Program-made: the position numbers and the translations under genes
Assembly: GCA_031430615.1 (NCBI GenBank)
Contig: JANPBV010000306.1
Span: 1 to 41,713, forward strand
Source of the DNA: Ignavibacteria bacterium
GTDB taxonomy: Bacteria; Bacteroidota; Ignavibacteria; Tepidaquicellales; OLB5
Length of the DNA: 41,713 bases
Direction: 5' to 3'
Shown here: positions 1-41,713 of the stretch, one piece after another
Layout: every line of letters begins with the position of its first letter
Position numbering within the stretch: position 1 is the stretch's first letter
The notes under the pieces: generated by a model
Seen by the model: the letters and a program-made list of their open reading frames with translations, nothing else
Told to the model about the DNA's origin: nothing
The model's database searches: none

Positions 1-114
1 AGATCAAAAGGAATCGAAGGAGAAGCAACTTTGGGGATTTATTCATTAAAATCCGGAATGCAGATCAGGAAAGTGCTTATTAAAATACTGCCCAGGGATG
101 TGGCTTTGAATTAG
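1..114 (+). CDS. 3' end of an unidentified CDS entering from upstream of the window (37 codons, stop TAG at 112..114)
   Basis: Frame 1 is open from the window edge to TAG and converges on the minus-strand gene ending at 116. It is too short to identify. Confidence 0.25.
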   Translation, partial: RSKGIEGEATLGIYSLKSGMQIRKVLIKILPRDVALN

Positions 115-115
115 A

Positions 116-409
116 TCAAGCTTGTTCTGGCACAGGCTTACCCTTAGCGAAATAAAATTTATAGAAAATAAGCTCCAGCATTGTTAATAGCCCAAGCGAA
201 AATGCGGCTTTAGTCAATATTCTTGTTAATCCTTCTTCGGGTATGAAAAATCCTATTACAAATGCAGAGAAGGTCCACCCTACAGTGAAAATAATAATCA
301 CAAATATTGTGCTTAAATAAGCGCTTATAGCGCTTACCTCTACATAATTTTTAGCAAATATATAAGCAAAAAATACTGCATGCGCGTAAAATACAATTAC
401 TTCTATCAT
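116..409 (-). CDS. small integral membrane protein (about 3 TM segments), unknown function
   Basis: 97-aa ORF that is strongly hydrophobic. Its start lies 2 nt from the stop of the upstream sugar-transferase gene, which suggests one operon. Confidence 0.5.
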   Translation of the reverse strand: MIEVIVFYAHAVFFAYIFAKNYVEVSAISAYLSTIFVIIIFTVGWTFSAFVIGFFIPEEGLTRILTKAAFSLGLLTMLELIFYKFYFAKGKPVPEQA

Positions 410-411
410 AA

Positions 412-1860
412 TTAAAATGCCGCCTTAGAGAAGAACATCTCTTTGATTGTTTTAATGATTATTTTAAGATCAAATATAATTGACCAATGCTCAATATAAT
501 ATATATCATATTCTATTCTTTTTTCAAGCGATGAATCGCTTCCTCTTAAACCATTAACCTGCGCCCAGCCTGTTATGCCGCATTTTACTCTGTGTCTTTC
601 AAGGTATTTTGGTATCTTTCCTTTGAACAGATTAATGAAAAATTCCCTTTCAGGTCTTGGACCTACAATACTCATATCACCTTTTAATACATTGATAAAC
701 TGAGGAAGTTCATCAAGTGAATATTTTCTCAGAAATTTACCCACAGAAGTATACCTTAAATCTCCTTTAGTAACGTAAACAGCGCCAGTGTTCTTTTCAG
801 CATCTGCAACCATTGAGCGGAATTTAACCATTTCAAATTTTTTACCAGTTATGCTGAGCCGTTCCTGTTTATAAAAAATCGGACCTTTCGAGGTGAATTT
901 TACCAGCAATGAAAGAATAACAAATAATGGCGAGGATATAATCATAATGAATGATGCAAATGCTACATCAAAGCCTCTTTTTAAGATCCTGTTCCAAATA
1001 TTCATTGGAATACTTTTGATCTTAAGGAAAGGTACACCGTCAATTTCCTGAACCCTCACAGAGGATGTAATTACTTCCAGAAAGTCCGGCGCCATCAGGA
1101 ATTCTACATTTTCTCCCTCACATGCTTTCATGAGTTCTAATAACCTATCATGCTGAGATGATGGAATTGTAACCAGTACTGTTTCAATATTCATTTTCTG
1201 AACCAGCTGAACAATATCAGAATAAGATCCAACCTTTAATTTTTCAGGTAATAATCCCTCTGTAGAGCTATTATTATCTTCAATATATCCAATTATATTA
1301 AAGCCCGCATACTTATGTTCAGAAAATTTTTTTAAGATATCAAATGCTGTTTGAGTATTTCCGACAATTAAAGTGTCGTTTAAACCTTTACCTTTATTGT
1401 ATAGAGTTTTTTCATACTTTAATACTATGTATCTGCCTATTGTGATCAGGAAAACTGAAATAATCCAGACCAGTATAAATACTACACGGGAGTACGGAAA
1501 TATCCTGTAAAAAAATACGAAACCGAAAGAGAAGATAATACCAAAAGTAACCAGGCGGCCAATTAGAAAAAATTCATCAAAAATAAAAACTATTCTTTTT
1601 GGGCGAAACAGCTTTCTTGATTGAAATATCAGAAGCCAAACTGGTAAAACAAACATTGAAAGAATGAGATAACCTTTTAACGGCGGAATTTCTCCCATAA
1701 AAGGGAAAAGTTTTACAAAAGGAGAAAAATGAAATCTTATAAAATATGAAATAATGAAAGATCCAATAATGGCAATAGAGTCTGAAAAAATGTTCAGTAT
1801 AGGGATTATGAACTCAGTTCTTTGGGATTTTTTACTAAATTTCTGTTCTATGTAATTCAT
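412..1860 (-). CDS. exopolysaccharide/O-antigen polyprenyl glycosylphosphotransferase (WbaP/bacterial sugar transferase family)
   Basis: N-terminal TM segments followed by a central domain. The C-terminal bacterial sugar transferase motifs are present: DELPQFINVLKGDMSIVGPRPE and GITGWAQVNG. Confidence 0.9.
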   Translation of the reverse strand: MNYIEQKFSKKSQRTEFIIPILNIFSDSIAIIGSFIISYFIRFHFSPFVKLFPFMGEIPPLKGYLILSMFVLPVWLLIFQSRKLFRPKRIVFIFDEFFLIGRLVTFGIIFSFGFVFFYRIFPYSRVVFILVWIISVFLITIGRYIVLKYEKTLYNKGKGLNDTLIVGNTQTAFDILKKFSEHKYAGFNIIGYIEDNNSSTEGLLPEKLKVGSYSDIVQLVQKMNIETVLVTIPSSQHDRLLELMKACEGENVEFLMAPDFLEVITSSVRVQEIDGVPFLKIKSIPMNIWNRILKRGFDVAFASFIMIISSPLFVILSLLVKFTSKGPIFYKQERLSITGKKFEMVKFRSMVADAEKNTGAVYVTKGDLRYTSVGKFLRKYSLDELPQFINVLKGDMSIVGPRPEREFFINLFKGKIPKYLERHRVKCGITGWAQVNGLRGSDSSLEKRIEYDIYYIEHWSIIFDLKIIIKTIKEMFFSKAAF

Positions 1861-2107
1861 TAGAGTTTCAAATATATATATTACAAATTCAAATTTATAT
1901 GATTGAAATTTTCAAGGATTTTACAATAATTGTTTTTTTAACATTGTAGTATTATAGCAGTTTACAAAGATAATTACTATATTGCATTAAATATAATGAA
2001 TTTATTGTTATTTTCAGCAATAAAATGCATGTTTTTTTGAAACTTTTTTATTGTTAAATTGTATAATTATTATTCAGTTCTTTATTAATCAACTAGAAAG
2101 GGTCAAA

Positions 2108-2512
2108 ATGACTAGATTTAAATTGTTTTTGGGGTTTTTTGCATTAGTTTTTGTATTAGGTTTAACAACCAACATTAAAGCTCAAAATGGTCCGGCAATG
2201 TATTTCTGCGAAAAATACGGATCATCAGGCGAGCAGTCAATTAGTGACAGGTTTTATGCCGGTCCTATTACTGTTATGGTAAAATGCGACTATGCTTTAG
2301 GTTTAAAAGATTGTTCAATTCAGTTTGATAAATACAACGGTTACACTTTTGATTATTACAAAAAAGTTGAATTTGATGTTTCTTCTGACATGAAATACAT
2401 CTATTTTGAATCAAGTGATTTAAGAGTGGATTCACCAGGTATCTACAGATGTTTCCTTCTTGATAACAAGAAAAACACTGTAGCTAGCGGTTTGGTTGAA
2501 TTCATAAGATAA
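2108..2512 (+). CDS. secreted hypothetical protein, paralog of 22387..22794
   Basis: The ORF track starts at 2051, but a signal peptide begins at the internal Met (MTRFKLFLGFFALVFVLGL..AQ). It shares the block YFCE(K/R)Y ... G(P/K)ITVMVK with the 135-aa lipoprotein at 22387..22794. Confidence 0.6.
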   Translation: MTRFKLFLGFFALVFVLGLTTNIKAQNGPAMYFCEKYGSSGEQSISDRFYAGPITVMVKCDYALGLKDCSIQFDKYNGYTFDYYKKVEFDVSSDMKYIYFESSDLRVDSPGIYRCFLLDNKKNTVASGLVEFIR

Positions 2513-2532
2513 GCATACTACGCAAGTAATAT

Positions 2533-2564
2533 AAAGGGAGGTTAATTTTAACCTCCCTTTTTTT
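2533..2564. terminator. bidirectional rho-independent terminator between convergent genes
   Basis: AAAGGGAGGTTAA / TTAACCTCCCTTT is a near-perfect 13-bp inverted repeat followed by a T-run. Confidence 0.7.
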
Positions 2565-2574
2565 ATCCCCTAAT

Positions 2575-3207
2575 TTAACGCACTGGCAGAATTACGAAGA
2601 TAGTTACATCCCATAATGCATGTGATATCAAACCGGGCCAAACTGAGCGGTATTTTTTGAAAATCCAACCCCAGAATAGTCCACAAATCAATGCCGCCAT
2701 AAAAAGCATAAAATTCATTGCAACAATGTGAACAGCGCCATATATCAAAGAAGCTATTACCCAGCCTTTGTTATCCCCAAATTTTTCGGCAAGTGTATCC
2801 TGCGCATAACCACGCCAGAATATTTCTTCAGCAGGTCCGATAATAAATAGAAGCAATAAGCCTATAATCCGTGGATCAAGTAATGATTTATTGTTGTAAA
2901 CCCCAACTACCTGTCTATCAGCAAAGGGGAGGATTATCCTGGAAATTATATCACCTGAATAGAAAACAAGATACAAAAAAGCCGCAGATAAGATACCTAT
3001 AAGAATAAATTTAGGCTCAAAAACATAAAGCCTGTAGTTAATTGCTTCACCGTTTTTGTGATTAAAATACAGCCCCAAGGCTGCAAGAAGTGAAGCTGCT
3101 ATTGTCATTTCAAGCCAGAAGTTGTATGTCTTAAGAACAAACATTTCCAGCCAGAAAATACAAGCAATAACAATAAGAACAATTAGCGGTTTAATTCTGT
3201 TTGACAT
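2575..3207 (-). CDS. CPBP family intramembrane glutamic endopeptidase (CAAX protease-like)
   Basis: Polytopic membrane protein carrying the EEIFWRGY motif and the distal H..xxD motif (ISHALWD). Confidence 0.85.
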   Translation of the reverse strand: MSNRIKPLIVLIVIACIFWLEMFVLKTYNFWLEMTIAASLLAALGLYFNHKNGEAINYRLYVFEPKFILIGILSAAFLYLVFYSGDIISRIILPFADRQVVGVYNNKSLLDPRIIGLLLLFIIGPAEEIFWRGYAQDTLAEKFGDNKGWVIASLIYGAVHIVAMNFMLFMAALICGLFWGWIFKKYRSVWPGLISHALWDVTIFVILPVR

Positions 3208-3238
3208 TGCTTTATTTATTTAATTTAGGATAAAATAA

Positions 3239-5329
3239 TTATGCTATTTTTATCAATTCCATTGATTCTTTGTAATTAATAAGGAAATGGTCCCGGATAT
3301 TTACATTTTCAATTTTTCTCAGTTCCGGGTCTGCCGCAATTAAACCAAACGCTGATTCTCTTGCTCTTTCAATTAAACCCATATCTTTACTAAGATCAGC
3401 CGCAGAAAATTTAAGCTCACCTGACTGCCTTGTGCCGAAAAACTCACCCGGACCGCGAAGATTCATATCGGTTTCGGAAATCAGGAAGCCGTCATTAGTT
3501 TCCGTCATTACCTTTAGCCTTTGGGATGATATCTCACCCGGTTTGTCAGAAATTAAAATACAAAATGACTTCTCGGCGCCCCTTCCTACCCTTCCGCGTA
3601 ATTGGTGAAGCTGAGAAAGCCCAAAACGCTGTGCTTCTTCTACCAGCATAATTGTTGCATTTGGAATATCTATCCCAACTTCAATAACAGTGGTAGAAAC
3701 AAGGATATCTATCTTCTTTTCTTTGAACGCTTCAATTGTTTCATCAATTTCATTCCACGGCAACCTTCCATGCACAAGCCCAAGCTTTAGTTCAGGGAAA
3801 ACCTGCTTCCTGAGTAATTCGTAATGTTCTACAGCAGATTTGAGGTCAAGTTTTTCGGATTCCTGAATAATAGGGTAAACTATATATGCCTGTCTGCCTT
3901 TTTTAATTTCATCCTTAATAAATCGATATACATTTATTCTGTCTGCTTCTGTTCTTAATGCTGTTTTTACCGGTTTGCGGTTCTTCGGCAGTTCATCTAT
4001 TACAGATACATCAAGATCGCCATATACGGTAAGCGAAAGTGTTCTTGGAATAGGTGTAGCGGTCATAACCAGTACATCAGGGTTATTACCTTTAGCTTTA
4101 AGCTTTGCTCTTTGCATTACGCCAAATTTATGCTGTTCATCTATTACGGTAAAACCCAGATTTTTAAATTCAACAGCACCCTGTATTAATGCATGAGTAC
4201 CAACAACTACCTGCGCCTTACCGGTAATAATTTCATCAAGAATTGATTCCCTTAATTTCTTTTTTTGTCCGCCTACAAGTAAAACTGCATTAATGCCCAG
4301 CTTATCAAAGTAATATTTCAGGGTTTTAAAATGCTGCTCTGCAAGTATTTCAGTTGGACACATAAATGCTGCCTGGTAATCATTTTCAATTGCAACCAAA
4401 AAGCAAAATACTGCTACAATAGTTTTACCGCTGCCTACATCACCCTGTAACAGCCTGTTCATCGGTTTAGCTGAACGCATATCACCAATTATTTCCTTAA
4501 TTACTTTTTTCTGAGCATTTGTAAGCTCAAATCCCAGATGCTCCTTAAACAATTTTTCAAACCTATTGCCAATCTTTTCAAACTTGATACCCTTACCGCC
4601 TGCGGCAATTGATTGTTTTTTTAGAGCCATCACTAATTGAAGATAAAATAATTCTTCAAAAGCAAGAGTTTGCCTGGATGTTTCAATATCTTCAATTGAT
4701 TTTGGGTAGTGGGTCCTGAGTAACGCGGATTTATGGTCAAGCAGAATATTGGTTTCTCTCACTTCTTTGCTCAATACCTCAGTAATGCCATCAGAACAAT
4801 TTTTAATAGCATTAAAAATTATCTTCGTTAAGCTAAGTGGTTTTATCCAGGTTTTTTTCAGCTCTTCAGATAAAATGTAAACAGGTATAAGAGGATATTT
4901 TAATAATTCCTCATCACCATCATCAAGCTTTTTATGGTCTCTTATATCAAACTTAATATCTCTTTCATAAGTATTGTATGTAACCTTGCCCCAGAAAATA
5001 TATTCATCACCAATTTTGAACTGTTTTTCCCTGTAAAAAGTGTTGCCCCACATGAGAGATTCTATGCTTGCTGTTCCATCAAAGATAACAATTTTAGTAG
5101 GGTGGTTGGGTTTATACGGAATATATTTATCAATAACCTTGCCACGTATCAATACATTTTTATCATGATGTTTTGCAAGGCTACGAATGGTTGAGTTAAT
5201 AAGATAAATTCTGGGGTATACAGTAAGCAGGTCAGTTGAATATTTCAATCCAAGTTTTTCAAAGGCTTCGGCTCGTTTTGGTCCAACACCCTTGATATAC
5301 GCTATTTCAGTTTTTTTAAATTGTGGCAA
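3239..5329 (-). CDS. recG: ATP-dependent DNA helicase RecG
   Basis: 696 aa with an N-terminal wedge/OB region. Helicase motifs GDVGSGKT, DEQHKFGV, TATPIPRTL and QLRGRVGRG are present. The apparent start codon is TTG. Confidence 0.95.
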   Translation of the reverse strand: MPQFKKTEIAYIKGVGPKRAEAFEKLGLKYSTDLLTVYPRIYLINSTIRSLAKHHDKNVLIRGKVIDKYIPYKPNHPTKIVIFDGTASIESLMWGNTFYREKQFKIGDEYIFWGKVTYNTYERDIKFDIRDHKKLDDGDEELLKYPLIPVYILSEELKKTWIKPLSLTKIIFNAIKNCSDGITEVLSKEVRETNILLDHKSALLRTHYPKSIEDIETSRQTLAFEELFYLQLVMALKKQSIAAGGKGIKFEKIGNRFEKLFKEHLGFELTNAQKKVIKEIIGDMRSAKPMNRLLQGDVGSGKTIVAVFCFLVAIENDYQAAFMCPTEILAEQHFKTLKYYFDKLGINAVLLVGGQKKKLRESILDEIITGKAQVVVGTHALIQGAVEFKNLGFTVIDEQHKFGVMQRAKLKAKGNNPDVLVMTATPIPRTLSLTVYGDLDVSVIDELPKNRKPVKTALRTEADRINVYRFIKDEIKKGRQAYIVYPIIQESEKLDLKSAVEHYELLRKQVFPELKLGLVHGRLPWNEIDETIEAFKEKKIDILVSTTVIEVGIDIPNATIMLVEEAQRFGLSQLHQLRGRVGRGAEKSFCILISDKPGEISSQRLKVMTETNDGFLISETDMNLRGPGEFFGTRQSGELKFSAADLSKDMGLIERARESAFGLIAADPELRKIENVNIRDHFLINYKESMELIKIA

Positions 5330-5478
5330 GTACGTAAAATTTATACAAATATAGTTATTTTAGCTAAAATATCAGAATATTGGAAAATTTAAAATTCATA
5401 AATATATATTTAAAACATCGTAATTTCATATTTCTATATCTATTTTTTTGTTATTTTTGTAATTATTTTAATAAATAC

Positions 5479-6420
5479 ATGAAGAAAAATAATTTTGCAT
5501 TAATCGGTGCAGGTGGTTTTGTTGCTCCCAGACATTTAAGGGCTATTAGAGATAATAACCAGAACCTGCTGGCAATACTGGATCCAAATGATTCTGTTGG
5601 GGTTATTGATTCATACTTTCCGGATGCCTCATTTTTTACAGAATTTGAAAGATTTGACCGCCATTGTGAAAAGCTTCGCAGGGAAGGTGAAGATAAAAAG
5701 ATACAATTTGTAAGTATTTGCTCTCCAAATTACCTTCATGATGCTCATATTCGTTTTGCTTTAAGAGCTGATGCAAATGCAATATGTGAGAAACCTTTGG
5801 TACTAAACCCATGGAATGCTGATGCGATCATTTCACTTGAAAAAGAAACAGGCAGGGAAGTATATACAATACTTCAACTAAGGCTTCATCCTCAAATAAT
5901 AGAATTAAAGAAAAAAATTGAAGCTGCAAAGAGTAAAAAGAAATATGATATTGTATTATCATATATCACCCCGCGCGGCAAGTGGTATCATTATTCCTGG
6001 AAGGGTGATATCCTGAAATCAGGCGGTATAGCAACAAATATTGGAGTTCACTTTTTTGATATGTTATCCTGGATATTCGGCAAGCCTGTATCAAACACTT
6101 TGCATTACTATAAAGAAGATAAAGCCGCAGGATTTATTGAGCTTGAAAACGCTAATGTCCAATGGTTCCTTTCTATTGATAAAAGCGACCTGAAAGAAGG
6201 TGATAAAACTTTTCGCTCAATTACATTGAATGGTGAGGAAATTGAATTTTCTGAAGGGTTTACTGATCTGCATACCAAAAGCTACACTGAAATATTGAAC
6301 GGAAATGGATTCAGGATAGGTGAAGCAATGCCATCAATTGAAGCAGTTTATGAAATAAGGAGCGCAGCGCCAATAGGATTAAAAGGTGATTATCACCCAT
6401 TTCTTAAAAATATAAAATGA
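5479..6420 (+). CDS. wbpB: Gfo/Idh/MocA-family sugar-nucleotide dehydrogenase, WbpB-like (UDP-GlcNAcA 3-dehydrogenase type)
   Basis: Rossmann N-terminus FALIGAGGFVAPRHLRAI, then ICSPNYLH and ICEKPL. From memory it closely resembles Pseudomonas WbpB. The ORF-track start at 5380 adds an implausible hydrophobic leader, so I prefer the internal ATG at 5479. Confidence 0.75.
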   Translation: MKKNNFALIGAGGFVAPRHLRAIRDNNQNLLAILDPNDSVGVIDSYFPDASFFTEFERFDRHCEKLRREGEDKKIQFVSICSPNYLHDAHIRFALRADANAICEKPLVLNPWNADAIISLEKETGREVYTILQLRLHPQIIELKKKIEAAKSKKKYDIVLSYITPRGKWYHYSWKGDILKSGGIATNIGVHFFDMLSWIFGKPVSNTLHYYKEDKAAGFIELENANVQWFLSIDKSDLKEGDKTFRSITLNGEEIEFSEGFTDLHTKSYTEILNGNGFRIGEAMPSIEAVYEIRSAAPIGLKGDYHPFLKNIK

Positions 6421-6422
6421 AC

Positions 6423-7889
6423 TTATTTTTTTAAACTAAGTTCCAGTTCATTTACTTTTTCAAGCAGCCATTTATTGCCCAGGATTTTTGATCTCATTAT
6501 ATCTATTTTCAGTTCATCAATGGGTATATCAATTTCGTTGAGCTTCAGCCTGAAAAGTATTACGGTATACTTAATGAATTTTTCTCTAATAGTTTTTATT
6601 TCTTTGTTAAGAGAAGATTCATTTTTGATGAGATGTTTGAAGCTATCAACGTTATAAAAAAACTCTTCGCTTAGACCTAATTCATAATATATTTTTATGT
6701 ACATGTGATTTGCTCTTAGCTTTTCTGCGACATTATTATATTTTTGAACAGACAAAAGCTTCAAAGCAGACTTAAAATCTTTGTTTTTGATAGAAAGCTC
6801 GGCGTATGCGTGGTTGATTATATTGTGCCGTTCCTTTTCAGGTATCTTATCTTTATGGTTTTTAATCAGGTCTTCAGCAAACCTGACCTCTCCTGCCCTT
6901 AGAGATGTAATAAACGCATACATAAACCATTCCGGGTTAAATACCCCATCCTGAACCATCAATCCATTATTCAGCATATGTGAAATAATTTCAAACTCTT
7001 CTTTGTATATGTTCTTCCCCGGTATCAGGCTCATATCATAACAATATCCCAGTAAGCCAACGTAGATAACAAAACCTTCAACGGGTTCAAAGATATGCGC
7101 ATTTTTAGTAAGTGAATCTTTTAATTTAATGAAAGTTTTATGATCTCTGTTTGAAGTATAAAATTTTACCAGATGATACCATATTTCCACCGCTACAGAA
7201 TTCATAAAATCAGATTGCTCAACGAAATTTAAAAGCTGGTCAAGGTTTTTTATGCTGAAATCCCTGTTAAACTGCATTGAGTTCTGAATAGTAACCATAT
7301 ATAACCTAAGGAGTGTAATAACAGAAAATGCCCATATACTTTCTATCTGTTTCTGCGCATTTATGATCTTGCCGCTTGGGTCAGCGCTTACCTGGAACAT
7401 CCTTTTAGATTCCTCAAGAAAATTTACATTAAGGAAATATTTTGCATCACGAAGCGGCTGTTCTTCAAGAAAAGCTTCTGTTTTCTTAAGCTGTTTTCGG
7501 TAAAGTGAGCCGGCAGATTTGGCAAGATAGAAACCGAGCACGTTTTTTTCATAATCCATATGTTCCTTTCGGAATATAACATATGCCCCGAATTCTTCAC
7601 TAAGTTTTAACAGGTTACTCGAGAGTCTGCGGATAACATCATCACGGTATTTAGTTTTAGGATAAAGCCTGCCGAATATTTCTTCCTTTGAAAAATTTTT
7701 CTGCGAAAAACCAGGGTAAAACTTCTTCAGCTCTGTGAAAAAACGCGTAACTTCGGCTCTGTTATTATGAAATGGTGAATTAATAAATTTTTCCAGTTCC
7801 CGTATTTCCTCCTTTGATAACGTTTTGAGAAACAATATCACATTGCTGCTGGAAAAAGAACTGCTTATAGTATCCTTTTCTTTTTTCAC
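6423..7889 (-). CDS. SPFFN-family protein copy 1 (all-helical, TPR-like, no signal peptide; function unknown)
   Basis: 488 aa. N-terminal block EKFINSPFHNNRAEVTRFFTELKKFYPGF..DDVIRRLSSNLLKLSEEF. C-terminal blocks VDSFKHLIKN and NKWLLEKVNELE. Paralogous to four other ORFs in the window. Confidence 0.8.
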   Translation of the reverse strand: MKKEKDTISSSFSSSNVILFLKTLSKEEIRELEKFINSPFHNNRAEVTRFFTELKKFYPGFSQKNFSKEEIFGRLYPKTKYRDDVIRRLSSNLLKLSEEFGAYVIFRKEHMDYEKNVLGFYLAKSAGSLYRKQLKKTEAFLEEQPLRDAKYFLNVNFLEESKRMFQVSADPSGKIINAQKQIESIWAFSVITLLRLYMVTIQNSMQFNRDFSIKNLDQLLNFVEQSDFMNSVAVEIWYHLVKFYTSNRDHKTFIKLKDSLTKNAHIFEPVEGFVIYVGLLGYCYDMSLIPGKNIYKEEFEIISHMLNNGLMVQDGVFNPEWFMYAFITSLRAGEVRFAEDLIKNHKDKIPEKERHNIINHAYAELSIKNKDFKSALKLLSVQKYNNVAEKLRANHMYIKIYYELGLSEEFFYNVDSFKHLIKNESSLNKEIKTIREKFIKYTVILFRLKLNEIDIPIDELKIDIMRSKILGNKWLLEKVNELELSLKK

Positions 7890-7939
7890 AGAATATTAAT
7901 TTTAGTTTTTGAGGAACAATTTCTGAATTTACTATGGGC

Positions 7940-9403
7940 TTATTTTATAATCTTCTCAAGCTCAGCAACTTTATCAAGCAGCCATTTGTTTCCCGCCACT
8001 TTGGAATTCAGGATATCTTTTTTTATTTGAGCCAGAATTACATTTGTATCTCCGTTTTTTAATCTGAAAAGCGGTGCAACATACCTTATAAAGTTTTCAT
8101 GAAGTTTCTTAACATAATCATTTACGGAATATTCATCTTTTATGATGTGTCTGAAGCTATCTATAATGTAATAAAATGATTCGCTATTATTCATATCATA
8201 ATGGATTTTTGTATACATATGGTTAACCCGCAGCTTCTCCCAGACATTATTAAATTTTACCTTTGCAAGATAAACAAGCGCTTTTTTGAAATTATTTTTG
8301 GCGAATTCAAGCTCTGCATATGCGTAGTTTACAATGTTGCTCCGTTCCTTCTCAGCGAGCATCATTTTATAATCTGCTATAAATTTCTCCGCGTATTTAA
8401 TTTCATTTGCTTTTAATGCCTTAAGAAAAACATTTGCAAACCACTCAGCGCTGATAGTGTTGCCTTCAGTAATCAATCCCAGCTCAAGCATTTTCACACC
8501 AACTTCAAATTCCAGTTCAGATATTTTTTGGTCAGGCGCCAGTCCTCTTTCAAAAAGATAATTATGCATTCCGGTATAAAAACCAAACAACTCTTCCTTG
8601 CTGAATATTTCCGGATTTTCATTCAGTAAATTCCTTAAGGAATAAAATGTTTCATCATTCCTGCCGTCTGTATTCAGTTTAAGTGAGAAATAGTATGCTT
8701 CGGCTGCAGCAGTTTTTTTAAATTCAGGGTTATTATAAATATCCAGCAGTGGTTTAAGCAGATCTACATTATGCTTCTTATTAAAATACATCATATCGTT
8801 TATTGCGGCATCGTATATTGCAAGTAATGCTATTACTGAATACTGCCATACCTGGTTGATCCTGTCCTGTGTATTATCAAATTTTTTACGTGTTGCATCA
8901 TATTGTGAAAAATACGAAGCTTTCGTTGTATCAAGCTGTTTGAGCCTGTAATAATATTCTGCATTCCTTAAACTTTGTTTTTCAAGATACTCATCAGTTT
9001 TTACAGCTTGTTTCCTGAAAAAATTCTGTTCAAATTTATCGGAATAATAATCCAGGATACGTTTTTTCTGTTCGTATTCATCATCTCTGAACATTTTGTA
9101 TGCTATGTAATCTTCTGCAAGCTTAAAAAGATTGCTCGAAAGCTTTCTTATCACGTCATCCTTATATTTTTTCCCGGGGTATAGGTTAGCAAAAATATTT
9201 TCTTTCGAAAAGTTTTTATTCCCGAATGATGGAAAGAATTGCTTTAACTCATCAAAAAATCTTGCAACTTCGCTTCTATTATTGAAAGGAGAATGCACAA
9301 ATTTCGCAAATTCAATTTTCTCATCTTTTGAAAATGACATGAGAAGCTGAATAATATTGCTGTTATAGAAAGAATCTTTTTTAATAATTTGTGTTTTTTC
9401 CAT
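7940..9403 (-). CDS. SPFFN-family protein copy 2
   Basis: 487 aa, lying 50 nt upstream of copy 1 on the same strand. Blocks: AKFVHSPFNNRSEVARFFDELKQFFPSF..DDVIRKLSSNLFKLAEDY, IDSFRHIIKD and NKWLLDKVAELE. Confidence 0.8.
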   Translation of the reverse strand: MEKTQIIKKDSFYNSNIIQLLMSFSKDEKIEFAKFVHSPFNNRSEVARFFDELKQFFPSFGNKNFSKENIFANLYPGKKYKDDVIRKLSSNLFKLAEDYIAYKMFRDDEYEQKKRILDYYSDKFEQNFFRKQAVKTDEYLEKQSLRNAEYYYRLKQLDTTKASYFSQYDATRKKFDNTQDRINQVWQYSVIALLAIYDAAINDMMYFNKKHNVDLLKPLLDIYNNPEFKKTAAAEAYYFSLKLNTDGRNDETFYSLRNLLNENPEIFSKEELFGFYTGMHNYLFERGLAPDQKISELEFEVGVKMLELGLITEGNTISAEWFANVFLKALKANEIKYAEKFIADYKMMLAEKERSNIVNYAYAELEFAKNNFKKALVYLAKVKFNNVWEKLRVNHMYTKIHYDMNNSESFYYIIDSFRHIIKDEYSVNDYVKKLHENFIRYVAPLFRLKNGDTNVILAQIKKDILNSKVAGNKWLLDKVAELEKIIK

Positions 9404-9698
9404 AAATTTCTATTCAAAATTGAATACAATTTAACAAAGGAAATTAAGAATAAATGTATGTAAATACTATGAAATTCAATATTTAATAAACTTCATTAAA
9501 TTTAGAACTGTGACAATAACTAATTCTCTTTATTGAGATGTCTTTTATCAAAATAATATAAAACTCATTTTTTTGATAAACCCGAAATAATAAATACCTG
9601 AGTTTCAAACATCACTTACATATATTTATGCATTTTGGTTATAAAAACTATTGATTTGGTATATTCAATATTCTCTTAAATCTTATAACATAAATCGT

Positions 9699-9706
9699 TA
9701 ATTTTG
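9699..9706 (+). promoter_or_regulatory. candidate Bacteroidota-type -7 box (TAATTTTG) for the S9 peptidase gene
   Basis: Matches TAnnTTTG 53 nt upstream of the ATG at 9759. The motif carries little information in AT-rich DNA. Confidence 0.35.
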
Positions 9707-9758
9707 GAACTAATTCATTTTTGAAATCATTTTTAAACAACTTAATTAATCAAATTTA

Positions 9759-11603
9759 ATGCAGAACATTCAATTTAACAACTCTTCCATAAGAGAAATA
9801 CCATTAAGGGATTTTTTCAAGAACCCTGAAAAAACATCATACCAGGTATCACCAAACGGGAAATATATTTCATACCTGGCGCCGTTTGAAGAAAGACTTA
9901 ATATCTTTATTCAACCACTTGGATCAGATAATTCAAAAAGAATTACCGGTGTAACTGAACGGGATATTTCAAGCTATATATGGGGAAATGATAATACATT
10001 ACTCTTTGCCAAGGATAATGCAGGCGATGAGAATTTTCATTTGTTTTCTGTTGATATAACCGGAAATAATTTAAAAGATCTTACTCCATTTGAGAATGTA
10101 AGGGTTAACATGATAGATGAACTTGAGGATTCAAAAACCGATATTTTGATAGAAATGAACAAAAGAAACCCTGAGCTCTTTGATGTTTACAGGCTTAATT
10201 TTGAATCAGGTGAAATGAATATTGCTGCGGAGAATCCAGGAAATGTATCCGCATGGGTTACTGATCATGACGGAAAAATAAGGATTGCGGCTACAACAGA
10301 TGGCGTTAATACAGGAATTATGTACAGGGATAGCGAGGAAGAACCATTTAAAACAGTACTTGAAACAAATTTTAAAGAAAATTTAACACCACTGCTTTTT
10401 ACTTTTGATAATAAATACATTTATGCATCATCCAATCTAGGCAGGGATAAAAGCGCAATAGTAAAATATGATATTAAAAATGCGGTTGAGCTTGAATTAT
10501 TATATGAGCATCCCGAAATTGATGTAACAAGCCTGGGTCACTCAAGGAAAAGAAAGGTTTTAACATCTATCAGTTACACAACATGGAAACGTGAAAGGAT
10601 TTTTCTGGATGATGAAATAAAAATGATATTTGGTAAGCTTGAAAAAGAACTGCATGGTTATGAGATCGTAATTACTGATATGGATGATGAAGAAAATATA
10701 TATATAGTTAGAACGTATAGTGACCGCTCTTTGGGAGCAAATTATATTTATGATAAAAAGAGTGATACACTTACCAAAATTTCTGAAGTAAGCCCATGGA
10801 TAAATGAAACAGAAATGGCTGAAATGAAGCCAATAAACTATAAAAGCAGGGATGGCTTAAAGATTAATGGATATCTTTCACTTCCTTTAGGTGGCAATCA
10901 TAAAGACCTGTCTGTAGTTGTAAATCCTCATGGCGGACCCTGGGCAAGGGATGGCTGGGGATATAACCCGGAGATACAATTTTTAGTGAACCGTGGATAT
11001 GCGGTTTTACAAATGAATTTCAGAGGTTCAATTGGCTACGGCAGGAAGTTTTGGGAATCATCTTTTAAAGAGTGGGGCAGAACAATGCAGGATGATATTA
11101 CTGATGGGGTGAACTGGCTTATTGGTGAAGGAATTGCTGACCCAAAACGCATTGCAATCTATGGCGGAAGCTATGGCGGTTATGCTGTGCTTGCTGGATT
11201 GACATTCACTCCTGACCTGTATGCTGCCGGGGTTGATTACGTAGGTGTTTCTAACCTGTTCACATTTATGAAATCAATTCCGCCTTACTGGAAACCATAC
11301 CTTGAAATGCTTTATGAAATGGTTGGTAATCCGGAAACTGATCATAAACTGCTTGAAGAAGCTTCACCTGTTTTTCATGTTGATAAAATTATAGCGCCGC
11401 TTTTTGTTGCCCAAGGGAAGATGGACCCAAGAGTGAATATTAATGAATCTGACCAAATGGTTGATGCATTGAAGAAAAGAGGGATTGAAGTGCCATATAT
11501 GGTAAAAGATAATGAAGGACACGGCTTCCAGAACCAGGAAAACAGGTTTGATTTTTATGAAGCTATGGAAAAATTTCTTGCAAAACATTTACTGGGTGAA
11601 TAA
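9759..11603 (+). CDS. S9 family serine peptidase (prolyl oligopeptidase / dipeptidyl aminopeptidase-like)
   Basis: N-terminal beta-propeller-like region plus a C-terminal alpha/beta hydrolase with GGSYGGY (nucleophile Ser), MDPRV (Asp) and NEGHGF (His). No obvious signal peptide. Confidence 0.9.
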   Translation: MQNIQFNNSSIREIPLRDFFKNPEKTSYQVSPNGKYISYLAPFEERLNIFIQPLGSDNSKRITGVTERDISSYIWGNDNTLLFAKDNAGDENFHLFSVDITGNNLKDLTPFENVRVNMIDELEDSKTDILIEMNKRNPELFDVYRLNFESGEMNIAAENPGNVSAWVTDHDGKIRIAATTDGVNTGIMYRDSEEEPFKTVLETNFKENLTPLLFTFDNKYIYASSNLGRDKSAIVKYDIKNAVELELLYEHPEIDVTSLGHSRKRKVLTSISYTTWKRERIFLDDEIKMIFGKLEKELHGYEIVITDMDDEENIYIVRTYSDRSLGANYIYDKKSDTLTKISEVSPWINETEMAEMKPINYKSRDGLKINGYLSLPLGGNHKDLSVVVNPHGGPWARDGWGYNPEIQFLVNRGYAVLQMNFRGSIGYGRKFWESSFKEWGRTMQDDITDGVNWLIGEGIADPKRIAIYGGSYGGYAVLAGLTFTPDLYAAGVDYVGVSNLFTFMKSIPPYWKPYLEMLYEMVGNPETDHKLLEEASPVFHVDKIIAPLFVAQGKMDPRVNINESDQMVDALKKRGIEVPYMVKDNEGHGFQNQENRFDFYEAMEKFLAKHLLGE

Positions 11604-11629
11604 TAATTAATATTTAATAATATCTTTTC

Positions 11630-12484
11630 ATGCACCAGATATATATTACATCTTTAATTACTTCAATTGCAGCAGTACTTCTAATAGGCGGCTTTATCAA
11701 ATGGCGCTCAAGAAAAGAAGATAGAAACCTGCTTATATTTTTATTTCTCATAGAGCTTCCCATGGCAATGATTGCTTTTTATCTTGTGAGGATGCCGATT
11801 GTAGATGGTTTTTTAAAGTTTGTACTTGGCTCACATGAAAATATTTATGGTTTCATTAAGAATTTTTATGCGCCGCTTACAGAAGAGCCAGCAAAACTTT
11901 TCCCTCTGGTTTTTCCTTTTTTCAGAAAAAGAATAAATAAAGATAACTTTGTAATGGCAGCCATGGCGCTTGGGCTTGGCTTTGGTATTGGTGAAATATG
12001 GCTTGTTGGTAATTTTATTGCCTTTAGCGGACAGTTTGCAGATATGCCGTGGTATTATTTTACCGGGTTTCTTAATGAAAGATTTATGGTATGCATAATA
12101 CATGGCGCAATGACATCACTTGCTCTGCGGAAGCTCGGGAATAAATTCATATTGGGATTGCTTGCTGCGATGTTTATGCATTTTATGGGTAACTTCCCTA
12201 TTTATCTTTCAAGAATAAACTTTGGCAATTTAAGTGTTGACGGGTGGCAGATAATTCTTCAGGTATGGGTACTTGGATTCTTTTTTGCCGCAATATTTAT
12301 TCTGGTAAAGGGGTATCTTGGGACATTTAAAATAGCGCAGTTCTTTTATGGTAAGTCAACATGTCCGGAGTGCGGCAGCGTTTATCCGCCCCGTTTACTT
12401 GCTATGAATTGGTTTACCCAAAAATATGAAAAATGCCCGAACTGCAAAAAATGGCATTGGGTTAAGACATTCAAGAAGGATTAA
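11630..12484 (+). CDS. PrsW-like intramembrane protease fused to a C-terminal CxxC...CxxC zinc ribbon
   Basis: Polytopic membrane protein with an E-E-x-x-K block (LTEEPAKL) and His motifs (IIHGAMT, MHFMGN) like the PrsW family. The tail reads CPECGSVY..(17)..CPNCKKW. Confidence 0.55.
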   Translation: MHQIYITSLITSIAAVLLIGGFIKWRSRKEDRNLLIFLFLIELPMAMIAFYLVRMPIVDGFLKFVLGSHENIYGFIKNFYAPLTEEPAKLFPLVFPFFRKRINKDNFVMAAMALGLGFGIGEIWLVGNFIAFSGQFADMPWYYFTGFLNERFMVCIIHGAMTSLALRKLGNKFILGLLAAMFMHFMGNFPIYLSRINFGNLSVDGWQIILQVWVLGFFFAAIFILVKGYLGTFKIAQFFYGKSTCPECGSVYPPRLLAMNWFTQKYEKCPNCKKWHWVKTFKKD

Positions 12485-12499
12485 TTTATTCCGGTTTTC

Positions 12500-12588
12500 A
12501 GACTACAAAAGTCTTATCATTTATCATAAATTACCTTAATCATAAATACTCAGATAGTTTTATTTAGTTGTACAGACTTTTGTAGTCT
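12500..12588. repeat. perfect 15-bp inverted repeat pair (AGACTACAAAAGTCT / AGACTTTTGTAGTCT) with a 59-bp spacer
   Basis: Read directly at 12500..12514 and 12574..12588. Each arm is itself an AGACT-N5-AGTCT palindrome. The centres are 74 bp apart. Confidence 0.85.
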
Positions 12589-12657
12589 AATCTTAAATTT
12601 TTTATTTCTTTTATTCCTGTTTCTGAAAGTACATTTTCTATATCTTTACGCATCAAT

Positions 12658-15600
12658 ATGAATAATTTCCTCATTTACAGGTCTTCAGCGGGTTCAGGTA
12701 AAACCTATACTTTAGTTAAGGAGTATCTTAAACTGGTACTTGATGACCAGAAGTCGTTTAAAAATGTGCTGGCGGTTACGTTTACCAATAAATCTGCAAG
12801 CGAAATGAAATCCCGAATCATTGATGCTCTGGAAAAACTTTCGAGGGGTGAAAATGATGATCTGAAACAGAAGCTTGTAAGTGAAGGAGTAAAGGGTAAT
12901 ATTGAAGTATCATCTGCAAATGTTCTGAAAAATATTCTGCATAAGTATTCTTACTTTTCGGTTTCTACAATTGATAGTTTTTTCCATAAGGTCATAAGAT
13001 CATTTGCAAGAGAACTTAAGCTGCAGCTTGGTTATAATATTGAGCTTGACCAGCAGGCTGTTCTTGATAAGATAACCGATAAGCTTTTGGATGATGCCGG
13101 AGTTGATGCTGAACTTACCGGATTTCTTGAAGATTACATCTATTACAGCATTGAAGATGAAAAAGGCTGGAAGATTGACCTGAAAATAAAAGAGCTTGCC
13201 AAGGAAATTTTCTCGGAAAGGTATATGATAAGAGCAGGCAGCAGCAATGACCTGCTTGAAGGAAGAACGAAATTAAAAGAATTTATCGGAATACTTTTTG
13301 CGATTAAGAATGATTTCGAAGGCAGGATGAAACTGATTGCCGAGGATTCATCTAAACTGCTTGACCTCTACAGCCTGTTAATTGATGATTTTCCTTACAA
13401 AGATAAAGGTTTTATGAATTACCTCATAAATAAAATTGCTAATGGTGAGTTCGAGCCTGGCAAAAGAGCAAGGGAAGCTGTAGAGGATATTAAAAAATGG
13501 ACAGGAAAGACCTCAAAACCCGGTGTTAAGGCTGCTGCAGAGAATGGTTTGTTTGACCTTCTGAATTCAGCAGTTGATAATTACGATAAGAACTTTACAA
13601 AATACAATACGGCAGTTCAATTAATAAAAACAATATACATTACCGGAATATTTAAAGACCTGGTAGATAAGCTGAAGAAATACAGGGATGATAATAATGT
13701 ATTGCTGATATCTGATATTAATAATCTGCTCTTAAATGTAATCTCAGGAGATTCAAGTCCGTTTGTTTATGAAAAAATAGGCAGCTTTTATAAGAATTTT
13801 CTGATAGATGAATTCCAGGATACATCTACATTCCAATGGCGTAATTTCTTCCCGCTGATAGAAAACTCACTGAGTGAGAACAATGCATCATTAATAGTAG
13901 GCGATGTAAAGCAATCAATTTACCGCTGGCGCAATGGCAATATGAAACTGCTGCTTGAAGATGTTAAAAGTGATTTGGCAGGCTTTAATGAGGCAATAAA
14001 GGAAGAAAACCTGAACGTAAATTACAGAAGCAAAAAAAGAATAGTTGAATTTAACAACACATTCTTTAAGGCAGCTTCTGAAATTTGCGCAAACAATGCC
14101 CCTGAAGCGAATAGGGAAGTGATTACGAAAGCATATGCTGATACCATTCAGGAATCGGCTGATAAATCAGATAGCGGTTATATAAATGTTAGGTTTTACA
14201 GGAATGACCCCGATACAGATATTACATCCAGAGAGCTTGCAATTGCCGATATGATATCAGGAATTAAGGCTCAGCTTGAAAACGGTTACAGGCAAAAGGA
14301 TATTATGGTTTTGGTAAGAGGAAATGCTGATGCAGCAGAAGCGGCTCACGCGCTGATTGATGCAAGTTTAAAAGTGGTATCAAGTGATTCGCTATTATTG
14401 ACCAATTCACCCAAGGTTAGATTGCTGATTAACATTTTCAAATACATTGTTGATAAAAGCAATGTTATCGCTAGAGCTGAAATACTGTATAATTATCTTA
14501 TTTACATTAAGAATAAGGATACCGGGCTTAATGAAATATTCACAGATCATTTTAAAAAAGAAAACGGCAGTAAATCATTATTTCATGAAAAACTGCCTGC
14601 TAAATTTTTTGATAATAATGGAAAAGATGAAATAAATAACACTTTATCAGGACTCGGTCTTTATGACCTTGCTGAAGAGCTAATAATGATATTCGGACTT
14701 GGTGATACAGCCGATACATATCTCATCAGGTTCCTTGATGTACTTAAGAAGTATTCAGGTGAAAATAACAGTGATGTTTATGGTTTTATTAATTGGTGGG
14801 ATGAAAATAAATCAGATAATACTATTATTGTGCCGGCTGAAGAAGATGCCATAAGGGTTATGACCATACACAAAGCAAAGGGCTTACAGGCTCCAATAGT
14901 ATTTATCCCCTTTGCGAATTGGGAATTTAACCTGAATGCAAACCGAAACCTTATATGGGTATCATCAAATAAACCGCCATTCAATGTATCGCCTGCTTAC
15001 TTTGTAAAGGCAACAAGCTCACTCGAGGATTCATTTTTTGTTGACGATTACAATGAAGAACAAACGCTCACAAATCTGGATAACCTGAACTTGATGTATG
15101 TTGCCTTTACAAGAGCTGAAGAGAAACTGTTTATAGGCGTGCCATATAAAGGTAAAGATTCTTACAACGCAGGAAAAGTAATTTATCAGGTATTGGTAAA
15201 TACACCTGAACTTACAGAAAAGTTTGATACTCAAAACTATATATATGAAAACGGTACATTAATTGAGCAGGTCAAAAAAGCAGATAAGGATAAAGAGTAC
15301 AAAAGCTATAAGACCAATGGGATGGTTTCAGGGAATATTTTTGATAAGATAATCGTTAAGCCTGAATTTGAAAATTTCGTTCCCGAAAACAAAACTGATC
15401 TTAAACAGCTTAAAAACAGGGGAATAATTATCCATAAAGCATTATCACTTTTTAATAATTCATCAAACGAAGAAGTTGAAAAAGCTGTAAGTAAATTAGT
15501 TATACTTGGACTTATTTCAGAAGCGCAAAAAGCTGATCTAGCTGAAGAGCTAAAAGAAATACTATCGAATGAAAAAGTGAGAGGTTGGTTTGATTCAGAA

Positions 15601-15840
15601 AGCGTTATGAATGAAAGAGATATTATTCTGCCCGATGGAAGTGTATTCAGACCGGATAAGGTCATATTAAGCGGGAAAAAAGCTGTGATTATTGATTATA
15701 AATCAGGTATCAGTAAAGCAGAGCATCAAAAACAGATAAGAACATACGGTGAGATTCTTGCAAAGATGGGCTTTAAGGATGTTGAAATGAATTTGTTTTA
15801 TATTAATGAATTGAAGATAGAAGAAGTTAAACAGAATTAA
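12658..15840 (+). CDS. addA: AddA/RexA-type UvrD-family helicase with C-terminal PD-(D/E)XK nuclease domain
   Basis: Helicase motifs SSAGSGKTY, LIDEFQDTS, VGDVKQSIYRWR, NYRS and MTIHKAKGLQ. C-terminal nuclease motif FRPDKV..IIDYKSG. Confidence 0.85.
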   Translation: MNNFLIYRSSAGSGKTYTLVKEYLKLVLDDQKSFKNVLAVTFTNKSASEMKSRIIDALEKLSRGENDDLKQKLVSEGVKGNIEVSSANVLKNILHKYSYFSVSTIDSFFHKVIRSFARELKLQLGYNIELDQQAVLDKITDKLLDDAGVDAELTGFLEDYIYYSIEDEKGWKIDLKIKELAKEIFSERYMIRAGSSNDLLEGRTKLKEFIGILFAIKNDFEGRMKLIAEDSSKLLDLYSLLIDDFPYKDKGFMNYLINKIANGEFEPGKRAREAVEDIKKWTGKTSKPGVKAAAENGLFDLLNSAVDNYDKNFTKYNTAVQLIKTIYITGIFKDLVDKLKKYRDDNNVLLISDINNLLLNVISGDSSPFVYEKIGSFYKNFLIDEFQDTSTFQWRNFFPLIENSLSENNASLIVGDVKQSIYRWRNGNMKLLLEDVKSDLAGFNEAIKEENLNVNYRSKKRIVEFNNTFFKAASEICANNAPEANREVITKAYADTIQESADKSDSGYINVRFYRNDPDTDITSRELAIADMISGIKAQLENGYRQKDIMVLVRGNADAAEAAHALIDASLKVVSSDSLLLTNSPKVRLLINIFKYIVDKSNVIARAEILYNYLIYIKNKDTGLNEIFTDHFKKENGSKSLFHEKLPAKFFDNNGKDEINNTLSGLGLYDLAEELIMIFGLGDTADTYLIRFLDVLKKYSGENNSDVYGFINWWDENKSDNTIIVPAEEDAIRVMTIHKAKGLQAPIVFIPFANWEFNLNANRNLIWVSSNKPPFNVSPAYFVKATSSLEDSFFVDDYNEEQTLTNLDNLNLMYVAFTRAEEKLFIGVPYKGKDSYNAGKVIYQVLVNTPELTEKFDTQNYIYENGTLIEQVKKADKDKEYKSYKTNGMVSGNIFDKIIVKPEFENFVPENKTDLKQLKNRGIIIHKALSLFNNSSNEEVEKAVSKLVILGLISEAQKADLAEELKEILSNEKVRGWFDSESVMNERDIILPDGSVFRPDKVILSGKKAVIIDYKSGISKAEHQKQIRTYGEILAKMGFKDVEMNLFYINELKIEEVKQN

Positions 15841-15865
15841 TCAGAATTTTAATTAAAATTATTAC

Positions 15866-18706
15866 TTGAAGCCATTCTTAGATAAATTAGCCGAAGAACT
15901 TTACACAAAGTACGGAAAAGATATTTCTGCTCTTCAAATAGTATTTCCTTCACGCAGGGCGGGATTATATTTTAAAAAATATCTTTCTGAGAAAATTTTT
16001 GAACCGGTATTTTCTCCGGTAATTTGTGGCATAAGTGAGTTTATCAGAGAAAATTCTGATAACTTAATAGCGGATGACTTAACACTAATATTTGAACTAT
16101 ATGAAGTATACAGGGAGTATGCCGAAGAGATTACTTTTGATAAATTCTACCCATGGGGCGAAATAATTCTGCGAGATTTCGATGAGATAGATAAAAATGT
16201 TGCCGAAGCTGATTACCTTTTCAGAATACTAAAAGAACATAAAAAAATTGAAGAAGATTTCGAATATAATGTTTCCGATCTTGATGAGTTTTACAGGTTC
16301 TGGAATAGCTTCTCCGGCAAAGATATTACTGGACTGCAGGATGAATTCATTAAGACATGGGAAGTACTTGGCAAAGTATATCATAAGTTCCGCGCCAGTC
16401 TGATAAGTAAAAATATCTGCAATGAAGGAATGGCGTACAGGAAACTCTACGAAGCGGTAAAAACAAAAACTTTTAGAACCGGTTACAATAAAATTATATT
16501 TGCCGGATTCAACCAGTTAAACAAATGCGAAGAAGGCATAATAAAAGGTTTACTGCAACAAGAGTTTGCTATGGCATACTGGGATGCAGATAAGTATTAT
16601 ATAGATGACAAATTGCAGGAGGCAGGAAAATTCCTGAGAGAGAATTTTATTAACCTGAAAATAAATGAGCCAAAGTGGATAGAAAATTCTTTATCAACAT
16701 CAGAAATTAATATAAAAATTATTGGCGCTCCTCTTGAAGTATCACAGGCTAAAGTATTGGGCAATGAGCTTCAAAAACTGAAACAAAACGATTCAGAGAA
16801 AACAGCAATTATACTGCCTGATGACAGTCTGCTTATGCCCGTTCTTCGCTCAATCCCCGGAAATATTACTGCCATTAACATTACTATGGGTTATTCATTC
16901 AAAAACTCTCTATTATACAGTTTAATTGAGGCTTTGAAAGACTTAAACATTAACAGCAAAGGAAACAGCAAGTCAAAGGATTTTTACCATAAAGATATAA
17001 TTGCCATTCTTCTTCATCCCTATATCCGTGAAACAGCGCCTGATATTATTAATGATGCTGTAAATTCAATCAATAAAAGAAATATCATTTATGCTTCTGC
17101 AAAATATTTAAAGAGTATTTTTGGGGAGTCTATAGAGATTGTTGACATTATTTTCAATTCAGTTGAAACGGCAAATGAATCATTTGATTACCTAAAAGAA
17201 ATAATAGTTAAACTCTTTGATATAGTCACAAAAAGCAGCCATTCAAGTGTTTACGAAAATGAATTCATAAATAAGGTATTTACTGAGCTTAACAGGATAA
17301 AAGATATTCTTGATAATTTTCCCATCCCAATTGAAAGTGAAACATTCTGGAATATACTGATCGAAAGTACATCACGGATGAAGATACCATTTTCAGGCGA
17401 GCCGCTTGAAGGCATCCAAATAATGGGTATGCTGGAAACGAGGTCGCTGGATTTTGATAATGTTATAATCCTATCTGTGAACGAAGGAATACTCCCTCGT
17501 GAAACAGGAATAAGCTCATTTATTCCGTTTGCCTTAAAGAAAGCGTTTAAACTACCTGTAAGCGAGGATACTGAAGCTGATTATGCATATTACTTCTATA
17601 GGCTGCTGCAAAAAGCAAAAAATGTGACATTAATTTATAATACTGAAACAGGGATTATCTCAGCAGGTGAAAAGAGCCGCTTCATAATGCAGGTAGAAAG
17701 CGAGCTTGCTGCTGCAAATAAAAACATTCATATTGAAAGCCTTTTGCGGGCTGGTGATATTGAGCTTCCAAAAAGAAAAGAAATTACAATTGAAAAGACA
17801 AATGAAGTTTTGGATCTGTTAAAGAATCAGAAACAATACTCAGCAACAACATTAAGCTCATATATTAATTGCCCGCTTCAATTCTATTTTAAGAAAGCAG
17901 CAAAGCTTAAGGAAGAAGAAGAGGTTGAAGAATATTTTTCAGCGGCGGCATTTGGAAATATATTTCATCAGCTTATGGATATATTATACAGAGATGAAAC
18001 CGGCAAAGAGGTTTCAGAGGGTAAACTAAGTAGTATCATTGTAAACCTTAACAGTAACTATTATGAATTGTGGAAGCAGGCATGTGAGGAAATGAAAGAA
18101 TACACAGAGTTTGCCAAAATTAAACAGGGAAAGAACCTGTTGTATAAAAGTGTTATCAAAAAGCTGATAAATAAAGTATTGGAAAGTGATCTTGCCCAAA
18201 CGCCGTTTAAGATACTAGCGCTTGAAACTGAAGCTGAGAGAAAAATAAATATTGAAATTGAAGGTGAGACAACAGAAGTTACTTTATACGGAAGGCTTGA
18301 CAGAATAGAATTAAAAGACGGGATAACACGAATAATAGATTATAAAACAGGCACAGTTGATGCAGCTAAGCAATCCTCTAAAACGGGTGATGCTGAACAT
18401 ATCGAGAGAATATTTAGTGATATAAAATTAAAAGAAAATTTTCAGCAGCTTTTTTATGCTTCGTTGTATCTGAATTCAAATAAAACCTCTAAGCTTATTG
18501 TAGGTATCTACCCATTAAAGAAAATATCAGGAGGGGTTACCTGGTTTGAAAAAGAGCCGATAACTGTAGAAAAAAAGAATTTGTTTGAGGAGAATTTAAC
18601 TATTCTGCTTAAGAAAATATTTGATTCAATAACACCGTTTACTCAAACTTCCGATATAAATCACTGTAAATACTGTCCCTATCAATCTATCTGTTACCGT
18701 GATTAA
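15866..18706 (+). CDS. addB: AddB/RexB-type PD-(D/E)XK nuclease subunit with Fe-S cysteine cluster and degenerate ATP-binding site
   Basis: 946 aa, 25 nt downstream of addA, with a TTG start. Nuclease motif GRLDRIE..IIDYKTG. Cysteines CPLQFYF and CKYCPYQSIC flank the nuclease domain as in AddB. No intact GxGKT is visible. Confidence 0.8.
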   Translation: MKPFLDKLAEELYTKYGKDISALQIVFPSRRAGLYFKKYLSEKIFEPVFSPVICGISEFIRENSDNLIADDLTLIFELYEVYREYAEEITFDKFYPWGEIILRDFDEIDKNVAEADYLFRILKEHKKIEEDFEYNVSDLDEFYRFWNSFSGKDITGLQDEFIKTWEVLGKVYHKFRASLISKNICNEGMAYRKLYEAVKTKTFRTGYNKIIFAGFNQLNKCEEGIIKGLLQQEFAMAYWDADKYYIDDKLQEAGKFLRENFINLKINEPKWIENSLSTSEINIKIIGAPLEVSQAKVLGNELQKLKQNDSEKTAIILPDDSLLMPVLRSIPGNITAINITMGYSFKNSLLYSLIEALKDLNINSKGNSKSKDFYHKDIIAILLHPYIRETAPDIINDAVNSINKRNIIYASAKYLKSIFGESIEIVDIIFNSVETANESFDYLKEIIVKLFDIVTKSSHSSVYENEFINKVFTELNRIKDILDNFPIPIESETFWNILIESTSRMKIPFSGEPLEGIQIMGMLETRSLDFDNVIILSVNEGILPRETGISSFIPFALKKAFKLPVSEDTEADYAYYFYRLLQKAKNVTLIYNTETGIISAGEKSRFIMQVESELAAANKNIHIESLLRAGDIELPKRKEITIEKTNEVLDLLKNQKQYSATTLSSYINCPLQFYFKKAAKLKEEEEVEEYFSAAAFGNIFHQLMDILYRDETGKEVSEGKLSSIIVNLNSNYYELWKQACEEMKEYTEFAKIKQGKNLLYKSVIKKLINKVLESDLAQTPFKILALETEAERKINIEIEGETTEVTLYGRLDRIELKDGITRIIDYKTGTVDAAKQSSKTGDAEHIERIFSDIKLKENFQQLFYASLYLNSNKTSKLIVGIYPLKKISGGVTWFEKEPITVEKKNLFEENLTILLKKIFDSITPFTQTSDINHCKYCPYQSICYRD

Positions 18707-18826
18707 ACTTAAGAATCGGGAATGTAACTATTTGTAAAACACCTAAAAACCCCTTAAACTATTGCTCAATATACTTGTCTTATAATCAGGAGGTAAATTT
18801 TATAAATTTTTTAATTAAGGATAAAA

Positions 18827-19252
18827 ATGACTAAAAAAACAAAAATTTTAAGTTTTTTTGCGCTTTTGGCTGCGCTTATTATTACAGGTCAGAGCAGTTT
18901 GGCGCAGGAAAAATTCAAGAAAACGCCTGAAGAAAGAGCTAAGCATAAAACTGAAAAAATGACCAAGCATCTTTCATTATCTGATGAACAGTCAAAGCAG
19001 GTTTATGATATTCTGTATTCCCAGGTATCTCAGGTTGATGTATTAAGGAATAACAAAGATATTACTAAAGAATCAAGAAAAGATCAGGTAAAAGCGTTAT
19101 TTCAGGATTCAGATAGTAAGCTTGGGAGTGTTTTCTCTAAGGAGCAAAGTGAAAAGTGGAGTAAGTTCAAAGAAAAGAAAAAAGAAAAACATATGCAGAA
19201 GAAAAAGATGAAAAAAGGGAATAAACAGAAGAAGAATAAGGAATTAAAATAA
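18827..19252 (+). CDS. secreted lysine-rich helical protein with LTxxQ-like repeats (Spy/CpxP-like periplasmic protein)
   Basis: Signal peptide ending in AQE, two xSxEQSxxx repeats (LSDEQSKQV, FSKEQSEKW) and a poly-Lys tail. Confidence 0.5.
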   Translation: MTKKTKILSFFALLAALIITGQSSLAQEKFKKTPEERAKHKTEKMTKHLSLSDEQSKQVYDILYSQVSQVDVLRNNKDITKESRKDQVKALFQDSDSKLGSVFSKEQSEKWSKFKEKKKEKHMQKKKMKKGNKQKKNKELK

Positions 19253-19274
19253 TTTCTTTTGAGTTAACAAAAAA

Positions 19275-19305
19275 GCAGAGCCATATTCTATGACTCTGCT
19301 TTTTT
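19275..19305 (+). terminator. rho-independent terminator
   Basis: GCAGAGCCAT / ATGACTCTGC forms a 10-bp stem with one mismatch and a 5-nt loop. It is followed by TTTTTT and preceded by AAAA. Confidence 0.75.
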
Positions 19306-19380
19306 ATTGTTTATAAATTAAATCCTGAATTTCTTAAAAGAAGTCATACGTACAAACTCCAGCCAAACAACCAATTAATA

Positions 19381-20643
19381 TTATGTTTTTAATTTTTTCT
19401 TTTTGGCAGCAGGGAAAAGGACATTGTTCAAAATAAGTCTGTAGCCGGGTGAGTTTTTGTATTGTGAAAGATCCGTTTTGGGGTCACCGACTGCATGCTG
19501 GTAATCTTCAGGGTCATGCCCGCCGTAGAGTGTAAACGTACCTCTTCCGTAATTACCGTGAACATACTTAACCCAATTGGTGCCGTCATTCTTGGCAAGT
19601 ATAGTCATGTTTGGCTTTATGAATTCTTCCTTAAAGCCTGACTCCTGTCCCAAAAAGCCTTTTATTGCCGCAGTGTGGTCCTGTATCAGCATTGTTGGTA
19701 CAGGGTCTATCTTAGCGGAGAAATCAAACAATGTAAAATAATCATTGTATTGTCCCATCATTAACTCAGAGTCGGTAATATCAATATCTGAATACTCGTA
19801 CACATACGGATTTAACTGTATCTGGAAATTCTGAAACACCATGCATTCAGTATAATCAAGTTTTTCATTTGCAGCCTGGTCATACGGGTCGCCATCATAC
19901 ATGGCGTCGCATATATCAGTGTACTGCGAAGCAAGAGCTATATCAGGTGTCGTAGTGCCTGAGCACATTGTGAACATAAAACCGCCGTTAGAAACATACT
20001 CTTTCAGTTTTTTAACTACAGCAAGCTTTAACTGAGATACTTTTTGGTATCCCATCTTTTTTGCCATATCTTCGTTAGTCTGCTTCTGTGTTAAATACCA
20101 TGCTGAGGAACCGAATGCTGCGAAGAACTTTCCGTACTGACCCGTAAAATCTTCATGGTGCAGGTGTATCCAATCGTAATCTTTTAATTTACCGTTAAGT
20201 ACTTCCTCATCCCAAATTTTATCGTAGGGAATTTCGACGTAATCCAGAGCTAATTGAACTGCATCATCCCATGGCAGTGAATTAGGCGGAACGTAAACTG
20301 CAATTTTTGCGACTTTCTCAAGCCTTACAACATCCATATTGTTTTCTTCATTCTGCACTTCTGCATAGACCTGTGCTGCCTGAGTGCCGGAAAGCAGTTC
20401 AAAGCTTACACCTTTTGCAGTGCATTCAGCCGCAATTTCAGTCGTGTAATCGAACATAAATGAGCCGCCGCGATAGTTTAGGAGCCAATCAAGCTCTTTA
20501 CCGCCAAGCAAATGCCTGTAAGCAATACCGTAAGCCCTTAAGTGATCGTTCTGTGAATTTACATCCATAGGGATAAGCAGTTTTTGCTGCGCAAAGACTG
20601 ATGATGCTAAAACCAGCAGTATTATTGTTAAAAATTTCCTCAA
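19381..20643 (-). CDS. secreted hypothetical protein (420 aa)
   Basis: Long ORF with signal peptide MRKFLTIILLVLASSVFAQQ and an apparent TTG start. I cannot confidently recognise any motif in it. Confidence 0.7.
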   Translation of the reverse strand: MRKFLTIILLVLASSVFAQQKLLIPMDVNSQNDHLRAYGIAYRHLLGGKELDWLLNYRGGSFMFDYTTEIAAECTAKGVSFELLSGTQAAQVYAEVQNEENNMDVVRLEKVAKIAVYVPPNSLPWDDAVQLALDYVEIPYDKIWDEEVLNGKLKDYDWIHLHHEDFTGQYGKFFAAFGSSAWYLTQKQTNEDMAKKMGYQKVSQLKLAVVKKLKEYVSNGGFMFTMCSGTTTPDIALASQYTDICDAMYDGDPYDQAANEKLDYTECMVFQNFQIQLNPYVYEYSDIDITDSELMMGQYNDYFTLFDFSAKIDPVPTMLIQDHTAAIKGFLGQESGFKEEFIKPNMTILAKNDGTNWVKYVHGNYGRGTFTLYGGHDPEDYQHAVGDPKTDLSQYKNSPGYRLILNNVLFPAAKKKKLKT

Positions 20644-20761
20644 TTAAGGCAAATTATAGTTATTTGTATTAGTAAACAATGTAACAAAAAGTGATTTCTC
20701 AAACTATTTATACTATTAAATCCATATTAACCCTAATTTGTTTCAGTAAAAATCAGGACAT

Positions 20762-20793
20762 AAAAAAACCGGGGATTCTGTATACCCCCGGTT
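20762..20793 (-). terminator. rho-independent terminator of the DUF4097-like gene
   Basis: AACCGGGG / CCCCGGTT is an 8-bp stem followed on the minus strand by a 7-nt U-run. Confidence 0.7.
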
Positions 20794-20814
20794 AAATGAA
20801 AAGATAATATGAAG

Positions 20815-21708
20815 CTATTTTTTTGTTACTATTATATTACCTGCTGAAGTTGTGCATTTAAATGTTTCGCCGCCTTCATTGAATTTTGACCGTATATAAG
20901 AAGCTACGTGATTTTCCTTTTCAACTTTCGCAAAGTCACATGTAATTTTTCCAGCAAGTGTGCCAATATCAGCATCGGCATTAAAATCAGTTGGTAATGA
21001 TGCGGTTATATTGCCTCCAAGTGTGCTCATATCAATTCCAAGATTTTTCCCTGAGTAATCCAGTCTTATGTTTCCGCCTGCTGTAGAGGCATCTATCCTG
21101 CCGTTTGAACCTTCAAGGTTAATATCTCCGCCTGCGGTAGAAGCGTCGACATTCCCGTTAAATTCACTGGCTGATATCTTACCGCCTGATGTTGATACTT
21201 TAATGTTGCCGGTTGATACAGCAATGTTTACATTACCGCCTGCAGTGTAAGCTTCAAGATTTCCGTTAGTATTTTCAATTGAAATATTCCCGCCGGAAGT
21301 ATTTGTTTCGATCTTGCCTGTAATATCTTTGATAGATAGATTCCCGCCGGAGCTGTATAATTTCACATTATAGGATTGAGGAACAATTATTTCAACTCTT
21401 ACGGTAAGATCCTTCATGTTCTTGGTATCTTTTTGTTTGCCGTCAACTTTAACTCCGGTTGAAGTTTGCTCAGCCGAAAAGACTATCTTTTCTTCGGCTT
21501 CATCGTTGCCATAGACCTTTACGCTTACCTCGTTATTAGACCATGAAGAAACCTGGATATTGCCGGCTACAAGGCTGGTGATTAACTCTTTGCCCGATTC
21601 AGTAGGAATACTTTTTTCAAATAGCAATTTTGCGTCATCTGCAGTTGTTACTTTTACCATAATTGAGGAAATTATTAAAGAAATTGTAAATAAAGTAGTG
21701 ATTTTCAT
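20815..21708 (-). CDS. DUF4097-type beta-strand repeat protein (putative adhesin-like), secreted
   Basis: Signal peptide followed by about 7 tandem ~18-aa repeats of the form (S/T)xGG(N/D/K)I(x)(I/L)x. Confidence 0.75.
   Translation of the reverse strand: MKITTLFTISLIISSIMVKVTTADDAKLLFEKSIPTESGKELITSLVAGNIQVSSWSNNEVSVKVYGNDEAEEKIVFSAEQTSTGVKVDGKQKDTKNMKDLTVRVEIIVPQSYNVKLYSSGGNLSIKDITGKIETNTSGGNISIENTNGNLEAYTAGGNVNIAVSTGNIKVSTSGGKISASEFNGNVDASTAGGDINLEGSNGRIDASTAGGNIRLDYSGKNLGIDMSTLGGNITASLPTDFNADADIGTLAGKITCDFAKVEKENHVASYIRSKFNEGGETFKCTTSAGNIIVTKK
20995..21354 (-). repeat. coding tandem repeats (~54-57 bp period) of the DUF4097-like protein
   Basis: CCGCC(T/G)G(C/A)..GT units recur about every 54-57 bp, corresponding to the GGNI strand repeats. 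Confidence 0.7.
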
Positions 21709-21802
21709 GTTTTAACCTTTAAATAAAAAATTTAACGTTCTTTCTGATATTATGATGATTTCGGGTTTAGAAAGGTTTAACCAGAATATGGCGAATACAT
21801 AT

Positions 21803-21835
21803 TAAAAAAGCCGTCCGGAATACCCGGGACGGCTT
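21803..21835 (-). terminator. rho-independent terminator ending the 23240->21910 small-gene operon
   Basis: AAGCCGTCC / GGACGGCTT stem followed on the minus strand by a U-run. Confidence 0.7.
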
Positions 21836-21909
21836 AATGGGGGTGAATATTAATATAACCAAATGATTATATACTTTAATTTAACAGTTACATATACTTT
21901 GTTGAAAAT

Positions 21910-22143
21910 TTATTTATCCATAGCTGCCTGCCAAAGAGAATCGAACTGTGAAGCTGTTTTGCCCATATCTGATGGATCAGTCATTCTGAACTGCCATCCT
22001 TCATGTGCCGCATTCCAGTTTTCTTTTGTGATTCCTTCTTGTTTAGCTATTTTTAAACAGGATTCCTGATCATTGAACACATCGCTCATCTTGGCGCAAA
22101 GCTCGGCATACTTTTCTATGCTAATTCCCTTAATCGGTTCCAT
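21910..22143 (-). CDS. hypothetical 77-aa soluble protein
   Basis: Last ORF of a co-directional, tightly spaced minus-strand cluster. No recognisable motif. Confidence 0.5.
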   Translation of the reverse strand: MEPIKGISIEKYAELCAKMSDVFNDQESCLKIAKQEGITKENWNAAHEGWQFRMTDPSDMGKTASQFDSLWQAAMDK

Positions 22144-22155
22144 TAGTAAAATTTA

Positions 22156-22359
22156 TCAGTTTAAAATTAAATTAAAAAAAACTACCAGTATTATAAAAAA
22201 TATTACAACTATCCAAACCGCGATAAAAATTGCTGAAAATAATGCGTTGGATATCAGCAAATTTTTATACCAGTTACCCCAATTGCTTGGCCGGCTGCCT
22301 CCGGCTGAGCTTTCAGAGGCGTTTAACATTCTGCCTGGTTCATTTAAAAAGCTGTTCAT
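22156..22359 (-). CDS. hypothetical 67-aa C-terminally anchored membrane protein
   Basis: Polar N-terminal half followed by one long hydrophobic C-terminal segment. It lies in the same operon and competes with an antisense 99-aa ORF. Confidence 0.4.
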   Translation of the reverse strand: MNSFLNEPGRMLNASESSAGGSRPSNWGNWYKNLLISNALFSAIFIAVWIVVIFFIILVVFFNLILN

Positions 22360-22386
22360 CTTAATTTCTTAATGATATTAAAATTA

Positions 22387-22794
22387 TTATATTATTTCAA
22401 CTTCGCCTGTTGCTATAACATCGCCGTTCTTTTTTAAACAGCTTACTTTGTACTTGCCTTTTTCTTTGAATTCAACGTCATCAAAATGGATGTAATCCCA
22501 GCTTGACTGAACGGTGAACGGGAATGTATCAACTGCTTTACCTGTCGCAGCATCAGTAACGTTTATATCAACATCCTTTTCTCCGATAGGATTTTGAAGT
22601 TTAACCATTACAGTTATTTTACCGGTTTTAAATTTTTCGCCTTCGCCAATTTCTTTGGTTACGTATCTTTCGCAGAAATAAAGTTTATCACCTGAAAATT
22701 TATCCGTTATCTGCTGGATCTGTTTTATCTTACCGCAGCCTGAAAATGCAACCATGACCGCAAAAAGAACTAAAGCAATTTTTGTGAATCTCAT
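22387..22794 (-). CDS. lipoprotein, paralog of 2108..2512
   Basis: Lipobox VAFSGC. Shares the YFCERY..GKITVMVK block with the 2108..2512 product. Confidence 0.7.
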   Translation of the reverse strand: MRFTKIALVLFAVMVAFSGCGKIKQIQQITDKFSGDKLYFCERYVTKEIGEGEKFKTGKITVMVKLQNPIGEKDVDINVTDAATGKAVDTFPFTVQSSWDYIHFDDVEFKEKGKYKVSCLKKNGDVIATGEVEII

Positions 22795-22829
22795 TTTTTG
22801 AATTTCTCCTGTATTGTTTTGATTAAATA

Positions 22830-23240
22830 TTATATAACCTGTACCTGTGAAGTATTTGCCGGGTTGTATTTTATGTTAATTTTATCACCAACTCTTGGTA
22901 TAGCAATTTTTGATACAGCGGTTTCTGCGGTTGTTTCAAATGGTACGCCAAACTGAGGGGTAACCATTAATTTCAATTTTACTACCGGATTGAAATTAAT
23001 AAGCGCGCCGGTATCTTCGATACCTAAAACTTCGGCTGATGCGCCCATACCTGTTTGTCCAAGATTGCTTGTATCTGTATAATTCTTTGCCATATTTAAT
23101 GATGCATTTGTCTGGTCAACAAAATCCTTTCCCATGAAAGTTTTTGTTAAAAAGCCTGATACACCTGAGTTAATAGCTTTATCAGCATTTTCTAATGCTT
23201 TTTTTGGGTCATTTTCAATTTTTTTTCCGAATCCAAACAT
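22830..23240 (-). CDS. hypothetical 136-aa protein
   Basis: First ORF of the minus-strand cluster, with no signal peptide. A candidate -7 box (CAAAAATA on the plus strand, 23293..23300) lies upstream. Confidence 0.6.
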   Translation of the reverse strand: MFGFGKKIENDPKKALENADKAINSGVSGFLTKTFMGKDFVDQTNASLNMAKNYTDTSNLGQTGMGASAEVLGIEDTGALINFNPVVKLKLMVTPQFGVPFETTAETAVSKIAIPRVGDKINIKYNPANTSQVQVI

Positions 23241-23319
23241 GGTTTTGATTCCTTTCTTGTTTTAATTGTTTTATTTGAATTTTTTCATTCATACAAAAAT
23301 AACAGGGTTACTTAAGCTA

Positions 23320-23459
23320 TACAAAGAAATGATTTTATCTTTGTTTATTCTTTGATGTGATTCATTGTTACTTCAGTATTGCATTACAATGTTAAATTAC
23401 TGTTTTATATAGATTAAAGTGTGGAAAAATTTACTTTGAAGTTTTGTTTCTGCAAAAAA
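23320..23459. promoter_or_regulatory. copy M1 (shortened) of the conserved bidirectional control module
   Basis: TACAAAGAAA at 23320..23329 is a degenerate form of the TACAAAGATA decamer. GTGGAAAAATTTACTTTGAAGTTTTGTTTCTGCAAAAAA at 23421..23459 is a gapped match to the block found in M2-M4. Confidence 0.45.
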
Positions 23460-23577
23460 TGAAAGAATTTATCGTTTGTTTCGAGATGAAAACCCGTGTT
23501 TTTGCTATTTTATTTCATTTTCTGCAATATTTGAGAAATTTTCAACGCTTTTGTTTTTAATTTAGCAAAGATTAAAA

Positions 23578-24015
23578 TTATTTAACTAACAGCATTTTTT
23601 TCATTTCGATGTAGCCTTCGGTTTGCAGACTGTATGTATAAACACCCGAAGAAAGATTTGAAACATCATACAAAATTTTGTAAGTTCCTTCACTTAGATC
23701 ACGGTTTATAATTTCATCTATCTCCTGTCCCATCATATCCATAAGTGTTATCCTTACCTGCTGCTTATCTGGGATACTAAAATATAATTCATTTTCAGTT
23801 CCTTCCTTACCCGGAAATACCTGCCCAAGATAAAACCAGCTTGGGGCTTGAGTAGATGTTTGAATTACCTTTGCTTTGGTATTGATTGAATGGTTAAAGT
23901 TTCCCGGGGAAATATTATTATAAAAATCATCATTCAGAACCGATTGCGAAAAAACCGGAAGTGAAAATAAACTAAACGTAAATAATGCAATCGTAAATAA
24001 TATTTTAATTTTCAT
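23578..24015 (-). CDS. minimal T9SS C-terminal-domain protein (signal peptide + ~45 aa + CTD)
   Basis: Signal peptide ..VFSQ and C-terminal Por_Secre_tail-like segment YFSIPDKQQVRITLMDMMGQ..GVYTYSLQTEGYIEMKKMLLVK. Confidence 0.75.
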   Translation of the reverse strand: MKIKILFTIALFTFSLFSLPVFSQSVLNDDFYNNISPGNFNHSINTKAKVIQTSTQAPSWFYLGQVFPGKEGTENELYFSIPDKQQVRITLMDMMGQEIDEIINRDLSEGTYKILYDVSNLSSGVYTYSLQTEGYIEMKKMLLVK

Positions 24016-24049
24016 TGCTATACTCTAAGAACTTAAATTTTTATATTGC

Positions 24050-24248
24050 TACAAAGATAATTTACAGTTAAGAGCAATACAAAGAAACCATTTAATAGAA
24101 GTTTAGAAGAACCGGCATGAAATTAGAAACGAAAGTGGTTCTGGTATTACTAACTGATTTATATATAAACAAGATAGAGCGGGAATATGAATTACGAATG
24201 TTTTGATATCTCAGTTTTGGAATTGATTTTCGGATTGTTTTTAAAATC
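24050..24248. promoter_or_regulatory. copy M2 of the conserved bidirectional control module (between the T9SS mini-protein and SPFFN copy 3)
   Basis: TACAAAGATA at 24050..24059 reads TATCTTTGTA on the minus strand, a TAnnTTTG -7 box 37 nt before the minus-strand ATG. CAAA lies 20 nt further on. The block TTTTGGAATTGATTTTCGGATTGTTTTTAAAATC is at 24215..24248. Confidence 0.55.
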
Positions 24249-24360
24249 AGATGTAATTTCATGCATTTATTTATGAAAAATGGCTTAAACGGTTATAAAA
24301 TTGTGTTTTAAATCCACCAAAAGTAGTTTATATTGTTTTAAAATTACCGCAAAAACATCG

Positions 24361-25815
24361 ATGATAAGCGCTACTTTACTTGGAATGCTGAGCAAGTTTA
24401 ATCATAAGGAATTTAAAGATTTCGGAGAATTTGTGAAATCTCCTTTTTTTAATAAGAACATTCATGTAAAGCAGCTTTATGATTATCTTAAAAAGTTTTA
24501 TCCTGAATTCAGTGATAAAAAACTTGATAAAGAAGTTGTTTTTAAAAATCTATTTGTAGCGAAAAAATATAATGATGGATTTTTAAGAACGGTAATTTAT
24601 AACCTGGGAAAACTTGCTGAGGATTACCTTGCATACATAAATTTCAGGAAAAATGATCTTAACAGGGGAATAAGCCTGCTAAAAGAGCTTAATGAAAGAA
24701 AACTTGAAAAAGTCTTTCTAAGGTATTATGCCGAGATTGAAGAAGATATCAATTCATTGAAATACCAGGACAACGATTATTTTTACAAAAAGTTTGAGCT
24801 TCAAAACCAGAAAGAAACATATATGGACTGGAGTAAATTCAAGCATAAAGATTTCAAAAATTATACCACAAATACAACTTCATATATAAATGATGAGTTA
24901 ACAAGCTATTACTTATCTAAAGCCCTTAATCATTACCGTTTTATGCTTGATAAGAATATGTATGAACAGCTGGATTACAACTATGATTTTATTGAGCATA
25001 TCATGGAATTCTTATTGAAAAAGGATAAGTATTTTAGAGAAAAGATTAAAATAAAACTTCATCTATACGAAGTGCTTCTTATTAAAGATAAAAAGCATGA
25101 GTATTTCAAAATACTAAAAGATATTTTCATAAACGAAATGAAGCAGCTATCCCGAAGCGACCTCTACAGTCTTCATAATATTCTGCAAAGCTACTGTGTC
25201 TACCAGAATTATAATGATAAGCCCGGATACCTTGCGGAAAGATTTGAGCTTTACCGTATTTGCATCAATGAAAAACTGTATTCGGCTACTGAGCACATTT
25301 ATTTTGATGACCTTATGTTTGGTAATATTGTTAATACAGGAGCCGCAGTGCATGATTTTATATGGACTGAGAATTTTATTGAAGAGTTCAAAAATGCAAT
25401 TTCTCCTGATAACGCAGATGTTGTTGTAAATTATTCTTATGCAAGGCTGGCATTTGCCAGGAAAGAAAATGAAAAGGCGCTGTGGTATTTGAACAGTATC
25501 AAAACCATAAGGCATATCCAATATAAACTCCCTGTGAGAGATCTTACCCTGATGTGCTATTACGAAATGAATATGCTCAGCCAGTCATCATACCAGATAG
25601 ATTCATACAGGCATTTTTTAACGAACAATAAGGGCTCACTTTCAGATATAAGATTTGAAAGAATTATGAACTTCCTTAAGTTCTATACCAAGTTAGTTAA
25701 GAATAAAGAAAAAGGGAACATTAAGGAATGTATTAAGCTAAAAGAAGAACTTGGAAGTTCGAATAATGTGATTGAAAAAAGATGGCTTACTGAAAAAATA
25801 AAGGAGTTAGTATAA
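24361..25815 (+). CDS. SPFFN-family protein copy 3
   Basis: The start moves to ATG 24361 because the 24301 extension has no counterpart in the paralogs. Blocks: GEFVKSPFFNKNIHVKQLYDYLKKFYPEF, YNDGFLRTVIYNLGKLAEDY, IDSYRHFL and KRWLTEKIKEL. Confidence 0.8.
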   Translation: MISATLLGMLSKFNHKEFKDFGEFVKSPFFNKNIHVKQLYDYLKKFYPEFSDKKLDKEVVFKNLFVAKKYNDGFLRTVIYNLGKLAEDYLAYINFRKNDLNRGISLLKELNERKLEKVFLRYYAEIEEDINSLKYQDNDYFYKKFELQNQKETYMDWSKFKHKDFKNYTTNTTSYINDELTSYYLSKALNHYRFMLDKNMYEQLDYNYDFIEHIMEFLLKKDKYFREKIKIKLHLYEVLLIKDKKHEYFKILKDIFINEMKQLSRSDLYSLHNILQSYCVYQNYNDKPGYLAERFELYRICINEKLYSATEHIYFDDLMFGNIVNTGAAVHDFIWTENFIEEFKNAISPDNADVVVNYSYARLAFARKENEKALWYLNSIKTIRHIQYKLPVRDLTLMCYYEMNMLSQSSYQIDSYRHFLTNNKGSLSDIRFERIMNFLKFYTKLVKNKEKGNIKECIKLKEELGSSNNVIEKRWLTEKIKELV

Positions 25816-25816
25816 G

Positions 25817-27271
25817 TTGAATAAAAGCAGTCTTATAGAATCATTCAGAACATTTTCGCAAAAGGAAATGAAAGAATTTTCTGAATTTGTATCATCTCCG
25901 TTTTTTAACAAGAATGTTAATGTTGTTAAACTGTTTGACCTTATTAAAAAAAATTACCCTGAGTTTGATCAGAATAAAATAGAAAAAGAAAAGATTTTCG
26001 CAAAGCTATTTCCCGGGATCCCTTTTAAAGACAGCACTTTACGGCTTTTAATGTATTATTTGTACGAGCTTGTTGAAAAATTTCTCGCATATAACAGGTT
26101 TAGCAGCGATAAATTCTTTCATAAAGAGGTTCTGCTTGGTGAACTGTTTGACCGTAAGCTATTTAAGGATTATGAAAAGATAATTGAAGCGGCTAATGAT
26201 GAACTTGATAACTTTATTGTAAGAGATGCGTATTATTTCAGGAACCGATATGAATTTGCTGAGCATAAATTAAGTTATCTTGCCGAAATCTATATGGGAA
26301 AGTATGAGAAGTATTTAACCAAAGAAAACATTCAGCTTTTTTCTGATAACATAACATATTTTTACCTTATTAGTGTGCTTAAGTATTACGCAATAACCCT
26401 TAATACAATGTATCTGTATAATGTTAAAGTAGATACAAGCGTATTTGATAACATTCTTAAAAACTTTAACATTAATCAGTTTACAAATGTGCCTATGATA
26501 ACTATTTATTACAGGGTTATCCAGCTTTTTTTAAGACCTGATGACGAAGAAAATTATTACAGCCTTAAGGAACTGATAATAAAAAATGAAGATTTAATTG
26601 GTCAGTCAATTGGCGACCTTTATATAAATCTGGAAAATTATTGCGCAAGATGCTCAAGAAAGGGGAAACACAAATTCCTTCAGGAATCATTTGATATATA
26701 TGAAATGGAGCTTAAGAAAAAGACATACTCGCAGTATGGCTCTATGCCTAACTCTTTCTTTTCAAGCTTTGTTGTCACTGCAGGCAAACTTAAAAAATTT
26801 GAATGGCTGAGAAAATTCATAATAGACTATAAGGATGAATTAAACGAGCAATCAAAAGAGGCATATTATTTTTACAGTATGTCATTTCTTGAAAATGAAG
26901 AAGGAAATTTCGTGAAAGCCCTTGAATACCTTGCCAAGAGCAAGCCTGAAGAAGTGTACCTTAAAATGGATCTTCGCATTCTTCAATGCAGGATATACTA
27001 CAGCCTCGCTTGGAATATTCCGTTACAATCACTGCTTGATACATTTAAAAAGACAGTTCAGAATAATAAATATATAACTGATTTGAGAAAAGTTCAGTAT
27101 TATAAATTCATAAAATACACAAACCAGTTAAATAATATCAGGTACAAAGATGATAAGGCTTCCGCAGATGTTCTTCTGGATGAATTGAAACATGATGAGT
27201 TTTTTGCATATAAGATATGGGTAGTAGATGAAGCAGAGAAACTTGCTTATACAGGAGGTCAAAACAATTAA
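25817..27271 (+). CDS. SPFFN-family protein copy 4
   Basis: The TTG start is 1 nt after the TAA of copy 3 (TAA-G-TTG). Blocks: SEFVSSPFFNKNVNVVKLFDLIKKNYPEF and LDTFKKTV. The C-terminus is the most divergent of the five. Confidence 0.75.
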   Translation: MNKSSLIESFRTFSQKEMKEFSEFVSSPFFNKNVNVVKLFDLIKKNYPEFDQNKIEKEKIFAKLFPGIPFKDSTLRLLMYYLYELVEKFLAYNRFSSDKFFHKEVLLGELFDRKLFKDYEKIIEAANDELDNFIVRDAYYFRNRYEFAEHKLSYLAEIYMGKYEKYLTKENIQLFSDNITYFYLISVLKYYAITLNTMYLYNVKVDTSVFDNILKNFNINQFTNVPMITIYYRVIQLFLRPDDEENYYSLKELIIKNEDLIGQSIGDLYINLENYCARCSRKGKHKFLQESFDIYEMELKKKTYSQYGSMPNSFFSSFVVTAGKLKKFEWLRKFIIDYKDELNEQSKEAYYFYSMSFLENEEGNFVKALEYLAKSKPEEVYLKMDLRILQCRIYYSLAWNIPLQSLLDTFKKTVQNNKYITDLRKVQYYKFIKYTNQLNNIRYKDDKASADVLLDELKHDEFFAYKIWVVDEAEKLAYTGGQNN

Positions 27272-27303
27272 TCTTCACATTTATAAATATTATTACTTTG
27301 TTC

Positions 27304-27486
27304 TCAATTGAATACTGACTGTATTCCCGTAATTATCAGTATTACTATGATCAATAAAAATACAATCCCCAAAATAACAGCCGTCGTTATAAAAGTATTT
27401 TTCGCCTGTTTGATAAATCTATTATTATCCTTATCCGCTTTATCTGACTTATAGTATTCATTTAACTTTTCAAAGTATGAACTCAT
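27304..27486 (-). CDS. hypothetical 60-aa C-terminally anchored membrane protein
   Basis: Charged N-terminal half plus one C-terminal TM segment. It lies after the hairpin at 27508..27537, so its expression is uncertain. Confidence 0.35.
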   Translation of the reverse strand: MSSYFEKLNEYYKSDKADKDNNRFIKQAKNTFITTAVILGIVFLLIIVILIITGIQSVFN

Positions 27487-27507
27487 TTGTTATTCCTTTC
27501 TATTAAA

Positions 27508-27537
27508 TAGCCCGAGAATATTTCGTATCCCGGGCTA
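27508..27537 (-). terminator. weak hairpin downstream of lipoprotein copy 1
   Basis: TAGCCCG / CGGGCTA is a 7-bp stem with a large loop and only a short U-run. Confidence 0.35.
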
Positions 27538-27594
27538 TCATTCAATTAACGTAAAGTATTACTATGAAAATAATGCCTTCTTACTTAGCCTGAA

Positions 27595-27999
27595 TCATTT
27601 TTTTTGCATCTCTTGTGCAGCCCAGGTTGAAATATCTGACATTCTTTTGGCCTGCTCTGTGGTCATTTTAGCTGATACCTGCGATAGTTTTGTAGAAAAA
27701 TCCGTAGACTTTTTCCCAAGCTCAGTGTACTTATCTGTAACGCTCATATCACCAGCTTTGAACTTCTTGGTAACTTCAACATATTCTTTCATTATCTTTT
27801 CATAATCAGTAATGAGTCCGTCTATTTCATTGCCGCTTTCCGTCTTGGTATCAGTTTTTGTATCGCTCTTTGTTTCTGTCTTTGAATCAGTCTTTGTGTC
27901 AGTTTTTGTATCTGAATCCTTCTTGCCGCAGCTGTTTAACGAGAATGAGATGATGAATAAAGCTAAAAAAAGAACCGCTGTTTTGAATGCGTTTTTCAT
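27595..27999 (-). CDS. lipoprotein with (T/S)(D/E)(T/S)K tetrapeptide repeats and a helical C-terminal domain
   Basis: The start moves to ATG 27999, which aligns with the paralog start and the upstream AAAGAGGCAGAA. Lipobox LNSCG is followed by DSDTKTDTKTDSKTETKSDTKTDTKTES. The C-terminal ~75 aa are almost identical to those of 28616..29008. Confidence 0.8.
   Translation of the reverse strand: MKNAFKTAVLFLALFIISFSLNSCGKKDSDTKTDTKTDSKTETKSDTKTDTKTESGNEIDGLITDYEKIMKEYVEVTKKFKAGDMSVTDKYTELGKKSTDFSTKLSQVSAKMTTEQAKRMSDISTWAAQEMQKK
27835..27918 (-). repeat. 12-bp-period coding microrepeat (7 TDTK-type units)
   Basis: Residues D28-S55 of the lipoprotein. This copy has one more 4-aa unit than the paralog. 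Confidence 0.75.
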
Positions 28000-28056
28000 T
28001 GTTCTGCCTCTTTTTGTTTGGTTTTTGGAATGTTTGTTTATCATGATATTTTAAAC

Positions 28057-28086
28057 AGTGATGCGATGAGTTATTACCGTATCACT
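28057..28086 (-). promoter_or_regulatory. conserved leader hairpin, copy A (AGTGATGCG-N12-CGTATCACT)
   Basis: 9-bp inverted repeat with one mismatch and a 12-nt loop. It lies about 60 nt upstream of the lipoprotein ATG and downstream of the candidate -7 box at 28152..28159. Confidence 0.6.
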
Positions 28087-28149
28087 CTGAAAAATTTGAT
28101 GTGAAGATTGTTTCATAATACTAAACGATCTTATAGTTTTCATTTTATA

Positions 28150-28338
28150 TACAAAGATAGATTTATTCCAGACGGTAAAAAAAGAATATTTAAGGTCAAT
28201 GTTTAAAAACGGAGTATCTTTATACATCAAAAATTTATGCATATTTCCGTTTTTTTTATTATTTTAACCACTTTATTCCATTCCATTTGTTTGAAGAATT
28301 TATATTTTGGAATTTATTTGAAGATTGTTTCAGAAAAC
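28150..28338. promoter_or_regulatory. copy M3 of the conserved bidirectional control module
   Basis: TACAAAGATA at 28150..28159 and block TTTTGGAATTTATTTGAAGATTGTTTCAGAAAAC at 28305..28338. The whole interval 28150..28395 aligns end to end with 33055..33297 and has nearly the same length. Confidence 0.6.
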
Positions 28339-28390
28339 TGCATGACTAAAAACGTTAGCATACTGTATATACTATATTTTTAAAGGACTT

Positions 28391-28534
28391 ATGGCTAAAA
28401 CACACCGCTTTGTTTAATTTTTTTTTGATGAACAACCGCTAAAGGTGTTTAATAACTTTGTTAAATCTCATTTATTTGATACTAACAATTACAAATATCA
28501 ATATGTATTTTTTCATTTTTGTTGGAGTTATTAA
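28391..28534 (+). pseudogene. decayed, truncated 5' remnant of a sixth SPFFN-family gene
   Basis: Reads ATG..TAA(28415)..FFFDEQPLKVFNNFVKSHLFDTN, compared with copy 5 KKFDKQQLKDFNNFVKSPFFNTN. It has an in-frame stop after 8 codons. Similarity ends before the 13-bp-stem hairpin at 28534..28564. The upstream 80 nt are homologous to the copy 5 promoter region. Confidence 0.6.
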
Positions 28535-28564
28535 TAACCCGTGAGTTGGGGACTCACGGGTTAT
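28534..28564 (-). terminator. strong hairpin downstream of lipoprotein copy 2 (terminator-like, no clear U-run)
   Basis: ATAACCCGTGAGT / ACTCACGGGTTAT is a perfect 13-bp stem with a 5-nt loop. Confidence 0.5.
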
Positions 28565-28615
28565 ACTTCAATTAACGTACTGCATTATGGAGAACTATGC
28601 AGATTTGTTTACAGC

Positions 28616-29008
28616 TTATTTTTTTTGCATTTCCTCAGCTGCCCAGGTTGAAATATCTGACATTCTTTTCGCCTGCTCTGTGGTCATTTTAGCTGATACC
28701 TGTGAAAGCTTTGTCGAAAAATCCGTTGATTTTTTTCCAAGTTCAGTGTACTTATCTGTAACGCTCATATCACCTGCTTTAAACTTTTTAGTAACTTCAA
28801 CATATTCTTTCATTATCTTTTCATATTCGGTAATGAGTCCGTCTATTTCATTGCCGCTATCTGATTTTGTATCAGTTTTTGTCTCAGTTTTCGTATCGGT
28901 CTTTGAATCTGTTTTTGTGTCTGAGTCCTTCTTGCCGCAGCTATTTAAAGTGAATGCCATGAAAAGTACTGCTAAGAATAATACTGATGTTCTAATTGTG
29001 GATTTCAT
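28616..29008 (-). CDS. lipoprotein with TDTK-type repeats, paralog of 27595..27999
   Basis: Lipobox LNSCG followed by DSDTKTDSKTDTKTETKTDTKSDS. The C-terminal domain is nearly identical to that of copy A. Confidence 0.8.
   Translation of the reverse strand: MKSTIRTSVLFLAVLFMAFTLNSCGKKDSDTKTDSKTDTKTETKTDTKSDSGNEIDGLITEYEKIMKEYVEVTKKFKAGDMSVTDKYTELGKKSTDFSTKLSQVSAKMTTEQAKRMSDISTWAAEEMQKK
28856..28927 (-). repeat. 12-bp-period coding microrepeat (6 TDTK-type units)
   Basis: Residues D28-S51 of the lipoprotein. Confidence 0.75.
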
Positions 29009-29057
29009 TTTTTCTGCCTCTTTTTATTTTTTAGTTTTTTAAATGATGTTTTAAATC

Positions 29058-29087
29058 AGTGATGCGATAAGAACTTACCGCATCACT
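29058..29087 (-). promoter_or_regulatory. conserved leader hairpin, copy B (AGTGATGCG-N12-CGCATCACT)
   Basis: Perfect 9-bp inverted repeat lying between the stop of the 627-aa gene (29146) and the lipoprotein ATG (29008). Confidence 0.6.
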
Positions 29088-29145
29088 TTAATAAAATGTG
29101 ATGCTATTTAACCAGCCTTAGAAACAAGGCAGCAAAATAACGAAG

Positions 29146-31029
29146 TTATTTTACTAGCATCATTTTCTTGACGTCGGTGAAACCTTCTGCTTCAATTTTA
29201 TAGAAATATACACCTGAAGATAAAGTAGATGCGTTGAAATCTACTTTATATGAACCGGCATTGTAGTTTCCGTTAACCAGCTCTGAAATCTGTTTACCCA
29301 GCATATCATATACAACCAGCTTAACCATTCCTGATTTTGGAATGCTGAAATTAATATTAGTCACCGGATTGAACGGATTAGGATAGTTTTGGCTTAATTC
29401 AAATCTATCAGGAACATTATTGCCGATAGGTTCAACTGCGGTTATAAGCTGCTCAGCATTATAATATACGTTGTTTGGACCCTGGCCGGCGTATGTTAAG
29501 GCTGAGTTTAAAATACCGTTTGTATTAATAATAGCACAAACAGGCGCGAGTAGACCTGTGCTCATTACACTGTTTCTTTTATACTGATATGTACCCATGC
29601 TTGTAGGTGTTCCTCTTCTTATGGTAACAGAATCACCGTTCTGGTCAACTGTACACATCATTACATAGCCGCCTCCTGTTGTGTTTGAGTCTGACGAGCA
29701 CCATGTGAAATCCCTGAGTCCTACGCTTGTAAGATTCTGGTCTATAGTCCATGTTGTTCCGCCGTTTAATGAATAATGATACTTTGCAACGTTAGCTTTG
29801 GTGCATGTTACAATCATCTTTTTCTGCACAGTCCCGTGCTGCTGAACAACTGTTAAGCATGGTTTTTCATATTTTATTCCTGATGTATTAGTAATATAAT
29901 ATGGATGATATGTAGTACTCGGAAACTCAGGGGTTGCTAATACCCTTATTTCATAATCTGTAGCGGAAAATCTTCTTTCAATCGCAATATAAATTGAATC
30001 ACTGCCGTTTTTTTCACCATACTGCACGCTTGGGTAGAAATCGTTGTTCCCCGTTACAATTGCTGAATTTGAATGTGTTGAAGCCCAGTTTGTTGTAAAA
30101 TAATGCCTTAGGCCTACATGTGTGTTTGTATTGGTAGCTTCTTTAACAACGGCATGCATAAAAGTAGGCACATCATAATACTGTCCGTCACTGCACGCAG
30201 AAACATATTCATATTTATTGCCGGCCGGTGGCGTGCCAACAACCTGGTTAAACTGAGCAGTTCCGTTTCTTCTTGATGACCATACCCAAAGCTGTGCGTC
30301 GTTGCCGTTTACATTAGGCGCGGTTGTAAAATAAACTAAAAACCTTGTTGAATCAGGGTTTGAGTTATTTACGCTCCTGTTTTCTACAAGCATGGATAAT
30401 GTAAAGAGCTTCCATGACGCAAAAGACAGAGTTTGGCTCATGGGCCATGTTGCCCCGTTGTTTGAAGACATGTAAACAGTTATGCCGTCAAGTGTTCCGC
30501 TGATGCCGGTCCTTGCTATGCATAAATACATCCAGTTGTCGTCTCCCTGTTTTAAGTCAAGCCTTCTGAAAAAGCCGCCGTTTGTGCCTAAAGTTCCGCT
30601 GTAAGGCTGTACATCACTTGTATACCAGTCTGTCTGGAATGGTGGATTATTAAAGTTTGTGCTGAACTCAGCTTTAAATTCACTTTCCAGTGATGGCTGA
30701 TTTTGCTTTGACGGGCTATTCTGTTCAATGTATGACTGAATTAAATTCCCGATTCTCAGCTTCTCATTTTCATTGCTGGAATTCTTAGCATCCAGGTACT
30801 GGTTAATAAGCTCCTGCGGAATGTTCACATCATTTCTCTGAAGAACAGATTCCTGTCTTTCGCTGTTCCTGATGCCCCAGTCACCGGGGACTTCCTTTGA
30901 TTCCTTTGATTCATGTGATTCCTGTGCAAGTGAAACTGATGAGATAAGCAATAAGATCATTGCTTGAATTAAAAAAAGCGTTTTGAAATGTTTTCCCGAA
31001 GAAATTCGGGATTTTACTGTGTTCAACAT
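29146..31029 (-). CDS. T9SS-sorted secreted protein (627 aa), possible sialidase-like beta-propeller core
   Basis: Signal peptide ..SVSLAQE and an ESKESKE low-complexity linker. Asp-box-like motifs SSNNGATW and SLNGGTTW. C-terminal Por_Secre_tail QNYPNPFNPVTNINFSIP...KKMMLVK. Confidence 0.85.
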   Translation of the reverse strand: MLNTVKSRISSGKHFKTLFLIQAMILLLISSVSLAQESHESKESKEVPGDWGIRNSERQESVLQRNDVNIPQELINQYLDAKNSSNENEKLRIGNLIQSYIEQNSPSKQNQPSLESEFKAEFSTNFNNPPFQTDWYTSDVQPYSGTLGTNGGFFRRLDLKQGDDNWMYLCIARTGISGTLDGITVYMSSNNGATWPMSQTLSFASWKLFTLSMLVENRSVNNSNPDSTRFLVYFTTAPNVNGNDAQLWVWSSRRNGTAQFNQVVGTPPAGNKYEYVSACSDGQYYDVPTFMHAVVKEATNTNTHVGLRHYFTTNWASTHSNSAIVTGNNDFYPSVQYGEKNGSDSIYIAIERRFSATDYEIRVLATPEFPSTTYHPYYITNTSGIKYEKPCLTVVQQHGTVQKKMIVTCTKANVAKYHYSLNGGTTWTIDQNLTSVGLRDFTWCSSDSNTTGGGYVMMCTVDQNGDSVTIRRGTPTSMGTYQYKRNSVMSTGLLAPVCAIINTNGILNSALTYAGQGPNNVYYNAEQLITAVEPIGNNVPDRFELSQNYPNPFNPVTNINFSIPKSGMVKLVVYDMLGKQISELVNGNYNAGSYKVDFNASTLSSGVYFYKIEAEGFTDVKKMMLVK

Positions 31030-31222
31030 TTTGTTCTCCTGTTGTTTATTTATAGTGTTTGAAAAAAATTTAAATTTTTCTTTACTTTTATAGATAATTT
31101 TTAACTTGGTATATCTCTTGGACTATTCATTTTTGATTTCTAATATTTATCTAATTATATAAAATTTTCTTGCTGATTAACGCTGTTAATTTTTTTTTTG
31201 GAATTTGATATTTAATAAATTG

Positions 31223-32683
31223 TCATTTAACTAAAACCATTTTCTTTATTTCTGTAAATCCATCTGCTTCAATCCTGTAGAAATAAATACCTGAGGAAAA
31301 TTCTGTGGCGTCAAAATCAACCTTATATGAGCCTGCATTATATTCTCCGTCAACAAGTTCAGCAGCCTGTTTGCCAAGCGCATCGTAAACAACAAGCTTA
31401 ACGATTCCTGATCTTGGAATGCTGAAGTTAATATTTGTTACCGGGTTAAATGGGTTTGGATAGTTCTGGCCTAACGAAAAATTATCCGGTAAATTATTGC
31501 CATTAGGTTCAATTCCAACCGGATTGCCGGTGGGATCGCGCTTGTAGTATATTTCATAATTCCCATCACGATAGTCATACCATACCAAATGAACTGTCGG
31601 ACCGGAGATAGTAACCGAAGGAAACCCTGAGAAGGCGGCGGCACTATTAGTCAGCCTTATATCAGCTCCCCAGCTAATGCCTCCATCAGTTGTACGCTTG
31701 TAATATATCTCATCATCGGCATCACGCATGTCCTGCCACACCAAATGCGCAGCTTGGCCTGAAACAGCAATCGAAGGATACCATGAATGAGAAGAGCTAT
31801 TTGTAAGCCTGGTATCAATTCCCCAGCTTACCCCTTCATCTGTAGAGCGCTTATAATATATTTCATCATTAAGAATTCCATTGCGATTGTCATGCCATAC
31901 GAGATGAATATCTGAGCCTGAAGCAGCAACCGATGCATACCTCGAAGCGGAAGCGTTATTTGTCAGTCTTGTATCAGTTCCCCAGCTTACTCCTCCATCT
32001 GTAGAACGCTTGTGGTAAATCTCACTGTTTCCATCGCGCTGGTCATCCCATGCAACATGCACAACTGTTCCTAAAACTGTAATGGATGCATATTTTGATA
32101 ATCCGGCGCTATTCGTCATCCTTGTATCAGCTCCCCAGCTTATTCCACCATCTGTAGAGCGCTTGTAGTATATCTCTTGGTTTCCATTGCGGCTATCATC
32201 CCATACCAAATGAACAGTTGTACCGGATACTGTAAGTGAAGGGCTATATGAACCTCCGGGGCTATTCGTCATCCTTGTATCAGCTCCCCAGCTCGTTCCT
32301 TCATCTGTAGAGCGTTTGTAGTATATTTCATCGTCTCCGTCACGCGTGTCGTTCCATACCAAATGCACTGTTGAACCTGAAACTGCAATCGAAGGACTAT
32401 GTGATTGACTGGTATTATTTGTCAGTCTTATATCGGCTCCCCAGCTTAGACCGCCATCAGTGGAACGCTTGTAATATATCTCATTGTTTGAATTCATCAA
32501 TAAATCCCGGGTGTCATACCATACAACATGTATAACTGAACCTGTTGAAGCTACACACCATGAATTATTGAAAGAAGTATTTGATGCAGCAGGATCATTT
32601 GTTAGTCGTGCCTCTGGTAACCACTGCGTATATGACGAGTTTGTTAAAATAAGAATTAGAAGAATAATTAATACAGTTTTCAT
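31223..32683 (-). CDS. T9SS-sorted BNR/Asp-box repeat beta-propeller protein
   Basis: The start moves to MKTVLIILLILILTNSSYTQ. It has about 7 tandem ~47-aa repeats of the form W.D.R.G..EIYYKRSTDGG.SWG.D.RLTN...........SG..VHLV. The C-terminal Por_Secre_tail ends in KKMVLVK. Confidence 0.85.
   Translation of the reverse strand: MKTVLIILLILILTNSSYTQWLPEARLTNDPAASNTSFNNSWCVASTGSVIHVVWYDTRDLLMNSNNEIYYKRSTDGGLSWGADIRLTNNTSQSHSPSIAVSGSTVHLVWNDTRDGDDEIYYKRSTDEGTSWGADTRMTNSPGGSYSPSLTVSGTTVHLVWDDSRNGNQEIYYKRSTDGGISWGADTRMTNSAGLSKYASITVLGTVVHVAWDDQRDGNSEIYHKRSTDGGVSWGTDTRLTNNASASRYASVAASGSDIHLVWHDNRNGILNDEIYYKRSTDEGVSWGIDTRLTNSSSHSWYPSIAVSGQAAHLVWQDMRDADDEIYYKRTTDGGISWGADIRLTNSAAAFSGFPSVTISGPTVHLVWYDYRDGNYEIYYKRDPTGNPVGIEPNGNNLPDNFSLGQNYPNPFNPVTNINFSIPRSGIVKLVVYDALGKQAAELVDGEYNAGSYKVDFDATEFSSGIYFYRIEADGFTEIKKMVLVK
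31549..32623 (-). repeat. coding tandem repeats (~140 bp period) of the BNR propeller
   Basis: Units such as CCCCAGCT(T/C)A..CC.CCATC(A/T)GT(A/G)GA(A/G)CGCTT(G/A)TA(A/G)TA recur at a regular ~140-bp spacing. Confidence 0.8.
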
Positions 32684-32756
32684 TTTAATTGTCTTTTCTT
32701 TAAAATTTGATAAAATTATATGCATTATTTTGTATTATTAATTAATTTTTGCTTTT

Positions 32757-33035
32757 TTATGCTACTTTTTTGCTTACAGGTTCACTCCACGGACCCTGCA
32801 TCTTTGAATTTACTGCTGCCACCCTGAATAAATACATCTTGTTTTGTTTCAGACCCTTAATTGTGTACTTTGATTCATTTATTATATCTACCAAAACCCA
32901 TTTATCTTTTAAGCTTTCGACCTTGTATTCAATTACGTATGAATCTGCAATTTCCATTCCATCCCAATTAAGATCAACTTCGTTTTTAACATCGCCATTT
33001 GCTGCGCTTAAAGATGATATGATCAATTCCTGCAT
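32757..33035 (-). CDS. stand-alone fibronectin type III domain protein (92 aa, no signal peptide)
   Basis: VDLNWDG..ADSYVIEYK......W......ESKYTIKGLKQNKMYLFRVAAVNS.GPWS is a typical Fn3 pattern. It is the first gene behind the -7 box at 33057..33064. Confidence 0.65.
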   Translation of the reverse strand: MQELIISSLSAANGDVKNEVDLNWDGMEIADSYVIEYKVESLKDKWVLVDIINESKYTIKGLKQNKMYLFRVAAVNSKMQGPWSEPVSKKVA

Positions 33036-33054
33036 TCTTGTTTTAAATTTGTCT

Positions 33055-33242
33055 TACAAAGATAGAATCTGAAGCGCCCCAATAAAAAGAAATTTCAGCA
33101 CTAATGTTTTTAATGAAACAGGAATATTGCAGAAGGAAATTCTTTAAAATTGGATTTTTGTATTCTTTTTAGCATATTACGCAGAGTAGATTGTTAGTAG
33201 ATTTTGGTCTGTGGAATATATCGGCAGATTGTTTCTGAAAAG
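33055..33242. promoter_or_regulatory. copy M4 of the conserved bidirectional control module (between the Fn3/T9SS operon and SPFFN copy 5)
   Basis: TACAAAGATA at 33055..33064 is a -7 box 22 nt before the minus-strand ATG. Block TGGAATATATCGGCAGATTGTTTCTGAAAAG is at 33212..33242. Confidence 0.6.
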
Positions 33243-33259
33243 GGCATAACTAAAAACGT

Positions 33260-33267
33260 TATTTTTG
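33260..33267 (+). promoter_or_regulatory. candidate -7 box (TATTTTTG) of SPFFN copy 5
   Basis: Exact TAnnTTTG 28 nt upstream of the ATG at 33295. Confidence 0.45.
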
Positions 33268-33294
33268 TTAAACTGTACTTAATTCTATAGACTT

Positions 33295-34758
33295 ATGATC
33301 GAGAGTTCGCTTATTTTATTACTGAAAAAGTTCGATAAACAGCAGTTGAAAGACTTTAATAATTTTGTAAAGTCACCATTCTTCAATACAAACAGCGCGC
33401 TGGTTAAGCTATACGAGTACATCAGGAAACAATATCCTGATTATAACCCCGAGAAGCTTGAAAAAGAATTTGTTTACAAAAAGCTCTTCGGAAAGACGGA
33501 ATACAACGATGGATTTCTAAGAGTATTGATGTCAAACCTTCAGAGTCTGGCTGAGGAGTACCTTACATACAACAGATTTCAGGCAGACACTTTAATAAAG
33601 AAGAAATATTTACTTGATGCATTGAGCGGTATAGGAGCAAGAAAGCAGGCTGAAAAAGTACTGAATGAAGGATTGAAAGAAATTTCTAAATTATCGCCGC
33701 AGAACCCGGATGATTACCTTGGAATGTATCATATGGCTTTTTATAAAAGGTATTTTTACAGCACCCAATTTGTTGTTAATAAAAGTAATAAACCTGATGA
33801 GAGTATTTTTGATGAACAGAAATATTTTATTATGCATTTTCTTTTAAGAACGCTTGCAGGTCATTTCTACCATCTTAATCAAATGCAGATAATAAGCTAT
33901 GAACCAAAACTTATTTTTCTTGATGAGATCACTTTATTTCTGGAAAGGAATCCCGGGTATCTTGAAGTGCCAATGCTTAATATTACCTTTCTGCGGCTGC
34001 TATTACTTAAGAATAATGACATAAAGGACTATTACAGATTAAAAGAATCATTTTATAGAACATTTGAAAAACTGGACATTAAAGACGCGTTTAATACGAT
34101 ATCTGTTATACTCAATTACTGTCAGAGAAATTACTCGCAAACAGATGATGAATTATTTCAATTGGAAAAATTTGACATACTTAAATTCGCAATAAAGAAT
34201 GATCTTAATACATTTGAAAAAAGTGAGGGCATGGATGGAAGCAGGTTTCACAATATAGTAAGTACCGCGCTTGATTTCAAAGAAACTGGCTGGGCTGAAG
34301 ACTTTATCAAAAATTTCGGCAATAAACTAGATCCGGATAAAAAAGATTACCTGATTGCATTTGCTGATGCAATGGTTCTTTCTTCAAGGAAAGAAAATGA
34401 TGAAGCTTTGGAGCGTTTATCAAAGCTAAGGAACCCGGCTTCATCAAATGATAAGTTCAATTTAAAAGTACTTCAGATGAAAATTTATTTTGAAATGGAT
34501 TTTATTGACCAGGCAGAAAGTTCTGCAGATTCATTCAGGCACATGATCCAAAACGATAATGTTTTGCCTGAAGCATACAAGGAATTACATAAGAATTTTT
34601 ATAATTTCTACATGAAATTATTATCTATAAAGCTTAAACATGATAGAACTTTGTTAATTGAACTTTTGGGAAAGTTGAATTCCGTAAGAAATGTAATTCA
34701 GAAGAAGTGGATCGCTGAAAAGGTCAATGAAATAGAAAATGAAATGAATGTTAGCTGA
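33295..34758 (+). CDS. SPFFN-family protein copy 5
   Basis: 487 aa. Blocks: NNFVKSPFFNTNSALVKLYEYIRKQYPDY, YNDGFLRVLMSNLQSLAEEY, ADSFRHMIQN and KKWIAEKVNEIE. Confidence 0.8.
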   Translation: MIESSLILLLKKFDKQQLKDFNNFVKSPFFNTNSALVKLYEYIRKQYPDYNPEKLEKEFVYKKLFGKTEYNDGFLRVLMSNLQSLAEEYLTYNRFQADTLIKKKYLLDALSGIGARKQAEKVLNEGLKEISKLSPQNPDDYLGMYHMAFYKRYFYSTQFVVNKSNKPDESIFDEQKYFIMHFLLRTLAGHFYHLNQMQIISYEPKLIFLDEITLFLERNPGYLEVPMLNITFLRLLLLKNNDIKDYYRLKESFYRTFEKLDIKDAFNTISVILNYCQRNYSQTDDELFQLEKFDILKFAIKNDLNTFEKSEGMDGSRFHNIVSTALDFKETGWAEDFIKNFGNKLDPDKKDYLIAFADAMVLSSRKENDEALERLSKLRNPASSNDKFNLKVLQMKIYFEMDFIDQAESSADSFRHMIQNDNVLPEAYKELHKNFYNFYMKLLSIKLKHDRTLLIELLGKLNSVRNVIQKKWIAEKVNEIENEMNVS

Positions 34759-34781
34759 TTCAGAATTTGTTCATGGAATTA

Positions 34782-35423
34782 CTAAGGCGCAAGTCTTTCT
34801 ATCTTCCAGTCTTTTTTAGTATTCGTATATCGTACCCTGTCATGCAGTCTATTGGGCCTGCCTTGCCAGAATTCAAATGATTCAGGTATAAGCATGTAGC
34901 CGCCCCAAACATCAGGAAGAGGAACGTGGTTTTTGAACTTAACCATATATTTCAGGAATTCTCTTACAATTGCCGAACGGCTTTCTATCACAGTACTTTG
35001 CTTTGATGCCCATGCGCCAACCCTGCTTTTATATGGTCGAGTGTTGAAATACTCTTCACTTTCTTCTTTTGTGACTTTTTCTATCTTACCTTCAATTCTC
35101 ACCTGGCGCTCAAGTTTATCCCAGTAAAACAACAGGCAGCCAAAAGGATTTTCTTCTATATCTTTGCCCTTTTTACTTTTATAATTAGTATAAAACACAA
35201 ATGAATTATCATGAATGCCTTTTAGCAGCACAACTCTGGCAGTAGGTTTTCCTGTTTTGGAGGCAGTTGACAAAGTCATGGCATTTGGCTCTAAAAAACC
35301 TGATTTTAAAACTTCCTGAAACCATTTATCGAATTGTTTGAAAGGGTCTTTACTTACACTCTTTGCTGAAAGTGTGCTTTTTGAATACTGCCTTCTTAAA
35401 TTTTGAATATCTTTATCATCCAT
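34782..35423 (-). CDS. pdxH: pyridoxamine 5'-phosphate oxidase
   Basis: Blocks RVVLLKG, RQVRIEG..EESEEYF..RP..S..GAWAS.QS and the C-terminal EFWQGRPNRLHDR. Confidence 0.92.
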   Translation of the reverse strand: MDDKDIQNLRRQYSKSTLSAKSVSKDPFKQFDKWFQEVLKSGFLEPNAMTLSTASKTGKPTARVVLLKGIHDNSFVFYTNYKSKKGKDIEENPFGCLLFYWDKLERQVRIEGKIEKVTKEESEEYFNTRPYKSRVGAWASKQSTVIESRSAIVREFLKYMVKFKNHVPLPDVWGGYMLIPESFEFWQGRPNRLHDRVRYTNTKKDWKIERLAP

Positions 35424-35440
35424 ATACTAAATTTAACACA

Positions 35441-35839
35441 CTATTTTTTGCGGTGTATCAGGTATGCATTACCGCATTTTTCAAAACCGATCTTTGTATA
35501 ATACTCCATAGCTTCTGGGGCAGAAAGCAGCACAAGGTTTGATTCATCACCGATGATTTTTTGAATTTCATTTACCAGCTCATTCCCTATGCCATGGTTC
35601 TGGTATTCCTTATCAACAGCAAGATCAGAAAGATAACAGCAATAACTGAAATCACTTAAAGCCCTTGATACACCAACAAGCTTTTCTCCATCCCATGCAG
35701 TAACCGTCAGGTTAGAATTATCGATCATTTTTTTGATTCTGTTCAGGTCTTCAACCGGCCGTTTAATTCCGGATGCTTTAAACAGATCGGATAGTTCATG
35801 TGCCTCAAGTTTCGTGTTCGTTTTATAGGTTATTACCAT
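35441..35839 (-). CDS. GNAT family N-acetyltransferase
   Basis: Acetyl-CoA binding motif LAVDKEYQNHGIGNELV. Confidence 0.85.
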   Translation of the reverse strand: MVITYKTNTKLEAHELSDLFKASGIKRPVEDLNRIKKMIDNSNLTVTAWDGEKLVGVSRALSDFSYCCYLSDLAVDKEYQNHGIGNELVNEIQKIIGDESNLVLLSAPEAMEYYTKIGFEKCGNAYLIHRKK

Positions 35840-35849
35840 AAATCAGGAA

Positions 35850-36287
35850 TTAGTTACTAAAAAATGACTTATAAACGGGTTTTCTGTAAAAAAACTGCAG
35901 GTAAAACGCCGGAAAAAGCAATAAATCCACAAAAATGCTGCCGGATTTATAACAAATATCATCAATAATTATACTACTATCAATAGATTTTTCTATTTTA
36001 TGCATATGCTTCCAATATTTGAGAGGTTTTGGCAGAAGTACACCTTCATCAATAAAATAGACTTCATTTTCATCTGAATGCTGAGAAGTTATGAGTGATA
36101 CCCATTTTTGTTTGAAACCAAGTATGTTAATTTCAACGTGAACCTCATCGCCTTGTTGGCATCCGTCAAACCTCAATACATTTAAACCTATCAAAGGGGG
36201 TTTAAGTTTCATAAACAGATTAATATCAAAAGCTTGAAAAACTTTTTTATATTCCTGCTTTACCTTTGTCTTTATAGTTATACGCAT
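35850..36287 (-). CDS. SRPBCC (START/cyclase-dehydrase-like) superfamily protein
   Basis: Size and pattern fit (F..L.PP.....V.RFDG..QGDEV......GFKQKW.S.IT......YF.DEG...P..YW.H.H.). The assignment is from memory of the fold family. Confidence 0.5.
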   Translation of the reverse strand: MRITIKTKVKQEYKKVFQAFDINLFMKLKPPLIGLNVLRFDGCQQGDEVHVEINILGFKQKWVSLITSQHSDENEVYFIDEGVLLPKPLKYWKHMHKIEKSIDSSIIIDDICYKSGSIFVDLLLFPAFYLQFFYRKPVYKSFFSN

Positions 36288-36295
36288 TTTATACT

Positions 36296-36330
36296 AAAAA
36301 GGCTCTGAAAATTTAATTTACAGAGCCTTT
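36296..36330 (-). terminator. rho-independent terminator of the IDH-family gene
   Basis: AAAGGCTCTG / CAGAGCCTTT is a 10-bp stem followed by a U-run on the minus strand. Confidence 0.75.
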
Positions 36331-36350
36331 GAGAAATCATATTAAGTTAA

Positions 36351-37805
36351 TTATTGTCCCTGTGCCAGTGTAAATCCTGGAATGCCATCAAATGTGCATA
36401 GATTTTCTATTTTAATGAAATCATATCCTGCATTTTTAATAGCATTAAGCTGGGCAATGATCTGTTCATGTGAAACAGGTGCACCATCTGTAATTGACTG
36501 AAAGCGACATCTCCAATGGTCAACACAAAATGTTTCAGAATGTCCTCCCGGGTAAACTTTAACACCGCGGTTTGAGATCATAACAAGCTTTAAGCCATCT
36601 ATTGCAACATTCTTTATCTTTTCTCCAAGCTCATTAGCTGAACCTAAATTCCAGTGAAGATAAATATCGGAACCGATAGTTTCTTTCTTTGCTTTTTTAA
36701 TATTCCGGTAGTCATAATGATCATATACTTTTAAATTAAAATCATTATAAGCAACTTCCTTTAACTTCGAAGGTTTTTGTCCCAGTCTTGCAATAACTGC
36801 TTCACCAAATTCTTTAGTTCCTACTTTTTGTTTGCTGTTACCTTCTTTATAAATATCATATGTATGAATACCATCTTCGATGGTTTTAAGCCAGGCATTA
36901 TGAACCTTTTGGGCTATGTCGGTCTGGTTAATGTGCGCAAGCATCATAACAGCTCCCAAGAGCAATCCGGAAGGATTTGCTGAGTTCTGTCCGGCTCTTC
37001 TTGGAGCAGAGCCATGAATAGCTTCAAACATAGCGCATTTATCACCAATATTTGCTGATCCTGCCAATCCAACAGAACCAGTCATTTGAGCAGTAACATC
37101 TGAGAGTATATCTCCATAAAGATTTTCCATAACAATTACATCAAATTGTTCAGGTGTTGTTGCAAGCTTTGCCGCGCCAATATCAACTATCCATGATTCA
37201 TTTTCCAGATCAGGATATTCTGTAGCAATTTTATCAAAGACTTTATGAAATAATCCGTCAGTGATCTTCATAATATTATCTTTTACAAAACAGGATACTT
37301 TTTTCCTGTTGTTCGCTCTTGCATATTCAAATGCATACCTGATGATTTTTTCCGATCCCGGTTCAGAGATAATTTTTAAACATTGGGTAACCTGGTCTGT
37401 ATGTCTGTACTCAATACCTGCATAAGTATCTTCTTCATTTTCTCTTACTATAACTACATCCATAACAGGATGTTTGGTTTCTACAAAAGGAAAATATGAA
37501 TAACATGGTCTTACATTAGCATATAATCCAAGCGTCTTTCTTGTTGTAACATTCAGGCTTTTAAAACCGCCGCCCTGTGGAGTTGTAATAGGCGCTTTTA
37601 AGAAAACTTTAGTTTTCATTAAAGATTCCCATGAGCTTGGTTCAATACCTGCAGAGTTACCTCTTGCATATACCTTTTCGCCGATCTCAATAACATCAAT
37701 TTCTATTTTAGCGCCGGCTGCCATTATAACATCAAGTGTTGCCTGCATTATTTCGGGTCCGATGCCATCGCCATATGCTACTGTAATTGGAGTATTTCCA
37801 GACAT
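36351..37805 (-). CDS. isocitrate/homoisocitrate dehydrogenase family enzyme with ~140-aa C-terminal extension
   Basis: Blocks SLNVTTRKTLGLYANVRP, NLYGDILSD and GLAGSANIG..A.FEA.HGSAP are typical of the beta-decarboxylating dehydrogenase family. An extra C-terminal domain follows about residue 340. Confidence 0.85.
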   Translation of the reverse strand: MSGNTPITVAYGDGIGPEIMQATLDVIMAAGAKIEIDVIEIGEKVYARGNSAGIEPSSWESLMKTKVFLKAPITTPQGGGFKSLNVTTRKTLGLYANVRPCYSYFPFVETKHPVMDVVIVRENEEDTYAGIEYRHTDQVTQCLKIISEPGSEKIIRYAFEYARANNRKKVSCFVKDNIMKITDGLFHKVFDKIATEYPDLENESWIVDIGAAKLATTPEQFDVIVMENLYGDILSDVTAQMTGSVGLAGSANIGDKCAMFEAIHGSAPRRAGQNSANPSGLLLGAVMMLAHINQTDIAQKVHNAWLKTIEDGIHTYDIYKEGNSKQKVGTKEFGEAVIARLGQKPSKLKEVAYNDFNLKVYDHYDYRNIKKAKKETIGSDIYLHWNLGSANELGEKIKNVAIDGLKLVMISNRGVKVYPGGHSETFCVDHWRCRFQSITDGAPVSHEQIIAQLNAIKNAGYDFIKIENLCTFDGIPGFTLAQGQ

Positions 37806-38010
37806 TTAATATCCTTTCATAGATATGAATTTATTAACTGGTTTTGAGGTATGAAAGCACAAATTTACGAAATTTATGGGTAAAATTAAATGTAGAATTT
37901 TTAGCTTATTTGCATGGTAAAAAATCAGTAAATATTAAACATATTTTAACTAAACTTATGTATAAACTATTGCATCTAATATATATATATAATTTATTGT
38001 AAACTGATTT

Positions 38011-38952
38011 ATGGGTATAATTTTTATTACAAAATTTCCGCAGTTTGAACAAGAAGGATTTAATATTAAGGAATATTATAATAGCTTTAATACCTCTAAT
38101 GTTATTATAAACGCTAGCTCCAAAAATATATATTACCCGGTTAATTCCGGCAGCCCTCTTACCGTAAAACATGTTTTTAAGGGAGAAGAATATTATATCA
38201 ACCATTACTGCAAATACAGGGTTAAGATTGATAGCTTCATCATATTTAATGATCAGCAAAAGTATGGTAGCTATATAGATTCCGAAGAAGTGACTGAATC
38301 ATTTTCCGTATTTTTTAATCCGAATTATGTGAGAGATGTTTTAAGCTCATTAATAACTTCAGACGATATGATTTTGAAAAACCCATTCTATCCTAAACGA
38401 AGTACACAGCAGGTCAATTTTATTGAGAAACTCTATAACAGGGATAATTATATTGTACCTATTCTTGAGAAATTGCGAACAGCAATTATAAATAAAAATT
38501 ATTCCGAGTCATACTTTAATGAACAGTTATACTTTTTACTTGAAGGGCTGATATTTATCAATAGGAAGCTTTATAATGAGATTGAAAAAGTAATCGCAGC
38601 TAAAAAATCCACCAGGCTTGAAGTTTACCGCAGGCTGTGCATTGCGAAGGATTATATTGAATCATGCTATAACGAAAAAATAACACTCGCATCCATGGCA
38701 AAAGCGGCAAGCATGTGTCAGCATCACCTTTTAAGGGAGTTCAGGAAATTTTATAAGATTACTCCATACCAGTATTTAATGGAAGCAAGGCTCCTAAACG
38801 CAAAGAAATTATTGATGCAGCGGTCTAAATCCGTTTCAGAAATTTCTACTCAAGCTGGATTTGAATATTTAAGCTCGTTCAGCGAAGCCTTTAACAGGCG
38901 CTTCGGGCTCTCACCCACGGCATTCCGCAATACTCAAAAAGTCAATTCTTAG
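38011..38952 (+). CDS. AraC family transcriptional regulator
   Basis: C-terminal double HTH (ITLASMAKAASMCQHHLLREFRKFYKITPYQYL...ISTQAGFEYLSSFSEAFNRRFGLSPTAFR). Confidence 0.85.
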   Translation: MGIIFITKFPQFEQEGFNIKEYYNSFNTSNVIINASSKNIYYPVNSGSPLTVKHVFKGEEYYINHYCKYRVKIDSFIIFNDQQKYGSYIDSEEVTESFSVFFNPNYVRDVLSSLITSDDMILKNPFYPKRSTQQVNFIEKLYNRDNYIVPILEKLRTAIINKNYSESYFNEQLYFLLEGLIFINRKLYNEIEKVIAAKKSTRLEVYRRLCIAKDYIESCYNEKITLASMAKAASMCQHHLLREFRKFYKITPYQYLMEARLLNAKKLLMQRSKSVSEISTQAGFEYLSSFSEAFNRRFGLSPTAFRNTQKVNS

Positions 38953-39026
38953 TAAATCATAAATCACAATATTTCTTATTTTTGAGAAATCTGTAATAAA
39001 TCAGAATTCTTAAATTATACTAATAT

Positions 39027-40241
39027 ATGAGATATATTTTATTCCTATTTGCTCTTCTTTTTACTTTCACGAATACGTACTCCCAAAACGGGTGGCAGCA
39101 GCAAACCAGCGGAACCCCTTCAACCATACTTGGAGCGGTAATGACTGATATTAATACCGCTTATGTATGCGGAATTGACGGCATAGTGTTAAAATCCACA
39201 AACGGAGGAAGCAACTGGCAGCCGCTGAATACTGGTACTCCACGGTTTCTAAGGAGTATAACTTATGTTAATTCAAATATTGTGTATACAGCAGGTGAGC
39301 TCGGAATAATCCTTAAAACAACTAACGGCGGAGGTAACTGGGCGACTTTAAACAGCGGAACAAATAATACGTTTGTGAACATACATTTTGTTGATGTATC
39401 AAACGGCACCGCTGTTGGACTCAACGGAACAATACAAAGAACAACTGATGGGGGTGATAACTGGTTACCTCAAACAAGCGGTGTAACGGATGAGCTTACA
39501 GGAGTGCATTTCACTAATGCTAATACCGGATACACCTCAGGCTTTGGAGGAAGAATTCTGCAAACTACAAACGGCGGCACGAACTGGAATCCACTCACAA
39601 CCAATGTAACAAATGATATGAGAGCAGTTTGTTTTACAGATGCTAATACAGGAATTGCAGTGGGTACATCAGGCAGGATTATAAGAACAACAAATGCAGG
39701 CGGAAACTGGGTAAGTATTACGAGCGGTACATCAGCTGTGCTATATTCGGTTTATTTTGCAAACAACCAAACGGGCTATATTTCAGGCGGCGGAGTGATT
39801 TTGAATACAACAAACGGGGGATTGAACTGGCAAGCGCAGCCTGAGAATGTTTCATCTGATTTATACAGCATACATTTTGCAGACGGCTTAAACGGAATTA
39901 CAGTTGGACAAAATGGAGTAATTTTAAAAACCGTCAGCGGGGGGATTGGTATTCATCAAATATCAAATGAGGTACCTCAGAAATTTACTCTGTATCAAAA
40001 TTATCCAAATCCTTTTAATCCTTCAACTGTAATTACTTTTGATCTGCTTAATTTATCTCATGTAAATCTTTCAATTTTTGATATAACAGGTAAAATTATT
40101 GATAAAATTGTTAATGAAAAACTTTCCGCCGGAAAATACAATGTGGAATGGAGCAGTAATAACTATCCGAGCGGTATTTATTTTTGTAGGTTAGAAACCG
40201 ATAAATTTAGTTCTGCTATAAAAATGCTGATAGTAAAATAG
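39027..40241 (+). CDS. T9SS-sorted Ycf48/BNR-like beta-propeller protein
   Basis: Signal peptide, then about 7 repeats of ~40 aa with (T/S)TNGG.NW. C-terminal Por_Secre_tail YQNYPNPFNPSTVITF...IKMLIVK. Confidence 0.85.
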   Translation: MRYILFLFALLFTFTNTYSQNGWQQQTSGTPSTILGAVMTDINTAYVCGIDGIVLKSTNGGSNWQPLNTGTPRFLRSITYVNSNIVYTAGELGIILKTTNGGGNWATLNSGTNNTFVNIHFVDVSNGTAVGLNGTIQRTTDGGDNWLPQTSGVTDELTGVHFTNANTGYTSGFGGRILQTTNGGTNWNPLTTNVTNDMRAVCFTDANTGIAVGTSGRIIRTTNAGGNWVSITSGTSAVLYSVYFANNQTGYISGGGVILNTTNGGLNWQAQPENVSSDLYSIHFADGLNGITVGQNGVILKTVSGGIGIHQISNEVPQKFTLYQNYPNPFNPSTVITFDLLNLSHVNLSIFDITGKIIDKIVNEKLSAGKYNVEWSSNNYPSGIYFCRLETDKFSSAIKMLIVK

Positions 40242-40367
40242 GGCATTACTGCATTTTTACAAATGGAAATTAAGCCTGCGGAATAATTATACACCTTTTT
40301 TGAAACCTTTCTTCTCGTTTTATCATCTAATTATATAGCTCTCCTAATTCTATTAATCACTATAATT

Positions 40368-41713
40368 ATGAACAGAAATACATTTTTCCGTTTTTATGCG
40401 GTTTTAATGGTATTTTTTGCTGTAATCAGTTCTTATTCCCAAAATTCAGTAAATAATAAATTAACCGCAGAAGAGTGGACAAAAGATATTGATTATTATT
40501 TAGAAGAAATGCCGAAAGTACACATAAATCCTTATCACACCACATCAAAAGAAAATTTTGCTCTGTTTGCTGAAGTATTAAAGGGAAAAATTCACCATAT
40601 GAGTGATAATGAGATCCTTACTGAAATTGCAAAAATGACAGCCATGATAAGTGACGGTCATACTGCTATGAATATATTCGGATTCCATGATAAGTCTTCT
40701 AAGCAGGTATGTAATCTCCACATTTTTCCGCTAAAGATATATCTTTTTCCCGATGGATTATATGTTACAGGTGCTGCTCCTCAGTATAGGGAACTGGAAG
40801 GCACTAAAGTCACAAAAATAAATGGAATGGAAATCCAGGATATACTTGCTAAAATAAAACCCATTGTTCCATTTGATAATGAATATTCATTAAAATTTAA
40901 TATTCCGTATTATTTAGTAATACCTGAATTCCTGAATGGGCTTGGAATAATTCAGGGAATTAATGAAATGGAAGTAACAGCGGTAACAAACGAAGGCAAA
41001 GAGTTAATCGTTAAGGTCAGCTCCATTGAAATAAGAAATATGGATCATAGCCCTGAATTATCGGAAGATAAAGGGCTACCTTTGTATATGCGTAATAATG
41101 ATAAGAACTATTGGTTTGAATATCTTAGTGAGAGTAAAACATTATACATTAATTATAAAAGAGTACTTATCGATCCATCTGATAGCTTATCAAATTTCTG
41201 TAAGCGGATTGAAGAGTTTGTAAACTCAAATGATATTGATAAAACAGTAATTGATATTAGGAATAACGGGGGCGGGAATAATACGACATGTCAGCCGTTT
41301 GTTAATATGGTAAGTAATAATTCCAAAATTAACAGGAAGGGAAAATTGTTTGTCATACTGGGCAGGATGACCTTTTCAGCCGCATCGTATTTAACAACCA
41401 AGCTTGAGTTCAATACAAAAGCAATATTTATTGGTGAGCCTGCCGGGGCATCACCAAATCATTATGGTGATAACAGGCCGCTTATTCTGCCGAATTCAAA
41501 GATAGAAATAAGATTATCATCAATTTACTGGCAGAACAGTTTTTCTTTTGATAACAGGATTACTACAGAACCAATTATTAATGTTGAAACAAGCTCAAAG
41601 GATTATTTTTCAGGCAAAGACCCGGTGATGGATGTAATTTTAAATTATAAATCAGAGGAAATGCAAAGCAGCAGCTACGATAAAAAGATAACCGGTACAT
41701 ATCTATATTCACC
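40368..41713 (+). CDS. S41 family peptidase-like secreted protein (3' end outside window)
   Basis: I translated this manually and it is open from ATG 40368 to the window edge. It has a signal peptide ..SSYSQN and the blocks VIDIRNNGGGN and GRMTFSAAS, which resemble the S41 active-site region. It is absent from the ORF track because no stop falls in the window. Confidence 0.7.
   Translation, partial: MNRNTFFRFYAVLMVFFAVISSYSQNSVNNKLTAEEWTKDIDYYLEEMPKVHINPYHTTSKENFALFAEVLKGKIHHMSDNEILTEIAKMTAMISDGHTAMNIFGFHDKSSKQVCNLHIFPLKIYLFPDGLYVTGAAPQYRELEGTKVTKINGMEIQDILAKIKPIVPFDNEYSLKFNIPYYLVIPEFLNGLGIIQGINEMEVTAVTNEGKELIVKVSSIEIRNMDHSPELSEDKGLPLYMRNNDKNYWFEYLSESKTLYINYKRVLIDPSDSLSNFCKRIEEFVNSNDIDKTVIDIRNNGGGNNTTCQPFVNMVSNNSKINRKGKLFVILGRMTFSAASYLTTKLEFNTKAIFIGEPAGASPNHYGDNRPLILPNSKIEIRLSSIYWQNSFSFDNRITTEPIINVETSSKDYFSGKDPVMDVILNYKSEEMQSSSYDKKITGTYLYS

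Follow-up and report, generated by a model that had tools for sequence, protein, structure and literature searches.

The 41,713-nucleotide stretch of Ignavibacteria DNA that we analysed (contig JANPBV010000306.1, hereafter the window) carries five full-length paralogous ORFs of 484-488 aa, designated B to F, which belong to a large protein family whose genes lie opposite divergent operons and are linked to a specific promoter element in front of those operons. We give roughly even chances to the family consisting of locus-specific one-component transcription regulators of secretome operons, in which case the proteins would bind DNA and regulate the target operon. The original prediction, made from the DNA letters and translations, had offered a sensor or regulator, an adaptor or a chaperone as possible roles; of these, we favour the regulator over the others because the divergent arrangement is near-obligatory and the promoter element occurs almost solely in front of operons next to a family gene. 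Wastewater, anammox reactors, sediments and aquifers all harbour Ignavibacteria in abundance. These bacteria secrete many T9SS proteins, and to our knowledge almost nothing is known about the control of T9SS genes in this group. Literature searches on Ignavibacteria, T9SS and TPR proteins and on the promoter motif retrieved nothing relevant.

Sequence and predicted structure of the family

The five ORFs have the coordinates and lengths originally given (Table 1), and pairwise BLASTP bears out that they are mutual paralogs (E 1e-22 to 1e-136), with B and C sharing 43% identity (E 1e-136) and the remaining pairs 23-30% identity over their full length (E 1e-22 to 1e-59). The ORF of D reaches further upstream, to a TTG at 24301; the ortholog and HMM alignments begin at the ATG at 24361. 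In a 60-sequence alignment, the invariant or near-invariant residues are S27, P28, N31, P48, W475 and K479, and the motifs listed in the original prediction, F-x-x-F-V-x-S-P-F-F-N, YPxF, the DSF(R/K)H block and the terminal KW(L/I)xEK helix, are present. Its picture of conserved ends around a variable core also holds, as column entropy is minimal at residues 1-100 and maximal at 100-320. The N-terminal 100 residues are the best-conserved part, with a net charge of about +5 and conserved K/R positions. As had been claimed, none of the five copies has a signal peptide, a TM segment (the Kyte-Doolittle 19-residue window peaks at 1.4), a Walker A motif (no GxxxxGK[ST] in 5/5 copies) or an HTH found in Pfam at E <= 1.

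The original prediction could not assign these proteins to a curated family, and neither could we. Searches of the five copies against Pfam, NCBIfam, the PADLOC anti-phage defence models and PHROG returned nothing at threshold, 46 family members had no Pfam match at threshold, and the family's PHROG matches, all at E >= 0.005, were to families of unknown function. Sequence-profile searches of the PDB with full-length and N-domain alignments gave only noise or designed TPRs (E >= 0.17). The family produced no match to the Sigma70_r2 or Sigma70_r4 profiles, to the AAA, NB-ARC and GerE Pfam families or, in the 46 members at E <= 0.1, to Trans_reg_C or BTAD in Pfam, and an N-domain-only homology search for other domain architectures retrieved only fragments. 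The exhaustive search collected 12,354 clusters at 50% identity with E <= 1e-3, including 7,295 at E <= 1e-30, the top 150 of which are full-length proteins of 465-506 aa. Nearly all named matches come from Ignavibacteria MAGs, and D orthologs with 55-95% identity occur in many of these; the genome collection was scanned with alignments narrower than the whole family. No relative was found among the IMG/VR viral contigs. Because there are no viral relatives and the copies sit in conserved chromosomal synteny, a mobile, phage or defence origin was rejected. Nor are the five copies the unusual local density that the original prediction took them for: they hold conserved syntenic positions in related genomes. 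Paralog C has syntenic single-copy orthologs between Peptidase_S9 and GFO_IDH_MocA genes.

The AlphaFold model of D (pLDDT 92.5, pTM 0.84) is all-helical, with 24 helices. When the full model was compared to the PDB with Foldseek, it matched generic TPR solenoids only, Rap-type receptors among them, with probabilities up to 1.0 to TPR proteins, yet with E >= 4e-3. The model, together with sub-threshold Pfam matches to TPR_1, TPR_2, TPR_19, ANAPC3 and ARM_TT21 at residues ~300-420, supports the TPR-like C-terminal half proposed earlier. The predicted N-domain (pLDDT 93) contains no beta-strands, and its best Foldseek lead is a CadC winged helix (E = 9, probability 0.35). It found no significant match in the PDB or BFVD, with nothing in the PDB at E < 2, and a winged helix or HTH is therefore not claimed. 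No sigma chains were among the Foldseek matches of the full model or the N-domain. The family protein is predicted to be cytoplasmic, with a basic helical N-domain of ~100 residues, a variable middle of ~220 residues and a TPR-like C-terminal region; in the model, the variable middle and the moderately conserved C-terminal region together form a helical solenoid.

Arrangement of family genes and their neighbours

Our survey comprised 104 loci, all sampled around family genes, with gene, CTD and signal-peptide calls made by simple in-house scripts. The upstream neighbour is divergent in 121/141 family units (86%), with a median gap of 309 bp, and the downstream neighbour is convergent in 106 of 138. 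In 88/130 units (68%) the two flanking genes are both on the opposite strand, compared with 60/805 background genes (7%), and the arrangement persists at the orthogroup level (40/57 unit types, p = 3e-32); family genes and their neighbours almost never share an operon. The linkage to secreted and T9SS genes suggested by the original prediction proved statistically real, T9SS-CTD genes being enriched in the divergent operon. They fill position -1 in 33% of cases, -2 in 36% and -3 in 25%, versus about 10-19% elsewhere, with orthogroup-level figures of 38/64 upstream against 22/62 downstream (Fisher p = 0.008).

The neighbouring genes are very diverse, including beta-propeller and BNR proteins, Peptidase_S74 fibres, peptidase S9, DUF6591 and small proteins, and no toxin domains were found in the cargo. 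A small fn3 protein without a signal peptide faces about a fifth of the units, its homologs standing divergent at position -1 beside family genes of at least 12 orthogroups; a mirror-tree comparison gave no clear co-diversification of fn3 and family between orthogroups (Mantel r = 0.23, p = 0.16). No conserved pro-peptide ORF was found among the neighbour clusters, which cover ORFs of 70 aa or more.

Linkage to T9SS cargo would also fit a post-transcriptional role, in which the family proteins serve as cytoplasmic chaperones or holdases for the cargo or fn3, or as immunity-type partners, and the promoter motif simply marks a strong cargo promoter. A chaperone was among the roles first proposed, and secretion chaperones elsewhere include TPR proteins. 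However, Sec carries T9SS cargo over the inner membrane, and we know of no cytoplasmic class-specific chaperones for it. The neighbours are also very diverse, their products lack toxin domains, and partners of this kind are normally co-transcribed, which family genes and cargo almost never are. We consider such a role improbable.

Within the window, the predicted translational coupling of D and E is supported by the TAA-G-TTG junction, itself confirmed, where an AAGGAG at 25801-25806 lies 10 nt before the TTG, and overlapping or abutting stop and start codons are conserved in about 20 genomes. Of 20 orthologous pairs of the D/E type, 6 have a junction of -8 nt, 8 of -4 nt and 3 of +1 nt, and 19 keep it within -8 to +6 nt. 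The 136-aa and 135-aa genes are conserved upstream of the D/E orthologs in the sampled loci L021 and L023, and F has an ortholog in L023, L025 and L028 that is absent from L021. The fn3 gene facing F, like the promoter motif, had been overlooked by the original prediction; a + strand ORF opposite this gene (32749-33072) was rejected as a shadow ORF. Paralogs B and C face a peptidase S9 gene without a T9SS sorting domain rather than T9SS cargo.

Table 1. Coordinates of the family genes, promoter matches and neighbouring genes in the window
Feature	Position	Strand	Remarks
Paralog B	6423-7889	-	488 aa, GTG start; 50 nt downstream of C; HMM match
Paralog C	7940-9403	-	487 aa; ORF and HMM match
Degenerate promoter, TTCTCTT-N21-TAATTTTG	9671-9706	+	Two mismatches; before Peptidase_S9 gene, divergent from C; weak evidence
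135-aa protein gene	22387-22794	-	Downstream of P2; lipoprotein-like signal sequence ending in Cys; no Pfam match
136-aa protein gene	22830-23240	-	Downstream of P2; ORF; no Pfam match
Promoter P2, TTCTTTG-N20-TATTTTTG	23294-23328	-	Exact match; before conserved 136-aa gene
145-aa secreted protein with T9SS C-terminal sorting domain	23578-24015	-	First gene divergent from D; Por_Secre_tail E = 7e-7; N-terminal signal sequence
Promoter P1, TTCTTTG-N20-TATCTTTG	24052-24086	-	Exact match; before 145-aa T9SS-CTD gene divergent from D
GGAAT-N12-(A/T)TGTTT, two copies	24182-24240	+	Between P1 and D start codon
Paralog D	24361-25815	+	484 aa; first gene of coupled pair; ORF and HMM match
Paralog E	25817-27271	+	484 aa, TTG start; translationally coupled to D
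DUF6591 gene	27595-28044	-	Behind P3
Promoter P3, TTCTTTT-N20-TATCTTTG	28152-28186	-	Retained before DUF6591 gene, divergent from stub
GGAAT-N12-TTGTTT at stub	28309-28330		
Decayed stub of F-like family gene	28388-28520	+	tblastn 68% identity over 22 aa, E = 0.003; stops interrupt
627-aa T9SS cargo gene	29146-31029	-	Downstream of fn3 gene; Pfam
BNR-repeat T9SS cargo gene	31223-32725	-	Downstream of fn3 gene; Pfam Por_Secre_tail and BNR_2
92-aa stand-alone fn3 protein, no signal peptide	32757-33035	-	First gene divergent from F; Pfam fn3 E = 1.6e-10
Promoter P4, TTCTTTT-N20-TATCTTTG	33057-33091	-	One mismatch; before fn3/T9SS-cargo operon divergent from F
GGAAT-N12-TTGTTT	33213-33234	+	Starts 82 nt before F start codon
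Paralog F	33295-34758	+	487 aa; single-gene unit; ORF and HMM match

A promoter element linked to the family

The element reads TTCTTTG-N20/21-TAnnTTTG, with AAAC preceding the TTCTTTG box. Counted only within the loci sampled around family genes, it precedes 57 of the 120 genes divergent from a family gene (47%), whereas the controls gave 0/149 and 1/15 divergent promoters, together 1/164 or about 0.6% (Fisher p = 9e-25). Its spacing is strictly 20 or 21 nt, and it is common to 20 orthogroups, with protein identities of only about 25% between them. With up to one mismatch, an element lies within 450 nt of the family start in 85/133 units (64%); a clear motif is missing from the other 36%, B/C in the window among them. 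The control promoters have the -7 box in ~50% of cases and no TTTG at -33, in agreement with published work that describes the -33 motif as no general feature of Bacteroidota (PMC7366714).

In the window, exact matches to TTCTTTG-N20-TAnnTTTG number 2 against 0.01 expected, and all four matches with at most one mismatch are family-linked, one of them beside a pseudogene stub. The D/E module has two of these promoters (P1 and P2), and in 9 other loci a P2-type promoter likewise stands before the ortholog of the 136-aa gene (cluster c10).

Several other accounts of the element were tried and set aside. An invertible promoter was rejected, as the motif points toward the family gene, on that gene's own strand, in 0/120 cases and in 3/133 with one mismatch allowed. 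An alternative-sigma promoter is not favoured: the element contains the general -7 box, and no enrichment was seen for the sigma-70 consensus. A scheme of one promoter per regulator holds for the D/E type only. A second candidate element, GGAAT-N12-(A/T)TGTTT, was seen in 37 of the 126 regions upstream of family genes (10 orthogroups), a ~12-fold excess over intergenic control DNA; as we read it, GGAAT-N12-TGTTT is spaced neither like a sigma-54 promoter nor like an ECF promoter.

The remnants mentioned in the original prediction could be substantiated for one stub, at 28424-28489(+), where DEQPLKVFNNFVKSHLFDTNN is 68% identical to residues 13-34 of F and is broken by stops. The stub DNA aligns with the F module, and the inferred start of the stub lies ~202 nt from the P3 box, as in F, where P4 is 204 nt from the start codon (202-203 nt in F orthologs). 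The stub module shows cassettes duplicating as units, and, with copies at conserved syntenic positions among housekeeping genes, this would suit a generic TPR scaffold whose cellular function has nothing to do with the adjacent genes, in which case arrangement and motif would be the passive legacy of an ancient whole-cassette duplication. We give this account little credence. At only about 25% identity between paralogs, no similarity would be left in neutral intergenic DNA, yet the box, the exact 20/21 spacing and the orientation are kept across the 20 orthogroups, and an orientation bias of 83-86% over 57-64 unit types needs selection.

An identical -33 box for many paralogs per genome cannot alone give paralog specificity, and a shared factor, either a sigma or another regulator, could read it. 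The family proteins might then be signal-sensing adaptors without DNA contact: a shared sigma or dedicated regulator would read TTCTTTG, and the TPR paralogs would modulate that factor locally or by binding a partner such as fn3, in the style of an anti-sigma or anti-activator. One shared reader fits the identical core box of 20 orthogroups; a DNA-binding fold was not detected, TPR solenoids typically mediate contacts between proteins, and the small fn3 protein without a signal peptide provides a recurrent partner gene. Nevertheless, an adaptor that can diffuse would not obviously have to be encoded beside its target, yet adjacency reaches 64-86%; it is the N-domain and not the solenoid that is most conserved and basic, and the modules encode no candidate for the shared factor. 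We regard adaptors of this kind as unlikely.

Proposed role and comparison with known systems

If the family proteins are regulators, each family gene, or each co-translated pair like D/E, would be its own transcription unit. Facing it head-to-head is an operon whose products are usually secreted or T9SS-sorted surface proteins, at times headed by the small fn3 protein. The special promoter of that operon joins the general Bacteroidota-type -7 box (TAnnTTTG) to a TTCTTTG box exactly 20-21 bp upstream, where the conserved N-domain, directly or via RNA polymerase, would act at the -33 position to switch the neighbouring operon, and the variable solenoid would sense a paralog-specific signal. A heteromer is the probable active form of D and E. 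The traits of this functional class that we found are a divergent upstream neighbour in 86% of units and a conserved box in the intergenic region in 47-64%; what speaks against it is that no DNA-binding fold was recognised in Pfam or by Foldseek in the PDB and BFVD.

A more far-reaching version, which we put forward tentatively and hold to be doubtful, would make the family a new class of promoter-specificity factors. The SPFFN N-domain would read the AAAC...TTTCTTTG box 20-21 bp upstream of the -7 element and so supply the -33 recognition that ordinary promoters lack, in a MotA-like sigma appropriation. A dozen or more paralogs per genome would each gate one T9SS secretome operon by a solenoid-sensed signal, with fn3 as feedback partner and D/E-type pairs as obligate heteromers.

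Whatever its mechanism, the family counts over 7,000 sequence clusters without a Pfam or NCBIfam entry, and both it and its N-domain merit inclusion in the databases. The sharply defined cis-element gives a testable candidate regulon map of promoter box, neighbouring family gene and cargo operon, and the motif can be used at once for annotating secretome operons in metagenomes. Should the proteins read the box, they would represent a new DNA-binding domain and a new promoter construction in Bacteroidota-type transcription.

Among known systems, the RNPP receptors (Rap, NprR, PlcR, PrgX, Rgg, AimR) are likewise cytoplasmic, combine a small N-terminal domain with a TPR solenoid, peptide-binding in their case and predicted as TPR-like in the family, and form multi-paralog families encoded beside the genes they control, and the phage Rap structures 8rte_B and 8rsv_B are among the weak Foldseek matches (E = 0.17, TM-score 0.24-0.39). 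In contrast, the family lacks an XRE-type HTH or Rap three-helix bundle (Pfam E <= 1; N-domain against the PDB, E < 2) and, among the called ORFs, an adjacent secreted pro-peptide gene, its recurrent small neighbour being a folded fn3. Its proteins are ~485 aa rather than ~290-420 aa long with no sequence homology detected, and its host is a diderm Ignavibacteria lineage, whereas RNPP hosts are Firmicutes or their phages.

The SARP/BTAD and MalT-LAL activators also pair a DNA-binding module, putative in our family, with a helical-repeat sensor and have sites overlapping the target -35 region. Unlike them, the family has no Trans_reg_C, BTAD, LuxR-HTH, NB-ARC/AAA or Walker A, and its only hint of the SARP winged helix is the CadC DNA-binding domain (Foldseek E = 9). 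ECF sigma factors with a C-terminal TPR extension (ECF42) differ in having Sigma70 regions 2 and 4, neither of which was matched in the family. With the TPR superfamily, it shares a predicted all-helical hairpin solenoid, as reflected in Foldseek matches to APC/C, CSN, LGN and LpoA; however, no member reaches a Pfam gathering threshold, and the SPFFN N-domain and KWLxEK helix are family-specific.

At the promoter, phage T4 MotA and class II activators resemble the family in using a conserved box at a fixed distance upstream of a -10/-7 element, at promoters otherwise without a -35/-33. The analogy is functional only, with no fold or sequence similarity, no AsiA-like partner known and DNA binding by the family putative. 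The Bacteroidota primary-sigma promoter has the identical -7 box (sigma-ABfr) and a TTTG core near -33 (PMC7366714). The family-linked promoters differ from it in their longer -33, (T)TTCTTTG, which has AAAC upstream of it and is strictly spaced at 20/21, an extended element carried by 47% of family-adjacent and about 0.6% of control divergent promoters.

Family copies, predicted fold and host range

The five ORFs of 484-488 aa reported for this window (41.7 kb, GC about 33%) were found exactly where the original prediction had placed them. Their proposed mutual paralogy also held, with copies B and C sharing 43% identity (E 1e-136) and the other pairs 23-30% over their full length (E 1e-22 to 1e-59). 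The motifs it had listed were recovered in a 60-sequence alignment, in which S27, P28, N31, P48, W475 and K479 (numbering of copy D) are invariant or nearly so, and its description of conserved ends around a variable core agrees with column entropy, which is lowest at residues 1-100, highest at 100-320 and middling at 320-484. As it had also stated, no hydrophobic segment or Walker A motif is present in any of the five copies. Among the remnants it had mentioned we could confirm one, an F-like N-terminal stub broken by stop codons.

That no curated family could be assigned proved correct, as Pfam, NCBIfam, PADLOC and PHROG all lacked a match at threshold, and profile libraries gave no confident match to a characterised family for the five copies. 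Sub-threshold matches to TPR, ANAPC3 and ARM_TT21 recur at residues ~300-420 across 46 diverse members, and sequence-profile searches of the PDB retrieved designed TPRs only, all with E > 0.6. The AlphaFold2 model generated from the 60-sequence alignment has 24 helices (pLDDT 92.5, pTM 0.84), and Foldseek matched it in the PDB to generic TPR solenoids only (best E = 4e-3), with APC/C, COP9, LGN, LpoA, DdvA and phage Rap among them. The suggested TPR- or solenoid-like body is supported by the predicted all-helical fold and its TPR-type structural matches, while at the profile level it stays below threshold. The N-terminal 112 residues modelled separately (pLDDT 93.3) yielded no significant Foldseek match in PDB or BFVD; their sole hint, a CadC winged-helix domain at E = 9, was not relied on. 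Over residues 1-70 the net charge averages about +5, and K/R positions are conserved.

When 1.84 billion representatives were searched exhaustively by profile, 12,354 family clusters reached E ≤ 1e-3, of which 7,295 reached E ≤ 1e-30; the best 150 are without exception full-length proteins (465-506 aa). The only source name among the recovered records is "hypothetical protein", and the organism, where stated, is an Ignavibacteria MAG save for a few soil-metagenome records. Nearly all of 90 genome loci are likewise labelled Ignavibacteria, Ignavibacteriales or "Chlorobi OLB5", a handful carrying other Bacteroidota or Chlorobiota MAG labels as deposited. Single MAGs hold 5-6 or more separate family loci. 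Viral contigs were searched for family relatives and none were found.

Synteny and the D/E junction

The gene layout of the window is kept in related genomes. The B/C site lies between Peptidase_S9 and GFO_IDH_MocA oxidoreductase genes, near AddAB and RecG, and holds one family gene in the related loci L001 and L002. Having B and C in tandem is lineage-specific; the single gene that related genomes have at this site is in some nearer to C (P0004, 43% identity to B) and in others nearer to B (P0025, 53%), and some contigs hold both B-type and C-type genes. Downstream of AddAB, next to a DUF4890 gene, lies a gene for a conserved 420-aa protein (cluster c14, 18 loci). The D/E pair is also present in L021 and L023, where the two genes overlap by 4-8 bp; F was found in L023 and is missing from L021.

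The single-nucleotide spacing described for D and E was seen as TAA-G-TTG, with an AAGGAG ending 10 nt 5' of the TTG start of E. The translational coupling proposed from it finds agreement in 20 orthologous pairs, across which the junction geometry is preserved (-8 nt in 6, -4 nt in 8 and +1 nt in 3) and usually preceded by GGAG, even though D and E are only 27% identical. Judged from these junctions, the coupling is ancient and conserved. In the regulator reading discussed below, D and E would act together as a heteromer.

In other MAGs, family genes are broken (frameshifted or fragmented) in L011 (19450-20712), L016 (5762-7289, 9920-11434) and L020 (4385-4609, 12675-13306); these are partly long-read assemblies, and the breaks may stem from indel errors in sequencing and not from genuine gene decay.

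Secretome linkage and the divergent promoter element

The gene context was surveyed in 104 loci (1.69 Mb), all sampled around family genes, with an in-house ORF caller and HMMs built for both the family and the T9SS C-terminal sorting domain (CTD). Dereplication left 151 units, comprising 119 singles, 31 tandem pairs and 1 triple. Upstream, the neighbouring gene runs divergently in 121/141 units (median gap 309 bp); downstream, it runs convergently in 106/138 (median gap 44 bp), against a background in which only 23% of adjacent gene pairs lie on opposite strands. Opposite-strand genes flank 88/130 units on both sides vs 60/805 background genes, and the same holds for 40/57 unit types defined by orthogroup (p = 3e-32).

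The original prediction had linked the family to secreted proteins, and the survey found this linkage to be preferential on the upstream side. CTD genes occupy positions -1, -2 and -3 in 33%, 36% and 25% of cases, compared with about 10-19% elsewhere, and by unit type one lies within three positions in 38/64 upstream vs 22/62 downstream (Fisher p = 0.008). The cargo comprises SBBP beta-propellers, BNR/Sortilin-like proteins, Peptidase_S74 fibres and small CTD proteins. The window also holds a conventional regulator-cargo pair, an AraC-family regulator (HTH_18) directly 5' of a BNR-like T9SS cargo gene, which is kept in L021.

The gene that opens the divergent operon codes, in 28 units (≥12 orthogroups), for a stand-alone fibronectin type III (fn3) domain of 90-120 aa without signal peptide, and T9SS cargo genes usually follow it. 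A small fn3 domain lacking a signal peptide is unusual, and the 92-aa gene facing F escapes ORF lists that use a 100-aa minimum. Distances of fn3 and family proteins between orthogroups correlate only weakly (Mantel r = 0.23, p = 0.16).

Conserved blocks emerged from alignment of the intergenic regions, and a k-mer count placed CAAAGAA (family strand) in 23/51 orthogroup representatives vs 7/98 controls. On the divergent strand the element reads (T)TTCTTTG, then exactly 20 or 21 nt, then TAnnTTTG, with AAAC about 13-14 nt upstream of TTCTTTG. TAnnTTTG is identical to the -7 box of Bacteroidota (PMC7366714), and since about 50% of the control promoters of divergent genes in the surveyed loci contain it, it is the general promoter element. 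Control divergent intergenic regions suggest that general promoters of these Ignavibacteria use TAnnTTTG, with a -33 TTTG undetectable. Sigma-70-type -35/-10 matches were not enriched in 22700-28300 (26 observed vs 28 expected).

TTCTTTG at 20/21 nt lies ahead of 57/120 genes that diverge from a family gene (Fisher p = 9e-25), compared with 0/149 control divergent promoters and 1/15 control promoters of CTD genes, an exclusivity that is relative to controls inside family-gene loci. On the family gene's own strand it occurs in 0/120. Among 223 control TAnnTTTG sites, the sole -33 TTTG signal belongs to the conserved 136-aa gene that the D/E module has as its second transcription unit. With one mismatch tolerated, the promoter lies ≤450 nt from the family start codon in 85/133 units, at orthogroup-specific distances, and on the family strand in only 3. 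The box is kept by selection rather than recent common descent, because it is common to 20 orthogroups with a protein identity of about 25%.

Features of the window discussed here
Feature	Coordinates	Strand	Remarks
Family genes B, C	6423-7889, 7940-9403	-	tandem
Conserved 420-aa protein	19381-20643	-	signal sequence; no Pfam match
Two conserved small genes	22387-23240	-	second transcription unit of D/E module; no Pfam match
Exact promoter match	23294-23328	-	faces away from D/E
Exact promoter match	24052-24086	-	faces away from D/E
GGAAT-N12-(A/T)TGTTT copies	24182-24203, 24219-24240, 28309-28330, 33213-33234	+	about 80-180 nt before family starts, stub included
Family genes D, E	24361-25815, 25817-27271	+	tandem
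DUF6591 gene	27595-28044	-	
Decayed duplicate of F module	28100-28520		
One-mismatch promoter (TTCTTTT)	28152-28186	-	precedes DUF6591 gene; faces pseudogene stub
F-like N-terminal stub	28424-28489	+	
Shadow ORF, 107 aa	32749-33072	+	masks 92-aa fn3 gene
fn3 protein, 92 aa	32757-33035	-	no signal peptide; Pfam fn3 E = 1.6e-10; 259 bp from F
One-mismatch promoter (TTCTTTT)	33057-33091	-	precedes fn3 / BNR / 627-aa T9SS operon facing F
Family gene F	33295-34758	+	
AraC-family regulator and BNR-like cargo gene	38011-40241	+	

Exact matches in the window have a chance expectation of 0.01. For B/C there is only a two-mismatch version, ahead of the Peptidase_S9 gene. Of the D/E module's small genes, one encodes a protein of 136 aa and the other a 135-aa protein whose lipoprotein-like signal sequence ends in Cys; this unit has its own TTCTTTG-N20-TAnnTTTG promoter and is conserved in at least 10 genomes.

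The stub module resembles the F module closely enough for their DNA to be aligned, and its box-to-start distance is about 202 nt, as in F orthologs. This decayed duplicate retains the box and the GGAAT element, its family gene being reduced to a ~40-codon stub with stops. Its promoter now serves the DUF6591 gene with no intact family gene alongside, a natural case of putative regulator loss.

On the family strand, the GGAAT-N12-(A/T)TGTTT element separates the box from the start codon at D (two copies), F and the stub. With 37/126 family upstream regions containing it, the element is enriched about 12-fold relative to control intergenic DNA; it may serve as promoter of the family gene itself or as an operator. 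We considered a sigma-54 or ECF promoter, but by our own reading the spacing fits neither consensus.

Proposed role and comparison with known systems

A gene that is nearly always an isolated divergent unit, a box near-exclusive within the surveyed loci, a conserved basic N-domain and a variable, helical, sensor-like body are together what would be expected of local one-component regulators. As such, we give roughly even chances to the family proteins being locus-specific transcription regulators of secretome operons, the regulation being proposed from gene context. Several observations limit this reading: no known DNA-binding fold was found, one shared core box cannot account for paralog specificity, and a third of units have no motif. 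Among the rival readings, an adaptor that does not bind DNA itself and acts through a shared factor is unlikely, and a post-translational partner of the cargo or a scaffold whose role is unrelated to its neighbours is less likely still.

Taking the regulator reading, the family proteins resemble RNPP, SARP and MalT-type TPR regulators by analogy. The HTH or winged helix of those regulators was not found in the family by profile and fold searches, the BTAD domain of SARPs was not found in family members, nor the P-loop of MalT-type proteins in the five window copies, nor sigma regions in the family. No pro-peptide gene of the RNPP kind was found among the called neighbour genes, which are ORFs of 70 aa or more. 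The family-linked promoter logic is similar to MotA or class II activation, the box standing in for the -35 element. TPR-sensor local regulators are a kind already known, and what is new is the N-domain and the cis-element, in a large unannotated family.

Follow-up and report, generated by a model that had tools for sequence, protein, structure and literature searches.

Organization of the four divergent spacers

The window, a 41,713-nt stretch of DNA from an Ignavibacteria bacterium, contains four intergenic spacers of similar layout, called modules S, A, D and C here. To the left, on the minus strand, they are followed by gene 22830..23240 (S), a gene with a T9SS tail (A), a lipoprotein gene (D) and an fn3 gene (C); the diverging gene is often one for a T9SS-secreted protein or a lipoprotein. 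To the right, A and C lead into genes of a family of ~485-aa proteins, which has no Pfam or NCBIfam model and, when grouped at 50% identity, forms at least 11,000 clusters. S and D are best read as orphan copies from which the family gene has been lost. Promoter positions were assigned from consensus boxes throughout.

Module C (33055-34758)
33055..33064, minus strand: leftward -7 box, TATCTTTGTA on this strand, an exact decamer, with the fn3 gene beginning 22 nt further on at 33035
33088..33109, plus strand: site 1, AGAAA-N12-TGTTT, from a pattern scan; its left half, read as TTTCTTTT on the minus strand, forms the -33 region at a distance of 20 nt from the -7 box
33192..33195, plus strand: extra invariant TGTT, a possible half-site, 17 nt before GGAAT (columns T157-T160 of alignment A5)
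33213..33234, plus strand: site 2, GGAAT-N12-TGTTT, 82 nt before the ATG and core of a 34-nt block; GGAAT and TGTT invariant
33260..33267, plus strand: candidate -7 box of gene C, TATTTTTG, matching TAnnTTTG, 28 nt before the ATG at 33295 and 25 nt after site 2
33295..34758, plus strand: family gene C, 487 aa, all-alpha and TPR-like, no Pfam or NCBIfam match

Module D (orphan, 28096-28500)
28150..28159, minus strand: leftward -7 box, separated by 153 nt from the lipoprotein gene start at 27999; GCAAAGATAG in the related locus L016
28183..28204, plus strand: site 1, AGAAT-N12-TGTTT; counterpart in L016 at 7085, with 21 of 22 bases the same
28309..28330, plus strand: site 2, GGAAT-N12-TGTTT; counterpart at 7210 of L016, where the spacer differs
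28392..28500, plus strand: remnant of a family gene, N-terminal coding part only with an early stop, read directly from the sequence

Modules A and S (23240-24361)
24050..24059, minus strand: leftward -7 box of A, 37 nt before the start of the T9SS-tail gene at 24015
24083..24104, plus strand: site 1 of A, AGAAA-N12-AGTTT; its left half, read as TTTCTTTG on the minus strand, forms the -33 box, with 20 nt between it and the -7 box
24182..24203, plus strand: upstream right-hand site of A, GGAAT-N12-TGTTT, kept in L016, L017 and L020
24219..24240, plus strand: second right-hand site of A, GGAAT-N12-TGTTT, within the block at 24215-24248 and 142 nt before the ATG at 24361
23292..23301, minus strand: leftward -7 box of S (orphan), TATTTTTGTA, 54 nt before gene 22830..23240; identical in L016
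23325..23346, plus strand: site 1 of S, AGAAA-N12-TGTTT; the minus strand here reads TTTCTTTG, the -33 box
23423..23444, plus strand: right-hand site of S, GGAAA-N12-AGTTT, with no family gene downstream; L016 (2436) and L020 (9363) have the same 12-nt spacing

The tandem right-hand sites of A (24182 and 24219) and a further partial copy in the D spacer (28096-28122) do not feature in the original prediction for this DNA. The ‘plus gene’ of spacer D is a remnant of ~110 nt (ATG at 28392), truncated by a tandem duplication of ~1 kb whose second copy sits after it (duplication families D3, D6, D11 and D16). In the orphan D of L016 the ATG of the remnant has become ATA. Both orphan D copies, in the window and in L016, have kept the two sites, and the -7 box corresponding to that of gene C has decayed in both.

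By alignment, the four spacers are diverged copies of one predicted bidirectional control region of ~240 bp. D and C, earlier proposed to align at both ends of the intervals 28150..28395 and 33055..33297, match end to end between 28140-28394 and 33045-33297, with ~59% identity and one 1-nt gap. In the best ungapped register 135 of 255 positions agree, compared with 91.7 on average in shuffles (sd 3.7, z = 11.8). The best-matching stretch, 28287-28357 against 33191-33261, reaches 77% (duplication family D9), and CTAAAAACGTTA occurs exactly at both 28346 (D) and 33250 (C). A previous manual count for a 34-nt block of D (28305-28338) was reproduced exactly for A (26 of 34 positions at 24215-24248) and becomes 26 of 34 over 33209-33242 for C, where 24 of 32 had been counted over a shorter span. 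The fourth spacer (23241-23577) does contain the same parts, as had been suggested, but the gapped match proposed there to TGTTTC is replaced by a conserved right-hand site, GGAAA-N12-AGTTT at 23423. The more general proposal that the control region was copied along with the family genes is upheld in the homology of the four spacers and in their association with these genes. A miniature mobile element was considered and rejected: no inverted repeat pairs bracket the modules and the copies lie at syntenic places in relatives.

A predicted leftward promoter in every module

Consensus boxes predict a leftward promoter of the Bacteroidota sigma-A type in every module. The consensus for the Bacteroidota primary sigma factor (sigma-ABfr) consists of TTTG at -33 and TAnnTTTG at -7, separated by 19-21 nt (PMC7366714), and the consensus described for Flavobacterium and Chlorobi promoters is alike (bioRxiv 10.1101/172254); no promoter study for Ignavibacteria was found in the literature. 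On the minus strand of the modules, TAnnTTTG takes the form TATCTTTG at 33064, 28159 and 24059 and TATTTTTG at 23301. The complete -7 boxes are TATCTTTGTA or TATTTTTGTA, situated 22 nt (C), 37 nt (A), 54 nt (S) and 153 nt (D) from the start codon. Twenty nucleotides upstream of the -7 box, the -33 box is TTTCTTTG in S and A and TTTCTTTT or ATTCTTTT in C and D; TTTG-N20-TAnnTTTG can be read directly in A and S, and C and D have TTTT at -33. The leftward promoter of locus L011 reads TTTG-N21-TATCTTTG. The leftward half of each module is therefore described as sigma-ABfr-like (TTTCTTTG-N20-TATCTTTG in A and S), and differs from that consensus by a -7 box extended to TAnnTTTGTA and by an extra pentamer 12 nt upstream of the -33 box.

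The decamer TACAAAGATA, reported before at 1963, 24050, 28150 and 33055, was found at all four positions and also at a fifth, previously unlisted one (13396), within a helicase gene. These five matches compare with 0.18 expected, a count of five being reached in none of 100 shuffles. Its assignment to the -7 box (TAnnTTTG) of the minus-strand gene agrees with the invariance of CAAAnnTA in 13 orthologous spacers, in which AAAGAA, on the -33 side within site 1, is invariant as well. Similar -7 boxes precede many other genes of the window, and boxes extended to TAnnTTTGTA are also found before other gene starts (5452, 5353, 23301). The locus represents a clean, phylogenetically footprinted example of a predicted -33/-7 promoter of the Bacteroidota type in Ignavibacteria. 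A search for sigma-70-type -35/-10 promoters was uninformative, as expected for the phylum (38 consensus-like sites vs 43.5 in shuffles).

A two-part motif upstream of the family genes

What is new here is the predicted cis-regulatory motif GGAAT-N12-TGTTT, which forms the conserved core of the block. It is 22 bp long with a fixed spacing, and its information content is confined to the two pentamers, the sequence of the spacer and the flanks being free. Each module carries two or three copies of the form RGAAW-N12-WGTTW, all in one orientation, among them a second copy (site 1, AAGAAW-N12-WGTTT) that overlaps the leftward -33 box and whose left half, as the sequence reads, is inseparable from an ordinary -33 box. 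The relaxed pattern has 11 matches on both strands of the window, nine of which are on the plus strand within the four spacers. GAAT-N12-TGTT matches 10 times compared with 3.3 expected, and 10 matches were reached in 0 of 100 shuffles. Across 257 kb of non-redundant loci, GGAAT-Nx-TGTT occurs 31 times at x = 12 and 2-11 times at the other spacings from 6 to 20, and, of the 31 N12 matches, 20 are on the strand of a family gene and precede its ATG by 77-179 nt; these motif counts are not independent events because the copies share descent. GGAAT is present in 22 of 28 motif instances, the remainder having GGAAA or AGAAT. Elsewhere in the ~257 kb of related loci scanned, no convincing further site was found.

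All A-type and C-type relatives retrieved have the right-hand GGAAT-N12-TGTTT, and so does the clade of L023, L028 and L030. Survival of the motif there, where the proteins are only ~30% identical to A and C, supports selection on the plus-side block. At site 1 of module C, AAAGAA and TGTT are invariant and the 12-nt spacing is fixed in 13 orthologs; the right half of site 1 in L023 is TTTTA instead of WGTTW. The extra TGTT of module C is also found in L023 and L028, as GATTGTTAC. The candidate -7 box of gene C reads TAGTTTTG/C/A in L016, L017 and L011 and TATTTTTG in L023, L028 and L030. The distance from GGAAT to the ATG differs by clade (82, 124 and 142/179 nt) and is 82-83 nt in all C-type loci. 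Spacers of E/F-type family genes (window 9404-9758 and L021) have other blocks in common and lack the motif, as do the distant family members in L003, L013, L014, L024, L026 and L027. The 22-bp motif thereby marks one branch of a very large unannotated family that is repeatedly arranged head-to-head with type-IX-secreted proteins.

A match to the block inside gene E (7818-7837) falls within coding sequence, its position there has no homology to that of the block, and it was treated as chance. A conserved upstream ORF was also rejected: in C and D, the AATGTTT of site 1 opens ORFs of 22 codons that terminate at the same aligned place, but these are broken by early stops in L001 and L004.

Alternative explanations for the conserved sites

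We infer that the motif is a candidate protein-binding DNA site for a dedicated transcription regulator. More specifically, the two-part motif is most likely the docking site of a putative regulator of the large family and its neighbours. The best reading of the modules as a whole, to which we would give about an even chance, is that they are homologous bidirectional sigma-A promoter regions with two sites for such a regulator.

It is rather unlikely, in our estimation, that no dedicated regulator is involved and that the pentamers belong to nothing more than two sigma-A promoters (an extended -33 element plus an upstream RNA polymerase contact), shared by descent and maintained by the usual selection on promoters. 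Homology of the spacers is established, the GAAT half of site 1 gives the -33 box ATTCTTTG when read on the other strand, and in gene C TGTTTCT lies at the expected -33 region, with a TTCT-N23-TA spacing as in the leftward promoters. However, at the distance from the -7 box seen in the modules, the other, non-module sigma-A promoters of the window show no further pentamer 12 nt off, and site 2 is off the -33 distance from the best -7 box in L023, L028, L030 and the A type. Moreover, the orphan D copies retain site 2 with the gene and its -7 box gone, and GGAAT is invariant across lineages between which the spacers are otherwise randomised to 44-58% identity. Site 2 as a promoter for an alternative, ECF-like sigma factor, with GGAAT as -35 and (T)GTT as -10, appears less probable and is on the whole unlikely; the family genes would then have a further start, used under specific conditions, and long leaders of ~53-112 nt. 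GGAAT fits the GGAAY/AAC-type -35 box of such promoters. Like promoters of the ECF sigma-R and sigma-H types (GGAAT-N18-GTT and GGAAC-N17-GTT), site 2 has two short boxes, GGAAT and GTT in sigma-R-type promoters (bioRxiv 10.1101/172254), with strictly fixed spacing, a free spacer and an orientation always directed to the gene, and an independent promoter could naturally lie at variable distances from the sigma-A -7 boxes. Yet the boxes stand in every instance here as GGAAT-N13-GTT, 13 nt apart vs 17-18, and a 7-bp -35 motif leaves 10-11 bp compared with the 16-18 bp spacer of ECF promoters (bioRxiv 10.1101/2020.06.23.168245). Site 1, with the same motif, faces away from the leftward gene and has neither a conserved -7-like box nor a gene after it, and in the 257 kb scanned the motif occurs essentially only at family genes, no wider regulon being seen there. 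Sigma-54 promoters have the form GG-N10-GC (TGGCAC-N5-TTGC) and were rejected, the distance between GG and the conserved G being 15 nt and the GC dinucleotide being absent.

If the transcript started at a conserved TATATTTG/A box ~120 nt before the ATG, the block could be a 5' leader RNA element, either a structured riboregulator or a linear protein site. More distant C-type orthologs do have a TATATTTG or TATATTTA box between sites 1 and 2, in which case site 2 would be transcribed, and GGAAT lies at a fixed 82-83 nt from the ATG in the C type. This explanation is very doubtful: the distance to the ATG varies by clade, RNAalifold gave 0 conserved pairs in 13 leaders, and there was no Rfam match at gathering score in the window and none at E <= 1 inside the spacers. 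Site 1, with the same motif, precedes the candidate boxes for a rightward start (33260, or a TATATTT-like one near 33160) and lies upstream of both promoters, which together with the absence of pairing and of Rfam matches argues for an element acting as DNA and not as RNA. Finally, the palindromic core GTTTC-N-GAAA(A)C, taken in the original prediction for an operator, would be the binding site of a dimeric repressor. It is present in C (33231-33241), D (28327-28338) and L016, and loosely in L007, but this is its whole distribution: L011 has TTGTTTCTCCGATT and L001 TTGTTTTTGTTTATC, the right arm GAAA(A)C is absent from L011, L001, L004, L005, L008, L010, L012, L023 and the A-type sites, and at most 0.5 bit of information lies downstream of TGTTT. 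The palindrome is thus an extremely improbable operator.

Proposed mechanism and comparison with known systems

Under the preferred reading of regulator sites within a two-way promoter region, the positions of the sites relative to the promoters suggest how they might act. In all four modules site 1, which includes the -33 element, stops 23 nt short of the leftward -7 box; between site 2 and the rightward -7 box the gap is 25 nt in the close C group. Each site would therefore span approximately -37 to -58 if the transcript begins ~7 nt beyond the -7 box. From that position a protein could either aid RNA polymerase at a weak -33 element or block it. With a site at each of the two promoters, one regulator could thus govern the family gene and the diverging gene jointly. 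In L023 the nearest good -7 box is ~53 nt from site 2 and the A type has only near-consensus boxes; given these clade-dependent distances, no single fixed activator geometry would apply across clades, and no consistent helical phase of the sites relative to the predicted starts was found across clades. S and D keep the leftward promoter and the sites after loss of the family gene, and the simplest explanation would be that these still drive and regulate the leftward gene.

Divergent spacers between a regulator and its target, with activator sites abutting the -35 element, are known from the pho boxes of PhoB, the heptad repeats of SARP proteins and the T-N11-A sites of LysR-type regulators. 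The modules resemble these in that a 22-bp site borders on or extends into the upstream promoter element, with a weak -33 at the overlap, and in that a possible regulator gene and a diverging target flank a spacer holding two sites. Unlike them, the half-sites of the modules are neither direct nor inverted repeats and are 17 bp apart centre to centre, not 10-11, and the adjacent family protein has no recognisable DNA-binding domain. Half-sites unlike each other and 17 bp apart had no match among the DNA-binding families tested. A non-canonical two-box motif, PM2, has been described in Bacteroides thetaiotaomicron (PMC7366714) and later proposed to be read by a transcription factor of no assigned identity (PMC11697453). 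As a possible lead, compared by description, PM2 is likewise a two-box motif of an FCB-group bacterium with boxes ~20 nt apart, but it is near-palindromic, centred at -10 and -30, and associated with oxidative-stress genes.

The adjacent family protein as a possible regulator

The adjacent ~485-aa TPR-like protein is a weak lead for the putative regulator, and the motif is a practical handle for finding that regulator and for probing whether the family proteins regulate. In a fuller version of this idea, the family would consist of unrecognised one-component regulators with a highly diverged, winged-helix-like N-terminus and a Rap/TPR-like sensor; the A/C clade would itself bind GGAAT-N12-TGTTT and control its own genes and the divergent genes for T9SS-secreted proteins or lipoproteins, with the orphans S and D as targets in trans. 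We regard this as improbable. Such a layout could be comparable to that of HilA or SARP proteins. If the family proteins are not regulators, an ordinary and well-conserved control region remains.

Sequence searches identified no DNA-binding domain in the family protein (Pfam, including Trans_reg_C and HTH_3/Xre), hhalign of the family protein against PhoB/OmpR gave a probability of 0.4%, and a PDB profile search with the full-length and N-terminal alignments gave no match. A genome scan with one family protein gave 3 loci. The AF2 model of residues 1-110 (pLDDT 91) is all-helical and has no wing. For these residues the lowest-rmsd Foldseek matches are the DNA-binding domains of PhoB, RstA, TcpP and PerR, with rmsd 2.2-2.4 for PhoB and RstA and 3.9-5.0 for PerR and TcpP, all of them non-significant (TM 0.38-0.46, E 5-10, probability <= 0.41). 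RNPP-type receptors (Rap, NprR, PlcR) pair a TPR sensor fold with an Xre-type HTH or 3-helix bundle at the N-terminus. The full-length model of the family protein is an all-alpha solenoid, whose top Foldseek matches are, weakly, RapF and RapJ (E 6e-3, TM 0.22-0.29).

Four intergenic spacers share a duplicated control region

The original prediction held that a bidirectional control region had been copied into four intergenic spacers, referred to here as modules S (23241-23577), A (24016-24360), D (about 28000-28394) and C (about 33036-33297). This reading is upheld, and all of the elements listed for it are present in the window. The decamer TACAAAGATA is found at 1963, 24050, 28150 and 33055 as claimed, with an additional copy at 13396 that falls within a gene (five occurrences versus 0.18 expected). 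The 34-nt block at 28305-28338 is identical to 24215-24248 at 26 of 34 positions, as had been counted, and to 33209-33242 at 26 of 34. Between decamer and ATG, spacers D and C align with a single 1-nt gap, and the best ungapped register gives 135 identities in 255 positions (shuffles: 91.7 +/- 3.7).

Modules A and C precede members of a family of paralogs of about 485 residues, present in the window as five full genes:

6423..7889, minus strand, family gene E
7940..9403, minus strand, family gene F
24361..25815, plus strand, family gene A
25817..27271, plus strand, family gene B
33295..34758, plus strand, family gene C

S and D are orphan modules whose family gene was lost. The plus-strand gene proposed for D does have its ATG (28392), but it is a remnant in which about 110 nt still resemble N-terminal coding sequence, truncated by the tandem duplication (~1 kb) of a lipoprotein gene, whose second copy follows. 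The longest ORF of gene A begins at TTG 24301; paralog and ortholog alignment places the true start at ATG 24361, making spacer A 345 nt long.

The five paralogs share 22-30% pairwise identity, except E and F (43%), and none has a match in Pfam or NCBIfam. A five-paralog profile search returned 11,162 clusters (50% identity level, E <= 1e-3), so the family is both large and unannotated. All of the best 150 matches are 465-509 aa long, and conservation is strongest at the N-terminal motif F..FV.SPFFN. Homologues of the family protein are named as Ignavibacteria throughout, save one Bacteroidia, which assigns the window to an Ignavibacteria bacterium. Genes E and F form a tandem pair with 50 nt and no module between the F stop and the E GTG start. 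Given the single family gene at the F-type locus L021 of a relative, gene E may be a lineage-specific duplicate.

Comparison with relatives

The modules were compared with 31 loci from relatives, of which the most informative are described here. Three are syntenic with the window: L016 and L017, with C orthologs at 75% and 66% identity, and L020 (the J0M37 relative), with an A ortholog at 74%. Eleven more loci carry C-type orthologs at 51-65% identity, two being duplicates of others and one having no upstream spacer. Family genes of L023, L028 and L030 share just about 30% identity with A and C, but L023 and L028 have the gene C context, with one fn3 gene and one T9SS-tail gene alongside. One locus of F type and several loci with more distant members of the family were also used. 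Outside a few short blocks, orthologous spacers in this AT-rich DNA are 44-58% identical (MAFFT); since the remaining spacer is thus randomised, we regard the invariant blocks as genuine footprints.

The module left end resembles an ordinary promoter

The decamer had been proposed to contain a Bacteroidota -7 box, and this is borne out. CAAAnnTA, the reverse complement of TAnnTTTG, is invariant in 13 aligned C-type spacers; AAAGAA(T), whose reverse complement (A)TTCTTTG includes the -33 TTTG, lies 20 or 21 nt to its right, and modules A and S have exact TTTG-N20-TAnnTTTG. By these boxes the module left end is an ordinary leftward promoter. Extended boxes TAnnTTTGTA recur 17-55 nt from gene starts across the window (e.g., 5452, 5353, 23301), so the identical decamer is a strong case of a general -7 box, and both common descent and selection towards the consensus account for its recurrence. 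At 1963 the decamer is likewise a generic promoter box, with the rest of the module missing.

A bipartite motif with constant spacing occurs at two sites

The palindromic core of the 34-nt block had also been put forward as a candidate operator. This proved wrong: most orthologs lack GAAA(A)C, the arm behind the palindromic look, and the only invariant parts are GGAAT and TGTT(T) at a constant separation of 12 nt (site 2, on the family-gene side). In a logo of 28 instances, information is confined to the two pentamers, with none in the spacer or flanks. A spacing control on 257 kb of non-redundant sequence gives GGAAT-Nx-TGTT 31 matches at x = 12 versus 2-11 at each other x from 6 to 20. Of the 31, 20 are on the strand of a family gene and precede its ATG by 77-179 nt. 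The relaxed form RGAAW-N12-WGTTW has 11 matches on both strands of the window, nine of which are on the plus strand within the four spacers. The A clade retains the site in two tandem copies, and the C and L023/L028/L030 clades retain it as well; it is absent at the E/F-type and more distant family genes examined.

The same two-part form and 12-nt spacing are found at the left (site 1), where AAAGAAW-N12-WGTTW, previously noted as AAAAAGAA.TTT......AATGTTT, overlaps the leftward -33 box. All four modules have it, and it is invariant in the C-type set. Site 1 exceeds a plain -33 box, because the window's other sigma-A promoters have no such pentamer at the corresponding place.

The geometry is regular: in each of the four modules site 1 ends 23 nt upstream of the leftward -7 box, and site 2 ends 25 nt upstream of TATTTTTG (33260-33267). 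This sequence is the best candidate -7 box for gene C and is retained in L016, L017, L011, L023, L028 and L030 and decayed in both orphan D copies. From these distances, and with a start assumed about 7 nt past the -7 box, each site would cover promoter positions of roughly -37 to -58, and the two sites would be opposite in orientation relative to transcription.

Two further elements were observed near site 2. An inverted repeat TAAC-N7-GTTA (ATAACTAAAAACGTTAT, 33244-33260) lies between site 2 and the gene C -7 box; it has counterparts in D (28340-28357), L016, L017 and L007, is kept by about half of the C-type orthologs, and might represent an additional, palindromic operator or just a short hairpin. 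Left of the D decamer, 28096-28122 is an extra partial copy of the site 2 right half and downstream bases (GAAGATTGTTTCATAATACTAAACG, 85% to 28313-28339), for which the L016 alignment is vague.

How the motif may act

RNAalifold finds no conserved pair among 13 leaders, and Rfam returns no hit at gathering score, nor any in the spacers at E <= 1. Site 1 is located upstream of both promoters, and a small upstream ORF of C and D was rejected as unconserved. From this we conclude that the motif would act as double-stranded DNA.

ECF promoters of the sigma-R/sigma-H type use the boxes GGAAT and GTT, arranged as GGAAT-N17/18-GTT (bioRxiv 10.1101/172254), with spacers modelled at 16-18 bp (bioRxiv 10.1101/2020.06.23.168245). 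The module motif has the same boxes, which favours an alternative-sigma promoter, but separates them by N13 without exception, and the GG-N10-GC spacing of sigma-54 promoters does not fit either. Because of these misfits, and because the motif is found essentially at family genes only in the 257 kb scanned, we rank first a dedicated DNA-binding regulator, giving it about an even chance. The main weakness of the regulator reading is that no fixed distance from site to best -7 box holds in all clades: for site 2 it is 25 nt within the close C group but about 53 nt for L023, and the A type has just near-consensus boxes (TATTTATG, TAATTATG) 23-27 nt downstream. A single activator geometry thus does not hold across the clades, and the alternative-sigma and plain-promoter readings are less likely rivals. 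The bipartite motif is well supported as a new cis-regulatory motif; its interest is moderate, chiefly as a way into a very large family of uncharacterised proteins.

The neighbouring family protein as a candidate regulator

A head-to-head gene pair is a classic layout of regulator and target. Family genes lie head-to-head with T9SS-cargo genes (Por_Secre_tail) in many independent contexts, including one Bacteroidia genome, which suggests that the family and secreted cargo are functionally linked. The arrangement occurs in L016, L017, L023, L026, L027 and L028, and in the window at:

23578..24015, head-to-head T9SS arrangement
31223..33035, head-to-head T9SS arrangement

AF2 models the full-length protein as an all-alpha solenoid (pLDDT 77) whose best PDB matches, to Rap/NprR-type TPR proteins, are weak (E 6e-3, TM 0.2-0.3). 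The first 110 residues are modelled with high confidence (pLDDT 91) and have no significant PDB match; the lowest-rmsd partial matches, all non-significant, are winged-helix DNA-binding domains of PhoB, RstA, TcpP and PerR. Sequence and profile comparisons give no support for a DNA-binding domain in the family protein. Autoregulation by the neighbouring family protein is a lead that we consider improbable.

History of the module copies

The D spacer is 70% identical to the L016 C spacer versus 58% to the window C spacer, and D is present in L016 (ATG mutated to ATA) and absent from L017. D therefore stems from a C-like copy that predates the window/L016 split, and its gene was lost early. S parallels the left two-thirds of A and is found in L016 and L020; in L017 there is no room for it, the flanking genes being 44 nt apart. 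L020 lacks the entire segment from the lipoprotein gene through gene C, and has S and A in one 810-nt gap with no gene called where the window has a T9SS-tail gene. The region is therefore a hotspot of gain and loss. No terminal repeats hinting at a mobile element surround the module copies. The features concerned are:

L020 9190-10000 and 12891-12900, loci of the gain/loss region
27528-28094 and 28554-29095, ~1-kb tandem duplication (75-89% identity) carrying the lipoprotein gene and flanks
27595..27999 and 28616..29008, two copies of the DUF6591-like lipoprotein gene

The lipoprotein duplication is single-copy in L016 and L017. A conserved hairpin, GTGATGCG...CGCATCAC, occurs at 28058-28087, 29059-29088 and L017 7470-7497, and probably terminates the T9SS gene that lies upstream on the minus strand (29146..31029). 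The duplication carried the hairpin along, and the first lipoprotein gene now has one copy inside its long leader. Finally, 31538-32530 holds five to seven tandem coding repeats of 153-156 nt inside a 500-aa T9SS protein (31223..32725), each encoding the form W..D.RDG..EIYYKRSTD.G.SWG.D.RLTN.
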